From Pseudomonadales bacterium (lineage in GTDB: Bacteria > Pseudomonadota > Gammaproteobacteria > Pseudomonadales > JAHRWD01), in assembly GCA_016763075.1 (NCBI GenBank), contig JAESUM010000038.1:8571-72570 (forward strand): a stretch of 64,000 bases of DNA, given 5' to 3'. Numbering within the stretch: position 1 is the stretch's first letter; every line of letters begins with the position of its first letter. Of the stretch, positions 1 through 64,000 are shown piece by piece. Below the pieces are notes generated by a model. The model searched no databases. It saw only the letters and a program-made list of their open reading frames with translations, and had not been told where the DNA came from. The translations under genes and the position numbers were made by a program.

Positions 1-2055
1 GACAGCTCTGAGCTATATAAAAAAGTTGATGGCTTTATCAGCCATTTAACGCGTCAAGAAGAAGCTGATGAAGGCGTAGAAGTTACGCCAGGGCATTATG
101 TTGTTGATGAAAAACAACGCCAGGTAGAACTCACTGAAGACGGCCATGAAGTCATTGAAGGGTTAATGATTGAAAACCAGCTGCTGGAAGAGGGAGATAG
201 TTTATACGCCCCAACCAATTTACGCCTGCTGCATCATGTTCACTCGGCACTACGCTCCTATGTTTTGTTCCAAAAAAATGTCGATTATATCGTCCGTGAT
301 GGCGAAGTTTTATTGGTTGACGAACACACCGGCCGAACCATGCCCGGGCGACGTTTGTCTGAAGGCCTGCACCAAGCGCTAGAAGCAAAAGAAGGCGTGG
401 CAATACAAAATGAAAGTCAAACCTTGGCGTCAACAACCTTCCAAAACTATTTCCGTTTATACAATAATTTGTCGGGAATGACCGGTACAGCAGATACCGA
501 AGCATTTGAGTTTCACCAAATTTATGGCTTGGATGTAGTCGTCATTCCAACCAACAAGCCAATGGTGAGAAAAGATCAAAATGATTTGATCTTCATGACT
601 ACCTCTGAAAAATACGAAGCAATTGTTGATCATATTCGCCAGTGCCAAGAAAGTTCACAACCGGTTTTAGTAGGTACAGCGTCTGTTGAAAGCTCGGAAC
701 TTATTTCTAAGTTTCTTGATGAAAAGAAAGTTAAACATAATGTTTTGAATGCAAAATTCCACGAAAAAGAAGCGGATATTATTGCCGAAGCAGGACGGCC
801 TGGCGCTATTACTATAGCCACCAATATGGCTGGTCGAGGTACGGATATTGTACTTGGTGGTAATGTTGAAGTTGAAATTTCCAAACTTAAAAACCCTTCT
901 GAGTCGGAAATAGAAACACGCCGAACCGAATGGGAAGAGCGCCATAAACAAGTGTTGGAAGCGGGTGGGCTTTATATTATTGGCACCGAACGCCATGAGT
1001 CACGCCGAATTGATAACCAGCTGCGCGGCCGATCTGGCCGTCAGGGCGATGCAGGCGAGTCGCGTTTTTACCTTTCACTTGAAGACAACCTAATGAGGAT
1101 TTTTGCATCAGACCGGATGAGAGGTTTTATGCAGAAATTGGGTATGGAGCAAGGCGAAGCGATAGAACATAAAATGGTAAGTAGCGCCATTGAAAAAGCA
1201 CAACGGAAAGTAGAAGGCCGCAACTTCGATATCCGTAAACAGTTACTTGAATACGATGACGTTGCAAACGACCAACGGCAAATTATTTACAAACAGCGTA
1301 ACGATTTAATGGAGCAGGATGATATTTCTGAAACCATTGAACTGATTCGAAGTGACGTATTGCATGAAGTTATCGATGACTATATTCCACCGCAAAGTAT
1401 TGAGGAACAGTGGGATGTTCCGGGTTTGGAAAAACAGCTCGAAACGGAATTCGATTTAGAGTTACCACTGGCTAAATGGCTTGAAGAAGACAGCAGCTTG
1501 CATGAAGTTACACTGCGTGAAAAAGTGCTTGAACAGTTAATAGCAGTGTATGAAGAAAAATCTCAGTTAGTTGGCGATGAAATACGTACACTTGAAAAAC
1601 AAGTGATGCTGCAAGTGTTAGATACTTTGTGGAAAGAACATTTGGCGTCTATGGACCACTTACGCCAAGGTATTCATTTGCGTGCGTATGCGCAGAAGAA
1701 CCCTAAGCAAGAGTACAAAAGAGAATCTTTTGAGCTATTTGAAAGCATGCTGAGCAACCTAAAACATGAAGTGGTTCGGTTTCTTTCTAAAGTTCAAATA
1801 AAGCTCGACGATGTCGATGAAATGGAACGTAAACGACTTGAAATGCAAGCAGAGGCGCAAATGGCCTTTGAGCATGCTGAGACCTCTGCGATCGCGCAAG
1901 CGCAGCAACCATCACCTGCCGATAACGGAAATAGAGAATCCATAACACCTGGGGATCAACCCTTTGTGCGTACGGGTAAAAAAGTAGGCCGTAACGAGCC
2001 ATGCCCTTGTGGGTCGGGTAAAAAATACAAGCAGTGTCACGGAAAATTAGAATAG
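1..2055 (+). CDS. secA: Preprotein translocase ATPase SecA (N-terminus lies upstream of the window)
   Basis: Frame 1 is open from base 1. The sequence is typical of the SecA motor and C-terminal region. It ends with the zinc-finger tail [14 protein letters not shown]. Confidence 0.95.
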
Positions 2056-2113
2056 ACACTCTAATTTTTTTATAAAATCGATTAAAATTTACAATAAAAA
2101 TTAGGCGTTTTCT

Positions 2114-3334
2114 GTGGCTATTGGTTTAGATTCATTTCCTCAAATGTTCCCAATTAAAGGTGTTCGATTAGCGACAGCCTGTGCTGGGGTTAAATATAAA
2201 AATCACCCGGATCTGACGTTAATCGAAGTGCCTATTGGTGCAACTTGCACCGGCGTTTTCACTAAAAACGCATTTTGCGCAGCACCGGTTACCATTTGTA
2301 AACAACACCTTAGAGGCGCTGATACACGGTATTTATTGATTAATTCTGGTAACGCCAATGCAGGTTTGGGGCAGTCCGGAATTGATGCAGCGATTCAATG
2401 TTGTGATGCGGTCGCAGCTCATAGTGGTACTCAAAGAGCACAAGTGTTGCCCTTTTCGACCGGCGTGATTGGTGAGCAATTACCAGCAGGTAAAGTTGTA
2501 TCTACAGTACCTGAACTATTAGGTAATCTATCTGATTCGGCGTGGGAGTATGCAGCGCGCGCAATCATGACTACGGATACTCGGCCTAAGGGTTTTTCTG
2601 AAAACATCGTGATCGATGGCTGCCCGGTTACGGTTACCGGGATCAGTAAAGGCGCAGGCATGATTAAGCCTGATATGGCAACGATGCTGGCTTTTATAGC
2701 GACAGACGCGAAGATTGAATCATCGACATTGAATTCGATGTTGCTTAAAGCGGCCAATAAATCCTTTAATAGAATTACGATTGATGGCGATACTTCAACC
2801 AACGATGCCTGCATGTTGATTGCAAGTGGCCAAACCAATCTGTCTTTAATTTCTGATGTTAACAGCAGCAACGCTAAGCAGTTTCAAAATCTATTAGATC
2901 GAGCTTGCGAGCACCTAGCCGTCGAGATTATTCGAGATGGAGAAGGGGCTACAAAACTGGTTGAGGTTGTGGTTGAAGGCGCGCAGGATCAATCGGAAGC
3001 ACTTGGGGTTGGTTATACTGTTGCTGAATCCCCGTTAGTTAAAACAGCTATTTTTGCCAGCGACCCTAACTGGGGCCGTATTTTGGCAGCGGTTGGGCGC
3101 TCCGGAATTTCTAATTTAGATATCAACGGCATCTCTATTTATCTAGACCAAGTTTGTATCGTTGAAAACGGTGGCCGAGCAGAAAGTTACCGTGAAGAAC
3201 TGGGTGCGGCGGTAATGGCAAAAGAAGCGTTTACAATTTTGATTCGGCTAGGCCGCGGCGAGCATATTGAAAAGCTTTGGACTACAGATCTGTCCTATGA
3301 CTATGTTCGTATCAATGCGGAATATCGTACGTAG
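2114..3334 (+). CDS. argJ: Bifunctional ornithine acetyltransferase / N-acetylglutamate synthase ArgJ
   Basis: GTG start. Full-length ArgJ-like sequence with the autoprocessing region PDMATMLAFIATDA and the C-terminal YVRINAEYRT. Confidence 0.9.
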   Translation: MAIGLDSFPQMFPIKGVRLATACAGVKYKNHPDLTLIEVPIGATCTGVFTKNAFCAAPVTICKQHLRGADTRYLLINSGNANAGLGQSGIDAAIQCCDAVAAHSGTQRAQVLPFSTGVIGEQLPAGKVVSTVPELLGNLSDSAWEYAARAIMTTDTRPKGFSENIVIDGCPVTVTGISKGAGMIKPDMATMLAFIATDAKIESSTLNSMLLKAANKSFNRITIDGDTSTNDACMLIASGQTNLSLISDVNSSNAKQFQNLLDRACEHLAVEIIRDGEGATKLVEVVVEGAQDQSEALGVGYTVAESPLVKTAIFASDPNWGRILAAVGRSGISNLDINGISIYLDQVCIVENGGRAESYREELGAAVMAKEAFTILIRLGRGEHIEKLWTTDLSYDYVRINAEYRT

Positions 3335-3367
3335 GTGTGTTGTACACATTACTAGTGGTATTCAACG

Positions 3368-4318
3368 ATGCATCTTGAAGTTGCGGTTGCAGCTATTCGA
3401 GATTCTGAAAATCGATTTCTGATAGCAAAACGTCCTGAACACCTCCATCAAGGTGGATTATGGGAATTTCCCGGTGGCAAAGTTGAACCGGGTGAATCTA
3501 TAAAACAAACATTGGTAAGAGAAATTAATGAAGAGCTCGGCATCGAGATTACTGGCGCTCGCCCACTGATTTCAATACCGCATCAATACAGCGACCGTTC
3601 AGTGTTGTTACATGTTTGGCTGGTTGATCAGTTTGAAGGTAAACCCGAAGGGAAAGAAGGACAAAAAATTTGTTGGGTTGAACAAGATAACTTAACGGAT
3701 TACAGCTTCCCTGCCGCAAATCGAACGATTATTTCAGCAATAAGCTTGCCCTCTAGTTACGTAATTACCCCTCAAAAAGATACTCTTTCTGAGTTAATCG
3801 AATTCCTAAAAAGGCACCTCAACAAAGAAACTCAGCTGGTTCAGTTTCGGGCACCAACCTGGTCTGAACAGCAATATTTGACTGCTGCGCAAGAGGTAAT
3901 GGAATTGTGTGGGTCTTTTGGTGCTAAGACAATACTAAACGCCGCTCCGACATTACTACAACAGATTGATGCTGCTGGTATTCACCTGACCCAGCAACAA
4001 CTCAGTCCATTGAAACAGCGCCCAATAGACGAAGGTAAAATGCTTGGCGTTTCATGCCATAACTTAGCCGAAATACAGCACGCACAGCAAATAGGTGCGG
4101 ACTATATAAGCTTATCGCCTGTCTTGCCCACTACAACTCATCCTGAGGCAAACCCTTTGGGTTGGCCGAAGTTTTCAGAACTCGTTGGTCAGTGCGCGGT
4201 GCCTGTATTCGCCCTTGGTGGTATGCAGCATTCGGATTTTCAAAGAGCATTGGATGCAGGTGCGCAGGGTATCGCAGGGGTTCGACTATTCAATGAGCCA
4301 TGTAACCTGAACGATTAA
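3368..4318 (+). CDS. mutT: NUDIX 8-oxo-dGTP diphosphatase (MutT) fused to a TenI/ThiE-like domain
   Basis: NUDIX box GGKVEPGESIKQTLVREINEELGIE. The C-terminal half resembles a TMP-synthase/TenI barrel (GADYISLSPV...FALGGM). From memory, Pseudomonas MutT has the same fusion. Confidence 0.75.
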   Translation: MHLEVAVAAIRDSENRFLIAKRPEHLHQGGLWEFPGGKVEPGESIKQTLVREINEELGIEITGARPLISIPHQYSDRSVLLHVWLVDQFEGKPEGKEGQKICWVEQDNLTDYSFPAANRTIISAISLPSSYVITPQKDTLSELIEFLKRHLNKETQLVQFRAPTWSEQQYLTAAQEVMELCGSFGAKTILNAAPTLLQQIDAAGIHLTQQQLSPLKQRPIDEGKMLGVSCHNLAEIQHAQQIGADYISLSPVLPTTTHPEANPLGWPKFSELVGQCAVPVFALGGMQHSDFQRALDAGAQGIAGVRLFNEPCNLND

Positions 4319-4322
4319 CGGC

Positions 4323-4562
4323 TTAGAAATCGATCTCGTCGGACTCACTGAATTGAATTACCGGCTCTCCGGGAATCGCATGTTCACCGCTTGACCATGC
4401 GCCAAGGTCAATTAGTTTGCAGCGGTCTGAGCAAAAAGGCCGTGCGTTATTAGTGGTAACCCAAGCTGCGGGCTTGCTGCAGGTAGGGCAGGGTAATATA
4501 CGAGCGCTGGGTTCATTGTTTGTAGCATTGGATACGCTTGGTTTCTTCGAATTGCTCATCAA
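4323..4562 (-). CDS. yacG: DNA gyrase inhibitor YacG (zinc ribbon)
   Basis: CPTC...CSDRC zinc ribbon followed by the conserved IDLGAW motif. The likely true start is the ATG at 4559, which overlaps the coaE stop by 1 nt. Confidence 0.85.
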
Positions 4563-5155
4563 TTATTCGCCAGTTTTAGGTAAGTTTGATGAAGGGTTTC
4601 GACATTTTTGTGAAGCGCTGCAAGGTCTTTGTCGTTAACAATGACGTCGTCTGCTTTTTCTAGGCGTTGCTGTCGGTCAGACTGCGCAGCAACGATGGCT
4701 CGAACTTGCTCTTCTGAGTTGTTGTCGCGAGCCATTGTACGTTCAACTTGTACATCTACCGGTACATCAATCACCAGTACTCGGGCAACGAATGAAGCTT
4801 GAGTCGTTTCTAGCAATAATGGCGATACCAATATGGAATAGGGCGAGGTGCTATTTTGGAGGCCTTGCGCGATTTCTTCACCGATTAGCGGGTGAAGTAA
4901 TGCTTCCAACCATAGGCGATCTTCTTCGGTTGCGAATACTCGGGTACGCATGAGTGCCCGATTGAGCCCGCCGTCATCCAGTATCATTTCTGGACCAAAG
5001 CGTTCGGCGATTTTTTGTAAAGCAGGTTTGCCTGGTTCAACCACGGTTCTTGATGCGACGTCGGCATCGACGATGGTAATGCCGAGTGCCTGAAAATGAT
5101 CTGAAGCGGCGGTTTTCCCGCTACCAATGCCACCTGTTAATCCGATGATAAGCAT
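4559..5155 (-). CDS. coaE: Dephospho-CoA kinase
   Basis: N-terminal P-loop [11 protein letters not shown], about 200 aa, and the conserved coaE-yacG arrangement next to pilD. Confidence 0.9.
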
Positions 5156-5199
5156 GTATAAATCTCGCTTGGTCGTCGTTTGTGGTAGCTCGATTTATC

Positions 5200-6114
5200 T
5201 TATTGGAGCCCCGCAAACTGTAAATATGAGCTGACCAGTGTATCACCCCAAAGCAATGCAATAAATCCTGCTGCAGCAAGATAGGGTCCAAACGGGATTG
5301 GGATTTCTTTGTCGCGGCCTTGTAGCACGATCATGAAAACGCCGATAACAGCGCCTACGAATGCCGACATTAGAATAATGAGAGGCAGCATTTGGAAACC
5401 CATCCACGCGCCCAGCGCAGCGAGTAATTTGAAATCGCCATAGCCCATGCCTTCTTTGCCTGTAGCTATTTTAAAGCCCCAATAGACCAGCCATAAGCTT
5501 AAGTATCCGCCGATTACACCCCATAGCGCATCCTCAATGGATACGAATTGCCCGAAGAGGTTTAATACAAGCCCAAGCCACAGTAACGGTAATGTAATGT
5601 TATCGGGTAACAACTGATGGTCGATATCGATCATTGTCAACGATAGTAAGCTCCACATCAGTAGCAAAGCCCATAACGTTTGCAACGTCACACCGAAGTT
5701 AACCGCGATAGCCGCAGCTAATATGCCTGAAGTCAGTTCAACTAACGGGTAACGGATGGAGATCGATTGGCGACAGCCGGAGCATTTCCCACCCAAAAAC
5801 AGGTAGCTGATGATGGGGATGTTTTGCCAGCTTCGTATAACGTGCTGGCAGTTTGGGCAATGGGAGCCAGGCCAAATAAGGTTATAGGGTTTGTCAGGTT
5901 TTGCTGCTGCGCTGTCGGTTTCCGAGCTGATTGCTTCATTGGCGTTATGTTCTTCAAGTAACAGCCGACATTGTTCTCCCCACTGTTTTTCTAGCATGAG
6001 AGGCAGGCGGTGAATCACAACGTTAAGGAAGCTTCCGACTAATAACCCAAGAATAGAAACTACGGTGATAAAAAATATCGGATTGGCAATGAAGTAAGGG
6101 ATCATAAGATACAT
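5200..6114 (-). CDS. pilD: Prepilin leader peptidase / N-methyltransferase PilD
   Basis: Cys-rich CPNC...CSGC methyltransferase region, a polytopic A24 peptidase domain with the GYGDFKL motif, and position next to pilC. Confidence 0.9.
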   Translation of the reverse strand: MYLMIPYFIANPIFFITVVSILGLLVGSFLNVVIHRLPLMLEKQWGEQCRLLLEEHNANEAISSETDSAAAKPDKPYNLIWPGSHCPNCQHVIRSWQNIPIISYLFLGGKCSGCRQSISIRYPLVELTSGILAAAIAVNFGVTLQTLWALLLMWSLLSLTMIDIDHQLLPDNITLPLLWLGLVLNLFGQFVSIEDALWGVIGGYLSLWLVYWGFKIATGKEGMGYGDFKLLAALGAWMGFQMLPLIILMSAFVGAVIGVFMIVLQGRDKEIPIPFGPYLAAAGFIALLWGDTLVSSYLQFAGLQ

Positions 6115-6193
6115 GCAGTAAGCCGCTGCCGAATAACTTGAGTAAGTATCAGGCAGCGGCGAATATAGAAAAAGGTGGATTTGGGGGCTGAGG

Positions 6194-7414
6194 TTAAACC
6201 ACGTTACCCATTTGGAAGATAGGCAAGTACATCGCCATCACGAGGCCACCGACTAATACACCAAGTACAGACATAATCATGGGTTCCATCATGGCGGATA
6301 AACTGTCAACCGAGTCATCCACTTCATCCTCATAACGGCTTGCAACACGATCAAGCATTTCATCAAGTGTTCCAGATTCTTCCCCAATGCCAACCATTTG
6401 AATTAGCATGGATGGAAAAACATTGGCGCTTTTCATCGCAAACTGTAATTGCTGTCCTGAGGTTACGTCGTTTCGAATTTTATAAACAGCTTCTTCATAG
6501 ACGATGTTGCCGCAGGCGCCGGCAACCGAATCAAGAGCATTGACTAGCGGCACACCGGCAGCAAATGTAGTAGATAGAGTCCGAGCAAACCGGGCAACAG
6601 CAGATTGATTAATAATAGGACCAATGACAGGAAGCTTAAGAGCCAGCCGATCGATCGAATGCGCAAATTTTTCCGAGCGATGCATAGCTTCTTTATATCC
6701 AGTGGTAGCGGCGGCGGATATTATAAATGCCATAAACCACCATTCTTGAACTACTTCGGATAGGCTAATGACCATTCTTGTAAAAACGGGTAATTCTGCA
6801 CCAAAGCTAGAAAAAATATTCTCAAACGTGGGTACTACTTTTATCAGTAGTATTGCGGTCACCACGACTGAAATGAGAATGATGGTGATCGGGTACTTCA
6901 TGGCTTTTTTGACTTTGGTTTTCATCGCTTCAGTTTTTTCTTTGTAGGTCGCGACTCGGTCAAGCATAGTATCCAGCGAGCCAGAATCCTCACCGGCACC
7001 CACTAAACTGCAAAACAGGTCATCGAAATATTTGGGGTGTTTAGCAATGGCGGATGCAAAGCTATCTCCGCCTGAAACATCATCTTTAATCTTTTCGACG
7101 AGCTCGGCCATACTTCTGTTGTCGAGTCCATCAGCGACGATTTCAAATGACTGGACTAGCGGGACGCCAGTTTTCATCATTGTGGCAAGTTGACGGGTAA
7201 AGTTAGCAACATCCATAGGCTTGATAGCCTTTTTTCTGGCGGCGAACAGCGGCTTAGATTTTTTCTTTACTTTTGTCGGTATGACGCCCTGTTTTCTGAG
7301 CTGCGCCTTAACCAATGAAATGCTCATCCCATCCATTTCACCGCTGGTTTTTTGCCCATTGCGGTCTTTTCCGCTCCAAGTAAAGGTCTGCCTTGATGGT
7401 GCGTTGGTTGCCAT
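6194..7414 (-). CDS. pilC: Type IV pilus platform protein PilC (GspF family)
   Basis: Duplicated GspF-type domains with TM segments. Located between pilB and pilD. Confidence 0.9.
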   Translation of the reverse strand: MATNAPSRQTFTWSGKDRNGQKTSGEMDGMSISLVKAQLRKQGVIPTKVKKKSKPLFAARKKAIKPMDVANFTRQLATMMKTGVPLVQSFEIVADGLDNRSMAELVEKIKDDVSGGDSFASAIAKHPKYFDDLFCSLVGAGEDSGSLDTMLDRVATYKEKTEAMKTKVKKAMKYPITIILISVVVTAILLIKVVPTFENIFSSFGAELPVFTRMVISLSEVVQEWWFMAFIISAAATTGYKEAMHRSEKFAHSIDRLALKLPVIGPIINQSAVARFARTLSTTFAAGVPLVNALDSVAGACGNIVYEEAVYKIRNDVTSGQQLQFAMKSANVFPSMLIQMVGIGEESGTLDEMLDRVASRYEDEVDDSVDSLSAMMEPMIMSVLGVLVGGLVMAMYLPIFQMGNVV

Positions 7415-7416
7415 GA

Positions 7417-9135
7417 TTAGTCCTTCGTAATTCGGTTGATTTCTTTAAGAGTGGTAATGCCCTGTCTGATCTTCAGTAGCCCTGATTGTCGGAGGTTGTT
7501 GTATCCTTCAACGTTATGGGCTTGCTCGGCAATTTGAATGGAGTTGCCATCCGACATAATGATTTTCGCTAACTCAGGGGATATGGGTACCACTTCGTAT
7601 ATGCCCACTCGGCCTTTGTACCCTTTGTTGCATTTATCACAGCCGATTGCATCATAAAGAGCTAGATCTGCTAAATCTTCCGTGTGAAACCCTTCTTCTA
7701 TGAGCGTTTCTTCAGGAATGGTTACCGGCTCTTTACAGTGTTCGCATAGCTTACGAGCTAATCGTTGCGCGATAATTAGACTCACTGATGTTGCGATATT
7801 GAATGCAGGTACACCCATATTTCGCAAACGAGTGAGCGTTTCGGCGGCACTGTTGGTATGTAATGTCGATAGCACCAAGTGGCCTGTTTGAGCCGCCTTA
7901 ATAGCAACTTCAGCGGTTATGATATCCCGGATTTCACCCACCATGATGATATCTGGATCTTGTCGCAAGAAGGCTCTCAATGCTTCAGCAAAGTCGAGTC
8001 CTACTTTGTAGTTCATGTTGACCTGGTTAATGCCTTCCAGGTTTATTTCTACAGGATCTTCCGCGGTTGAAATATTACGTTCATCATTGTTAAGAATATT
8101 AAGGCCGGTATATAGAGATACCGTTTTACCACTACCGGTCGGGCCTGTTACAAGAATCATGCCCTGAGGCCTGTGAAGAGCTTTCATAAACAGCTCTTTT
8201 TGATCAGGCTCATACCCAAGAGAGTCAATGCCCATTTGCGCACTGGTTGGGTCTAAAATACGCAGTACAATTTTTTCCCCCCACAGAGTTGGGAGCGTGT
8301 TAACCCGAAAATCGATCGAGCGAGTACGCGTGAGCTTAAGTTTGATACGGCCATCTTGAGGGACACGCCTTTCAGAAATGTCCATTTGTGACATGACTTT
8401 AAGACGTACGGTAATGCGCGCAGCAATGTTTTGCGGTGGTCTTGTGCGTTCGTGCAAAATACCGTCGGTTCTAAACCGGACACGGTATATTTTTTCGTAG
8501 GGTTCGAAGTGAATATCCGACGCACCCATTTTAATGGCGTCTAGCAATACCTTGTTGATGAACCGGACAATAGGGGCCTCATCGACCTCCTCGCTCTTGT
8601 CATCTTTGTCTTCTTCCTCTTGCGTGGCACCAATATCCAGACCATCCAGGTCAGCGTCGTCAAATCCGTCCAAGTCCAGCATTTGGTCTTCGTCTTGCTC
8701 AAGAAACTTCGCAATGGTTTCGCTAAGTTTATCTTCTTCTACCAGTATCGCTTGTGTGCTGATCCCTGTATGAAAAGTAAGCTCATCAAGGGCTCGAAGA
8801 TTGGTAGGGTCAGAAACCGCTATATAAAGGCGGTTCTCCCTTTTGAACAATGGGATGGTGTGATGCATGCGGATAAGTTTGATATCCACAACATCTTTAG
8901 GGAATAGTTCAGTATCAAACGCAGACAAATCTAGAACAGGCGTTCCAAAATGTGACGATGCAGCTAAAGCAATGTCTGTACTTGATGCCAAACCATTAGC
9001 TACAAGGTGCGCAACGAAAGGAGTGTTACTCTGATTTGCTTGGCTTAAAGCATCCTGAGCGTGCTCCTCAATAAGAATACCCTCATCGACCAATCGTTTG
9101 GGTAATCCGCTTAGAGGTAGTGCGATTGCTTCCAT
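7417..9135 (-). CDS. pilB: Type IV pilus assembly ATPase PilB (GspE family)
   Basis: Walker A GPTGSGKT, GspE signature regions, the tetracysteine motif CEHC...CDKC and an N-terminal GSPII-like domain. Confidence 0.92.
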   Translation of the reverse strand: MEAIALPLSGLPKRLVDEGILIEEHAQDALSQANQSNTPFVAHLVANGLASSTDIALAASSHFGTPVLDLSAFDTELFPKDVVDIKLIRMHHTIPLFKRENRLYIAVSDPTNLRALDELTFHTGISTQAILVEEDKLSETIAKFLEQDEDQMLDLDGFDDADLDGLDIGATQEEEDKDDKSEEVDEAPIVRFINKVLLDAIKMGASDIHFEPYEKIYRVRFRTDGILHERTRPPQNIAARITVRLKVMSQMDISERRVPQDGRIKLKLTRTRSIDFRVNTLPTLWGEKIVLRILDPTSAQMGIDSLGYEPDQKELFMKALHRPQGMILVTGPTGSGKTVSLYTGLNILNNDERNISTAEDPVEINLEGINQVNMNYKVGLDFAEALRAFLRQDPDIIMVGEIRDIITAEVAIKAAQTGHLVLSTLHTNSAAETLTRLRNMGVPAFNIATSVSLIIAQRLARKLCEHCKEPVTIPEETLIEEGFHTEDLADLALYDAIGCDKCNKGYKGRVGIYEVVPISPELAKIIMSDGNSIQIAEQAHNVEGYNNLRQSGLLKIRQGITTLKEINRITKD

Positions 9136-9565
9136 TAATACTCTTGAAATTTTATGTTTGGCTGTATTTTAGTTAATGAGGATCAGTTCATTTAACTGGA
9201 GGCTCAAAGCGCCCAATAATGCATTGAGTATAGATCAACTGCTTTATATGTGTATTTGGTTTTTAATACTACGTCCGACGATGCAGCAATTGGATTGTAA
9301 AATATTAATGGCATCGCTCAGGCTGGCTCTTGCAGCCACGTTCTAAAAGATAATGTGGGGCAAAACTTGTTGGCGGAAGGCGTATGTTTTTTAAACACAT
9401 GTGACGTAGCGTGAAACTAAATTTGGTTATATCCTGACGCTATTGGTCACATTTATAGAATGGATTGATGGCTCTTCATTATTATGTGTGCAAAATTTTG
9501 ACAAAACCACCGTATTCACCTATTTCTTTATGTGTCCGGAATGAAAAATGACATTTTCGTCAGGT

Positions 9566-9581
9566 TGGCATTTACCTTGCA
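9566..9581 (+). promoter_or_regulatory. Sigma-54 (RpoN) type -24/-12 promoter for pilA
   Basis: TGGCAT-N5-TTGCA has exact GG/GC spacing and lies about 185 nt upstream of the pilA ATG. pilA is RpoN/PilR dependent in Pseudomonas (established knowledge). Confidence 0.6.
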
Positions 9582-9764
9582 GTGTGAAGGTAAGAGCAGA
9601 GTTCATTAATGGGCTGAGTTCAAGGACACCCTACCTGAAGACGGGGCGACAGTACGCAATACCGAAGGCAGTAGTTCGGGGTTAGCTGATCCAGGTTGGG
9701 TCGATTTTTACTCTGTATTTTAATGTACTAAATTAATTTGTTTCAAAATTGACGGAGATTCACC

Positions 9765-10217
9765 ATGAACAAAGTGCAAAAGGGTTTTACCCTGATTGAA
9801 TTGATGATCGTAGTAGCGATTATTGGTATTTTGGCAGCGGTAGCGTTACCTGCGTATCAGGATTACATAAGTCGTGCGAAGGCGGCAGAATTTCCATTAG
9901 CAGCATCCGATAGTAAAACTTCGATGTCTGAGTGGGCCGCCTTTCACGCTGCAGATCCTTGGCCTGCCACTGTCAGTGGAGATCAAGTTGGTGTTACTAC
10001 GGCGACAGGCCAGTATGTTTTCTTGGTAACATATGATTATGTGAGCGCTACTCGGGCTGCCGTTGAAGTTAGGGGCACAGTAGATACACATGACATCATG
10101 ATGAGATACGAAGGTATTAAGACTCTTGGTAGAGTGATTTGGGTTTGTGCGGCAGTGGAAGGTACAAAATATCTTCCTGCGAGCTGTAGAAATCTAGAAA
10201 ACGTCACTATGCCTTAG
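9765..10217 (+). CDS. pilA: Type IVa major pilin PilA
   Basis: Short leader MNKVQKG followed by [27 protein letters not shown] (G-1, F+1, E+5). C-terminal Cys pair ([15 protein letters not shown]). Divergent from pilBCD. Confidence 0.9.
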
Positions 10218-10246
10218 TGATAACCCAGCTATAGAATACTGAATCT

Positions 10247-10276
10247 ATGCCGGCGTATTTACGCCGGCATTTTTTG
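10247..10276 (+). terminator. Rho-independent terminator after pilA
   Basis: Perfect 10-bp stem ATGCCGGCGT / ACGCCGGCAT with loop ATTT, followed by a T-run. Confidence 0.75.
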
Positions 10277-10290
10277 GCTGTGATTTTTAT

Positions 10291-12249
10291 ATGAATAATT
10301 ATTTACGTTTTATACTTAGTACCACCTGTCTTGCAGGATTGCTGGGGATGGCCTTTCTATTGTATGTGGATGGTTTTTCTGGCCCGATGCTATTGGATGA
10401 TCGAGGCAACTTAGGTGGTGCTAAACTACATAGTCTTGATTGGTATTCGCTTCTTCATGTGGTAACGCACAATTTCAGTGGATTATTCGGGAGAGGTGTT
10501 TCTTCGTTAAGCTTTGGTTTAACGCATTACTTCCATGGATTTGGTACTTACTACTACAAGTATCATAACTTCATGATTCATTGCCTTACTTCTTTAGCAC
10601 TGTTCTATTTGGGTTTTAGGCTGCTATTGCTTACAAAATTGTCCAAACAGGCAGTCTCTATTGCGGCGCTATCTGCCTTTATATGGTTGATTCATCCCCT
10701 TCACGTTAGTACCGTCTTATATATAGTTCAACGCATGGCACAACTGAGCGCGTTGTTCACAACTTGTACGCTAATTTTCTATGTGGTCGGTAGAGTCCGA
10801 ATAGAAGACGGTAAAAGATTTGGCGTCAGCCTAATTATTGTTGGATATCCCATTTGTTTGGCCTTAGCCCTTTTATCTAAAGAAAATGCTGCGTTGTGTA
10901 TTTTATTTACGTTTGCAATTGAATGTTTCTTTTTTATGCCTAAGAGTAGTGACCGACCCTCTGCTCCTCATAGTGTTGAATGGAATGCTGAAAGGCATCT
11001 CGTATGGAGAAGGTGGTTTATACGAACACTCTTCGTCATTGTTCCTGCAGTAATAGGGATTGTAGGTTTAATATATAAGCTCGATTCACTTTTGGTGGGC
11101 TACGAAGCAAGGCCATTTAGTCTATACGAGCGAATACTTAGTCAAATACACATACTGTTTTATTATATTCAACTAATTTTATTGCCTAACTTGTCGGAGT
11201 TTTCGTTGTATCACGATGATTTCCCTATAATTCGAGAATTTGGCTGGGGTACTTTTGTTCGTCTCGCCTCAGCAATAGGGGTCTTATCTTTATGTGTGGT
11301 TTCCGTCGTACATAAAAAACGTAGCATGATGTTATTTGGTGTTGCTTGGTTTGCGATCGCTCATGCGATGGAATCAACAATTTTACCCCTGGAAATGATA
11401 TTTGAGCATAGGAATTATTTAGCCCTTTACGGAGTATCACTTTCGTTATCGATGTTGTTGATCGTTTATATACCGAAAGTGGTAAAACTGAAATGGTGTG
11501 GCCAGTTGGCTGCAGGCGGGTTTTGTATTGTTTGTATGTTTGTACTGAGCGTGCGAGTAAGTACATGGGAGAGCGCTGAGAAGCTTACGTTGGTGAACGT
11601 TATAGATCACCCTAAATCAGCGCGAGCGCATAATGCCAGGGCGAACCTACTTGCTCGATATGGGCGAACTGATAGGGTGCTGGAACATCTAAATATTGCC
11701 TATAAACTTCAACCATGGAATTCTGGAGGGGCAATCCATATACTGTCCGCGGCGTGCGTTTTCAAAATACTTACCCCAGAAATAAAAGAACAGGCGATGA
11801 ATGCAACCCAGGGAGCATATTTGACCGCGTACACATGGTTAGCGACCGAAAATTTGATTGGAAATCTTGAAACTAATCGATGTGATCTAAAGAGTGAAGA
11901 AGTGTTCGCATTGCTAGATACCTTAGGGGTTGGAGTGAATTCCGACAATGAAATCGGGCAGTCGAAAAAAGCATTTTTCACGGCACGATATCACCAATTG
12001 CTTGGAGATGTAGAAAGTGCCAGTCATTCCTATGATAAGGCTATTTTAGGCGATCCTAAGACAACTGCATATGCAGTGTACAAAATTCGTTTCCTCATTG
12101 AATATGAGCGCTTTGAAGAAGCTAAAGCTGAAATAATGTTGCTGATAGAAAAAGATAAAGACTCCATTCGCGATGAAACCACCATCGTACGCTCCCTTTT
12201 AAGCCAATTGATAAGTGCAAAGTTGGCCGCAACTGATACCAAGAGTTAA
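10291..12249 (+). CDS. GT-C fold glycosyltransferase, TMTC/PMT-like, with a C-terminal TPR array
   Basis: The N-terminal two-thirds is polytopic. A DD motif follows TM1 (GPMLLDDRGNL), as in PMT/TMTC enzymes. There is an EHRNYLALYG motif like the DUF1736 region. The C-terminal ~200 aa has TPR-like helical repeats. Confidence 0.6.
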   Translation: MNNYLRFILSTTCLAGLLGMAFLLYVDGFSGPMLLDDRGNLGGAKLHSLDWYSLLHVVTHNFSGLFGRGVSSLSFGLTHYFHGFGTYYYKYHNFMIHCLTSLALFYLGFRLLLLTKLSKQAVSIAALSAFIWLIHPLHVSTVLYIVQRMAQLSALFTTCTLIFYVVGRVRIEDGKRFGVSLIIVGYPICLALALLSKENAALCILFTFAIECFFFMPKSSDRPSAPHSVEWNAERHLVWRRWFIRTLFVIVPAVIGIVGLIYKLDSLLVGYEARPFSLYERILSQIHILFYYIQLILLPNLSEFSLYHDDFPIIREFGWGTFVRLASAIGVLSLCVVSVVHKKRSMMLFGVAWFAIAHAMESTILPLEMIFEHRNYLALYGVSLSLSMLLIVYIPKVVKLKWCGQLAAGGFCIVCMFVLSVRVSTWESAEKLTLVNVIDHPKSARAHNARANLLARYGRTDRVLEHLNIAYKLQPWNSGGAIHILSAACVFKILTPEIKEQAMNATQGAYLTAYTWLATENLIGNLETNRCDLKSEEVFALLDTLGVGVNSDNEIGQSKKAFFTARYHQLLGDVESASHSYDKAILGDPKTTAYAVYKIRFLIEYERFEEAKAEIMLLIEKDKDSIRDETTIVRSLLSQLISAKLAATDTKS

Positions 12250-12266
12250 CCGAGTATAGGATCTAT

Positions 12267-13115
12267 ATGGATACATTGAGCATAGTTTTACCTGCAAAAA
12301 ATGAGGAGTATGGACTTGGTATAGTGTTGCCGGAGCTCTGTGAAAAATTCCCCGAAGCTGAGGTGATTGTAGTGGACGACGGCTCTACAGATCGAACCGT
12401 AGAAATTTGCGAAAAATTCGGCGTGAAGGTCATTTCACACCCTTACTCAATTGGTAACGGTGCAGCAGTTAAAACCGGGGCGAGACATGCCAGCGGTGAA
12501 ACACTAGTATTCATGGATGCTGATTCGCAGCATAAACCGTCTGATATCCAAGCATTGTTGCTGAAAATGGATGAAGGATTCGATATGGTCGTTGGTGCTC
12601 GTAGTAATTCATCGCAAGCAACTTTTGGCCGGTTGGTAGCAAATAAACTGTACAACAAAATCGCATCAATGGTTGTAGGGCATAAGATTAAGGATCTAAC
12701 TTCGGGTTTTCGTGCCGTTAAGGCCTCCAAATTTAGAGAGTTTTTATATCTTCTTCCTAACGGATTTTCATACCCGACTACATCTACAATGGCATTTTTT
12801 CGCAACGGTTATAGCGTCGCTTATCATCCGATTCACGCTAACCAACGAAAGGGAAAAAGCCATATAAATCCGATGCGAGAAGGACTTCGTTTTCTACTTA
12901 TTATCGTTAAAGTCGCTACTTTGTATTCACCGCTAAAAATATTCGCACCGGCTGCGCTCATGAATTTGGTGATGGGTTTGGGTTTATATAGTTATACCTT
13001 TATGACGGAAGGCCGCTTCACTAATATGTCGTTGCTGCTTTTTATGGGGTCTATATTGATTTTTATATTTGGCTTATTGGCGGAACAAATTACAACATTA
13101 ATGTATAAAAAATAG
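12267..13115 (+). CDS. GT2 polyprenyl-phosphate glycosyltransferase (GtrB/ArnC/DPM1-like)
   Basis: LSIVLPAKNEE..., VIVVDDGSTDRT and FMDADSQH (DxD-type) motifs, plus two C-terminal TM helices as in GtrB-type enzymes. Confidence 0.8.
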   Translation: MDTLSIVLPAKNEEYGLGIVLPELCEKFPEAEVIVVDDGSTDRTVEICEKFGVKVISHPYSIGNGAAVKTGARHASGETLVFMDADSQHKPSDIQALLLKMDEGFDMVVGARSNSSQATFGRLVANKLYNKIASMVVGHKIKDLTSGFRAVKASKFREFLYLLPNGFSYPTTSTMAFFRNGYSVAYHPIHANQRKGKSHINPMREGLRFLLIIVKVATLYSPLKIFAPAALMNLVMGLGLYSYTFMTEGRFTNMSLLLFMGSILIFIFGLLAEQITTLMYKK

Positions 13116-13187
13116 CTTTTTTCTCTACACACATTCTTGATGCTTAAGCGAAAAAATGAATGGTGTTAAAACAGCGCGATAACGTAT

Positions 13188-14594
13188 ATGCAATTTGATT
13201 CTCTAATTTTTTTGTTGTTTTGCTTGGTGGTAATGGGTGGGTACCATTTATTACCTTCATGGAACTTAAAAAAAACGTGGCTGTTGTTCGTGAGTTATTT
13301 ATTTTACGCTTCGTGGCGGCCCGAGCTTACAATACTGCTTGTATTTTCCACAGTTGTTGACTGGAATGTAGCTAGGAAAATTCATAAAGCAACAAGCAAC
13401 GCCCGAAGGAAATCATGGCTTTGGGTAAGCTTGATAACCAATTTGGGTTTGTTAGGCTACTTTAAGTACGCAAGCTTTATTGATGGGAATATAGTTAGTG
13501 TAGCGAGCCTAATGGGGTTTGATGTTAACTCAACAGCATTAGATATAATCCTCCCCATCGGCATATCTTTTTATACCTTCCAAACCCTTTCATATACTAT
13601 CGATATCTATAGAAAGAATATCGAACCAGAGCAAAATATCCTGAATTTTGCTCTTTTTGTTAGTTTTTTTCCTCAACTGGTTGCAGGGCCAATCGTGCGG
13701 GCAGGCCAGTTTTTACCGCAGTTGGCACGTGAACGTAGGATCACTAAAGAGCGTTTTAGTAGAGGTGCTACACTTTTTGTTTTCGGCCTTTTTTCAAAAA
13801 TTGTCCTTGCTGATGCTTTTCTTTCACCCATTGTAGATGCGGTTTATTCGAGTGAAAATATTTCTGCAATCGATTCATTGGTTGCAATGCTGGCCTTTTC
13901 AGGGCAGATCTATTTCGATTTCTCAGGGTATACCAGCTGTGCGCTTGGTTTGGCAATTATCCTTGGCTTTACACTTCCTGAAAATTTTAAATCGCCGTAT
14001 GCTGCGAGCGGTTTCTCGGATTTTTGGGAGCGTTGGCATATTTCACTTTCGAGTTGGCTCCGCGACTACTTGTATATTTCATTAGGAGGGAATCGAAAGG
14101 GACGGACAAGAACACTCATTAACCTCATGATTACGATGCTATTGGGTGGGCTATGGCACGGTGCAGCATGGAACTATGTGGCCTGGGGCGTGTTGCAAGG
14201 CATTTATCTGCTAATTGAACATACGTTACTGAATCGTTTTCCTGCATTTCGTACTAAAATGAACTGCAGGTGGGTAAGGCTTTTAACCTTCGTTCTAATT
14301 TCTTTATCGTGGGTGCCTTTTAGATCTGAAAATTTGGATCAAACGCAGTCGATATTTTCTGGACTGGGCAATTATGGTGATGCCCTTGTCGTATCCCAGT
14401 GGCAGGTGTGTGTAACCCTTATCATCATTTCACTGATGCTCTTTTGGCAAAACATGACACGAAGCAGCAATGCACTGTCCTTATACCGCTCTTTCCCGCA
14501 ATGGTGCAAATCTCTAATACTGAGTTTTTCGCTTATTGCCATATATATAGCTTCAAAGGAAGATAGCCGTGCGTTTATCTATTTTCAGTTCTAA
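13188..14594 (+). CDS. MBOAT family O-acyltransferase (AlgI/DltB/PatA-like)
   Basis: Polytopic protein with the conserved MBOAT histidine region FWERWHISLSSWLRDYLYISLGGNRKG and LWHGAAWN. Confidence 0.85.
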   Translation: MQFDSLIFLLFCLVVMGGYHLLPSWNLKKTWLLFVSYLFYASWRPELTILLVFSTVVDWNVARKIHKATSNARRKSWLWVSLITNLGLLGYFKYASFIDGNIVSVASLMGFDVNSTALDIILPIGISFYTFQTLSYTIDIYRKNIEPEQNILNFALFVSFFPQLVAGPIVRAGQFLPQLARERRITKERFSRGATLFVFGLFSKIVLADAFLSPIVDAVYSSENISAIDSLVAMLAFSGQIYFDFSGYTSCALGLAIILGFTLPENFKSPYAASGFSDFWERWHISLSSWLRDYLYISLGGNRKGRTRTLINLMITMLLGGLWHGAAWNYVAWGVLQGIYLLIEHTLLNRFPAFRTKMNCRWVRLLTFVLISLSWVPFRSENLDQTQSIFSGLGNYGDALVVSQWQVCVTLIIISLMLFWQNMTRSSNALSLYRSFPQWCKSLILSFSLIAIYIASKEDSRAFIYFQF

Positions 14595-15639
14595 TCGAGC
14601 TAATAATTCGTGGTGGGATTCACTCTTAGCATCTGTATTGATATGTATTATCGTTGTGGCTTCGAGCGAGTTTTATTTAGGGTATCGTGGATATAGCCCT
14701 TGGGTTAGTGATAGCTCAGCGTTATGGGGTAGTCACCGCGAGCTTGCAAACAAATATACTAACCCAATTATTTTAGTTGGGGCTTCACGAATCCAGCTTG
14801 ATATCGATGTTGAGGAATTACAGCGTTTGTCCAAACGCTCTGTAGTTCAGTTAGCAATTGACGGGCAGGACGGGGTGCCGGTGCTAGAGAACCTGGCGAA
14901 CGACCCTTTGTTTAATGGGACTGTTATCGTTGCACTGCAAGAAAGCACAATTTCCAAACCGTATGTGAGTACTGGTACGGTTTCGCGGTGGATCGCCAGC
15001 TATGAGCAGCGCCATAGGGGTACGATTGCACCGAACTTAGATGCTCAACTTAACGCAATATTCCAAATTGTTTCAAACTACCATTCGATAGAAATTGGGA
15101 ACAATCAATTATTTGAGCGGATTATAAACGGTGTCCCCGGTGTAATTTATTTAAAAACCACGGTTTTAAGAGATCGTTATGCAGACTACGGCCTTGTTAA
15201 GCAACCTGACTTCTATATGGGTCGAGTATTGAGGCACCTTGGGTATGTGCCAGATAACTTCCCCCCAAATACTTTTGATGAATTTTATGAAGCGATGCGG
15301 TTCGAAATCTCTACAATAAGACAAAGCTCTACTGCTTTTTTGAGTGAGAATACAAATCGATTGGTCAGCTTAGTCAAAACCATAGAGGGTCGTGGTGGTA
15401 GCGTTATGTTCATGCGAATGCCAACGGATAAACTGATTCATACTATTGATGAACGTCGCTACCCAAAAGGTGTTTTTTGGAACGCGGTCTCTAATAGCGG
15501 TGTTAAAGCACTACATTTTGATGATATTGATGGGATAGATAGTTTTTTTCTTCCTGATGGATCTCATATGGATCAGAGTCAAAAAATAGATTTTACTAAA
15601 AAACTATTTCATGAGATTACGGCTAGATCATGGCTTTAG
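14569..15639 (+). CDS. Hypothetical protein with an N-terminal membrane anchor; possible extracytoplasmic partner of the MBOAT
   Basis: GTG start overlapping the MBOAT stop by 26 nt. One N-terminal TM segment followed by a ~320-aa soluble domain. I recognise no family. Confidence 0.5.
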   Translation: MRLSIFSSNRANNSWWDSLLASVLICIIVVASSEFYLGYRGYSPWVSDSSALWGSHRELANKYTNPIILVGASRIQLDIDVEELQRLSKRSVVQLAIDGQDGVPVLENLANDPLFNGTVIVALQESTISKPYVSTGTVSRWIASYEQRHRGTIAPNLDAQLNAIFQIVSNYHSIEIGNNQLFERIINGVPGVIYLKTTVLRDRYADYGLVKQPDFYMGRVLRHLGYVPDNFPPNTFDEFYEAMRFEISTIRQSSTAFLSENTNRLVSLVKTIEGRGGSVMFMRMPTDKLIHTIDERRYPKGVFWNAVSNSGVKALHFDDIDGIDSFFLPDGSHMDQSQKIDFTKKLFHEITARSWL

Positions 15640-15698
15640 CCATTTCTTAGATGTGTAGTTACTTACAGCTTATAACGAATGAATGATAAGAAACTCAA

Positions 15699-16829
15699 AT
15701 GCGTATTTTACTTATAAGCACATCGTACCCTAGACAAAATGATGGTACTGAAGCTGCCGGATCTTTTGTTGAAGATTTCGTATCGGCACTGTCTAAAATA
15801 GCTGAAGTAGCCGTTGTTGCACCTGGGTTTGACCAAGAATTGGTTGAATCTTGTGATGGTATTGATATCTATAGGTTTGTTTCTACGGACGCGGCGCTTT
15901 CAACCTTAAATCCATTTAATCCTCTGCAATGGCAAAAAATATTTGGGACGTTATCGAGTGGGCAAAGGTGTAGTAACAACGCGGTTAAAGAATTTCGCCC
16001 AGATCATATTCTTGCTTTATGGGCGTTGCCCAGCGGGTATTGGGCGAGAAGCGCTGGCCGGAAATATAATATCCCGTATAGCACCTGGGCATTGGGTAGT
16101 GATATATGGTCATTAGGTACCATTCCTTTTGTTAGGAAAGTTTTGAAAAGTGTATTGGTAGGTGCGCAGGTTCAGTTTGCTGATGGCTATGACTTATCAG
16201 TGGACGTAAGAACAATATCGAATTCCGAATGTCACTTTTTACCAAGTACTCGGGTGTTAGAGACACAGAATAATCGCCTCCGTGATACCTGGCCGTATAG
16301 ACTTAGTTTTCTTGGACGCTGGCATTCTAATAAGGGTATCGATATTTTACTCGATGCGTTGATGATGCTTTCTGACGATGACTGGGAAAAGATCGACTCT
16401 GTTCGAATAGAGGGTGGCGGGCCTTTAGATGAAGTGGTTCGTGAAAAAGCTACCGTACTGAGTAGGCTTGATCGACCGGTACGTATTGGTCAGTATCTCA
16501 ATCGAGATGAAGCCAAAGCGCTGCTTGTGAATACCGACTATCTGATTATCCCCTCTAGAATTGAGAGTATCCCAGTAATATTTTCGGATGCTATGCAGTG
16601 TAAGTGCCCCGTGATAGTTACGCCAGTAGGTGACCTGCCTCGCCTGCTACGTGAATACCAATGCGGTATCCTTGTAGATGACGTCACTCCGGAGGCAATC
16701 GTTGATGGGATAAAAAAAGCACTAGCAACGATGCCAATAAGTTATGAAAAAGGTTTGCTAGAGGCGAGTACGTTATTTGATATTGATAAATCAGCACGAA
16801 AATGTGTTGATTTACTCGAGAAACAATAG
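15699..16829 (+). CDS. GT4 (group 1) glycosyltransferase
   Basis: GT-B architecture with the C-terminal donor-binding region YLIIPSRIESIPVIFSDAMQCKCPVIVTPVGDL (EX7E-type). Confidence 0.75.
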   Translation: MRILLISTSYPRQNDGTEAAGSFVEDFVSALSKIAEVAVVAPGFDQELVESCDGIDIYRFVSTDAALSTLNPFNPLQWQKIFGTLSSGQRCSNNAVKEFRPDHILALWALPSGYWARSAGRKYNIPYSTWALGSDIWSLGTIPFVRKVLKSVLVGAQVQFADGYDLSVDVRTISNSECHFLPSTRVLETQNNRLRDTWPYRLSFLGRWHSNKGIDILLDALMMLSDDDWEKIDSVRIEGGGPLDEVVREKATVLSRLDRPVRIGQYLNRDEAKALLVNTDYLIIPSRIESIPVIFSDAMQCKCPVIVTPVGDLPRLLREYQCGILVDDVTPEAIVDGIKKALATMPISYEKGLLEASTLFDIDKSARKCVDLLEKQ

Positions 16830-16872
16830 TGTTGATAGGTTAGCAGTTGCGTAAAATATTATTTCTAATAAT

Positions 16873-17835
16873 CTACGTAACTTTTTTGGACGGCTTATAA
16901 TTCTTGAGATATTTTATAGCGATTGGGCCAGTCAGAAAATGAGGTGCAATCAGTAACAGCCGTTCTATAGCCGCAATTGCTATGGATAGATCCAGCGGAA
17001 TATCTACGAACACGAATAGCCCAACTAGGCTTGCATCTCTGGCACCAAGGCCCATAGGCATCATAGAGGCGATACCAGCTATACGCGAAAGCATGAAAAT
17101 TGAGGTATATAGACCGAACGACAAATCGCCGCCAAGTGCTTCCGAGACGCTAGCAAGTCTGAGTACACCAAGAGCGTAAATTACGATAGTGAATACGAGT
17201 GTATACAGTATGTTTTTCCATACTGTTGGGTACGCGGAGTTTGATCTAAAAAATGTTCCCAGCGCGTGGATTTTTGTTTTGATATTCATTTTTTTGACGA
17301 GTATCAAAACGATTAGAATGATGGTGAGGATGCAAGCCAATGCGATCAGCCACCAATGGACTGATATCTTGCTCCAATCAGTTTCGATGTGTTTTGGTAG
17401 CCAAATAAGGGTCGTGAGTATGGTTGTCGGTAGTAACACGGCATATGCGAAAATTGTTTCTATAGTCAGCCCTAGTATAGATACGTTGTACGGTATGTTG
17501 ACTAGTTTGTTCTGTAGGTAAACCCGAGCTGGGGTTTTTGCTGGGCCAGGCATAGATATTCCGGCGGTATTGGATAGTAATGTAATAGCAATAATTGCAC
17601 GTTTTGGAATATGCTGGCGGTCTGTTGCGGCCAAAGATGTATACCCGACAATTCCATCGGTGAGTGTTTGACCTAGTACGATAATTACTGAAATGACCAG
17701 TAGCTCAGGATGTACTATGAGGCTAGCCAAATACGATGGACCTAACTCGGTATTCGAACTCATTGCCAAAGTAATACCGAGCATTGTTATTACAAACATT
17801 ACGGATAAAAGTACTGCAGAGTTTTTGAATTTCAT
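16873..17835 (-). CDS. Flippase-like membrane protein (UPF0104 / lysyl-PG synthase TM-region family)
   Basis: About eight predicted TM helices. The C-terminal motif PMGLGARDASLVGLF...AIAAIERLL resembles the PGGLGxRE signature of this family. Confidence 0.55.
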   Translation of the reverse strand: MKFKNSAVLLSVMFVITMLGITLAMSSNTELGPSYLASLIVHPELLVISVIIVLGQTLTDGIVGYTSLAATDRQHIPKRAIIAITLLSNTAGISMPGPAKTPARVYLQNKLVNIPYNVSILGLTIETIFAYAVLLPTTILTTLIWLPKHIETDWSKISVHWWLIALACILTIILIVLILVKKMNIKTKIHALGTFFRSNSAYPTVWKNILYTLVFTIVIYALGVLRLASVSEALGGDLSFGLYTSIFMLSRIAGIASMMPMGLGARDASLVGLFVFVDIPLDLSIAIAAIERLLLIAPHFLTGPIAIKYLKNYKPSKKVT

Positions 17836-17969
17836 AGATTAAAGTTACTGAAATTATGGTGTTCGTTTTTATAAATGATTATGACCATGAATTACCGAAT
17901 TATAATGAATCATCTGACGTAGATAGGATAGTTCCGAATAGGGAATAATTCTTCAGGATATTAAATATA

Positions 17970-18641
17970 GTGCGCACCGAAGAAGAAAAAATCGAGAAAC
18001 AGCGGGAATCATGGGATGCGCGACAGGGCGTCTACGGTAACAGTTTGAGATCGGTATTGTTCAAAAACTTGCCCTCCTCACTAAACAATCGCCTACACCA
18101 AAAACATGTCGATTTTGTATTAAAATCACTACCTGAATGCCAGGGAAGTTTGTTGGATGTTGGATGTGGGTACGGACGAATGTCGGCTGAGGTTCAGCGG
18201 CATAAGCCTTCAATGACTTTTGAAGGAGTTGAAATATGTGCGGAATTTGCAGACAAATTTAGACAAGATTTAGGTGATTGTTATCATGGGTCGGCTGTCA
18301 GTTACGTTCCATCGGCGCAGTTTGATGTGGTTCTTATGGTTACGATTCTGATGTATCAAACTCCGGAAACCTTTTCTGAATTTCTTCACAAATACTGGCA
18401 GTCTGTCAAAGTTGGTGGAGTTCTTATCTGCGTCGAGCCGTATAGAAATATGCTTGTTCGATATAGGCAATATAATGCCTCGGAACCTCAAACTGAACAC
18501 TACTTTGAGCGTAATCAGCTGAAGGTATTGCTGTCGGCCTTGCCAAACTCTAGTGTTACTTGTCATCAGCAATTTGGGCTGCTGCCTTTGGTTAATCAGC
18601 CAGTGCTTCACCACGGGATCACTGTGTATAAGGAAAGTTAG
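17970..18641 (+). CDS. Class I SAM-dependent methyltransferase
   Basis: Motif I LLDVGCGYGRMS and motif post-II LKVGGVLICVEP. GTG start. Confidence 0.7.
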   Translation: MRTEEEKIEKQRESWDARQGVYGNSLRSVLFKNLPSSLNNRLHQKHVDFVLKSLPECQGSLLDVGCGYGRMSAEVQRHKPSMTFEGVEICAEFADKFRQDLGDCYHGSAVSYVPSAQFDVVLMVTILMYQTPETFSEFLHKYWQSVKVGGVLICVEPYRNMLVRYRQYNASEPQTEHYFERNQLKVLLSALPNSSVTCHQQFGLLPLVNQPVLHHGITVYKES

Positions 18642-18771
18642 ACGGTACGTGACAACTAGGCAGGTAGCAGGGTGGCGTATCGCAGTGAGTTTAGAGTTTT
18701 GGTTCCGAGCCGTGACCGCGCGCAAGGCTGATTGTACTAAACTTTTGAAAGATATTGAGCTGTAGTATTTA

Positions 18772-19527
18772 TTGCTAGGAAAACTAATGAAGTCACAAAG
18801 ATTTTTAAAGTTCTATCAATCTGAATCTGAGAAATATCACGGATTGCGATACGGTGGACTGTATGGGAAGTTATTTAAGACGCTGCACCATGAGGCTCTA
18901 AGTGGTTTCTTGGTACAGGCGGATAACAGCGAACCAATTTTGGAAATAGCCTGTGGTACAGGTCATACGACGGGTTTGCTGGTAAAAGAAGGTTTTGATG
19001 TTATCGCCTGCGATTTAACTCCAGGCATGATGCAGCGCGTAAGTGAGCAAACTGGCGACCAACATGAAAAGGTCTCATTTGTTCGAATGGATGCTTTTAA
19101 ATTACCCTTCCCCGATGCCTGCGTGAGTACAGTGGTATCGACACGATTTTTACATCTTTTCCCAGCTGATGAACAGGAGCTGATTATAACGGAGATGTAC
19201 CGAGTGCTAAAACCGGGAGGTGTGGTTTTAGTCGATTTCGATAGTTGGGTTCATCGTTGGTGCTGGGCGTTACCTTTTGCACTATACAATCTTCTACGGT
19301 ACCAACGGCTAGCGCCATACAGTATATATAATCGTATTGGTCGAACAATCACTATGGCTTCTAGGGTAGGGTTTTCAGATATTAAAGTAGATGGCATAGG
19401 AGGAGCTCAACTATTGCTGCCCGCGTTGATATCTGGCTCGACGGCTTTAAAGGTTGGCCGTATGCACCGCCGTTCAGTGCTTCGTTTGATTGCTGATCAG
19501 TTTATGGTTTGCGGGAAAAAATATTGA
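18772..19527 (+). CDS. Class I SAM-dependent methyltransferase
   Basis: Motif I ILEIACGTGHTTGLL, then DLTPGM and LKPGGVVLVDF. The start may be the ATG at 18787. Confidence 0.75.
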   Translation: MLGKLMKSQRFLKFYQSESEKYHGLRYGGLYGKLFKTLHHEALSGFLVQADNSEPILEIACGTGHTTGLLVKEGFDVIACDLTPGMMQRVSEQTGDQHEKVSFVRMDAFKLPFPDACVSTVVSTRFLHLFPADEQELIITEMYRVLKPGGVVLVDFDSWVHRWCWALPFALYNLLRYQRLAPYSIYNRIGRTITMASRVGFSDIKVDGIGGAQLLLPALISGSTALKVGRMHRRSVLRLIADQFMVCGKKY

Positions 19528-20642
19528 AAGTATTGGTTGTCGCGCCAGGTATTTGTACACCGTATTCTGAAGGAAGGAAAAGATTTGTACTTGATCTAAT
19601 TCAAACTCTATCCGGTCAAAACGAAGTTCTGTTGCTTACAACAACAGTTAAAGGTGAATCAACAAAGCTCAAAACACGTTTTCATACACGTGTTTTGGGG
19701 CATGGTGTTTTTCATCTTTTGTATTTGATCATCCGGCTGCCTTTTACCATTAAGGAATTCAAACCTGACATTATTTGCGTGTTCCCTTACGGTACATTCC
19801 GAAATTTGTACGGTGTTGCATCTAAATTATTTATGCGATGTGTTGACAAAATCGCCTCGATATTTTCTGTATTTTGTTTGACAGTTGTTTATTCGCTGGA
19901 TGAATATGGCCGGCATCAACAGCTTAGAAAAATTGTGAGCAATTTGACGCTTAGCCAAAGACCAGACTGGGACGGGATGGTTGTCAATCTTGGCGTTAAT
20001 ACAGCGCATTGGCCAGAGAAGAAATCTAATATAGACGTAGATAGTTCTCATAAAACGCTGTTGTTTATGGCAGGTATGTGGGAGCAAACAACTGACCGAG
20101 TAGATCACGTAATTGCAGTTCGAGGGCTAGGTGTTCTATTGGAAGCAGGAGAATCTCTAAGTTCAGCCGGAATTCGGCTAATTGTCGCTGCACCGTTGTT
20201 TAGTAGTGAACTATGTAGAGAGTATGTACGTCAGCATGCAAAGAATACGTGGCCAGAATCGAATTTGGAGTTTCGTGAATTTGTATCTGTCCCAGAAATC
20301 TATTGGGACGCGGACCTATTTGTCTTCCCATACACTAAAGAGATAAACCATTTTGTACCTACATCAGTTGTAGAAGCCATGCTGGCGGGAGTTCCCGTAG
20401 CATTGAGCGATAAGTCGTTTTTAGATCCGTTAGCTGGTAATGAAGATCGGGTGGTTAGAATAAATGCATTCGATCATGAGTCGTTATCAAATGTATTAGT
20501 AGATACCCTAAATAACCCGGACTTATTAAGGAGGCTGTCAGGAAGTGCAGCGTGTTACGCTAGAGAGAGTTGGTCAATAGAGGCATCTGCTGAGCAAATT
20601 CAACAACTGTACGAGCGGAGAAACAACACCGTAAATAGATGA
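19509..20642 (+). CDS. GT4 (group 1) glycosyltransferase
   Basis: C-terminal region LFVFPYTKEINHFVPTSVVEAMLAGVPVALSD is typical of GT-B retaining enzymes. Overlaps the preceding methyltransferase by 19 nt. Confidence 0.65.
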   Translation: MREKILKVLVVAPGICTPYSEGRKRFVLDLIQTLSGQNEVLLLTTTVKGESTKLKTRFHTRVLGHGVFHLLYLIIRLPFTIKEFKPDIICVFPYGTFRNLYGVASKLFMRCVDKIASIFSVFCLTVVYSLDEYGRHQQLRKIVSNLTLSQRPDWDGMVVNLGVNTAHWPEKKSNIDVDSSHKTLLFMAGMWEQTTDRVDHVIAVRGLGVLLEAGESLSSAGIRLIVAAPLFSSELCREYVRQHAKNTWPESNLEFREFVSVPEIYWDADLFVFPYTKEINHFVPTSVVEAMLAGVPVALSDKSFLDPLAGNEDRVVRINAFDHESLSNVLVDTLNNPDLLRRLSGSAACYARESWSIEASAEQIQQLYERRNNTVNR

Positions 20643-20680
20643 GCTATGTTGTCGGTAGAGACTTCAGTATGGAGCTGAGT

Positions 20681-21880
20681 CTATCGAACGATTAGCTTCT
20701 TTACGGCACTAATTACGCGTTGGATATCTTCATTACTCATTTTAGGCGATAAAGGTAGGCTGATGGTGTTTTGACCGACTTCGGTAGCAATGGGGGTGTC
20801 TTCGGGTTTCCAACCAAAGGTTGATTGATAGTAAGGATGTTCCGGTATGCTTAAATAATGTACGCCGACACCTATTTTTTCGCTGGTCATGGCATCTAAA
20901 AATTGATCTCTCGAAATACTGCTTTCAGTGTTATCTAGCAGTATCGTATAAAGATGATAGGCGTGCCGGTCCCCAGGTGTTGGCTCGCTTGGACAAGTAA
21001 AAGGTAGGTCGTTAAACGCGCTCTGGTATTGCTGCCATATTTGTTCTCGCCGAGTCCAGTTTTCTTCAATGCTCTTAAGTTGGTGGATTCCTAAGGCGGC
21101 TTGAATATCCATCATGTTGTATTTGAACCCGCATTCAACGACTTGATAATGTTTGTAACCTTTGTCACCAAATCTGTGCCACGCATCTTTAGTCATTCCG
21201 TGTAATGCCAATCGTTTTACTCGAGCGATTTTGTCTTCATCGCGAGCAAGCACCATTCCGCCCTCTCCAGTGGCAAGGTTTTTCGTTACGTAAAAGCTGA
21301 AGCAACCGAAATCCCCAAATGTACCGGCTGGAACGCCTTGATATTTGGTTTCAATTGCATGGGCGCAGTCTTCTATAACTATGAGGTTATGTGTTTTTGC
21401 CAGCGCCATGATGGCAGTCATATTGCATGGGCGGCCGGCAAAATGTACGAGCAAAATAGCTCGGGTTTTTGGTGTGATTTTTTCGGAAATTTTATCCGGT
21501 GAAATATTGAGTGTATCGCGTTCTATATCGGCGAGTACTGGAGTTAACCCAGCGTGGATAATCGAACTGACGGTTGCGCAGAATGTCATAGCAGTAGTGA
21601 TGACTTCATCCCCCGGAGCCAATCCCGCAGCAACCATACTCACATGCAGAGCGGCAGTGCAGGAGTTTACCGCTGCGCTATGACTCGCTGAATAACCTTT
21701 ATATTCAGCGAATTCTTTTTCGAAGCGCGCCACCTTTGGTCCTGTACCAAGCCAGCCAGACCGGAGGGTAGCTTCGACTTCTTTGATTTCTTCCTCACCA
21801 ATTGATGGGGCACCGAATACAATAAATTCTTTTTCTGAGGACATTGCCGTCGCCTTATTTACAAGTAGCTGAGGATACAC
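20681..21880 (-). CDS. DegT/DnrJ/EryC1/StrS family PLP-dependent sugar aminotransferase
   Basis: Family-typical sequence including FSFYVTKNLATGEGG (PLP lysine region). The probable start is the ATG at 21844 (MSSEKEFIVFGAP). Confidence 0.85.
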   Translation of the reverse strand: MYPQLLVNKATAMSSEKEFIVFGAPSIGEEEIKEVEATLRSGWLGTGPKVARFEKEFAEYKGYSASHSAAVNSCTAALHVSMVAAGLAPGDEVITTAMTFCATVSSIIHAGLTPVLADIERDTLNISPDKISEKITPKTRAILLVHFAGRPCNMTAIMALAKTHNLIVIEDCAHAIETKYQGVPAGTFGDFGCFSFYVTKNLATGEGGMVLARDEDKIARVKRLALHGMTKDAWHRFGDKGYKHYQVVECGFKYNMMDIQAALGIHQLKSIEENWTRREQIWQQYQSAFNDLPFTCPSEPTPGDRHAYHLYTILLDNTESSISRDQFLDAMTSEKIGVGVHYLSIPEHPYYQSTFGWKPEDTPIATEVGQNTISLPLSPKMSNEDIQRVISAVKKLIVR

Positions 21881-21936
21881 GTATATTTTTTAACTGATAC
21901 AATCCGATATTTTTTGCACGCTAGGGATACTTTCGG

Positions 21937-24105
21937 TTGAACGATAAATCGCCAATAAAAATTCTTCAAACTATTTTTGGTCACGAACAGTTTCGAGGCG
22001 ATCAATTAGAAATTATAGAACAATTATGCTTAGGCCGTGATGCCTTAGTCCTAATGCCCACCGGAGGTGGTAAAAGCCTCTGTTATCAAATTCCAGCTCT
22101 CGTTCGGGATGGCGTTGGAATCGTTATTTCTCCATTGATTGCACTCATGCAGGATCAGGTGGATGCGCTTACTCAGCTGGGCGTTCGGGCTGCATTTTTA
22201 AACTCTAGTCAAGACCGTGCCACTCAATATGAGCTTGAGCAGCAGCTCAGACAAGGCGAGCTGGATATACTTTACGTTGCGCCTGAGCGGCTTGTATTGC
22301 CCAATACCCTAGCTTTGCTGGCGAGCCTTGATATCGCACTGTTTGCTGTTGATGAAGCACACTGCGTATCCCAGTGGGGGCATGATTTTCGGGCGGATTA
22401 TCTTAAGCTATCAGTATTGGCTGAACAGTTCTCAAATGTTCCCCGAATAGCGCTTACCGCAACGGCAGATGAACGAACCCGGCATGAAATAATCCAGCGC
22501 TTGGGTATGCAGGAAGCGTCGGTTTACATTAGTAGTTTTGATAGGCCCAATATTCGCTATCAAGTAGCGGAGAAGCAAAACCCACGGCAACAGTTATTGC
22601 GTTTTATACGGCTTTTTCATGCTGAAGACGCAGGTATCGTGTATTGCCTATCTCGAAAAAAAGTGGACGATACCGCTGCGTGGCTGGCAGGGCAGGGTTT
22701 TAACGCCTTACCCTATCATGCAGGTTTATCGGCTGAAGTTCGCCAGCAGCATCAACGTAGGTTTTTACAAGAAGATGCCGTAGTCATGGTTGCAACCATT
22801 GCTTTTGGCATGGGTATTGATAAACCGGACGTGCGATTTGTGGCCCACCTTGATTTGCCAAAAAACCTAGAGGCGTACTACCAGGAAACCGGTCGCGCAG
22901 GCCGCGATGGCGACGCTGCAGACGCTTGGATGCTGTACGGTTTGCAAGATGTGGTGAAGCTGCGGCAGATGCTGGATAACAGTAATGGCGATGAGCAGCA
23001 CAAACGCGCGGAGTTTCATAAGCTTGACGCAATGTTGGGGTTTGCGGAATCGACCCGTTGCCGGCGTCAGCTATTGCTGCATTATTTTGGTGAAACGCTG
23101 GAATTGCCCTGTGGTAACTGTGATGTTTGTATTGATCCACCGGAGACCTGGGATGGCACAGAAGTCGCCCAAAAAGCACTTTCTACGGTACACAGGACCG
23201 GTCAACGGTTTGGTGTGGCTTATTTGACCGATGTGCTACTGGGCCGTAGCAATCAGCGTATTGAGGATTTTGGGCATAACAAAATCAGTACCTGGGGGAT
23301 TGGTACGGAGTTAGACCAAAAACAGTGGCGGTCGGTTTTTCGGCAGTTGGTAGCGCGAGCCTATCTACATGTTGATCATGAGCAATATGGCGCGGTTAAG
23401 TTGGTGGAGAAATGCCGGCCAATACTGCGGGGTGAGCAACGTATTGAGTTTCGCAAAGAAGCCAAAAAATCGACTAAGAGCGGATCAGGCAAGCCGCTAC
23501 GCAAACAATTTTCAAACAGTGGTAACGAGGCTTTATGGGAGGCTTTACGAGCATTGCGCAAACAACTATCGGATGAGCAGGGCGTACCACCCTATGTGAT
23601 TTTTCACGATGCAACGCTGATGGAGATGGTGGAGTTAAAGCCTGAAAACCTTGAGCAGATGGCGGCGATATCCGGCATAGGTACTACCAAGCTTGAAAAG
23701 TACGGTGAACCGTTCCTGGCGCAACTTAAACAGTTTTCGAATCTTGAAGAGCCACAGGCTGAAGTAAACGACACGGCTCTGGAGAGTATTCGTTTGTGCA
23801 AACAGGGTAGTAGCCTTGAAGAGATTGTCAGCACCAGGGGGCTAGCGGAATCAACGGTGATTAACCATTTGGCGGCAGGAATAGAGCAGGGCACTCTTCA
23901 ACTGTCGGATGTTTATCCTTTCGATGAACAGGAATTGAAAGGGCTATCAGATATTTGGTGGGGGTTATCGGAGGAGGATCGAGGGCGCTTAAAACCCTTT
24001 TATGATGCACTGGATGGAGCCTGTGAATATTCCCACTTAAAGTGTATTTGCGCTGCTTTTCGGTTTGTTGCGCAACAGGGAGAGGCGGTAGGGTTTTCGG
24101 AATAG
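21937..24105 (+). CDS. recQ: ATP-dependent DNA helicase RecQ with an extra C-terminal tail
   Basis: TTG start. Walker A PTGGGKS, DEAH box VDEAHC, zinc-binding cysteines (CRRQ...CGNCDVC) and an HRDC region ([15 protein letters not shown]). About 110 further residues form an HTH-like segment ([11 protein letters not shown]). Confidence 0.92.
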
Positions 24106-24119
24106 TAACTGATCGAGAT

Positions 24120-24149
24120 TACTCGTTCCCATGCTCCTGCGTGGGAATG
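24120..24149 (-). repeat. REP-like palindromic element, copy 1 (inverted relative to copy 2)
   Basis: TACTCGTTCCCATGCTCCTGCGTGGGAATG. Its reverse complement matches copy 2 apart from a few substitutions and a 1-nt indel. Confidence 0.6.
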
Positions 24150-24247
24150 TATATGGAGGTTGGTCAATATAAGTCGGGAAAGGTAGTATTCGAGACTCGG
24201 CAGCGGTGAAAATTAAATATATGTCGTGGGTTTCGGGTTCGTGCATG

Positions 24248-24276
24248 CATTCCCACGCAGAGCGTGGGAATGAGTA
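24248..24276 (+). repeat. REP-like palindromic element, copy 2
   Basis: CATTCCCACGC-AGA-GCGTGGGAATG forms a perfect 11-bp stem, followed by AGTA shared with copy 1. Confidence 0.6.
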
Positions 24277-24369
24277 CCGGCTCTTGTATAGCGGAGATTT
24301 ATTGGTAGAAGTTTGTCCGGCGTTGCTTCTGATTTACGCTTGCTGTTCCCTGGTGGAAATACCCGTCCA

Positions 24370-24405
24370 TAAAAAAGCCGGAGGTCAGTTTCACTGGCCT
24401 CCGGC
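24370..24405 (-). terminator. Rho-independent terminator of the acyl-CoA dehydrogenase operon
   Basis: 13-bp stem with one mismatch (GCCGGAGGTCAGT / ACTGGCCTCCGGC) and loop TTC. On the minus strand it is followed by TTTTTT. It lies just downstream of the stop at 24430. Confidence 0.7.
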
Positions 24406-24429
24406 TCGGTCTATCGATCTAATTACCGG

Positions 24430-25578
24430 TTAATCAATAATCAGAGCCGCCAGGTGACGACGCTGGTGAGTTGGATCACCGTACGCGTATTGTCCCCATT
24501 GTGCGCGTTTCAGGAACAGGTGAGCGTGACATTCCCATGTGAATCCCATTCCACCATGACTCTGAATTGCACGGCGACCAATCAGGTCGCTGGCTTCTGC
24601 GGAGCGTGATTTGGCCATACGGCCAGCGATTTCAGACTCGCCACCCCAGGTGCCATCAAACACGGTCGCAGCGTAATAGACCAAAGAGAGTGAATCTTCG
24701 ATCAATAGCATCGCGTTTACCAGAGGGTGTGATACCGCCTGGTAAGATCCAATGTGTTTGCCAAACTGCTCACGCACGCGTGCGTACTCCAGGGTCAGTT
24801 CCATGCCGCCATTCGCTGTACCCGCCATATCTGCTGATAGCAGGATGTAAGTCAGAGAGAAGACATATTGCAGAACTTTGACTGCCTCGTCGCCGGTCGC
24901 CAGTATTGCGGATGCAGGTACCTGAACACCGTCAAAGTTGATCCGAGTGCTACGCCGCGCATGGTTTACGAGCTGCTCTGGCAGTTGACTGAGGGATGAG
25001 GTGGTGGCTGCATCGAGCATGATCAGGGCAGGTTTGCCGTCAATCATAAAGCTGCCGATGATGGTATCCGCGTTTTGGCCATCCAGCACAAAGTTTTTGG
25101 TTCCTGCTAGCGTATAGCTATCGCCATTTTTGGTTGCTGTACAGGTGATGGCTGTGGGTTCCCAGCTGTCGTTATTAGGCTCGGTCAGCGCTAATGTAGC
25201 AATTTTGCTGCCGCTGCAGAGGTCAGCTACCCAGTCTTGAATATGGCCGTCACTGTTTGACTGGAGTATTGCCTGGGTCGCAAGTGTGTTGGCTAAAAAC
25301 GGAGAGCTGAACAAAAAGCGCCCCATCAGTTCAAAAATTTTCGTAAGCTCGGGTATGCCCAGGCCACTTCCGCCAAACTCTTCTGGTACTGCCAGCCCAA
25401 GCCAGCCCATGTCGGCCAGTTCCTGCCAGGTTGTTGTATCGTAACCTGAGTCAGTTTCAGCCAGTTTTCTCATCTCTTCAAAAGTTGATTTGTCGCGAAG
25501 GTAGTTTGTGGCTGCTTCCGTCAGCAATCCCAGTTCCTCGCTGCAATCTATATGCAATGGTGCTTCTGATATATTCAT
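24430..25578 (-). CDS. Acyl-CoA dehydrogenase family protein (second of an adjacent pair)
   Basis: ACAD fold sequence. The C-terminal region is HGGMGFTWECHAHLFLKRAQW...YGDPTHQRRHLA. Confidence 0.85.
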   Translation of the reverse strand: MNISEAPLHIDCSEELGLLTEAATNYLRDKSTFEEMRKLAETDSGYDTTTWQELADMGWLGLAVPEEFGGSGLGIPELTKIFELMGRFLFSSPFLANTLATQAILQSNSDGHIQDWVADLCSGSKIATLALTEPNNDSWEPTAITCTATKNGDSYTLAGTKNFVLDGQNADTIIGSFMIDGKPALIMLDAATTSSLSQLPEQLVNHARRSTRINFDGVQVPASAILATGDEAVKVLQYVFSLTYILLSADMAGTANGGMELTLEYARVREQFGKHIGSYQAVSHPLVNAMLLIEDSLSLVYYAATVFDGTWGGESEIAGRMAKSRSAEASDLIGRRAIQSHGGMGFTWECHAHLFLKRAQWGQYAYGDPTHQRRHLAALIID

Positions 25579-25618
25579 TTTCTAAATTCCATATTTTGTT
25601 CTATTCAGTGAACCGAAA

Positions 25619-26839
25619 TTAACGGGATTTGGGCAGGTTCAGTACTCGCTCGGCAATAATATTGCGCTGCACTTCACTGGTGCCGCCGCCAATACTTCCT
25701 GCGAAGGATGCGAGCTGACCGTGTTGCCAGAGTCCGCCGTTAATTGCGTTTTCATCGTCCATGTACAGTTGTGCCTGGTTGCCCTGAATTTTGACAGCAA
25801 ATGCATTAAGAACCTGACGCCCTTCTGAGCCGACCAGTTTATTGGCGAGGCCTAGCCCATGCATTCTTTCTGGTACCAGTAGCGCAGAATGTTCGCCACG
25901 GTGTTTACTGAGACGTGTTGCGCGTTCGCTGATGTACAGGTCAATTAGCTCATCACGCAAAACGGGGTCTTCTAACGATGGCTTGCCATCACGTATGCAA
26001 TCGACAGCGGTGTCATGAACATCACGAACGGTGGTGATTTCAAACAGGTTGCCACCGGCCTGGCCGCCGGTTACGCCACGTTCGAAGGTCAGTACGGACA
26101 TAGCGATCATCCAGCCATGGCCTTCTTCACCCATCAAACTTTCCGCTGGGATTCTTGCATCGTCAAAGAAAGTTTGGCAAAAGCCGTACTCTTTGCTGAT
26201 TTTGTAGATTGGCTTGGCTTCAACACCTTTAGCGTGCATGGGTGCCAGGAAGAAGCTAAGTCCAGCATATTTACTGGAAGCATCGGGATTGGTTCGGGCC
26301 AGCAGGATCATGTGTTCCGCTTGCTCTGCCAATGTAGTCCAGATTTTGCTTCCGTTAAGTACGTACTCGCCGGTTTCAGGGTCACGTACCGCTTTGGTTT
26401 GTACGTTGCCGAGGTCGGAACCATGCCCAGGCTCAGAGAAACCCTGACACCAGATCTCATCAGCGGTCAGAATGGGTTTGATATATTTTTGTTTTTGCTC
26501 TTCTGTGCCGTGTTTCATGATGGTTGGGCCGGCCCATGAAAGCCCTACCGCATTGACCATCAGAGGGGTGCGTACGTTGAGCATCTCTTGGTTAACAATA
26601 TCTTGGAGTTCCTGAGGTCTGCCGCGACCACCATATTCAACCGGCCATGCCATGCCGAGATAGCCGGCTTCATATACTTTGTTCTGCCAGGCTTTGAGGT
26701 ATTCAAACTGGTCATTATTGCCCACTTCAGTAAATGACTGAGGAAGGGGGAAACTGGGTTTTGCTGGTTTGTTGTCAGTCAACCACTTGTTGACTTCAGC
26801 GCGGAACTCCTTGAGTTCAGGAGATTCTATCTTCTTCAT
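25619..26839 (-). CDS. Acyl-CoA dehydrogenase family protein (first of an adjacent pair)
   Basis: ACAD fold sequence (WCQGFSEPGHGSDL). The C-terminal region is GGGTSEVQRNIIAERVLNLP. Confidence 0.85.
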   Translation of the reverse strand: MKKIESPELKEFRAEVNKWLTDNKPAKPSFPLPQSFTEVGNNDQFEYLKAWQNKVYEAGYLGMAWPVEYGGRGRPQELQDIVNQEMLNVRTPLMVNAVGLSWAGPTIMKHGTEEQKQKYIKPILTADEIWCQGFSEPGHGSDLGNVQTKAVRDPETGEYVLNGSKIWTTLAEQAEHMILLARTNPDASSKYAGLSFFLAPMHAKGVEAKPIYKISKEYGFCQTFFDDARIPAESLMGEEGHGWMIAMSVLTFERGVTGGQAGGNLFEITTVRDVHDTAVDCIRDGKPSLEDPVLRDELIDLYISERATRLSKHRGEHSALLVPERMHGLGLANKLVGSEGRQVLNAFAVKIQGNQAQLYMDDENAINGGLWQHGQLASFAGSIGGGTSEVQRNIIAERVLNLPKSR

Positions 26840-27219
26840 GGGTAATGCTCCCTTTATTTAGGAACCCGTTAGGCTCAACTTTGGTTCGATCCAGTAGCGT
26901 TGACAGTGAATTCAATCAACGTACTCGTACAAATGTGGTGTTGTCCGGCGGGGGCCCAGTATTTTATTATTTGAAAGTTACTGCAAGAGGCTGTAGCTGA
27001 CTCATCCTTGTCAAAATGTAGCTTTCCATTTTGAGGTATTTTTAGAGGTCACGCGATAGATGATGGGGTCATCTATCGCGTATACGAGGCTCTGCAAAGG
27101 TCTTTTCCGACGTGAGTAAACACGCTGGAGAACATCGTTATTAACAGACTAATTCTGCGTGGAATATGTTCTTTTTTGACTATATCACTTTGGCTAGGGT
27201 AGCGAAACAGGCGCTCAAA

Positions 27220-27696
27220 TTACAGTGAATGCAATTGTTGGGCTGCTTCAAGTACTTGGCCGACGTGACCTTTTACACGGACCTTTAACCATTCTTTATG
27301 CAGCACACCTTGTTTATCTATTAAGTAGGTACTACGTACAATTCCTAGGTGTTCTTTGCCGTAGAGTTTTTTTAATTTGATGACATCAAACAACTTACAA
27401 AGAGATTCATCGGGGTCAGAGATTAACTCAAACGGAAATTCTTGCTTGGCCTTGAAGCGTTCATGAGATTTCATACTGTCTCTTGAAACCCCGAAAACAA
27501 CGGTGTTTGCAGCACTAAAGGCCGCCATGTTATCGCGGAAGTCCTGCCCTTGGGTGGTGCAACCGGGTGTACTGTCGCGTGGGTAAAAGTAAATCACCAC
27601 TTGCTGACCTTTAAGGTCTGAAAATTGAAGCTGATTTTCTCCGGTGGTTTGTGCGGTGAAGTCAGGGATGGGTTGTGCTTCGGTAACGGTATTAAT
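27220..27696 (-). CDS. bcp: Peroxiredoxin Bcp (thiol peroxidase); the N-terminus is only reachable from a non-canonical ATT start
   Basis: Active site YFYPRDSTPGCTTQ. The frame upstream of the GTG at 27600 encodes a Bcp-like N-terminus (NTVTEAQPIPDFTAQTTGENQLQFSDLKGQQ). It contains no ATG, GTG or TTG after the upstream in-frame TGA. An ATT at 27696 lies 6 nt after a GGAGG. Confidence 0.8.
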   Translation of the reverse strand: MNTVTEAQPIPDFTAQTTGENQLQFSDLKGQQVVIYFYPRDSTPGCTTQGQDFRDNMAAFSAANTVVFGVSRDSMKSHERFKAKQEFPFELISDPDESLCKLFDVIKLKKLYGKEHLGIVRSTYLIDKQGVLHKEWLKVRVKGHVGQVLEAAQQLHSL

Positions 27697-27850
27697 TGTT
27701 GGCCTCCAGTGGTCGGCGCGGGTCTCGTTGGTTCAATTATTCTGCTACTACTTTGGTTCTATTTGGGTTCAACAAAGCTATCAGAGTAAACTCTATCATA
27801 TTCAGTTGGCGGCGGGCTTTCGTCACCGGTTCATTTTACCTGAGGTTTAC

Positions 27851-28885
27851 ATGTCTTCATCACCGTCTTTTTCTAGCGCGGCTCGCATATTAATAGTGCT
27901 CGCAGCGTTCTTTATTGTGGCCCAAGGTATTCAGGGTGCGGCTTCAATGATTATTCAGTTGTTGCTTGCGGTTTATATTGCTGTCATCTGTGCATCGCCT
28001 CTCGGCTGGATGGTCGATAGAAAGATACCGGTAACCGCGGCGGTATTGATTTTACTGGTTGGATTGCTGTTCATCGGCGTTTGTTTGGCTGCTTTGCTCA
28101 GTGGGTCCATCGAGCAGTTCTCAAAGGATATTCCTGTTTACCAAGACAAAATCCGTGCTGGCATGTCTGCATGGGTCGTTCAGTTGCAAGGTTTTGATTT
28201 GCCGATATCGACCGAAGAGCTTGGTTCGGTCATTGACCCCGGTCGAACCATGTCTTTGGTGGGTACTTTATTGAATGGGTTAGGAAAAGCACTCACTAAC
28301 ACCATGGTGATTTTACTCACCGTGGTGTTCATATTGTTTGAAGCTAGCGGGTTTTCCCATAAGTTGGATGTGGCGATGGGAGCTGGCAATACCGATTATT
28401 TAAAACGTATTGCCGATGGCATTCGCAATTATATGGTGATCAAAACGTTTACCAGTTTTATTACTGGCTTGCTGGTAGGTATGTTGTTGTGGGCATTTGA
28501 CGTTGATTACCCAATGTTATGGGCGGTGTTGGCCTTTTTGTTCAATTACATTCCAAACATTGGTTCTATCATCGCAGCGCTTCCGGCGATATTACTCTCA
28601 TCGGTTCAGTTAGGCATACAGCCGGCTATGTTTTTGGCATTGGGTTATGTCTTTATCAACTTGCTAGTTGGAAATGTTTTGGAGCCAAAGTTAATGGGCA
28701 AAGGTATGGGGCTTTCGGTGTTGGTGGTGTTTATATCACTGATATTCTGGGGTTGGTTGCTGGGCCCAGTAGGTGTGCTGCTATCGGTGCCTTTAACTAT
28801 GTCGTTAAAGATAATTTTTGAAAATAACGAAGATACACAGTGGTTAGCGGTGATGTTAGGGCCTGATGATCACAATGAAAAGTAG
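27851..28885 (+). CDS. AI-2E family transporter (PerM/YdiK-like, UPF0118)
   Basis: Polytopic protein with the family-typical FNYIPNIGSIIAALP and VGNVLEPKLMGKGMGLS motifs. I chose the ATG at 27851, preceded by GAGG; the longer ORF from 27644 overlaps bcp. Confidence 0.8.
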   Translation: MSSSPSFSSAARILIVLAAFFIVAQGIQGAASMIIQLLLAVYIAVICASPLGWMVDRKIPVTAAVLILLVGLLFIGVCLAALLSGSIEQFSKDIPVYQDKIRAGMSAWVVQLQGFDLPISTEELGSVIDPGRTMSLVGTLLNGLGKALTNTMVILLTVVFILFEASGFSHKLDVAMGAGNTDYLKRIADGIRNYMVIKTFTSFITGLLVGMLLWAFDVDYPMLWAVLAFLFNYIPNIGSIIAALPAILLSSVQLGIQPAMFLALGYVFINLLVGNVLEPKLMGKGMGLSVLVVFISLIFWGWLLGPVGVLLSVPLTMSLKIIFENNEDTQWLAVMLGPDDHNEK

Positions 28886-29076
28886 CCAAAATGAATGCGA
28901 GATATAACAGATGCAAGGTGGGAACTAGCGGAAGTAACGAGATTTGGAGGTAGCGAAGCGCTGGAAAGAGGAAAGTGCAGGAATGCGGGGGAAGTGCGGG
29001 AAAGAAGAGGATCTAATGAAAAAGTTTGCTCACCTGCAACCAAACTAGGTCACAGATGAGCAAGCTTTTAATGCCG

Positions 29077-31470
29077 TTAAGCAGCTTCCTTTGATTTATC
29101 TTTGATCAACCAATGGGCGAGAGAAGGAAGGATAAGTATTGCGCCCAGCATATTCAGTATGAACATGAAGGTTAGCAAGATTCCCATATCAGCCTGGAAT
29201 TTAAGATCCGAGAAAATCCAAGTAGCCACACCTACTGCAAGCGTTAAGCCGGTGAAGATGATCGGCTTTCCGGTTAGGCGAAGTGCTCGGTAGTAAGATT
29301 CTTGTAAGCTCATGCCCTGTGCAATGGATTCCTCCATTCGGCTATAGATGTAAATACCGTAATCAACACCGATACCCACACCCAGAGCAACGACTGGCAA
29401 GGTATTAACCTTAAGCCCGATCTCCAGAATGGTCATCAATGCGTAACAAAGTACTGACACCAGCGCCAATGGCAAGATGATACAAAGCGTGCCGCGTATC
29501 GAGCGGTAGGTGACAACGCAAAGCAAGAAAATAGCGATATACACATAGGCCATAATAGGCAGCTGCGCAGCGGCTACGGCCTGGTTGGTGGCAGCAATGA
29601 TGCCTACATTCGATGAAGCTAACTTAGGGTTGAATTTCTCGATGGGCAAACCAGAATCAAACTCGTTAATACCATCGATGATTACCTGAATGGTTTGTGC
29701 TTTATGGTCTGTGGTGTATACCAAAATTGGCATCGCAGTGCAGTCAGCATCCATCAGTCCGCCGCTAGTTTCCATATAGCGTAATGCGCCACTCATGTTG
29801 TACCGGTTCCGTAGCACCGCTTGCCATTTAGGCGAGCCTTCGTTGTTGCCCGATGTAATGAATTTCATCGCTTCAGATAACGAAGCTACAGATTGAACGC
29901 CTGGAAGGTTCTGAATATGCCAATGGAAGCGATCCATGGCATCCATAATTTCATAGTTAATGCAGGCGTCTTGTGGCGCAGCAACAATGACCGAAAGCAC
30001 ATCAACACCAATGGCAAACTTAGATGTGATCATTTTGCTGTCTAGGTTGTAGCGTGCATCTTCTCGTAGCTCAGGTACGCCAGATTGAAGGTCGCCAATC
30101 TGTAAATTATTACCTTTATACAAGCCCCATGCGCCGAGAACTACGGCAACCAGTAATACTGGGATTGCGCGCTCTCGAGTTGTAAGGGTAGATAAACTTC
30201 TCCAAATCCCATCGAGCTTAGCTTCACCTTTCTGGCGGTTTTCACGGTAAGCATCAAGGTTTTTGATTCTTACAAAGGAAAGAAGAATAGGCAGCAAGAT
30301 CAAGTTAGAGAAGATGATCAATGCAACACCCAGCGATGCAGTGATGGCCATTTCCTGAATGATCCCAATACCGATTAGCAGCACGGTTAAGAAACCAATG
30401 GTGTCGCTGACTAACGCTAAGCTGCCAGGAATGACCAAACGGCGGAATGTACGCCGTGCGGCCTCGTTGCCGCCAACTCCTTGGGTGTTGGCATCCACTG
30501 GCATGACCGGTTTATTCACGTCAGTTTCATCTGCGCCGTACAGGACTTCTCCCATCCAGCTGCTGATCATTTGAACACCGTGACTGACCCCGATGGCGAA
30601 GACCAGGAACGGAACCAAGATACTCATAGGGTCTATTCCAAAGCCCAGCAGGCTGAGCGAGCCAAGCTGCCATATCACCGCAACAATGCTACAAATAAGC
30701 GGCAGTATCGTTAGCTTGATGGAACCAGAATATAGCCAGAGCATAACTGCAGTAATCAACAGCGCTATGCCAAAGAAGGCAATAACGCTTCGTGCGCCTT
30801 CAGCGATATCGCCGATAGATTTTGCAAAACCTAGGATATGAACCGTGATATTGTCTGTTTCAAAGCGATCTCGTAAATTAATCTCAAGATCTCTGGATAT
30901 ACGCTGATAGTCGAGGGGTTTTCCCGTTCGCGGATCAAAATCGATTAATTCAGCACGAATCAGCGCCCCCGTGAAATCGTAACTAACCAACCGCCCAAGC
31001 TGTCCTGACTTTACGATGTTTTGTTTTACAATTTCGAGCCATTCGGGTGTGGGTTGAAACTCAGCGGGAATAACATTGCCTCCGGCAAAGCCATCTTCAA
31101 CGAACTCAGTAAAACGCACGTTAGGGGTGAAAATTGAGGTGACACTAGATTTAGCCACGCCATTGAGGAAGAAAACCTCATCGGTAGCTTCCCTTAAAGC
31201 GATAAAAAACTCTGGGTTGAATATGGTTCCGTCTTTCTGAACCAAAGAAACGATAATTTGGTTACCACTACCAAAATCTTCTTGGTATTCCAACAGGGTT
31301 TTCATGTAGGGGTGTTCTAGTGGTAATTGCTTGGCAAACCCTGCCTCCATTTTTAAGGAGGTAGCGTTGTATCCCATGAATGCGGTGATCAGAGCAAAAA
31401 GAGTGATGAGCAGTACGCGGTTGGAAAAAATCAACCGCTCGAATGCACTGATGAAACGGTTTGTTTTCAT
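29077..31470 (-). CDS. RND superfamily transporter (MMPL/HAE3-like exporter)
   Basis: 797 aa with two repeats, each a large periplasmic loop plus a TM bundle. Last gene of the DUF1302 operon. Confidence 0.8.
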   Translation of the reverse strand: MKTNRFISAFERLIFSNRVLLITLFALITAFMGYNATSLKMEAGFAKQLPLEHPYMKTLLEYQEDFGSGNQIIVSLVQKDGTIFNPEFFIALREATDEVFFLNGVAKSSVTSIFTPNVRFTEFVEDGFAGGNVIPAEFQPTPEWLEIVKQNIVKSGQLGRLVSYDFTGALIRAELIDFDPRTGKPLDYQRISRDLEINLRDRFETDNITVHILGFAKSIGDIAEGARSVIAFFGIALLITAVMLWLYSGSIKLTILPLICSIVAVIWQLGSLSLLGFGIDPMSILVPFLVFAIGVSHGVQMISSWMGEVLYGADETDVNKPVMPVDANTQGVGGNEAARRTFRRLVIPGSLALVSDTIGFLTVLLIGIGIIQEMAITASLGVALIIFSNLILLPILLSFVRIKNLDAYRENRQKGEAKLDGIWRSLSTLTTRERAIPVLLVAVVLGAWGLYKGNNLQIGDLQSGVPELREDARYNLDSKMITSKFAIGVDVLSVIVAAPQDACINYEIMDAMDRFHWHIQNLPGVQSVASLSEAMKFITSGNNEGSPKWQAVLRNRYNMSGALRYMETSGGLMDADCTAMPILVYTTDHKAQTIQVIIDGINEFDSGLPIEKFNPKLASSNVGIIAATNQAVAAAQLPIMAYVYIAIFLLCVVTYRSIRGTLCIILPLALVSVLCYALMTILEIGLKVNTLPVVALGVGIGVDYGIYIYSRMEESIAQGMSLQESYYRALRLTGKPIIFTGLTLAVGVATWIFSDLKFQADMGILLTFMFILNMLGAILILPSLAHWLIKDKSKEAA

Positions 31471-31530
31471 TGGGCAGTCCTTATAATTATTTTTATATGA
31501 TCAAGTATTGTTGTTCAACGGGGCGTTGTC

Positions 31531-32496
31531 TTACTGGGTTTTCAGTTTCGAAGCGCCACGAACGCCGAATACAACAAAATCGGAATCGTTTATAGCGATG
31601 ACGGATGTAAGGTTTTCAAAGCCTCTGTAGGGTATTTTTTCAAAGTTTGTATCACCCTTGCTGCGACGTATGATGGTTCCGCCAGCGCCCAGAAAAACCG
31701 TGTCGCCAGATGCAGTGAAGACACCGTCTAAAATATTGGTGGTAACGCCGGTGTCAAGTTCAGTCCAGCTGTTGCCAAGATCGTCAGAAGCGAAGGCGTG
31801 CCCACGAAGCCCGTAGACGATAATTTGATCACCATCGTCGGTGGTCGTGGTAAGTGCCCCGAAAAAAGACCCAACGTAAGGGGATTCAAGCTGTGTCCAG
31901 GTAGCTCCTTGATCTGATGAGCGAACCAATGTACCGGCTTCACCGGCGATAAATAAATGAGTGCCAACCTGAATGATTGAGTTGAGGTGCCAATCAAGCT
32001 CCCCAATCATGAAGTTCTGCCAGGTTTTCCCACCATCGTTTGTGCGCATGATTAACCCGTATGCGCCAGTTACCAAGCCGTTGTTAGCATCTAGAAAAAC
32101 TACATCAAGTAGTGGTTTTTCTAAGTCTGGAGCTTCAAACAAGATATTCCAGTTTTCGCCGCTATCTGTAGTACGCAAAATGATACTGTCATGGCCCACA
32201 GCCCAGCCGTTTTTCTCATCAATAAAATAAAGAGAGGTCAGTAGCATTTGGGTTGGCGAATTAGCCTGTACCCAAGATTCACCTTGGTTGTCGCTATAAA
32301 GAATATGTCCGCGGCCACCGACAGCGAAAATGCGCTCTCCAGTAGTAAACGAGTTGACCAGTAGGGATTTATGAGCCTTGGCGGCGATGGTGGAAGGTAC
32401 TTGAATTGAATCTGCGTGACTTAATGTCGCATTCAGCGCAATAATTAGCGTTGAGTATTTCGCTAGGCAACGAAATGATTTTCCGAGACTGTTCAT
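31531..32496 (-). CDS. Secreted Asp-box (BNR) beta-propeller protein, Ycf48-like
   Basis: Signal peptide. Five SxDxGxTW-type Asp boxes: SDNQGESW, TDSGENW, TNDGGKTW, SSDQGATW, SDDLGNSW. Confidence 0.75.
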   Translation of the reverse strand: MNSLGKSFRCLAKYSTLIIALNATLSHADSIQVPSTIAAKAHKSLLVNSFTTGERIFAVGGRGHILYSDNQGESWVQANSPTQMLLTSLYFIDEKNGWAVGHDSIILRTTDSGENWNILFEAPDLEKPLLDVVFLDANNGLVTGAYGLIMRTNDGGKTWQNFMIGELDWHLNSIIQVGTHLFIAGEAGTLVRSSDQGATWTQLESPYVGSFFGALTTTTDDGDQIIVYGLRGHAFASDDLGNSWTELDTGVTTNILDGVFTASGDTVFLGAGGTIIRRSKGDTNFEKIPYRGFENLTSVIAINDSDFVVFGVRGASKLKTQ

Positions 32497-32609
32497 CTAA
32501 ACGGTCCTTAAAAATGGATCTTATATTAGGAAGATTCTGGACATAAAAACGGTACAGAATCAAAGGGAACCTGGAGTCAGGCAATAGCCTGGCTCCAGGG
32601 TGCACAATG

Positions 32610-33983
32610 TTACCGGATACCAGATGCGCGAAGGGCGGCTGGTGTGTAGTTAGAAGGAGAAGATCTAAACGAATGATCGTCAGGAGTGTCTTCGTTATCG
32701 AGCCCTACTACCAGGTAACGACCAGATTGAAGGTCATTGTGGACTTCAGCAGTGTTGATACCAACAAGAATATCCTGGCTGTTGTACAGGTGAGCTTCAG
32801 ACATTCTCCAAAGTTGATCACGTTTGTCGTAATGATCCATTACAGCAATTTGCCAGCTATCTTCATCCATGAAGTAAACGCGTTTTTTGTAGATATGGCT
32901 TGTACCGGCTCTCAAAACACCTTCAACATGCCAAACACGGTGTAGCTCATAGCGAGCGTAGTCTTGGTTGATATGTCCTTTTTGGATGATTTGATCGATT
33001 TTAAGGTCGCCATCATGTAATCCATAAGAGTTGTACGGAATATACATTTCTTGTTTGCCTACCAGGTTCCAAGAATAACGATCGATATTGCCGTTGAACA
33101 TGCCTAACTGGTCACTTGTTGCAAGGCCATCACCGCCTGTCTTAGGATTATCATATTGAACCTGTGGTGCACGACGAACACGACGTTGACCGGGGTTATA
33201 AGCCCAAATTTTACGCTTGCCGGTATCGTTGTGCATCACACCCAAAATCAGGATTACCGCACCGGCTTTTTTAGCCGGGGCTTTAATGGTTTGACGGAAG
33301 TAAAATACATCGCCTTTTCCATCAAAGCTGGAGGCAGTATTGCCTTCTTTAGACCAGTTGGATAACAGTTCCTCTATGATTTTAGAAGTTTGGTGTTTTC
33401 CACTGCTTGTTACAACCGTGGTGTTAGACCAACGCTGCACACCGGCCCGAGCGATCTTAGTCGCATTGTTTAGGACCGCTTCAGCACCATTATTAGGGAT
33501 GGGGAAAGCCCAAGCAATTTTGGCACCGCGGAAATCATTTCCGCTTTCAGTTAGCTCTGCCGTTGAGGCGTTGCCAATCGCTGCCTGGTACACGTACGGA
33601 TGGTTGGATGCACTACGCCGTGTTGGATAAATTTCCATTTTGTAGTCTGCGTACAGTGCAAACATCTCTTGTTGGCCGGGGCTCAGTTTGTCGGCGTACT
33701 GTTTATAGTTTGCCGGAGTAATCGTGAACAACGGTTTATCATCTGGGAATGGGTTGGCTGGCCACTGACCTTTGGTTTGGTCTTTTTGCGGAAGTCCACC
33801 AGTCCAAGCTGGAATGGTTCCTTCTGCGTTACCGGCGCGAACAGCCCCGACGGGAGTAAGTTCAGTATCAGTAATGCCAAGCTTTGCAGCCTCTTCAGAA
33901 GAGACCTTAGCTTGCACACCGTATGATGATAGCGCTGCTACAAGTGCAGTTGAGACAGCTAATATTTTTGTTTTATTTTTCAT
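32610..33983 (-). CDS. DUF1329 family periplasmic / outer-membrane-associated protein
   Basis: Signal peptide, then AAKLGITDTELTPVGAVRAGNAEGTIPAWTGGL, the N-terminal signature I recall for DUF1329. Paired with DUF1302. Confidence 0.7.
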   Translation of the reverse strand: MKNKTKILAVSTALVAALSSYGVQAKVSSEEAAKLGITDTELTPVGAVRAGNAEGTIPAWTGGLPQKDQTKGQWPANPFPDDKPLFTITPANYKQYADKLSPGQQEMFALYADYKMEIYPTRRSASNHPYVYQAAIGNASTAELTESGNDFRGAKIAWAFPIPNNGAEAVLNNATKIARAGVQRWSNTTVVTSSGKHQTSKIIEELLSNWSKEGNTASSFDGKGDVFYFRQTIKAPAKKAGAVILILGVMHNDTGKRKIWAYNPGQRRVRRAPQVQYDNPKTGGDGLATSDQLGMFNGNIDRYSWNLVGKQEMYIPYNSYGLHDGDLKIDQIIQKGHINQDYARYELHRVWHVEGVLRAGTSHIYKKRVYFMDEDSWQIAVMDHYDKRDQLWRMSEAHLYNSQDILVGINTAEVHNDLQSGRYLVVGLDNEDTPDDHSFRSSPSNYTPAALRASGIR

Positions 33984-33998
33984 TATTATTACCCCTAT

Positions 33999-35591
33999 TT
34001 ATAAGCTGTGTTTAAAAGTAAGCGCGAAGAAATCTTTGTCGTGGCTGGTATTGTTGGACAGGTTCCCCCAATTTCGTGTGTACCCAATATCAATCGTAGA
34101 GCTAGTCAAGTAGGTAGCTGTTACGGCCACCGTTAGACTTTTACGACCTTCTAGGAAAGTGCCGCTTGGCGAGCCAGGCGATGTGCCAGAGACGTCATGC
34201 TTCAGTGTTGCGGAGGGCTCGAGGTTCATATCAAAGAACACATTCGAGTATTGAAGTTTGATTAACGCGACATAACCCCATGAAAAATCGTCATATTTTG
34301 CGAAAGCAGCAGTGTCCAGCGGGCCTCCGGAAGGCATATTCGCCATAACAAGTCCGGGCTCAACTAAGATAGTCATTTTTTCAGACGCAAACCAATTATT
34401 AGAACCACCTTGGTAAGTAATGCTGGTTTGTATTTGCGTTAGGTCACCAAGACTAAAGCCGTCATGAGTGATTATCGTTGGCGGTGTTCCTGCTCCAGCA
34501 TTTATAAGCCCGAATATAGTTGACCCTAAGCTCATGGGAACATCTGGTCGGTGCGAAATTTCGGCGCCGAGTGAGAGCCCTAGTTCGCCAGGAAGGTCTA
34601 CGTTAAAGCTTGCGCCAAACAGATCGATATCTTCAGGATATTGGGTTTGGTATGTGTGCGCACCTGCTGATATTGGTGATGTTATAGATAAAAAAGGCGA
34701 ATGACTATGGTAGCGCATATAGTATGCGGCAACTTCCATGTATGCCCAGTTTTCTATTAACGTTCTGAAAGCAAAACCATATTCGCCGCCGTCATCAGGT
34801 TCAATGCTGGCCCCTCTGGGAATGGGTGCGGGTAATGCTGGGTTGTTGATTACTGTACCGCCCTCGGTAATTGGATCAGTGCTAGATGTAGCAAAAAAGG
34901 TACCGACGGGGTCGATTATCGTTTCCTGCCATTTCGCAACGTAATAAGCATCGATGGAGAAATTCCCGCCAAAATCAAGCGATGCCCAAACCATAGGTAG
35001 TGGTAAAAGGATTTCCTTAACTTCAACCGCAGCGCCACGCGCTTTTGTTGCATCGATCGGGTTTATGCTATTAAGGCTATTCCCAATAAAAGTGCTTTCG
35101 CCCCAGCTGAGTACTTGATTACCAACCCGTACCGATAGCATGTTTTCGTCAAAAGCGAAATTCCCATATACGAATGCGTCAAGTAGCTGGAATTTGTTAC
35201 CTATTTCATCTTGTCCGGCAGAAGTGATGTTAAAGACATTGGTGTCTAAGCCCATGATTTTAGCGTCGTAAATATAGCTGCCACGTACGAAAATTCCTTT
35301 GGAATTTTTGCTGTATCCCGCTTCAACAGTAACTTTTAAGGGTGTAGATACAAGCTCCCCGCTCTCTTCGAAATTGGTATTTCCTGAATTGGATAGAACT
35401 GGATCTTCTGTCCGCCAGATACCGCCGAGGGACACCGTGGTGTCTAGAAAACCTGAGGCGCTAGAGTCGTCAAATTTAAGCTGAAAAGCTTGGGAGCTTA
35501 GAGGGAGCGTAAGAAGAGCCCCTGCCCCAATTATCTTTGCTAGGGTGTTTGTACTTCCCCCAAGCGTGCGTGTTTTTGTGGGTTTAGTCAC
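33999..35591 (-). CDS. DUF1302 family putative outer-membrane beta-barrel protein
   Basis: Signal peptide, alternating beta-strand-like sequence and a C-terminal aromatic-rich end (FALTFKHSL). Lies 15 nt upstream of DUF1329. Confidence 0.7.
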   Translation of the reverse strand: MTKPTKTRTLGGSTNTLAKIIGAGALLTLPLSSQAFQLKFDDSSASGFLDTTVSLGGIWRTEDPVLSNSGNTNFEESGELVSTPLKVTVEAGYSKNSKGIFVRGSYIYDAKIMGLDTNVFNITSAGQDEIGNKFQLLDAFVYGNFAFDENMLSVRVGNQVLSWGESTFIGNSLNSINPIDATKARGAAVEVKEILLPLPMVWASLDFGGNFSIDAYYVAKWQETIIDPVGTFFATSSTDPITEGGTVINNPALPAPIPRGASIEPDDGGEYGFAFRTLIENWAYMEVAAYYMRYHSHSPFLSITSPISAGAHTYQTQYPEDIDLFGASFNVDLPGELGLSLGAEISHRPDVPMSLGSTIFGLINAGAGTPPTIITHDGFSLGDLTQIQTSITYQGGSNNWFASEKMTILVEPGLVMANMPSGGPLDTAAFAKYDDFSWGYVALIKLQYSNVFFDMNLEPSATLKHDVSGTSPGSPSGTFLEGRKSLTVAVTATYLTSSTIDIGYTRNWGNLSNNTSHDKDFFALTFKHSL

Positions 35592-35802
35592 AGGTACTCT
35601 CCTATATATTTATATTTATTATTGCATCTACCCTATAACGCCTTTCGGGTATAAGCAACCGTTTCTTCGTGCTCCATAAAGGTGTAATTAAGTCTTGAAA
35701 TATTGTTGGTTTTAAGCGCGATTTTTATGTTAACTCAGATATTTTATTGGGTATTGCGCACAGGCAATTTTTTTGTACTAACCTGAATATATCCATTAAT
35801 TT

Positions 35803-36474
35803 TTGAGTATTGGTACTGTGGTTGCATCGGTTGCTGAATCATTGGAGTTTAACGTTTTCTCATCACGCTTCGAGGTTGGTAATTGTTGCCAATCGACTAT
35901 AACCAGTGCGTCAATTTCGGCCGAGCTTGACAAGGCCTGCGGTAAAGCAAAAAAGCTTTCATTGGCCGCAAAAAATGCTAGGGCAATGGTGCTTCGTGTG
36001 GGTGACAGGGCTATGGGTTTAAAAGTAGTCACAGACTACTTTTCTGAACTGGCCGATAACACCATTTCTTTGGCTAATAATATCAATTTGGTTGCAAATA
36101 ATATTTCTGGAGTAACGGTGGCCCGTTGGCGTACCGAGACTCTTATATTGCAATTGAAAAAAGCCAGAAAGTTGGATGTTAAAGGAACTGCTTTCGAGTC
36201 ATTAGTGCTTCGCCAAATAAGCGAAAAAATTGCTAGAGATCTTCATGAAAAAGAAGAGTTGTCTGAGAAGCTAATTCGACACTTGGAGATTGAGCTTGAA
36301 GAAATACAACGTCAAATGAGAGCTGCGGATGTGGTTTGTGTGACGTTCTTATTAGAAGCAACCAAGACCGGCGAATTTCAGGAAATACTTAAATCTATGG
36401 CGAATAATATCAAGCAACTTTCTGATGATATTAAGGCGCATGTTAATCGATCTCAGTCATTGTTGGAGATGTAG
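35803..36474 (+). CDS. Small cytoplasmic coiled-coil protein with a degenerate MCP signalling-hairpin-like segment
   Basis: KKLSLAAKNARAMVLRVGDRAMGLKVVTDYFSELADNT aligns loosely with the MCP core [33 protein letters not shown]. There are no TM or sensor domains. The exact start is uncertain (TTG 35803 or GTG 35818). Confidence 0.5.
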   Translation: MSIGTVVASVAESLEFNVFSSRFEVGNCCQSTITSASISAELDKACGKAKKLSLAAKNARAMVLRVGDRAMGLKVVTDYFSELADNTISLANNINLVANNISGVTVARWRTETLILQLKKARKLDVKGTAFESLVLRQISEKIARDLHEKEELSEKLIRHLEIELEEIQRQMRAADVVCVTFLLEATKTGEFQEILKSMANNIKQLSDDIKAHVNRSQSLLEM

Positions 36475-36475
36475 T

Positions 36476-37204
36476 TTGCAAACTCATAGCGTATATAAAG
36501 GCCGGCATCAGTGGGTCGTTTTTGGCAGAGATGAAGGTAAGCCTGACGGTATTATTGATACCAATCAATGTATGGTTGTTAATGGAAGCCGTGCTCTTAT
36601 TATTGATCCGGGCGGCACAGAGCTTTTTGCTCCAATGCTTTCTGCAGTGCTTCAATATGCTGATATAGAGGAAATTACGGATCTTTTTGCATCTCATCAA
36701 GATCCGGATATAATTTCTTCACTAGGTCTTTGGGATCAGGTTTTACCCCACGCCACCCTTCATGCTTCGTGGTTATGGGAGGGCTTTATTCGGCATTTTG
36801 GAATGGAGAATATCCCCTACCAAGCGATACCTGATTCTGGTGGTAATTTGAATCTTGGTGATTTAGGTCTACAGCTTATCCCTGCGCACTATTTACATTC
36901 TTCTGGTAATTTCCATATTTATGACCCTGTTGCAAAAATACTATTTTCTGGTGATGTTGGTGCATCAATAGAGCCTCCAGGTATGCCAATTTATGTTGAA
37001 GACTTTGAAGATCAAATTCAATATATGGTTTCTTTTCATCAGCGCTGGATGCCATCGAATCAAGCGAAATTAGATTGGATTAATAGAATTAGAAAGCTGG
37101 ATATTGAGTTTATGATTCCTCAACATGGAAGAATTTTTAGAAGAGAAGATGTCCCATTATTTTTAGACTGGTTTGAAGAGCTTGAAGTGGGGATTACGGG
37201 GTAG
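36476..37204 (+). CDS. MBL-fold metalloprotein, flavodiiron / ODP-like
   Basis: TTG start 1 nt after the upstream stop, preceded by GGAG. MBL motif series SHQDPD, PAHYLHSSG, FSGDVG, IPQHG. Confidence 0.7.
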   Translation: MQTHSVYKGRHQWVVFGRDEGKPDGIIDTNQCMVVNGSRALIIDPGGTELFAPMLSAVLQYADIEEITDLFASHQDPDIISSLGLWDQVLPHATLHASWLWEGFIRHFGMENIPYQAIPDSGGNLNLGDLGLQLIPAHYLHSSGNFHIYDPVAKILFSGDVGASIEPPGMPIYVEDFEDQIQYMVSFHQRWMPSNQAKLDWINRIRKLDIEFMIPQHGRIFRREDVPLFLDWFEELEVGITG

Positions 37205-37316
37205 AGTACGTAAGTACTATATTTATCAAACACTCGTTTTTATGAGCCTGGTTGAAGTGTAATTAAAACCGGTTTTGTATTGGTTATGAAAATCTAAATG
37301 AAGAGAATTATGAAAT

Positions 37317-37345
37317 AAAAAAGGCTCCAATTTGGAGCCTTTTTT
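37317..37345. terminator. Bidirectional rho-independent terminator
   Basis: AAAAAAGGCTCCA-ATT-TGGAGCCTTTTTT, with an A-run and a T-run flanking a GC-rich stem. It sits between the convergent MBL-fold gene and ggt. Confidence 0.75.
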
Positions 37346-37353
37346 ATTTGCGT

Positions 37354-39123
37354 TTATGAGCCTTTTGAAAAGCCTTCTCTTCGAGGGTCTGCGCCACCTT
37401 TTAGGAGGCCCTTTGAATCAATGGTTATTCCATGCAGGCCGCTGTTCAAATCCCGAATATTTACTATATGACCCATGGCTTCAAGCTGCTCTTTCATGCC
37501 CTCTAATATCGAGTTTTGTTCGAGGTCTGTAGCGCCGTTTCTGTTACCGAAATGTGGTAAATTAATTGCATGTTGAATAGATAGCTTCCAATCTAATAGT
37601 GCTACAAGCGTTTCAATCACATAATTAATGATTCTGCTTCCGCCGGGTGAGCCGATGAGCATAATTAGTTGGTCATTTTTATCGAAAACCATGGTCGGCG
37701 CCATCGAGCTTCTTGGTCGTTTTCCTGCCTGAACAGAGTTAGCGATTTGCGATCCGTTGGCTTCAGATGCGAATGAAAAATCGGTGAGTTGGTTGTTTAA
37801 CAAAAACCCGTCAACCATCAACGATGAACCGAAGGCCATTTCGATACTTGTGGTAACAGATACGCCATTTCCCTGTTGGTCGATAATTGAGTAATGGCTG
37901 GTTGATGGTAGTTCAGGTGATGTTGAAGTGGTCCATACCGTTGCACCTTTTATGTTGCCTGCCTGGGCTTTTCCCATATCTTGGTTGGGGTTGATCAGCT
38001 TTGCGCGGGATAGTGCATATGCTGGGTCTAACAGCGCGGCTGTGGGCACGGCTACAAAGTCGTTGTCGGCAATATAAAGGTTGCGGTCGGCAAATGCTAA
38101 GCGCTGCGCCTGAGTAATGAGGTGTATTGATTCGATCGATAAAGGCTTCATTGCCGGTAAATCAAAATGACTGAGAATTTGCATGGTTTGGATCACCGTT
38201 AAACCACCGGAGCTTGGTGGCGCCATGCCGCAAATGCGGTAGCTGCGGTATGCGGCGCAAACCGGCGGCCGAATTTTAGCCTGATAAGCGCCAAGGTCTG
38301 CCATGCTAAGCGTACCTGGATTACCCGCGTGGCCGTTTACGGCTTCAATAATATGCTTGGCTATGTCGCCTCGGTAAAAGGCTTTGGTGCCTTCTTTGGC
38401 GATCTTATGCAGTGCCTTAGCAAGTTTTGGGTTGGTGAGCTTGTCACCGGCCACGATGGCCTTTTGGTTTGGAAAGAAGTAGTCATTCGCTGCACCGGCA
38501 CGCTTCAAACCAGGGTTTATATCTGCCTTAACTAATTTTTCTAATCGTGGCGATACACTAAAACCTTGCTCGGAGAGTGTAATGGCGTCTTCAAATAATG
38601 ATTCCCAAGGTAGCGAGCCATAAGCTTGGTGATCTTGCTCAAACATTTTTAATACGCCGGGCACGCCGACTGATTTTCCGCCCACTACGGCTTCGATCCA
38701 TTTCATGGGTTTACCATCAGGGTGACGAAACAGATTGGGCTGCACATCACTTGGTGCGGTTTCGCGGCCATCAAAGGTTACTAGCTCTTTTTTGGCTTGA
38801 TCCCAATAGAGCAAAAATGCGCCACCGCCAATGCCCGAGGACTGCGGTTCAACCAAATTCAATACCATTTGAACGGCAATTGCGGCATCAATGGCGTTGC
38901 CGCCTTTGGCCAGAATCTTGGCGCCGGCATCGGTTGCGTAGCGGTTTGCAGCACTCACCATAAAGCGCTGGCTGCTAGCCTCGGTTTGTGTGGTCATGCC
39001 GGTAGCGGCTTCAGGGTCGCGGTCTTCTCGCTCTGGTGCGGGTTTAGAGCATGCAGACAACAACGTAAAACAGATAATCCCTGCGGTTAGCAGTCGTGCT
39101 GTATTGGTGGCTTGGCTAGGCAT
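37354..39123 (-). CDS. ggt: Gamma-glutamyltransferase
   Basis: Lipoprotein-like signal (LLSAC), autoprocessing and catalytic Thr region PSTSHYSIID, and GSPGGSRI near the C-terminus. Confidence 0.9.
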   Translation of the reverse strand: MPSQATNTARLLTAGIICFTLLSACSKPAPEREDRDPEAATGMTTQTEASSQRFMVSAANRYATDAGAKILAKGGNAIDAAIAVQMVLNLVEPQSSGIGGGAFLLYWDQAKKELVTFDGRETAPSDVQPNLFRHPDGKPMKWIEAVVGGKSVGVPGVLKMFEQDHQAYGSLPWESLFEDAITLSEQGFSVSPRLEKLVKADINPGLKRAGAANDYFFPNQKAIVAGDKLTNPKLAKALHKIAKEGTKAFYRGDIAKHIIEAVNGHAGNPGTLSMADLGAYQAKIRPPVCAAYRSYRICGMAPPSSGGLTVIQTMQILSHFDLPAMKPLSIESIHLITQAQRLAFADRNLYIADNDFVAVPTAALLDPAYALSRAKLINPNQDMGKAQAGNIKGATVWTTSTSPELPSTSHYSIIDQQGNGVSVTTSIEMAFGSSLMVDGFLLNNQLTDFSFASEANGSQIANSVQAGKRPRSSMAPTMVFDKNDQLIMLIGSPGGSRIINYVIETLVALLDWKLSIQHAINLPHFGNRNGATDLEQNSILEGMKEQLEAMGHIVNIRDLNSGLHGITIDSKGLLKGGADPRREGFSKGS

Positions 39124-39311
39124 GTGTATTCCTGAATAGTGGGTTCAATAGATCAAGTTGAATGAGATCTGTATGGCTATGTTGTAAGGCAGTGCGGTAA
39201 GGCGTGTTTATATTGGGTGTTTGTAGTTCAGCTAGGAAATGCATGTGACACATCCATTCAGCTGCAAATCATATTTGGTTATGCGGCGGTTATGTGGGTG
39301 GTGCGCGTTGG

Positions 39312-40904
39312 TTATGGGGTGGATCGGCCCCAGCCGCCGCCGCCAGGTGTGGTGATTTCGAGCAAGTCGTGGGGTTGAACATTTAAACTGCATTTTGCCG
39401 GCACGGTTTTTCCATTGAGACGGTTTTCGCCAGGTAAACCCGTAGCGCCGCCGTTAAGCCCCCATGGCGCAGTGGTGCGGCGCTCAGTAAGAAGCGTTAC
39501 CTCGGCAGGTTGTAAGAATTCAAACTCCCGAACAATGCCGTTACCGCCTTGGTATTGGCCCGCACCGCCGGATTCGCGGCGAATACTGTAGCGTTTAATA
39601 CGCAGTGGGTAGTGGGTTTCTAGGCTTTCAACCGGCGTGTTTAACGTGTTGGTCATATGTGTTTGTACTGCGTTCAAACCATGACCGCTGGAATTGGCCC
39701 CCATGCCGCCGCCCACCGTTTCGTAATAGTCCCATGGTGTGCTTTTGGCGGGGTCTCGGTTACCCATTGCGACGTTATTCATTGAGCCATGGCTGGCAGC
39801 TGGAATGAGCAGGGGTATCACCTGAGCTAACGCGCCCAATACAACATCAACGATACGGCTTGAGGTTTCTACATTGCCGGCTGCAACCGCAGCGGGCCGC
39901 TGGGCATTAAGGAGAGAGCCCAATGGCGCAGTGATGGATATATCTTCAAATGCGCCAGCGCAGGCCGGGGTTTGATCTGGCATGAGGCAGCGAAACGCGT
40001 AATAAACTGCCGCTGCGGCAACCGATAATGGGCAGTTGATATTTCCGGGAACCTGCTTTGCGGTGCCAGAAAAATCCGCATGAATTTTACCGGCCTTAAC
40101 ATGAAGCACAAGGTCGATGGTTATGTTCGTTGTTCCGGCACCATCGCTATCCATAATATCGCTAAACGGATATGAGCCATCGGGAATGCCTTTGAGCACG
40201 GTAGAGCTAAGCCGCTGCGCATAACGGTTCAGTTGCTCCAAGCCATCTTGAAAATTATTCAAGCCGGTATCGAAAATCATCGCTTCGAGGCGTTCTAAGC
40301 CCACTTGGTTAGTGCTCACTTGAGCTGAAAAATCAGCTAGCGCTAAGCTATTTAGCGATATTGGCTCGTGGCTGCTGCCGTCAATTTCCCCCAGTAGGTT
40401 TAGGGTGGTTTGTTGTAACTTGCCGCCTTTAATTATCCAGCTTGGGGCAATAATCACGCCTTCCTGCTCAAGGTGAGTGGATAGTGGCATCGAGCCCGGA
40501 GCATCACCGCCGATATTGGCATGGTGGGCGCGGTTAGCGACAAACGCTACCAGTGTTTGTGATGCATTGGGGCTGTTAGTATTGGTGATGAACAGCGGCG
40601 CAACAAGGGTAACGTCTGGCAGATGAGTTCCGCCTAGGTAGGGGTCGTTGAGCACCAGCATGTCGCCGTTTTGCCAATCCATGGAAGTGACAATGCCTCC
40701 CATTGCGTAGGCCATACTGCCCAAATGCACAGGAATATGAGCCGCTTGCGCAAACAGTTTGCCCTGCGGATCAAACAGCGCACATGAAAAATCGAGCCGG
40801 TCTTTGATGTTGGGAGAAAAAGAAGTCCGCGCAAGTACCAGCCCCATTTCTTCGCATATGGCTTCGATCCGGCTACTAAAAATACTCAGCTCAATAGCGT
40901 TCAT
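39312..40904 (-). CDS. Hydantoinase B / oxoprolinase family protein (HyuB-like)
   Basis: Full-length family-typical sequence (IFSSRIEAICEEMG..., NDPYLGGTHLPDVT, ...GGGGWG). Confidence 0.85.
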   Translation of the reverse strand: MNAIELSIFSSRIEAICEEMGLVLARTSFSPNIKDRLDFSCALFDPQGKLFAQAAHIPVHLGSMAYAMGGIVTSMDWQNGDMLVLNDPYLGGTHLPDVTLVAPLFITNTNSPNASQTLVAFVANRAHHANIGGDAPGSMPLSTHLEQEGVIIAPSWIIKGGKLQQTTLNLLGEIDGSSHEPISLNSLALADFSAQVSTNQVGLERLEAMIFDTGLNNFQDGLEQLNRYAQRLSSTVLKGIPDGSYPFSDIMDSDGAGTTNITIDLVLHVKAGKIHADFSGTAKQVPGNINCPLSVAAAAVYYAFRCLMPDQTPACAGAFEDISITAPLGSLLNAQRPAAVAAGNVETSSRIVDVVLGALAQVIPLLIPAASHGSMNNVAMGNRDPAKSTPWDYYETVGGGMGANSSGHGLNAVQTHMTNTLNTPVESLETHYPLRIKRYSIRRESGGAGQYQGGNGIVREFEFLQPAEVTLLTERRTTAPWGLNGGATGLPGENRLNGKTVPAKCSLNVQPHDLLEITTPGGGGWGRSTP

Positions 40905-40947
40905 GAGTTACCTGAAAATTGGCTAGAATGATGAAAACGAAGAGCGT

Positions 40948-40973
40948 GAAAAGAGCCCTGATATCAGGGCTCT
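40948..40973 (-). terminator. Hairpin with a short U-tract downstream of the nitroreductase gene
   Basis: AGAGCCCTG-ATAT-CAGGGCTCT forms a perfect 9-bp stem. On the minus strand it is followed by TTTT. It lies only ~45 nt upstream of the hyuB start. Confidence 0.4.
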
Positions 40974-41059
40974 CGATTCTAGCAAGTGTAGCTAGTGGTC
41001 ATGCAACTTGGCCGCGCTACTACCTAGCGTGGCCGTTTTATTCTGCGCTATTTTGCGCT

Positions 41060-41725
41060 TTAGCAGAACGTAACGATTTCACTAAGCTCAGCACGGTCGG
41101 TTTTAAGCGAGTTAATAGGCGCGTCAGGGTCGCTATAACCCAGTGCCATACCGCAAAACACCATTTGCTCTACCGGCACATGTACAAATTCAGAGATGCT
41201 TTTGTGCCAAATCGCCCAGGCTTCTTGCGCGCATGTGTGAAGGCCTTGCTCTCTTGCAGCCAGCATGACGCTCTGCAAAAACATCCCAAGGTCAGCCCAC
41301 TGGCCTAATCCCATTTGGCGGTCAATGGTAAAAAACAGCGCACTCGGTGCATTGAATAGCTCAAAGTTACGAGCAAATTGCATCATTCTGCCAATTTTGT
41401 CTTCGCGCTTTATTTCCATGGTTGCGTACATATCTTCGCCGCATTTAGAACGACGAGCTTTGTACGGGTTGGTAATTTCTTTTGGGTAAATATCGTATTC
41501 GGTGCCTTCACCGCGTGGGTTTTGAGCAACCTTTTCGGCAATGTCGGATACGAAGGTCTGAAGCTTGTCGCCGCTTAGCACGTACACATGCCATGGCTGC
41601 AAGTTGCCGCCAGAAGGTGCTCGTTTAGCTTGCTCGAGAATCTCGCGAATCTGTTCCTGCGAAACCGGTTTGTCGAGAAATGCACGGCAGCTAAACCGGC
41701 TTTCTAGTGCTTCAGATACGTTCAT
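41060..41725 (-). CDS. Nitroreductase family protein
   Basis: RFSCRAFLDKPVS...APSGGNLQPWHVYVL signature of FMN nitroreductases. Confidence 0.85.
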   Translation of the reverse strand: MNVSEALESRFSCRAFLDKPVSQEQIREILEQAKRAPSGGNLQPWHVYVLSGDKLQTFVSDIAEKVAQNPRGEGTEYDIYPKEITNPYKARRSKCGEDMYATMEIKREDKIGRMMQFARNFELFNAPSALFFTIDRQMGLGQWADLGMFLQSVMLAAREQGLHTCAQEAWAIWHKSISEFVHVPVEQMVFCGMALGYSDPDAPINSLKTDRAELSEIVTFC

Positions 41726-41964
41726 TGAATATCGTCCTTATTGGGTTTGGGCTTTCTTACATGAGAGCCGTGTTGTTATTTTATTACGAGTGCTTGCTGG
41801 TTTTGGTTGGCCTGCAGCAAGCATCTAAATTCCAACTACCAAATTACCACTGCCAGCAGGGGTGATACAATAGACGGATAATAAACCGCTTGGTTTTTAG
41901 CTTGAAAGTCCGCACATCCGCAACCACAGATATAAATATCCAGCATTAAAGAGAGCAATTATAA

Positions 41965-42543
41965 ATGAGTACCGAAGCCCAGTTACAAGCCCGTAGCGGT
42001 TCTAAATGTGAATTGTGTAGTGCGAAGCAGTCGTTAAGTGTTTATGAGGTACCGCCAACATCAAATGGCGAGGCAGATCAATCCGTGCTGGTGTGCGATC
42101 ACTGCAAAAACCAAATTGAAAATAACGAGGCGCTTGATGTTGACCACTGGCGTTGTTTGAACGACAGCATGTGGAACCCGGCCCCGGTTGTACAGGTTAT
42201 GGCGTGGCGAATGTTAGACAAATTAAGCGCCGAAGATTGGGCTCAAAATTTGCTTGAAATGTTGTACCTCGATGAAGACAACTTGGCCTGGGCACTGGCA
42301 TTAAGTGGTGACGCAAACGCAGACAATATTAAACATCTCGACAGCAATGGTGCTGTGTTAGCAGCAGGGGATACCGTCACCTTAACCAAAGACCTTACGG
42401 TAAAGGGTGCGAACTTTACGGCTAAGCGTGGAACCGCGGTGCGGGGTATTTCGTTGGTGGCTGACAATGCCGATCAAATTGAAGGAAAGATAAGCGGCCA
42501 GCAGATCGTAATTTTAACTAAGTTTGTCAAGAAATCTTACTAA
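41965..42543 (+). CDS. phnA: PhnA/YjdM family zinc-ribbon protein
   Basis: N-terminal CELC...CDHC zinc ribbon and the conserved PhnA C-terminal domain (DSNGAVLAAGDTVTLTKDLTVKG...LKTEFVKK-like end). Confidence 0.8.
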   Translation: MSTEAQLQARSGSKCELCSAKQSLSVYEVPPTSNGEADQSVLVCDHCKNQIENNEALDVDHWRCLNDSMWNPAPVVQVMAWRMLDKLSAEDWAQNLLEMLYLDEDNLAWALALSGDANADNIKHLDSNGAVLAAGDTVTLTKDLTVKGANFTAKRGTAVRGISLVADNADQIEGKISGQQIVILTKFVKKSY

Positions 42544-42581
42544 CGTATTGTTAAATATATATATTTAAGATTAATTTATAA

Positions 42582-42800
42582 CTATTGGTTATCTTGAATT
42601 AGCGCTCTAATCTTCACGGCTTTTTCAAAATGATCAAGCTTATGAGTGCTAATCCACCACTGTGCAGCCTCCATCAATAACTCAGGTTCGCTGTTTTTTT
42701 TGGCGAAAAAGGCATAAAAAGACAGCCCTACGGTGGGGCCTTTTGTAGCAATTTTCTTGTCGCAAATCTCTATGACTTTTCTTCGAAGACTGTTTCTCAT
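42582..42800 (-). CDS. Small hypothetical protein (72 aa)
   Basis: Only an ORF in an otherwise empty gap. I recognise no family. Confidence 0.25.
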   Translation of the reverse strand: MRNSLRRKVIEICDKKIATKGPTVGLSFYAFFAKKNSEPELLMEAAQWWISTHKLDHFEKAVKIRALIQDNQ

Positions 42801-42907
42801 GTTGGGGCGGTGGTGCTTCTCATTGGTTAGACCCCTTATATAACTCTTTTTAACCCCTCGTTAAAAGCGCCCCAAAGCACATTGCGAAACCCCTTTATTG
42901 TTAGGAG

Positions 42908-45163
42908 TTAGCGTGGGCGTTTGGAGTGCTTGCGAGCAGCCTTTTTGGTCGAGGTGTTTTTGCCTTTATTGCCCGCAGGCTTCTTATCATTGAAGTGATT
43001 ATGAGTGGTCATGGCTGGCCGCCCATTGCTGGTTTTGAATTGTTCGCCGCCAGTACCTTTGGGCTGCCACGTGGGTATAAGGTGCTGTTTGGTATTGCCG
43101 ATAAGGTCAGTGCGGCCCAACTCTTTTAACGCTTCGCGCAGCAGCGGCCAGTTTTCTGGGTCGTGGTAGCGCAAAAAGGCTTTATGTAATTTGCGTACTC
43201 CGGCTTTGCGTGGAATAGGTATTGGCGCTCGGCGCTTCAACGGCACCAATGGGCTTTGTTCGCTGTGGTACATGGCGGTGGCCATCGCCATGGGTGTCGG
43301 TAAAAAGGTCTGCACTTGGTCAAGGCGGAACTTATTTTTCTTCAGCCACAGTGCCAAATTCAGCATATCTAGGTTGGTTGTACCCGGGTGCGCGGCAATA
43401 AAGTACGGTATTAAGTACTGCTCTTTACCCGCTTCCGCGGAGAACTTTTCAAACATCTCCCGGAACTCTTCATAGGCGCCAATACCGGGTTTCATCATGC
43501 TGTTGAGCGGCCCATCTTCGGTGTGCTCGGGGGCGATTTTTAAATAGCCGCCAACGTGATGGGTGACCAACTCTTTTACATATTCTGGTGAGCGTACGGC
43601 TAAATCGTAACGTAAGCCCGATGCTATCAGCACGCGTTTTACGCCAGGAATTTCTCTGGCCTTACGGTATAAATTGATCAACGGGGTGTGGTCGGTATTT
43701 AGGTTTTTGCAAATACCTGGAAAGACGCAAGACAAGCGTCGGCAGCTGGATTCAATTTTTGGATCGTTGCAGGCAAGCCGGTACATGTTTGCGGTGGGGC
43801 CGCCAAGGTCAGAAATAGTCCCGGTAAAACCATCGGTTTTATCGCGAATGTTAGCGATCTCGTTAAGAACCGACTGCTCCGAACGGCTTTGAATAATGCG
43901 GCCTTCATGTTCAGTGATCGAACAAAAAGTACAGCCGCCAAAGCAGCCGCGCATAATATTGACCGAAAATCGGATCATATCCCAAGCGGGGATTTTAGCG
44001 CCTTCGTAACTTGGGTGCGGTTGGCGAGCGTAGGGTAGCTCGTACACCCAATCGAGTTCTTCGGTGGTGAGCGGAATAGGCGGCGGGTTGATTTGAATCT
44101 CTTTGCTGCCTGGCCCTTGGCCCTGGCCTTGAATCATTGGGCGGGCATTTCCGGGGTTAGACTCTAAGTGCAAAACCCGCGATGCATGGGCATACAGTGA
44201 TGGGTTGTCTAAAACCTGATTGTACGAAGGCAGTTGAATTAGCGTTTTAGCGCGATCTTTGGCCTTTTGGTAATTCCCGAGCTGAACAACTTGTACGCCT
44301 GCCTTTTCTGGCAGCACTTCTATTGGCTGTCCATCTACAGGGTTAACTTCGGTAACAGGTTGTTTGCCAGTATTACAGGAAGCGTCTTTGTTATTGGCTT
44401 CCTTCATTTCATATGGATCTGGGTGCGGGTCAACCACGCCCGGGGTATCAATGCTGGTGGAGTCTTTAATGATCCAGTCTTTGGTTAGCTCGGGGTTTTT
44501 GCGTACAAACACCGTGCCGCGCAGGTCGGTAATATCCGATGGATGTTCACCCCCTGCAATACGGTGGGTCAACTCAACCAAAGCGCGTTCGGCATTGCCA
44601 TACAACAGTATGTCGGCTTTGGTGTCGACTAAAATAGAGCGCCGAACTTTGTCGGACCAATAATCATAATGGGCCGCTCGGCGTAGGCTGCCTTCAATGC
44701 CGCCCAACACCACGCCGCAGTTTTTGTAAGCTTCGCGGCAACGCTGGGTGTATACAATAGTTGCGCGATCAGGCCGACGGTTGGCTTCGCCACCGGCAGT
44801 GTAGGCATCGTTACTGCGGATTTTTCGGTCAGAAGTGTAGCGATTGACCATTGAATCCATATTGCCGGCAGTTACGCCAAAATATAGATTGGGTTTTCCT
44901 AGGGCTTTAAAATCATCTACTGAGCGCCAGTCAGGCTGGGCAATAATGCCAACCCGGTAACCCTGAGCCTCGAGTAGACGGCCAATTAAGGCTGCCCCAA
45001 AACTTGGGTGGTCGATGTAGGCGTCGCCAGAAATGACGATAACATCGCAACTATCCCAGCCAAGCTCGTCCATTTCAGCGCGAGTGCGGGGTAAAAAGGG
45101 AGCTGGGCCATAGCATTCGGCCCAGAACTTACGGTAGGAAAATAACGGTTTGGCTGCATTCAT
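42908..45163 (-). CDS. ygiQ: YgiQ family radical SAM protein (UPF0313)
   Basis: CxxxCxxC cluster motif [13 protein letters not shown], the YgiQ-type N-terminal domain ([16 protein letters not shown]) and a basic C-terminal tail. The probable start is the ATG at 45163 (MNAAKPL). Confidence 0.85.
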
Positions 45164-45318
45164 TCGGCGGATTCTACCTGAAAATTTTATCAAGTTCAGA
45201 ATTGTCTAAACACCTAACTAAAAACGCGTATTTATAGTTAGAATAAAGCGGGCTAAAATTAAGTAACCACAGTTAAGTCACTGGAATTGAGTGAAACGTT
45301 GATAGAGACCGCGTAAAT

Positions 45319-46140
45319 ATGATGAGTACCAAATTGGGTCAGTTGTATGTCGAAACCAAAGGCCAAGGCGTACCCTTTATATGGTCCCACGGACTCACCC
45401 ACAGTATAGAAGCTGAAAAAACATTAGGCGTGTACGACTGGAGCTCATTAGCAGATAGCTGCCAATTGATTCGTTATGACGCATTGGGCCACGGCCAATC
45501 GTCGGGCAGCTGCGAAGCCGCTGACTACCGTTGGCCAAGATTAGCGCAAGACATCATGCGCGTGGCTGATCATTGTATTGAAGGTCATCACAAGATTGAG
45601 GGGTTTATAGCAGGAGGTGCCTCAATGGGCTGTGCTTCATCTATATATGCCGCGCTACAACAGCCTGAGCGAATTAAAGGGCTGGTGTTGGTGATTCCGC
45701 CAACAGCGTGGCAAACCCGTAAAGCTCAAATCAAAATGTATGAAAAACTAGCGGCAACGGTTGAAGCTAACGGGATGGAGCACTATGCACGCCAGCAACG
45801 TAAAACGCCTTTGAACCCTGCTTTTTTAGCGCAGCTAAGCCCCAATTACAAAATGCATCGCGCGCAACAACTGCAACATATGAGCGCAGATTACCTGCCA
45901 GCAATATACCGAGGGGCCGGAGGGTCAGACCTGCCGGATACTCAAGCCCTTAAAAGCATCCGTTGTCCGGTACTTGTTCTTGGCTGGAGCGGCGATACTG
46001 GCCATCCAGCTTCCACCGCTCAGCAGCTAATAGAGCTTATCCCCGGTGCCCAGGGTGTTATTTCTAATAGCGCTGAAGAGGTGCGGCAATGGCCCGCTAG
46101 GGCGGCTGATTTCATCCAATCAATTCACGCTAGCGAGTAG
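45319..46140 (+). CDS. Alpha/beta hydrolase fold protein
   Basis: HG oxyanion region (IWSHGL) and nucleophile elbow GGASMGC. Confidence 0.7.
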   Translation: MMSTKLGQLYVETKGQGVPFIWSHGLTHSIEAEKTLGVYDWSSLADSCQLIRYDALGHGQSSGSCEAADYRWPRLAQDIMRVADHCIEGHHKIEGFIAGGASMGCASSIYAALQQPERIKGLVLVIPPTAWQTRKAQIKMYEKLAATVEANGMEHYARQQRKTPLNPAFLAQLSPNYKMHRAQQLQHMSADYLPAIYRGAGGSDLPDTQALKSIRCPVLVLGWSGDTGHPASTAQQLIELIPGAQGVISNSAEEVRQWPARAADFIQSIHASE

Positions 46141-46206
46141 GGTGCAAACCTAACGTAGGCACTGTTGCATGGCACTACAGATGGTTATATAGTGAATATT
46201 GATTTT

Positions 46207-46229
46207 AGGCAGCCACCGCTGCCTTTTTG
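46207..46229 (+). terminator. Rho-independent terminator after the hydrolase gene
   Basis: AGGCAGC-CACC-GCTGCCT followed by TTTTT. Confidence 0.6.
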
Positions 46230-46333
46230 CGTTTCTGGGGCGATTGATTTTGATTTTCGGCGCAGATTGCTTAACGGATACATTGCACTCAATCACGATA
46301 TTGAAACAGTGTCATAGGACAGGATGAATAACT

Positions 46334-47530
46334 ATGATCAGCCCGATCATGAATACCTACAAACGTTTGCCCGTCGCATTTAGCCACGGCCAAGGCATCT
46401 CTATCTTCGATACCGCCGGTAATGAATATACCGACGTGCTCTGTGGCATTGCGGTTACTGGCTTAGGGCATGCGCACCCAGCAGTAACCAAAGCGGTGAC
46501 AGACCAAGTGTCACGGGTAAACCACACCTCAAACTTGTATCAAATACCTAACCAAACTGAGCTTGCGACGCGATTAACCCAAGTTTCAGGAATGGATAGC
46601 TGCTTTTTTGGTAACTCTGGGGCAGAAGCGAACGAAGCAGCGATTAAGCTTGCGCGTTTGTACGGCCACAACAAAGGTATTGATCTACCGACTATTATTG
46701 TCACCGACGGTAGCTTCCACGGCCGCACCATGGCAACGCTGTCTGCTACCGGTAACCGAGCAATCCACGCAGGTTTTGAGCCGCTATTAACTGGTTTTGC
46801 ACGCGCACCCTATAACGATGTTGAAGCCGTGCGAAACATCGGCAAGAACAATAGCGACGTAGTGGCGGTTTTGGTTGAGCCAGTGATCGGTGAAGGGGGA
46901 ATAGTGATCCCTGACGAGCATTACCTCACCGAGCTACGCGCACTGTGTGACCAAAACGGCTGGCTACTCATGCTGGACGAAATTCAAACCGGCAACGGCC
47001 GAACCGGCAAATACTTTGCTTATCAGCATTCAGATATTCTCCCTGACGTGGTGACTACCGCCAAAGGTTTGGCGAATGGTTTGCCTATGGGTGTTTGTAT
47101 GGCTCGCGGCGAAGCAGCCACCACATTAAAAGCCGGCAATCATGGATCAACCTACGGCGGCAACCCGTTGGTATGCGCAGCTGCTTTAGCTGTGATGGAT
47201 GCCATTGAAAAAGACAACTTAGTCGCACGCGCCGCGCACTTAGGCGAGCGCATGCTCGAAGGTTTTAAAACCGAGCTTGGTGGCGCAGCCTACATTAAAG
47301 ATATTCGTGGTTTTGGCTTGATGATCGCTATCGAGCTAACCGAGCCATGTGCCGAGCTGGTCTCTTTAGCCTTGGCCACAGGCCTGCTGATTAACGTGAC
47401 CGCTGGCAGTGTTGTTCGACTTTTACCCGCATTAATTACCACTGATGAGCAAGCAGACGATATCGTTGAGCGAGTCAGTAAATTGATCAAAGTGTACTCA
47501 GGTGATGACCGTGGTCGTCCCCGCACTTGA
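46334..47530 (+). CDS. argD: Acetylornithine (succinylornithine) aminotransferase
   Basis: Class III aminotransferase sequence (FFGNSGAEANEAAIK, DEIQTG, TTAKGLANG with the PLP lysine). Adjacent to argF. Confidence 0.85.
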   Translation: MISPIMNTYKRLPVAFSHGQGISIFDTAGNEYTDVLCGIAVTGLGHAHPAVTKAVTDQVSRVNHTSNLYQIPNQTELATRLTQVSGMDSCFFGNSGAEANEAAIKLARLYGHNKGIDLPTIIVTDGSFHGRTMATLSATGNRAIHAGFEPLLTGFARAPYNDVEAVRNIGKNNSDVVAVLVEPVIGEGGIVIPDEHYLTELRALCDQNGWLLMLDEIQTGNGRTGKYFAYQHSDILPDVVTTAKGLANGLPMGVCMARGEAATTLKAGNHGSTYGGNPLVCAAALAVMDAIEKDNLVARAAHLGERMLEGFKTELGGAAYIKDIRGFGLMIAIELTEPCAELVSLALATGLLINVTAGSVVRLLPALITTDEQADDIVERVSKLIKVYSGDDRGRPRT

Positions 47531-47580
47531 TTTTAAAATGATCCTAACGACGTTTTTAAAACAGACTGAGAAGTAAGTAT

Positions 47581-48486
47581 ATGAGCGTACGCCACTTCTT
47601 GACTCTGCTAGATTTATCCCCCGATGAACTGGTTGCTGTGCTTGACCGCGCAGTGGAGCTAAAGCAGCTTCAACGCGATAACAAAGTACACGAGTCTTTA
47701 AAAAACAAAGTCTTAGGGATGATATTTGAGAAGTCCTCGACACGTACAAGGGTTTCGTTTGAAGCCGGTATGAGTCAGCTTGGTGGCAGCGCAATTTTTC
47801 TTTCGCCCCGGGATACCCAGCTTGGTCGTGGCGAGCCCATCGAAGACAGTGCTCGGGTGTTATCGCGAATGTTAGACGTGGTGATGATTCGAACCTTCGA
47901 ACATAGCATCATTCAAAAATTTGCAGACTATTCAAAAGTACCGGTGATTAACGCACTGACTGATGATTTTCACCCCTGTCAATTATTAGCCGATATGCAA
48001 ACCTATCGCGAGCACCGTGGCAGTATTCAAGGCCGTACCGTCACCTGGATTGGCGATGGCAACAACATGTGTAACTCCTACATTAACGCCGCGCGACAGT
48101 TTGATTTTGAACTGAATATCGCAGCGCCAAAAGGTTACGCCCCCAATGAAGAACTGGTTAAGCAAAACAAACAACGGGTTAACTTGATTGCAGACCCAAC
48201 GCTAGCCGTTAAAGGATCTGATTTGGTGGTGACCGACGTATGGGCATCCATGGGCCAAGAAGACGAAAGCAATCAGCGTATGTCTGATTTCGACGGATTC
48301 CAAATTACCCCAGAACTGATGGATAACGCCCAAAGCGATTCACTGTTTATGCACTGCTTACCCGCCCACCGTGGTGAAGAAGTGAGCGCAAGCATGATGG
48401 AAGATCCCCGCGCAGTGGTGTGGGATGAAGCGGAAAACCGACTACATGCCCAAAAAGCCCTATTGGAAGCGCTGCTTCTTAATTAA
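47581..48486 (+). CDS. argF: Ornithine carbamoyltransferase
   Basis: [13 protein letters not shown] and [10 protein letters not shown] motifs. Confidence 0.9.
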
Positions 48487-48534
48487 CCCTCCCCAGTGGT
48501 TTGGGGTCTTCCAAGCCACGCCGCTATTAGTCTC

Positions 48535-48581
48535 GTTAGTAGTTTAGTTAGTAGTTTGCTCAGCAGTTTGGTTAGTAGTTT
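48535..48581. repeat. Three copies of the 11-mer GTTAGTAGTTT in the argF-phoB spacer
   Basis: Exact copies at 48535-48545, 48547-48557 and 48571-48581. Confidence 0.7.
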
Positions 48582-48747
48582 CATTGAGTCACTTCATTTA
48601 TTAATTTCATTTCTTGAAGGCGCTGCAGCCGCCGTGGTGCCGGCCTAGTTGGCCGCGGTTTTTGTCTCGGTTATTGTTGTGATATCGGGACACCAAATCC
48701 TGTTCCTTTAGACCATTATTTTTGATAAACCGCTATCAAGTGCGTAA

Positions 48748-48781
48748 GCGTCACATCATTGTAATGTCGATCGGTTTTAAT
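48748..48781 (+). promoter_or_regulatory. Candidate Pho box plus -10 element for phoBR
   Basis: GCGTCAC-ATCA-TTGTAAT (two 7-mers, 4-bp spacer), then 10 bp, then TTTAAT. This is the classic Pho-promoter geometry. Confidence 0.5.
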
Positions 48782-48812
48782 CGAATTTTTTGACAGGCAT
48801 GCAGGAGACTCA

Positions 48813-49502
48813 ATGTCGCATAATATTCTTATTGTCGAAGATGAACCCAGTATCCGCGAGATGTTACGCTTTTCTTTAGAACGTGCTGGGTACAGTGTTG
48901 AAGACGCATCAGATGCTGAAGAAGCACTCGAATACCTGAGCCAAAAAATCCCTCACCTTGTGCTGATAGACTGGATGCTACCGGGGCTTAGTGGTGTTGA
49001 GTTGGTACGCAAGATACGCGAAGACAAAACCCTTCAAGAGTTACCAGTCATGATGCTAACCGCCCGTGGTGAAGAAGCCGATAAGCTAATGAGCTTTGAA
49101 CGTGGTGTTGATGATTATATGACCAAACCGTTTTCGCCGAAGGAGCTATTGGCCCGCATCAAAGCCTTGCTCAGGCGCAGCGGGCATGATGAAAGCGGTG
49201 TGCTTGAAATCGGTGATATCCATTTAGACACCCGTGCCCATCGACTTTCGGTTTGTGGTGAATCGGTTCATATTGGCCCCACAGAATACAAAATGCTTGA
49301 ATTTCTAATGCGAAACCAAGGCAGAGTCTTTTCCCGTGAACAACTGCTTGATCACGTGTGGGGTCGAACCATCTATGTTGAAGAGCGTACAGTAGACGTA
49401 CATATTTTACGGGTACGCAAACTGCTTGCCCCGCATGGCTGCGATAGCATGATTCAAACCGTTCGCGGTGCGGGGTATCGGCTCTCAATAGTTGAGAGTT
49501 AA
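48813..49502 (+). CDS. phoB: Phosphate regulon response regulator PhoB
   Basis: Receiver domain (ILIVEDE, LIDWMLPG) plus an OmpR-type winged helix. AGGAG Shine-Dalgarno sequence. Confidence 0.92.
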   Translation: MSHNILIVEDEPSIREMLRFSLERAGYSVEDASDAEEALEYLSQKIPHLVLIDWMLPGLSGVELVRKIREDKTLQELPVMMLTARGEEADKLMSFERGVDDYMTKPFSPKELLARIKALLRRSGHDESGVLEIGDIHLDTRAHRLSVCGESVHIGPTEYKMLEFLMRNQGRVFSREQLLDHVWGRTIYVEERTVDVHILRVRKLLAPHGCDSMIQTVRGAGYRLSIVES

Positions 49503-49634
49503 AGAGAGCTAAATCTCATATTCTCGAAGCGAGCTTTGGGCCATATGCGGCTCGGCATAAAAAACTCAGTGCCAAATGCCATTTCTGTGCAAAGCTTTTA
49601 GTCATACTAATGTCTCATTTCATGGCGAATCTCA

Positions 49635-51149
49635 GTGCGTAAACAACTCAACCACGAACTACGATGGCTATTACTCGTTGTACTGACGAGCCTTTTTATT
49701 GGGTATTTGGCTCAGCAAGTCTATTTTTGCCTGAGCTTGGGGTTGGCTAGCTATATTTTTTACCATTACCGGCAGGTACGGCGGCTTACTCATTGGATAG
49801 AAAGGCCCAGCGCCGAACCGCCTCAATTACGCGGTATGTGGGAAGAAATGGCCTGCCGTGTATTGCGTATTCGGCGGCGTTCGATAGCCCGTAAGGAAAA
49901 AATAGCTAACCTTCTTAAACGCTATCAGCAGTCTACGCAATCACTTCCTGATGCGACTATTTTGCTTAATCAGTATGATGAAATCGAATGGTTCAATACG
50001 TCTGCAACGCGCCTGCTTGATCTTAACAAAAAAGATATTGGGCAACCCGTTGGGCGCTTAATTCGCGACCCTGGGTTTCTGGTGTTTTTGAGTAGTGCTA
50101 AGGTCGACACTGCGCCATTGGAAATTCTGTCGCCGATTGACGACAGTAAATATTTGGATATTCGCGTGGTGCCCAGTGCCTTTGATCAGCGTTTGGTGTT
50201 GATACGCGACATTACCTATATTCACCGGCTATCGGAAATGCGGCGTGATTTTGTCGCAAATGTTTCGCACGAACTACGTACACCGTTAACCGTGGTTATT
50301 GGTTATCTCGAAGCCATAGAAGAGCTCGATGACCTCAGTAGCGATGAAATACGCGACCTGATCAAAAGAATGAATCCTCCCGCGCGACGCATGAAATATT
50401 TGGTTGAAGATTTACTTCAGTTGTCTCAACTTGATACCGGTGTGATCCCTGGGCCTCGTCAGTGCCCCCGTGTAGACGCTCCGCTACAGCTCAATGCCAT
50501 CATTCAAGAAGCCAAACAATCCAGCCAAGGCAAGCACCGTATTGAATTGGATATTGATGCTTCGTTGCAATTGCTTGGGATAGAGAAAGAAATTTATAGC
50601 GTATTCAGCAACCTTATTAACAATGCCGTGGGCTATACGCCAGAAGGCGGCCTAATCCAAATTAAATGGAAGGCCGTGCCCGAAGGTGCATTGTTTGAAG
50701 TGATAGATAGCGGAGTAGGCATTGCGCCAGAATACATAGACCGCTTAACCGAGCGGTTTTTTCGTGTGGATGTGGGCCGCTCACGTAATTCCGGCGGGAC
50801 CGGTTTGGGTTTATCTATTGTTAAACAAGTACTGCGCCGCCATGATTCAGCGGTAACTATAACCAGCATATTGGGAGAGGGCAGTACCTTTAGGTGCGTG
50901 TTCGGTAACGAAAGAATAGCACCGCAAGAACACAACGATGCTCCAACTAATGATACTGGCAGCGCTGAAAACACGGATGTGGATACCCGCTTAAATGATG
51001 TTTTACGGGCGGTGATGCATGAATACCAACGCCACAGATCAGTCATTTATTCGGTAGCAAAAAATTGCGGTACTGTAACTGCGCTGTCATATATTTCATC
51101 AATACTCAACGGACGTTACATTAACCAGTACTGGAACTATCCATTATGA
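49635..51149 (+). CDS. phoR: Phosphate regulon sensor kinase PhoR (with an unusually long C-terminal tail)
   Basis: GTG start. Two N-terminal TM segments with no periplasmic domain, a PAS-like region, H-box SHELRTPLT and G-box [10 protein letters not shown]. About 80 extra residues follow the ATPase domain. Confidence 0.88.
51073..51106 (+). promoter_or_regulatory. Pho box plus -10 element for pstS
   Basis: CTGTAAC-TGCG-CTGTCAT, with a third phased 7-mer TTCATCA. 10 bp after the second repeat comes AATACT. The pstS ATG is ~40 nt further on. Confidence 0.6.
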
Positions 51150-52129
51150 AATTGAACAAATTCGCGTTCGTTGCCGGACTTTCTTTTACCCTCATATCGG
51201 CAACCATTTCGACAACCGCGCAGGCAAAACTAACGGTTGATCCTGAATTATCGGACTATAAAAAATCCGTAGGGGTATCGGGAAACCTATCGAGCGTTGG
51301 CTCAGATACCTTGGCTAATTTAATGACGTTTTGGGCTGAAGAATTCAAGCGTCAATACCCCAACGTTAATATCCAAATTCAAGCGGCGGGGTCTTCAACA
51401 GCTCCACCTGCTTTAAGTGAAGGCACCTCAAATTTGGGGCCTATGAGCCGCAAAATGAAGAACAAAGAGTTAGCTGCTTTTGAAAGCAAGCATGGTTATA
51501 AACCTACCGCTGTTCGCGTAGCCATTGATGCACTAGCGGTGTACGTTAATAAAGATAACCCCATCAAAGGGTTGAGCATTGCACAGGTCGATGCGATTTT
51601 TTCAGTGACCCGTAAATGCGGTGCGCCCCGTGACTTGAAAGCATGGGGTGACGTAGGGCTGACAGGTTCGTGGACGAACCGACCTATTCAGCTCTACGGG
51701 CGTAATTCAGTATCCGGTACGTATGGTTACTTTAAGAAAAAAGGCCTGTGTAAAGGTGACTTTAGAAACAACGTCAATGAACAGCCGGGCTCGGCCTCTG
51801 TGGTGCAAAGTGTGAATGCTTCTTTGAATGGTATTGGCTATTCGGGTATTGGCTATAAAACATCAGGGGTTCGTGCAGTACCGCTGAGAAAAAAGGCTGG
51901 TAAAATGTTTGTGGCTGCAACTGCCGAAAACGCGCTGAATAAAAGCTATCCGTTGTCTCGTTACCTTTATGTGTACGTTAACAAGCACCCCGACAAACCA
52001 CTGGCTCCGCTAGAGCGTGAGTTCATCAAAATGGTGCTTTCGAAAAAGGGCCAAAACGTGGTCATTAAAGATGGGTACATTCCGCTTCCAGCTAAGCTCG
52101 TTAATATGCAGCTGAGCCGTTTGTTTTAA
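51146..52129 (+). CDS. pstS: Phosphate ABC transporter substrate-binding protein PstS family
   Basis: Signal peptide and PBP-like-2 sequence ([41 protein letters not shown]). Confidence 0.85.
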
Positions 52130-52136
52130 CTCACTG

Positions 52137-53354
52137 CTAGTTGCTGCTTGTGCTAAGGATCTCTACTGAAAAAAGCTGCACGTGTTTAGAGCTCATGAGC
52201 AGCTGCCCGGTTTGTGCCGGCTGCTCAATGCTCTGGTCGTCAAAAGAGATCGCGAGCTTACGTTTTTCGTGATACAAGCCAGGGGTGGTGATGATCTGCC
52301 AAGACTCATTTTTGCCAGATATCGCCTGCAGCAGCAGACCGTACCGCGGGTAACTATCTACCGTTACGTTATCCTTAGCATTGACCGCCATGGGGTATAT
52401 TTGCCCCGGAATGTATTTAAGCCCTAGGTGTATTTCGTGCCCCGATGGGTCATTCGTATTCCAGCGCACAGTAGCCAGTTTTGGTGCCGTAATCGCGCCA
52501 TCTTTGTTTTCGTATAGTAAGACTATTTGCCCAGGCTCTAAGCTATGTTTAGGCATTTTTTTGAGCAAAATACAGGCACCGCTGGTGCTTTCATCGGTAA
52601 TAACGCCTTCAATTTGGTCATTTAATTGTCGGCGCACTTCATCAATAACCTCCGTGGCGTGGCTGGCCACATAATGGATATCGCGCACGCTGTACGTGCA
52701 ATCAACTTCTTTTTTGGTTTCGACGCGCTCTTCAGTGCGCTCGCTGGTTTGTAACCAAGTTTTGGCAAGCTGAGTCAGTAGTGGCTGTTTGGAGTTGCGG
52801 AGGGTGTTTTCGAGCCCGGCTATGTGGGCTTCGGGCCGTGCTTCGAGTTGCTTTACGTGGCTTTTTAACAAGGTTGTGAGTGGTTCTAAATCTAGCGCCA
52901 GTAGCTCAATGGCTTGGTCAAACCAGCGATAACTTTGTGGCTTTTTATCAGAGGTTAGATTGATAACAAATCCAGAATCTGGCGCAAAATGGGACTCTAA
53001 TTCCAACACAGTAGCTAGGTTGCTGTGTTGCGCAAGATAGCACCAAATGTTCATTACCTGTTCAGGCAGCATTTGATAGGGGTCAGATATCGCAAGAACC
53101 GACACCTGCAAATACAGAGCTTCTATATCGCTGGCAATTGCACCGAAAGCGCTGAATTCAACCACGTGTTCGAGCAATTTATTGGCCCGCGCATAGGCGT
53201 ACAGTTGGTGAAGGTCACGCCAATGATGTTCGTTCTTTTTACGGTGTTTTTGAAACTCCAGAAGCTGCTCAAGTGATATGAGCGCCATGGTGAAATAAAC
53301 ACGCTCGGCTAGTTTCTTGGTTTTGAAAGGGTTGTTTTCAGGGAAGGCCAGCAA
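52137..53354 (-). CDS. Hypothetical protein with a C-terminal PilZ-like domain (larger part of a possibly split gene)
   Basis: DxSxxG-like motif (ITDESTSGACIL). An RxxxR (RTEER) lies ~43 aa upstream, farther than canonical. TTG start in the track, but the frame stays open upstream to 53459. Confidence 0.55.
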   Translation of the reverse strand: MLAFPENNPFKTKKLAERVYFTMALISLEQLLEFQKHRKKNEHHWRDLHQLYAYARANKLLEHVVEFSAFGAIASDIEALYLQVSVLAISDPYQMLPEQVMNIWCYLAQHSNLATVLELESHFAPDSGFVINLTSDKKPQSYRWFDQAIELLALDLEPLTTLLKSHVKQLEARPEAHIAGLENTLRNSKQPLLTQLAKTWLQTSERTEERVETKKEVDCTYSVRDIHYVASHATEVIDEVRRQLNDQIEGVITDESTSGACILLKKMPKHSLEPGQIVLLYENKDGAITAPKLATVRWNTNDPSGHEIHLGLKYIPGQIYPMAVNAKDNVTVDSYPRYGLLLQAISGKNESWQIITTPGLYHEKRKLAISFDDQSIEQPAQTGQLLMSSKHVQLFSVEILSTSSN

Positions 53355-53374
53355 CGACAGCTTAAAACCAAAGC

Positions 53375-53710
53375 TCAGTTCATGGGTAAAGCCAGAAAGT
53401 TTGTCACTGGCTTTTTCAGCGGCTTCAGAATATTTTCGGTTTTCATGGCTGTTACGTGTTCAAAAAACATCTGAAACGGCTGCAGAAAACACTCGAGAAT
53501 TTCGAACCGAGAATTGGGCCCCATCTGGGTTCGGTTCAGCAATGCTAGCTTACTGGTGACCTGATCGAGGGCTTCAGGCATGTTACCATAGGGTAGCTGC
53601 TCCAGCTCCTGCGTCAGTTTAGTAATACTCGTAGAGACCAAGCTTTCTTTGATGGTTTGCTTGTCGGGAAGAGATAATTCTAAGTCTGTTAAATTCATAG
53701 GAGTTGTCAA
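53375..53710 (-). CDS. Hypothetical 111-aa ORF, possibly the N-terminal fragment of the downstream PilZ-like gene
   Basis: Its 3' end overlaps the upstream open extension of the 52137-53354 frame by ~85 nt in a different frame. Confidence 0.4.
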   Translation of the reverse strand: MTTPMNLTDLELSLPDKQTIKESLVSTSITKLTQELEQLPYGNMPEALDQVTSKLALLNRTQMGPNSRFEILECFLQPFQMFFEHVTAMKTENILKPLKKPVTNFLALPMN

Positions 53711-53764
53711 TTTGATCAGGAGCTGTCAATTAAATCAGGAGCTGTAAAGCTAAGGTGATTTCGT

Positions 53765-54274
53765 TTGATGAATGTTTTTAATAAGGCTCCCGTCTACAAG
53801 GGTAATGCTCCTCATCGTATTTCACCCATTATAGCCGGAGCGCTACTTTTGTGCGTGCTTCTACTGCTATCAAGTTGTACTAAACCAGATTTTACCGATA
53901 CCGCCGGACAAACCGGCCGTTTCCAAGATTTCCAAGGTAAATGGCTGGTGATTAATTATTGGGCAGAGTGGTGCGAGCCATGCCGAGAAGAGATCCCGGA
54001 GTTCAATCTGTTTGCTAAGCAGCACGCTGATACCACTGAAGTATTTGCAATATCCTACGATTCTTTGTCCGCACAAGAGCTGGCAGAACAAGCCAACAGA
54101 ATGGGCATTGAATTTCGGGTGTTAACGCAAGACCCATCCGTTTTTTTGGGCTTTAAGAAGCCGCAGGTATTACCCGCAACCTACATCTTTAAACCCGACG
54201 GTTCCTTTTACAAAGAACTATTAGGCCCGCAAACGCAAGAATCCCTCGAAAACCTATTGTTCGGTTCTAAATAA
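53765..54274 (+). CDS. TlpA/ResA-like thioredoxin-fold lipoprotein
   Basis: Lipobox LLSSC and the CxxC active site WAEWCEPCREEIPE. Confidence 0.75.
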   Translation: MMNVFNKAPVYKGNAPHRISPIIAGALLLCVLLLLSSCTKPDFTDTAGQTGRFQDFQGKWLVINYWAEWCEPCREEIPEFNLFAKQHADTTEVFAISYDSLSAQELAEQANRMGIEFRVLTQDPSVFLGFKKPQVLPATYIFKPDGSFYKELLGPQTQESLENLLFGSK

Positions 54275-54337
54275 ATCAGTGGCTGGGCAGCAATGCCTAA
54301 GGCCGATTATTCAACACTCTGATTATTCAATTTTGAT

Positions 54338-55363
54338 ATGAGCTACCGCCGAAAACCTTCTTTAATTTTGCTAGTGCTTGCGCTGGCTTTAATAGCTGTA
54401 TCGGTACTGTCGCTATTAACAGGAGCTATTGAGGTAACCATTAGCGATTGGGTATTAGGCGCTGACTACACAAGGCAGAGCGTAGCCAGTGTAGTGTTGT
54501 TCGATATTCGCCTGCCGCGCATGTTGTTAGCCAGCTTGGTTGGGGCTGGCCTTGGCGTTAGCGGCGCGGTCATTCAAGGTTTGTTTCGAAACCCGCTGGC
54601 AGACCCTGGCCTAATAGGAGTATCCGGTGGTGCTGCGCTTGGCGCTGCATATATTTTGGTGTTGGGTAGCCAGTCGTTATGGTTGGCCACTATTCCAATC
54701 AACATCATGTTACCTACAGCGGCCTTTATGGGCGGGTTACTGGCTACGCTGTTGGTGATGACATTTTCGTGGTCTGCAAGGGCAGGCTCAGTAACCGCTA
54801 TTTTACTGGTGGGGTTGGCCATAAACACCATGGCTACCGGCGGTATTGGTTTGTTAACCGCACTCACCGATCAAGACAGCTTAGGGAATTTAACCTTTTG
54901 GCTACTCGGCAGTATGGCAGGGGCCGACGTTAATAACGTGTTGATCGCAGCGGCGGTAATTGTACCCGCCATCTGTTTGTTACTGCGCGATGCCTCCAAC
55001 CTTGATTGCCTTTTATTGGGTGAATCTAGCGCGCGCACCTTAGGTGTACCCGTTACTGCGCTGAAGCTGCGGTTGGTTTTTTTATCGGCGCTAGTGGTTG
55101 GCTGCGCCGTGGCATTCACCGGCATGATTGGTTTCATTGGTTTGATTGTTCCCAACTTACTGCGTTTTGTAGTTGGGCCATTACACCGTTGGCTACTGCC
55201 GGCATCGGCTATTTTTGGTGCATTGCTGTTGGTCACCGCAGATTTACTAGCCAGAACCATATGGTTTCCCCGCGAATTACCGATAGGTGTTTTAACCTCT
55301 TTAATTGGCGCACCCATTTTTATATTTTTGATAGCCGTTCAGCGTAGAAAGGGCCTTTTGTGA
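54338..55363 (+). CDS. FecCD family ABC importer permease (BtuC/HmuU-like)
   Basis: Polytopic protein with typical FecCD sequence (RLPRMLLASLVGAGLGVSGAVIQGLFRNPLADPGLIGVSGGA). Confidence 0.85.
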   Translation: MSYRRKPSLILLVLALALIAVSVLSLLTGAIEVTISDWVLGADYTRQSVASVVLFDIRLPRMLLASLVGAGLGVSGAVIQGLFRNPLADPGLIGVSGGAALGAAYILVLGSQSLWLATIPINIMLPTAAFMGGLLATLLVMTFSWSARAGSVTAILLVGLAINTMATGGIGLLTALTDQDSLGNLTFWLLGSMAGADVNNVLIAAAVIVPAICLLLRDASNLDCLLLGESSARTLGVPVTALKLRLVFLSALVVGCAVAFTGMIGFIGLIVPNLLRFVVGPLHRWLLPASAIFGALLLVTADLLARTIWFPRELPIGVLTSLIGAPIFIFLIAVQRRKGLL

Positions 55364-56151
55364 AACTGGCAGCTAACAACATTGGGTTAACGTTTGGCGA
55401 CGCACCCATACTTAATCAGCTTAGTTTGAGTTTGGACGCGCACTGTTTGACGATGCTAATTGGCCCCAATGGCTCGGGGAAAACCAGCCTTATCCGAACA
55501 CTGTGTGGCGAACTAAAGCCAGCAACCGGGGGCATCCTGCTTGAAGGTAAAAAAATCACTAGCTGGCAGCCAATAGAGCGCGCAAAAAAAATGGCGGTGT
55601 TGTTTCAAAATACACCGGTTAATTTTGATATCAGCGTTGAGCAGATTATTCGGCTGGGGCGCCGCCCACACGGAACAAGCGAAGCGGTTAATCGCGCAAT
55701 TATTGCAGATGTAATGAGCGCGATGGATTTGAGCGCTATGGCAACCCGTAGTTTTGTATCGCTTTCTGGGGGTGAACAACAACGGGTTCAAATTGCGCGA
55801 GTCTTGTCGCAAGTGTGGCAATTGGAGTCATCCATCAATGCCGTGTTAATTCTTGATGAACCTTTGGCTGCGCTGGATATCGTATACCAATATCAGTTAT
55901 TACAACTGTTGCACAAGCTACGTAGCCGAGGGCTTACTATTTTAGTGAGTATTCACGACCTCAACCTAGCTTCATTGTTTGCCGACCAAATGGTGCTGCT
56001 CAATAAAGGCAGCGTGGTTGCAGCGGGCACACCCAATTCCGTATTTACGCAAGAACACCTTCAGCAAGTATTCGAACAACCCTGTGACATCATTGAACAC
56101 CCCGGCACCGGCCGCCCTCAAATGATGTTCAGCGCCGAGTTTTCTTCATAG
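55360..56151 (+). CDS. ABC transporter ATP-binding protein (BtuD/HmuV/FecE-like)
   Basis: Walker A GPNGSGKT, signature LSGGEQQRV and Walker B ILDEP. Its start overlaps the permease stop by 4 nt. Confidence 0.85.
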   Translation: MKLAANNIGLTFGDAPILNQLSLSLDAHCLTMLIGPNGSGKTSLIRTLCGELKPATGGILLEGKKITSWQPIERAKKMAVLFQNTPVNFDISVEQIIRLGRRPHGTSEAVNRAIIADVMSAMDLSAMATRSFVSLSGGEQQRVQIARVLSQVWQLESSINAVLILDEPLAALDIVYQYQLLQLLHKLRSRGLTILVSIHDLNLASLFADQMVLLNKGSVVAAGTPNSVFTQEHLQQVFEQPCDIIEHPGTGRPQMMFSAEFSS

Positions 56152-56196
56152 TTTTCTTCATGGTTTCCTCATAATTGTTCCCATAGTTTTGTCACA
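56138..56196. repeat. Five degenerate ~12-bp tandem units spanning the ABC ATPase stop codon
   Basis: AGTTTTCTTCAT, AGTTTTCTTCAT, GGTTTCCTCAT, AATTGTTCCCAT, AGTTTTGTCACA. Confidence 0.6.
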
Positions 56197-56618
56197 GTCC
56201 CTCTCATTGTGTCGTTTAAAATTACCGTTTTACTTGTAAAATATACGCTCACCTAATTGAGTAGCTGAGTGGTTGTTCGTAAGCCATGCAGTAATCATAA
56301 AAACTACGCAACACGTATACAGCTAAAAACCTACTGCCAAAACCTATGGCCAGATACTCTTCAACCAGAAAAATGAATCGCTAACTGTGTACATCCGTGC
56401 TCAGCAATTCTATTGTGTTATGCCACCCAAATTATCGGTCAGTTGTTAAGCCGTAGCTCGATAATTAAATAATTGAACCTGTAGTGCGCTTGCTTCCGTT
56501 TTGGGCTAATAAAAATTCAAGTAACTAACACCTACGCATTAAGAATAAAGGCTTCAAAATTTAGGCTAAAACAGGCGTAACGCTACCGAATTTTACGACT
56601 AAAAAATGGAATTTTAGT

Positions 56619-57923
56619 ATGATCGCGAATGAGCTATGGCAACAATTTGGAACCTTACAATTTCAACAAATCCCTCAGACTACGCGCAAAGTAGCCAAGC
56701 AATGCTTACTGGATTGGATGGGCTGCGCAATTGCCGGCGCCCAAGAACCACTGTCCGATATCCTTCGCGCTGAATTCAGCGATGCACCGGGCGTAAGCTC
56801 CATCATTTCAACCAGTCAAAAAACATCTGCCCAGGCTGCGGCATTAATTAACGGTGCAGCGGGTCACGCATTGGATTTTGACGATACCCATACCGGCATG
56901 GGCGGGCATCCATCCGTGCCGGTTGCTCCAGCCGTGTTGGCCATGGCCGAAGAGCTTAATGCCACCGGCGAGCAACTGCTCACGGCTTTTATAGTGGGGC
57001 TAGAAGTAGAATGCCGAATGGGCATTCTTATTGGCGGCCAGCACTATGCACGGGGCTGGCATGTGACTTCAACCATTGGGATATTCGGGGCGGTTGCGGC
57101 GGTATCGCATTTATTGAAGCTAAACCCAACGCAGTTTGAAGACGCCTTTGGTTTAGCGGTATCTCAGGCCAGCGGCCTTAAAGCAAATTTTGGCACCATG
57201 ACAAAACCATTTCACGCGGGCCATGCCGCCGAAAGAGGGCTGGTATCTGCACGTTTAGCAAAAAGAGGTTTTACCGCTAACCCAGAAAGCTTTGAGGGTA
57301 ACCAAGGGTTACTAGAAGCCGCATCCGGCGGTGTACTCAACCGTGATGCTTTTACAGAAGTAACCAATCAATGGCTTATCGAAAACACCTTATTTAAATA
57401 CAACGCAGCCTGTTATCTAACCCATGCCTCAATAGAAGCGCTAAAACAGATGGGCGAATACGCCAGCGTTAACGCCTGCGAATCAATAGAGTTATTTGTG
57501 AATCCATCATTATTAAACGTGTGTGGTATTGAAAACCCAATCACAGGGCTTGAAGCAAAATTCAGCCTAAGGGCAAATGCCGCCATGACCATAGTCGGGT
57601 TAGACACAACAGACCCAGCAACCTATACCGATGAAAATCTACTGAACCCAGAGGTTCAAACGGTATTAAAAAAAGTGCGGGTTATCACGGATGAGAGCTA
57701 TACCGGAACACAGTCCAAAGTTGTATTTCACAATACAGACGGCAGCTGGCAAGAAGGGTTTTACGATACCGGTATTCCGGCAACGGATTTAAGCCTCCAA
57801 CAAGAAAAACTCGAAGCGAAATTCGAGAATTTAGTGGCTCCAATTTTAGGCCGAGATGCACAACGGTTTAGTCGTTATATTGGTGCTATAGAATTCGAAA
57901 GTACGATACGTACTTTTCTTTAG
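56619..57923 (+). CDS. MmgE/PrpD family protein (2-methylcitrate dehydratase-like)
   Basis: Family-typical sequence (AGHALDFDDTH, GGHPSVPV, ARGWHVTSTIG). Confidence 0.85.
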   Translation: MIANELWQQFGTLQFQQIPQTTRKVAKQCLLDWMGCAIAGAQEPLSDILRAEFSDAPGVSSIISTSQKTSAQAAALINGAAGHALDFDDTHTGMGGHPSVPVAPAVLAMAEELNATGEQLLTAFIVGLEVECRMGILIGGQHYARGWHVTSTIGIFGAVAAVSHLLKLNPTQFEDAFGLAVSQASGLKANFGTMTKPFHAGHAAERGLVSARLAKRGFTANPESFEGNQGLLEAASGGVLNRDAFTEVTNQWLIENTLFKYNAACYLTHASIEALKQMGEYASVNACESIELFVNPSLLNVCGIENPITGLEAKFSLRANAAMTIVGLDTTDPATYTDENLLNPEVQTVLKKVRVITDESYTGTQSKVVFHNTDGSWQEGFYDTGIPATDLSLQQEKLEAKFENLVAPILGRDAQRFSRYIGAIEFESTIRTFL

Positions 57924-58107
57924 GTGCAATCTAGATGCAAAGAGGTAGGGGTACGATAAGTTATATGTACCGCTAACGTCACGAGATGAGTGGGAATAAA
58001 ATTTAATTTCGAACTCACTTCAAAACCTGAGAGCAGGCTGTATAGAAGTGAGTTCGGTGTTGCTCAGGAAGCATTGCCCTAAGTCAATGGTGTGACAATA
58101 CTACAGC

Positions 58108-58656
58108 TTAAGATGCCGCCATCATTGCGGCTTCATCAAGTAATATAATTCTTTCTACGGTTTTACGTAGGTCTTCGCTATAGTTGTCGTTGGTGAGAAT
58201 GCGTGCGCGATGTTCTTCAATCAATACGTTATATTTTTTTAGCTTTGAGCCAGAAATAGCCCAGCCTTTCTTGCGTGCACCGAGAGGCCACTCTTCAATT
58301 TCAATTTTAGAAGCTTGCATGGCCCCGGAAGCTAGGCCGAGTAAAAATATGGATGGTAGCTCTTGTGAAGACTGAGGAGTTTGTATCGCCGAAAGATATT
58401 GCAAAATACCTTTAATGCTATTGACGTATTCGTTTAATGCATCTTCGTCATAACGGTCAACACTCAAATTGTAGTGTTGTGGTTTCTCGGCAGGCTTTGG
58501 AGAGTTCTGTTTAGAGTTTTCGACGTAGGCATCTGCTGCTTCTTTAATGGATTGGCAGGCGGTCAGCGGAATAAATAGTAATGCTATTACTAGTAACTTT
58601 TTAGTGTTCAAAGAAAACTCACTTTTGGTAGGTTGGTATCGGTAAGATAGGTACAA
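58108..58656 (-). CDS. Hypothetical lipoprotein
   Basis: Signal peptide with lipobox PLTAC. I recognise no family, and the start is uncertain. Confidence 0.5.
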   Translation of the reverse strand: MYLSYRYQPTKSEFSLNTKKLLVIALLFIPLTACQSIKEAADAYVENSKQNSPKPAEKPQHYNLSVDRYDEDALNEYVNSIKGILQYLSAIQTPQSSQELPSIFLLGLASGAMQASKIEIEEWPLGARKKGWAISGSKLKKYNVLIEEHRARILTNDNYSEDLRKTVERIILLDEAAMMAAS

Positions 58657-58802
58657 TTTGTAATTGTTGAGAGCCGGTAGTTATATAGTACAATTTGTAC
58701 CGGTATCAACGGTAATTGGGCTGATGCTGCAGTAGAAAAAACGTTAGCCGCCGTAGTAAATCTCACACGCTATTCTTTTAGGTCTTTTGGTTTTATTCCT
58801 TT

Positions 58803-59405
58803 ATGTTTTCATTTGTCGAACAATCTATTTCTGATCTTGGTTTTACATTCTGCGGGGTTGATGAAGCCGGTGCAGGGCCGTTGTGCGGTGATGTATTTGC
58901 GGCCGCGGTCATTCTAAACCCTCACCAGCCTATAAATGGTTTGGCTGATTCAAAAAAACTGACCGAAAAAAAACGCGAAAACTTGTACCCACAAATCAAA
59001 CAAAAAGCGCTGTATTACAGTATCGCAAAAGCTACGGTAGAAGAAATTGATAGCATCAATATATTACAAGCGCGAATGCTCGCAATGTCTCGTGCGGTAC
59101 AAGGCCTTAAAACAAAAATTGATTACGTGATGGTTGATGGCAATCGTTTACCCAAGCCATTACCGGGGGTAGGGTTTGAGTGGATAGGTGGAGATAGGCT
59201 GCTGGCTTCTATAATGGCGGCATCTATTTTGGCTAAGGTTGCACGCGACCACGAAATGATAGAGCTAGAACAAACATACCCGGGTTATGGCTTCGCCAAA
59301 CATAAAGGCTACGGTACTAAAGTGCATTTGGAGGCGTTAGAACGCTTAGGGCCAACGCCTATTCACCGTAAAAGTTTTGCGCCGGTAAGGCGTTTATTAA
59401 AGTAA
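58803..59405 (+). CDS. rnhB: Ribonuclease HII
   Basis: [12 protein letters not shown] active-site region, DSKKL, and size ~200 aa. Confidence 0.9.
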
Positions 59406-59499
59406 TGCTTTGGTGTTAATGAGTCGAGCGCTTTTTGGTATAGCTTTATATATCGCGGCTATACCCCACGATACATAAAGCAAAGTGCTCGAGTTTGAA

Positions 59500-60837
59500 T
59501 TACAAAATATAACGGCTTAGGTCTTCGTCTTTAGCCAGTTCACCTAATTGAGATTCTACATACGCGGCATCCACTACCAGAATATTTTTTTCTGATTCCG
59601 GTTGTTCTGAAGCATCAAAAGAGATTTGCTCAAGCAGTCGTTCAAGTACTGTGTGAAGCCGCCGAGCACCAATGTTTTCAGTATTATCGTTAACCTGCCA
59701 TGCAATGTCGGCAATTTTAGCAATACCTTCTTCGGTAAAGCTTAGCTCTACGCCTTCTGTTTTTAACAGTTCACGGTATTGCTTGGTAAGCGATGCATCG
59801 GGCTCTGTGAGTATGCGCCTGAAGTCATCAGGGGTTAGAGCTTCAAGCTCAACTCTAATGGGCAACCGGCCTTGTAACTCAGGAATAAGGTCCGATGGTT
59901 TAGCAAGGTGGAATGCGCCAGACGCAATAAATAGAATATGGTCGGTTTTGATCAGACCGTATTTGGTAGTAACGGTACAGCCTTCTATTAATGGCAATAA
60001 GTCTCGTTGAACACCTTCTCTTGAAACATCTGCTCCGCTGCTTTCGGCGCGTTTACAAACTTTATCTAACTCGTCTAAAAACACGATACCGTTTTGCTCG
60101 GCGGATTCGATCGCTTCTACTTTTAATTCATCTTCGTTGATAAGTTTGGCGGCTTCTTCATCGCGTAGTTGCTTGAACGCCACTGAAATTTTCATTCGGC
60201 GTTTCTTACTTTGATTTTTCGATAAACTAGAAAACATATTTTGCAGCTGGCCGGTCATCTCTTCCATGCCGGGAGGCGCCATAATTTCTACCCCCATGGC
60301 TTGGGTTGCAACGTCTATTTCTATCTCTTTGTCATCGAGCTGGCCTTCGCGTAATTTTTTACGAAATAACTGGCGCGTATTGGTGTCTGATTCGTCTACT
60401 GCGTCAGCATCCGATGTACGCGCCGGTGGTAGCAATACATCAAGAATGCGATCTTCCGCTGCATTTTCAGCTTGGAAGGTGACGTCCTGCATTTTTTGCT
60501 CGCGCAGGTTTTTGATAGCGGTTTCTATTAGGTCGCGAATAATCGACTCAACGTCACGGCCAACATAACCCACTTCGGTAAATTTGGTGGCTTCAATTTT
60601 AATGAAAGGAGCTTTGGCGAGTTTGGCAAGTCGGCGGGCAATTTCGGTTTTACCTACGCCGGTCGGGCCAATCATCAGAATGTTTTTAGGCGAGATTTCG
60701 CTACGCAGATCTTCGTCTAATTGCATTCGACGCCAGCGGTTCCGCAGTGCGATAGCAACGGCACGTTTAGCGGCATCTTGGCCGACAATATGTTTGTTGA
60801 GTTCGTTTACGATCTCACGAGGTGTCATGGAAGGCAT
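59500..60837 (-). CDS. hslU: ATP-dependent protease ATPase subunit HslU
   Basis: MTPREIV N-terminus, Walker A GPTGVGKT and the conserved C-terminal DLSRYIL. Confidence 0.95.
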
Positions 60838-60922
60838 GTTGTTCTCTTTCTAATTCGGTGTTGTTGAAGGTTGATCCGGGCGGTTAAACGCCAGCGGCTA
60901 ATGTCAGCAACTAACGCCAGCA

Positions 60923-61489
60923 CTATTTGTCGAGTAGCGGCAGCTCTTGTTCGGCATCAAGCTCTTCAATGGTGCGATTATGGTTGGTATAAATGCAGAT
61001 GTCCGCGGCAATACCAAGGGATTTTTCTACGATATCGCGGGCGTCTAAATCAGTGGAATCGAGTAATGCTCGGGCAGCAGATTGAGCAAAGGCTCCGCCA
61101 GAACCAATGGCAATTAAGCTGTCTTCTGGCTCAATGACATCGCCATTGCCGGTAATGATGAGGGAGTTTTTGCTGTCCGCAACCGCAAGTAGGGCTTCTA
61201 ATTTGCGTAATGCACGGTCTGAGCGCCAGTCTTTGGCCAGCTCTACGGCGGCGCGTACTAGCTGTCCTTGGTATTTCTCTAGCTGCGCTTCAAAGCGTTC
61301 GAACAGCGTAAAAGCATCCGCGGTGCCACCGGCAAACCCAGCAATCACTTGGCCGTTGTAAAGCCTTCGAACCTTACAGGCATTGCCCTTCATTATGGTA
61401 TTGCCAAGGGAAACTTGGCCATCGCCGCCGATTACAACTTTACCGTTGCGACGTACCGAGAGGATAGTGGTGCCTCTGTATTGTTCCAA
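60923..61489 (-). CDS. hslV: ATP-dependent protease subunit HslV
   Basis: [31 protein letters not shown] core. TTG start at 61489 preceded by GGAGA at 6 nt. This gives a six-residue pro-segment (MEQYRG) before the catalytic Thr. Confidence 0.9.
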
Positions 61490-61632
61490 AATGGTTCTCC
61501 GAGTGTTAAAAAAGAGGGGGATGAGGGGTAAACTGGCGCTATAAGATATGGGGTTTAATGCGAACATATCAAGAGGGCAGGGCTGACGAAGGATTCGTGT
61601 AGTTGCCCGAGCCCGGTTATCAGTAAAGGGCG

Positions 61633-62241
61633 TTATTTTTTAAGGCTAAGCACAAGCGAGTCGATGCCATTGCGCGACAGCACGTTGCGGGCTTTGTTCA
61701 TGACTCGTTTAGAATCAAACGGCCCAATTTGAACCCGGTGCCAAGTACTATCCGAACGAGTAACGGAATTAATTTTGGTGTTACTTAAACCCTGCATGAT
61801 TAACTCGGCGCGTAGCTGGTCGGCATCCGGTAATTTGCGAAAAGAGCCCGCTTGCAGCATATAGATTTTGTTGGAATTTTTTGGGTCGCGAATAGGGTCA
61901 GGTGTAACTTCAATGGTTGTTTTGTGCTTGGGTAGCCTGTCGTAAAACGTAAATTCGATCTGGTTTTTTAGTTTGGTTAAAGAACCAGTCGGGCTTTTAT
62001 CTGCCTTCTTTGACGCTTGTTCGGCTGGCTGCTTGGCAGCTGCTGGAGCGCTTTGTGCTTTGCTAGGTTGAGCATCAGCAGAGTCTGAACCATCTGCCAC
62101 CATAGCAAGATACAGCAGTGGCCCAAGCACTAGTCCGGTAAGTAACCCCGCAGTAAAGCCGCGCCAGGGTTTAGCCTGAGGTTGGGCCTTCTTTTTACCT
62201 TTTTTGCGGGTTTTGCCTTTTTTGGCAAAATCATGGGCCAT
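61633..62241 (-). CDS. SPOR domain protein, FtsN-like
   Basis: Basic N-terminus, one TM segment, a low-complexity A/Q/K-rich linker and a C-terminal SPOR domain ([21 protein letters not shown]...). Its position beside hslVU matches ftsN in E. coli. Confidence 0.7.
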
Positions 62242-62348
62242 ATTTAGCTGCTTATTATGAAATGGTTTTTATGGGCGGTACGGTTGTATAACGAGCCTTG
62301 TTTCTGTTGCTGCTCTATTTAACCCAATACGTTGCGCAGATGTAAGTG

Positions 62349-64000
62349 CTACATGCTGTCCGGTGCAGAAACTCCTAACAGGGTAAGCCCGTTATGAATA
62401 ATCTGGCCTGTACAAATGTACAGGGTCAATCGCGCGTTGCGTATTTCTTGATTTTCTACCAGTACTTTATGCTCGGTGTAATAACCGTGGAAAATACCTG
62501 CAAGCTCACGTAAATAATTCACTAACTGATGCGGTTCACCCATTTCTGCAGACTTTAATATAGTCTCAGAATATAGCGCCAGCTTATTAATGAGCGCCTT
62601 TTCCTGTGGTTCAATCAAACGCTCAAGATGATACTGCGAGGCATCTGAGTTCCAGCTTAGGCCTTCATCTTTAAGCTTCTTTTGAACGCTGGCAATACGC
62701 GCGTGGGCGAACTGGATGTAATAAACCGGGTTGTCTTTGCTTTGGGATTTGGCCAACTCCAGGTCAAAATCCATGTGCTGTTCGACTTTTCGGGTGACGT
62801 AGAAAAAGCGCGCCGCATCGTTGCCGACTTCCTCGCGTAGCTCTCGCAGGGTGACAAACGATCCGCTACGGGTCGACATAGAAAGCCGTTCTTTACCGTG
62901 ATATAAAATGGCAAATTGCACCAGGCGAATTTTTAAGCGTTCCGGGTCTTCGCCGAGGGCTTTGAGTGCAGCTTTAACACGGGCCATATAGCCGTGGTGA
63001 TCAGCCCCCCAAATATTGATGACCTCTTTATAGCCACGCTGGAATTTATTGAGGTGGTAAGCAATGTCGGATGCAAAGTAAGTAGGTTGGCCATTGTCGC
63101 GCTGTACTACGCGGTCTTTGCCGTCGCCAAAATCGGTTGATTTAAACCAGAGTGCGCCGTCTTTTTCGTAAATAAAGCCACGTTCCTGAAGCTGTTCAAT
63201 AGCGCTTTCAACCTTGCCAGTTTCCATCATTGCGCGTTCAGAAAACCAACCCTGGTATTCAATGCCAAACTCTTCAAGATCTTGCTTAATGTCGTCTCGA
63301 ATATGGTCGAGGCCGTAATCGAATATCGTTCGGTAGTTGGTTGTGCCAAGCAGTTTTTTGGCTCGTTCAATCAGCTGGTCGATATGTTTCTCTTTGTCGC
63401 CGCCTGCTGGTTCGTCATCGCAGATGCCTTGCATCACGTCTTCAGCTACATGAACAAATTTAGAGGAATATTCGTTAACTAATTGATCTGCAAACTCTAT
63501 TACATAGTCGCCTTTGTAGGCGTTGCTAGGAAAGGTGATCTCTTGGCCAGATTGTTGCAGGTACCTAAGCCATACACTGGTTGCCAAAATATCCATTTGG
63601 CGGCCAGCATCGTTGACGTAATATTCGCGGTCTACTTGATAGCCAATAGCTTCAAGTAGGTTGGAAAGCGTCTCGCCGTATGCTGCGCCGCGGCCATGGC
63701 CAACGTGCAGTGGGCCGGTTGGGTTGGCAGATACAAACTCAACCTGAAGCTTTGCGCCAGCACCAACCGTTGAGCGGCCAAACTGCTCTTTTTGCTCGAT
63801 GATTTGGTGCACTACTTGGAGGCCACCTTGATCCGTCAAAAAGAAATTGATGAAGCCAGGGCCAGCGATTTCTACTTTTTCTACCCACTGGGACTCGGGC
63901 AACGCATCCACCACCAAGGTCGCCAATTCGCGCGGTGATTTGCGTGCGGGTTTGGCCAGCATCATTGCAATGTTAGATGCCAATTCACCGTGACTTTTAT
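62349..64000 (-). CDS. argS: Arginine-tRNA ligase (N-terminus lies beyond the window)
   Basis: The frame is open to the window edge. HIGH-type motif ANPTGPLHVGHGR, KMSK-like motif MSTRSG and a DALR anticodon-binding C-terminus. Confidence 0.93.
   Translation of the reverse strand, partial: KSHGELASNIAMMLAKPARKSPRELATLVVDALPESQWVEKVEIAGPGFINFFLTDQGGLQVVHQIIEQKEQFGRSTVGAGAKLQVEFVSANPTGPLHVGHGRGAAYGETLSNLLEAIGYQVDREYYVNDAGRQMDILATSVWLRYLQQSGQEITFPSNAYKGDYVIEFADQLVNEYSSKFVHVAEDVMQGICDDEPAGGDKEKHIDQLIERAKKLLGTTNYRTIFDYGLDHIRDDIKQDLEEFGIEYQGWFSERAMMETGKVESAIEQLQERGFIYEKDGALWFKSTDFGDGKDRVVQRDNGQPTYFASDIAYHLNKFQRGYKEVINIWGADHHGYMARVKAALKALGEDPERLKIRLVQFAILYHGKERLSMSTRSGSFVTLRELREEVGNDAARFFYVTRKVEQHMDFDLELAKSQSKDNPVYYIQFAHARIASVQKKLKDEGLSWNSDASQYHLERLIEPQEKALINKLALYSETILKSAEMGEPHQLVNYLRELAGIFHGYYTEHKVLVENQEIRNARLTLYICTGQIIHNGLTLLGVSAPDSM

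Follow-up and report, generated by a model that had tools for sequence, protein, structure and literature searches.

The window, by which we mean the whole 64-kb stretch of DNA that was analysed, carries two closely spaced genes on its forward strand. The first, ORF1 (35818-36474, +), encodes 218 aa from a GTG at 35818, the start chosen by the gene callers and in agreement with the ORF list and with homologues (14 close ones have 218 aa); an alternative TTG at 35803 would give 223 aa. Its TAG stop codon (36472-36474) is followed by a single base and then by the TTG, at 36476, of the second gene, ORF2 (36476-37204, +; 242 aa). A GGAG within the end of ORF1 (36465-36468, +), 7 nt 5' of this TTG, is the putative ribosome-binding site of ORF2, as suggested by its sequence and by the tight spacing of the genes in homologous loci. 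A rival in-frame ATG at 36425 would extend ORF2 to 259 aa, and we favour the TTG because the homologues have lengths of 242-246 aa and because the alignment with ODPs in the PDB starts at residue 8. A search of RNA runs found none with the locus, and the 1-nt spacing suggests that ORF1 and ORF2 are co-transcribed.

The pair is delimited on both sides. Upstream, an AT-rich intergenic region (35592-35817, unstranded) separates ORF1 from a divergent DUF1302 gene (33999-35591, -) and presumably holds the promoter of the two-gene operon; a promoter scan of the locus gave nothing above chance, so this promoter is presumed from position. Downstream, a bidirectional intrinsic terminator (37311-37349, both strands) is common to ORF2 and to a convergent gamma-glutamyltranspeptidase gene (37354-39123, -). 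Its hairpin, GGCUCCA-AUU-UGGAGCC flanked by an A-run and a U-run, was overlooked by a simple terminator scan and recovered by RNA folding (dG -22.9 kcal/mol, z -6.1, none of 200 shuffled sequences equally stable). No che, fla or canonical MCP genes were found within the 64-kb window. An earlier note on this DNA had described these two ORFs, the gap of one nucleotide before the TTG and its GGAG, a terminator belonging to the pair, and its isolation in a window lacking che genes, and in all of this our results agree with it.

The identity of ORF2 is well established at the level of sequence: it is an ODP-family di-iron protein of the MBL fold, as the earlier note had proposed. It matches the Pfam ODP family (PF19583) with an E-value of 1.2e-71 and 241 bits (cut-off 27.2) over model positions 1-194 of 194, and it matches the crystallised ODPs over residues 8-240 (6qrq, E 1.4e-59; 6qnm, E 6.8e-50). 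The first metal motif, H74-Q-D76-P-D78 in SHQDPD (36695-36709, +), is identical in both crystallised ODPs, and the further ligands are encoded on the same strand at 36887-36889 (H138), 36896-36898 (H141), 36953-36955 (D160) and 37121-37126 (Q216-H217). The succession of SHQDPD, H, D and H noted previously is thus present, the last as QH, and all these residues are invariant in 20 ODPs. In the T. maritima ODP, a Gln replaces a His ligand, and the Q-H of motif 5 substitutes for the third His of motif 2 (PMC7785958). Characterised ODPs bind Fe(II) and O2 in the form of a peroxo-diferric adduct, and ORF2 would, by its likeness to these relatives, do the same. Its domains are ODP and Lactamase_B only, with no flavodoxin or rubredoxin module, and its matches to flavodiiron proteins are weak (1vme and 4dik, E about 1e-3; NCBIfam PRK11921, 1.4e-3). 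The JGI label of ORF2 homologues is often 'flavorubredoxin'.

The homology of ORF1 to the MCP signalling domain is, judging from sequence comparisons, visible at the level of family profiles only. As a single sequence, ORF1 gave only noise against Pfam, NCBIfam and the PDB, and it does not match Pfam MCPsignal (PF00015; gathering score 34.6 bits) even at an E-value of 1. Its family comprises 271 clusters at 50% identity, with uncurated proteins of about 200 aa. The profile of this family matches TM14 best in the PDB (E 8.8e-10), with MCP tips only at the top of the list; next come the tip fragments that were co-crystallised with CheA and CheW (E 5e-8), and then TM1143 (2e-6), PcaY (3e-6) and Tsr (2e-4). 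Pfam MCPsignal is matched weakly by 91 of the 138 family members at E <= 0.1 (best 2.3e-8), some members also match MCP models of NCBIfam, and the precomputed annotation of the partner genes in homologous loci for MCPsignal reads '-' or 'faint'. The resemblance to the MCP signalling hairpin claimed before is therefore borne out at the profile level. The absence of a sensor was also rightly noted: ORF1 has no sensor, membrane or methylation region. The description of ORF1 as a degenerate chemoreceptor-like protein stands as to the likeness to chemoreceptors and fails as to mere degeneracy, since by its sequence ORF1 is an ordinary, though divergent, member of a conserved family that has invariant residues of its own.

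This family is made of two tandem MCP-tip hairpins that, as sequence comparisons within the family show, arose by internal duplication. The tip motif of hairpin 1 (residues 47-82, LSLAAKNARAMVLRVGDRAMGLKVVTDYFSELADNT; 35956-36063, +), which is the segment singled out in the earlier note, aligns with Tsr 375-410 and was placed by HMM alignments to 2ch7, 3g6b and 3ur1. That of hairpin 2 (residues 163-205, IQRQMRAADVVCVTFLLEATKTGEFQEILKSMANNIKQLSDDI; 36304-36432, +) aligns with Tsr 368-410 and was placed by the profile of the C-terminal half, hhalign and a residue table; the earlier note, which reported a single MCP-like segment, had overlooked it. On its own, the C-half profile matches the TM14 tips in register (E 8.6e-6), and hhalign relates the N-terminal half of the family to the C-terminal half with 81% probability (E 1.2e-5).

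The residues of the tip are divided between the two hairpins. In Tsr numbering, hairpin 1 of the window protein retains N381, R388, G390 and G395 and has L at F396; across the family these five residues are near-invariant in hairpin 1 and lie in register on the U-turn. Hairpin 2 retains E385, A386 and G390, together with the hydrophobic face formed by 377, 380 and 384. The full tip motif (N381, E385, R388, G390, E391, G395, F396 and others) is complete in neither hairpin and is split between both, and at the sequence level the two complement each other in their divergence. Hairpin 1 has K at L380, a hydrophobic residue at E385, an aromatic one (F/Y) at E402 and an acidic one (D/E) or Ser at R404, and because of these four changes hairpin 1 need not form a canonical interface with CheW or in a trimer. 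The Tsr residues that touch CheW or CheA-P5 are I377, L380, N381, V384 and R388 (PMC13098124); at these positions hairpin 1 has L, K, N, A and R, and hairpin 2 has V, V, T, L and K. The earlier note took most of the residues contacting CheA or CheW to be changed, but the majority are not lost: about half of those listed in that study are identical or conservative in one or the other hairpin.

AlphaFold2 modelling of ORF1 (pLDDT 91.6, pTM 0.82) predicts that one chain folds into a four-helix bundle resembling a receptor-dimer tip. The chain turns at G62 and at 182-184 and has a loop at 120-124, which puts one tip at residue 62 and the other near residue 183 in a chain of 218. The predicted helices have 33-57 residues and form two hairpins per chain, leaving no space for an adaptation region. 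The long antiparallel hairpin of methylation helices by which MCPs dimerise into a four-helix bundle is lacking, and the predicted bundle is intramolecular. In the second of two AlphaFold2 models, DSSP assigns an unbroken helix at G62. Foldseek searches with both models gave no significant match in the PDB (best E 3e-3, TM-scores 0.4-0.55), and the best matches of low rmsd were four-helix bundles formed by one chain of about 196 aa; such searches with helical bundles can be expected to inform on overall shape only. Indels and prolines of the family are concentrated in the loop at 120-131, and a domain-swapped dimer may be an alternative topology.

The association of ORF1 with the ODP gene is strict in our sample. 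Among the metagenomic ODP loci with enough upstream sequence, all 73 have the partner gene upstream and on the same strand, as do the 9 other related loci that were inspected, so the homologues of the pair are co-localised elsewhere, as the earlier note had anticipated. Carriers include Bermanella, Litoribrevibacter, Alkalimarinus, Thiohalobacter and one Myxococcales MAG. The two genes are tightly spaced or overlap by 4 nt in homologous loci, while at L042, L063 and L069 they are 330-460 nt apart with no conserved ORF in the gap. A scan of GTDB representative genomes was seeded with the close subfamily, the 138-member alignment being too diverse for this use, and returned three loci only, in two Pseudomonadales MAGs and one Myxococcales MAG. 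At the Myxococcales locus, a 209-aa ORF that lies 5' of the two genes proved unrelated. The pair stands alone in neighbourhoods that vary between loci: che genes are absent within 6-10 kb at every locus, canonical MCP genes occur near the pair at 4 of 95 loci, which is not an enrichment, and an adjacent reductase gene is absent from the conserved two-gene cassette. The partner evolves much faster than the ODP, with median identities of 30% versus 61-68%.

The closest known systems are TDE2498/TDE2496 of T. denticola and the ODP of T. maritima (6qrq, 6qnm), whose ODPs share the Pfam family and the metal motifs of ORF2. As related by later papers, the T. denticola ODP (TDE2498) is genetically coupled to a sensor-less MCP homologue, TDE2496, that modulates CheA (Muok et al. 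2019 PNAS, via PMC7666581 and PMC7319448; we took the content of this study through these two papers, PMC6978683 and PMC7785958). On these accounts, the MCP homologue coupled to the ODP has neither transmembrane nor sensing modules in T. denticola, as is the case in the window. ODP genes are known to share operons with MCP genes, in either of two orders, and also with other signal-transduction genes. The sizes given in these accounts for TDE2496, a 52-kDa dimer and a 156-kDa hexamer, imply a chain of about 26 kDa, which suggests a conventional single-hairpin receptor, whereas ORF1 (about 24 kDa) has two short tip hairpins per chain, with the tip residues split between them, and scores below the MCPsignal threshold. 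The hosts also differ: marine Gammaproteobacteria here, anaerobic spirochaetes and Thermotogae for the known ODPs.

Among solved structures, TM14 (TM0014; 3g67 and 3g6b, and 3ur1 and 4jpb with CheA P4-P5 and CheW) is the best match to both halves of the ORF1 family and is, like ORF1, soluble, sensor-less and of similar size (213 aa). Yet the two are not collinear: positions 22-141 of the family profile align with TM14 83-204 and the second tip motif follows, so that TM14, matched only from residue 83, has its tip near mid-chain, whereas those of ORF1 are at 62 and about 183. ORF1 thus lacks the single mid-chain hairpin, collinear with TM14, that characterises TM14/TDE2496-type receptors. Its parallel in design is the engineered single-chain receptor 'dimer', in which two tip hairpins are likewise fused to mimic a dimer tip: dyads built by fusing 71-residue tip regions of Tm14 or Tar associate with CheA and CheW and exert control over the kinase (Greenswag et al. 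2015; bioRxiv 10.1101/2020.03.27.011866). In the engineered constructs the two halves are identical and a trimerisation motif has been added, whereas the ORF1 family occurs in nature, has asymmetric halves that have co-diverged, and is paired with an ODP. Its family has no curated entry and, as far as could be checked, the double-hairpin receptor architecture appears to be undescribed; the ODP sensor type is already known, and it is the architecture of the partner that appears to be new.

Taken as a whole, the locus is best explained, with a probability of roughly 0.6, as a two-gene sensory operon in which an ODP and a single-chain, double-tip mini-receptor would provide an O2/Fe(II) input to CheA. 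By analogy with the Treponema ODP/TDE2496 system, from which we infer the output, an input of O2 or Fe(II) to the chemotaxis kinase is the most likely function. ORF1 would be the dedicated signalling partner of the ODP, and the metal and oxygen state of the ODP would alter its contact with the mini-receptor. The latter could then dock on CheW or CheA-P5, or slot into receptor arrays, and bias CheA, and the outcome would be aerotaxis or iron taxis without methylation-based adaptation. A broader reading, which we hold tentatively and at slightly less than even odds, is that a pseudo-dimeric tip in a single chain occurs naturally in marine Gammaproteobacteria and in some further bacteria, having arisen from a TM14-like receptor by truncation and tandem duplication, with sub-functionalised halves and an obligate ODP partner. 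It would be either a 'monomer that counts as a dimer' in the array, that is, an O2- or iron-gated plug-in without adaptation, or a link from the ODP to some target that is not CheA.

The same proteins might have an output outside chemotaxis, a reading that we consider rather unlikely while taking it seriously. A route that bypasses CheA/CheW had been suggested in the earlier note, and our results neither back nor refute it. ORF1, freed from CheA and CheW, would relay the state of the ODP to c-di-GMP enzymes, a transcription factor or the Chp system of type IV pili, or would just regulate or stabilise the ODP. The solitary position of the pair in variable neighbourhoods without che genes would fit this, as would the family-specific surface residues that replace the canonical ones at 380 (K), 385 (hydrophobic), 402 (F/Y) and 404 (D/E), the faster divergence of the partner, the lack of a methylation region and the occurrence of some ODPs in operons with other signal-transduction genes. 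However, what ORF1 has retained is the very tip by which receptors bind CheW, CheA and one another, and the closest solved relative of both halves of the family is TM14, the tip fragments of which were crystallised with CheA and CheW. Furthermore, the named carriers Bermanella, Litoribrevibacter and Alkalimarinus are motile marine bacteria.

It is improbable that ORF2 is an enzyme, scavenging O2 or NO or acting as a hydrolase, with ORF1 as a structural coiled-coil accessory. ODPs do belong to the MBL/flavodiiron superfamily, the flavodiiron proteins (FprA, flavorubredoxin) share the MBL-fold di-iron domain with ORF2, and the JGI labels of the homologues point in this direction. Yet ORF2 has neither the flavodoxin or rubredoxin domain nor a reductase gene beside it in the conserved cassette, its metal ligands match those of the sensor ODPs (HxDxD, with a Gln ligand from motif 5) and not the HxExDH of flavodiiron proteins, and ORF1 derives from a signalling domain. 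Finally, the idea that ORF1 is an unrelated helical protein that resembles MCPs through coiled-coil composition, which could draw on the lack of a significant match for ORF1 alone and on the designed coiled coils among the matches of the family and C-half profiles, deserves hardly any credence given that the top matches are all MCPs, in register on a U-turn with near-invariant N381, R388, G390, G395 and F396, that two-thirds of the members individually match MCPsignal or MCP models of NCBIfam, and that the C-terminal half matches MCP tips independently.

To our knowledge, ODPs are among the few non-haem sensors of oxygen and iron in chemotaxis, and they have been studied in two anaerobes only. 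The pair described here places a large clade of ODPs in aerobic marine bacteria, where they are locked to a different and much smaller partner that has both halves of a dimer tip in about 200 residues. If the model of an ODP acting on CheA through this mini-receptor is true, ORF1 would be the smallest unit in nature to present a receptor tip, and would offer a ready minimal system for studying how the tip controls CheA, in parallel to the constructs engineered in the laboratory. The model can be tested in cultured carriers such as Bermanella marisrubri, Litoribrevibacter albus and Alkalimarinus sediminis. Since annotation with Pfam and NCBIfam misses the ORF1 family, the sensory repertoires of marine bacteria are under-counted.

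The two ORFs of the earlier note lie on the forward strand where it had placed them. ORF1, the partner, extends from 35803 (TTG) or 35818 (GTG) to 36474, and gene callers take the GTG, which gives a protein of 218 residues (P0001). Its TAG stop (36472-36474) ends one base before the TTG of ORF2 (36476-37204, 242 residues), with GGAG at 36465-36468. An alternative in-frame ATG for ORF2 at 36425 is used in some assemblies; since the homologues have 242-246 residues and the alignment to crystallised oxygen-binding di-iron proteins (ODPs) begins at residue 8, the TTG is favoured. The pair indeed diverges from an envelope operon (a DUF1302/DUF1329 cluster) and ends at a bidirectional terminator, a strong hairpin (37311-37349, dG -22.9 kcal/mol, z -6.1) that it has in common with a convergent gamma-glutamyltranspeptidase gene. 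The reported absence of che genes also stands: no che, fla or MCP genes turned up in the 64 kb when essentially every ORF of 150 residues or more was surveyed with Pfam and the canonical MCP tip motif was searched for. The neighbouring genes for an MMPL/RND transporter, a BNR/YCF48-like protein, DUF1329 and DUF1302 (29080-35591) form a conserved block, whose position and divergent orientation beside the pair are kept in the related locus L003 (1274-7774), where the partner protein is 72% identical.

Elsewhere, the window encodes a type IV pilus gene set (4562-10214), with CoaE (4562-5194), a prepilin peptidase (5203-6237), a PilC-like T2SSF protein (6197-7444) and a PilB-like ATPase (7420-9168) on the reverse strand and, divergent from these on the forward strand, a pilin (9753-10214) that carries an N-methylation motif. 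Directly after the pilin gene come a 668-residue ORF lacking a Pfam match and genes for GT2, MBOAT, two GT1, an LPG_synthase_TM protein, two methyltransferases and a DegT aminotransferase; this cluster (10243-21889) is a possible island for glycosylation of the pilin or the surface. For three sizeable ORFs, at 14551-15636 (+, 362 residues), 52140-53459 (-, 440 residues) and 58111-58680 (-, 190 residues), Pfam gives no match at E 1e-6.

The MBL-fold protein encoded by ORF2 had been suspected to be of the ODP type, and this is borne out. It matches Pfam PF19583 (ODP) over the entire model (E 1.2e-71) and solved ODPs over residues 8-240 (6qrq, E 1.4e-59; 6qnm, E 6.8e-50), far above flavodiiron proteins (only about 1e-3). 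Its motifs H74-Q-D76-P-D78, PAH138YLH141S, SGD160 and PQ216H217G are those of both crystallised ODPs, and H74/D76/D78, H138/H141, D160 and Q216/H217 are invariant among 20 homologues. A Gln from motif 5 stands in for the third motif 2 His, which is the published peculiarity of the T. maritima ODP (PMC7785958). ORF2 is therefore a member of the ODP family on every feature that can be tested from sequence. The window also holds two AhpC/TSA-type peroxiredoxin genes (27223-27732, reverse strand; 53759-54271, forward strand), neither of which adjoins the pair.

ORF1 as a single sequence has no match in Pfam, NCBIfam or the PDB, and its family has no Pfam or NCBIfam model of its own. From 1.84 billion representatives, a profile of 14 close relatives retrieves 271 clusters (50% identity), nearly all of them 196-225 residues long. 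With a 138-member profile, chemoreceptors alone occupy the top of the PDB list (the soluble T. maritima receptor TM14, 8.8e-10; the TM14 tip fragments crystallised with CheA/CheW, 3ur1 and 4jpb, about 5e-8; TM1143, 2.4e-6; PcaY, 3.4e-6; Tsr, 2e-4), and the alignments to MCPs fall at the U-turn. Taken singly, 91 of the 138 members match Pfam MCPsignal at E <= 0.1 (best 2.3e-8), and several match MCP NCBIfam models. The partners of Bermanella and Litoribrevibacter are named 'hypothetical' at NCBI; 'chemotaxis protein' is the name used in UniRef and one MAG record. In the window subclade (P0001-P0009), a Cys-Cys pair is conserved directly before the first helix (35887-35892, ORF1 residues 24-25), as are C41 and C174, which are absent from remote family members; these cysteines might form a redox or metal site.

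ORF1 thus belongs, by profile-level similarity to the MCP signalling hairpin, to an uncurated family derived from the MCP tip. The single hairpin segment first noticed becomes two. The close-relative profile aligns residues 30-162 to 2ch7 and, separately, residues 147-201 to 3ur1. The C-half profile (A4) alone matches TM14 tips (8.6e-6 and 1.2e-5), PcaY (8e-4) and TM1143 (1e-3), in register with the TM14 tip (rvEAsqaGe vs tiEAARAGE), and hhalign matches the N half to the C half with the turns superposed (81% probability, E 1.2e-5). AlphaFold2 with 13 sequences predicts helices at 22-61, 63-119, 129-181 and 185-217 (pLDDT 82); with 138 sequences it reaches a pLDDT of 91.6 and a pTM of 0.82, in a model whose helix is unbroken at G62 by DSSP. 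Among low-rmsd Foldseek matches, the best are four-helix bundles formed by one chain of ~196 residues (5vju, 6z0c, 9fed). Some 195 columns align at 6-7 A, which is incompatible with a straight 100-residue helix. The connector (residues 120-131) concentrates indels and frequent prolines, in keeping with a loop. Since half-profiles, hhalign, Foldseek and connector agree with the AlphaFold2 monomer models, we infer a bundle that runs up-down-up-down and has its two tips at the same end, which would have the shape of a receptor-dimer tip built from a single chain.

The related loci examined all carry both genes. Searches starting from the partner found an ODP gene immediately downstream in 7/7 other loci (L001, L002 from a Myxococcales MAG, L003, L004, Bermanella marisrubri, Litoribrevibacter albus and L013), 3-25 nt apart or with a 4-nt overlap. 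Starting from the ODP, Alkalimarinus sediminis and Thiohalobacter sp. have an upstream gene of 200-205 residues whose MCPsignal annotation is none or 'faint'. We also took 80 metagenomic loci whose ODP is 61-68% identical to ORF2. Upstream sequence of 650 nt or more is available in 73 of them, and all 73 have a partner-family member there on the same strand, ending within 80 nt of the ODP start in 68. The median identity of these partners to ORF1 is only about 30%, and the partner therefore evolves far faster than the ODP. In three loci (L042 820-1280, L063 2095-2531, L069 569-903) the gap is enlarged by 330-460 nt containing no conserved ORF, and these inserts are perhaps small mobile or repeat elements. 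Flanking genes vary, with no che genes among them, and canonical MCP genes are not enriched near the pair (flanks of 4/95 loci). In two metagenomic loci the pair is preceded on its own strand, at a distance of about 400 nt, by the gene of a canonical 396-residue MCP with the complete tip motif and an MCPsignal score of 105 bits (L046 758-1945, L066 786-1985).

We compared both tips with Tsr in a gapless alignment anchored by hand (counts out of 138), using Tsr and TM reference strings taken in part from the profile alignments. Hairpin 1 (N half) retains A372 (129), N381 (137), R388 (129), A389, G390 (136), G395 (124) and F396 (107; L68 in the window), while E385 becomes I/L/V/M, L380 K, E402 F/Y and R404 D/E (S in the window). 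Hairpin 2 (C half) retains E385 (137), A386 (123), G390 (74), a Leu at 396 (119), A400 (114) and hydrophobic residues at 377, 380 and 384 (V172, V175, L179 in the window); N381 becomes T/N/S and R388 is still Arg in only 41 (K183 in the window). In Tsr, CheW is touched by I377, L380, N381, V384, R388 and R404, and CheA-P5 by Q374, I377, L380, N381, V384 and R388 (2026 array-interface review, PMC13098124). The claim that most such contacts are changed is partly right by this list, but one or the other hairpin keeps roughly half of them identical or conservatively replaced. The residues of the interdimer salt bridge of Tsr trimers, E385-R388 (PMC6681711), are divided, R388 being kept in hairpin 1 and E385 in hairpin 2, a complementary retention that would fit sub-functionalisation after duplication.

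In T. denticola chemotaxis, the ODP is the oxygen sensor and is genetically coupled to TDE2496; this MCP homologue lacks membrane and sensor modules, forms dimers and hexamers and deactivates CheA (Muok et al. 2019, as summarised in PMC7666581 and PMC7319448). ODPs can be grouped by genetic context: beside MCP genes, in either of two orders; beside other signalling genes; or in fusions. By homology, the window pair would be a module for sensing O2/Fe(II) in which the partner offers the surface of a receptor tip, with its output most likely directed to the chemotaxis kinase, via CheW, CheA-P5 or insertion among receptor tips; we give this statement as a whole a probability of about 0.6. The main rival, that the tip-like bundle now addresses a different target, or merely regulates the ODP, is possible and distinctly less probable. 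An enzymatic ODP, considered beside ligand motifs shared with the crystallised oxygen-binding proteins, is unlikely, and a chance coiled-coil resemblance of ORF1 to MCPs is very improbable. The partner would not adapt by itself, because it lacks methylation helices.

The pair is of the known ODP-plus-sensor-less-MCP kind, as the earlier note had supposed. Its partner family is not collinear with TM14; the single-chain dimer-tip design predicted for it has a counterpart in laboratory-made dyads (Tm14, Tar), which bind CheA and CheW. We found no description of the duplicated-tip architecture in the literature, where Muok et al. 2019 may count such genes simply as 'MCP'. What is new is the partner architecture and family, with two short tip hairpins per chain that fall below Pfam's threshold, and the strict linkage of this two-hairpin partner to one large ODP clade, mainly of marine Gammaproteobacteria.
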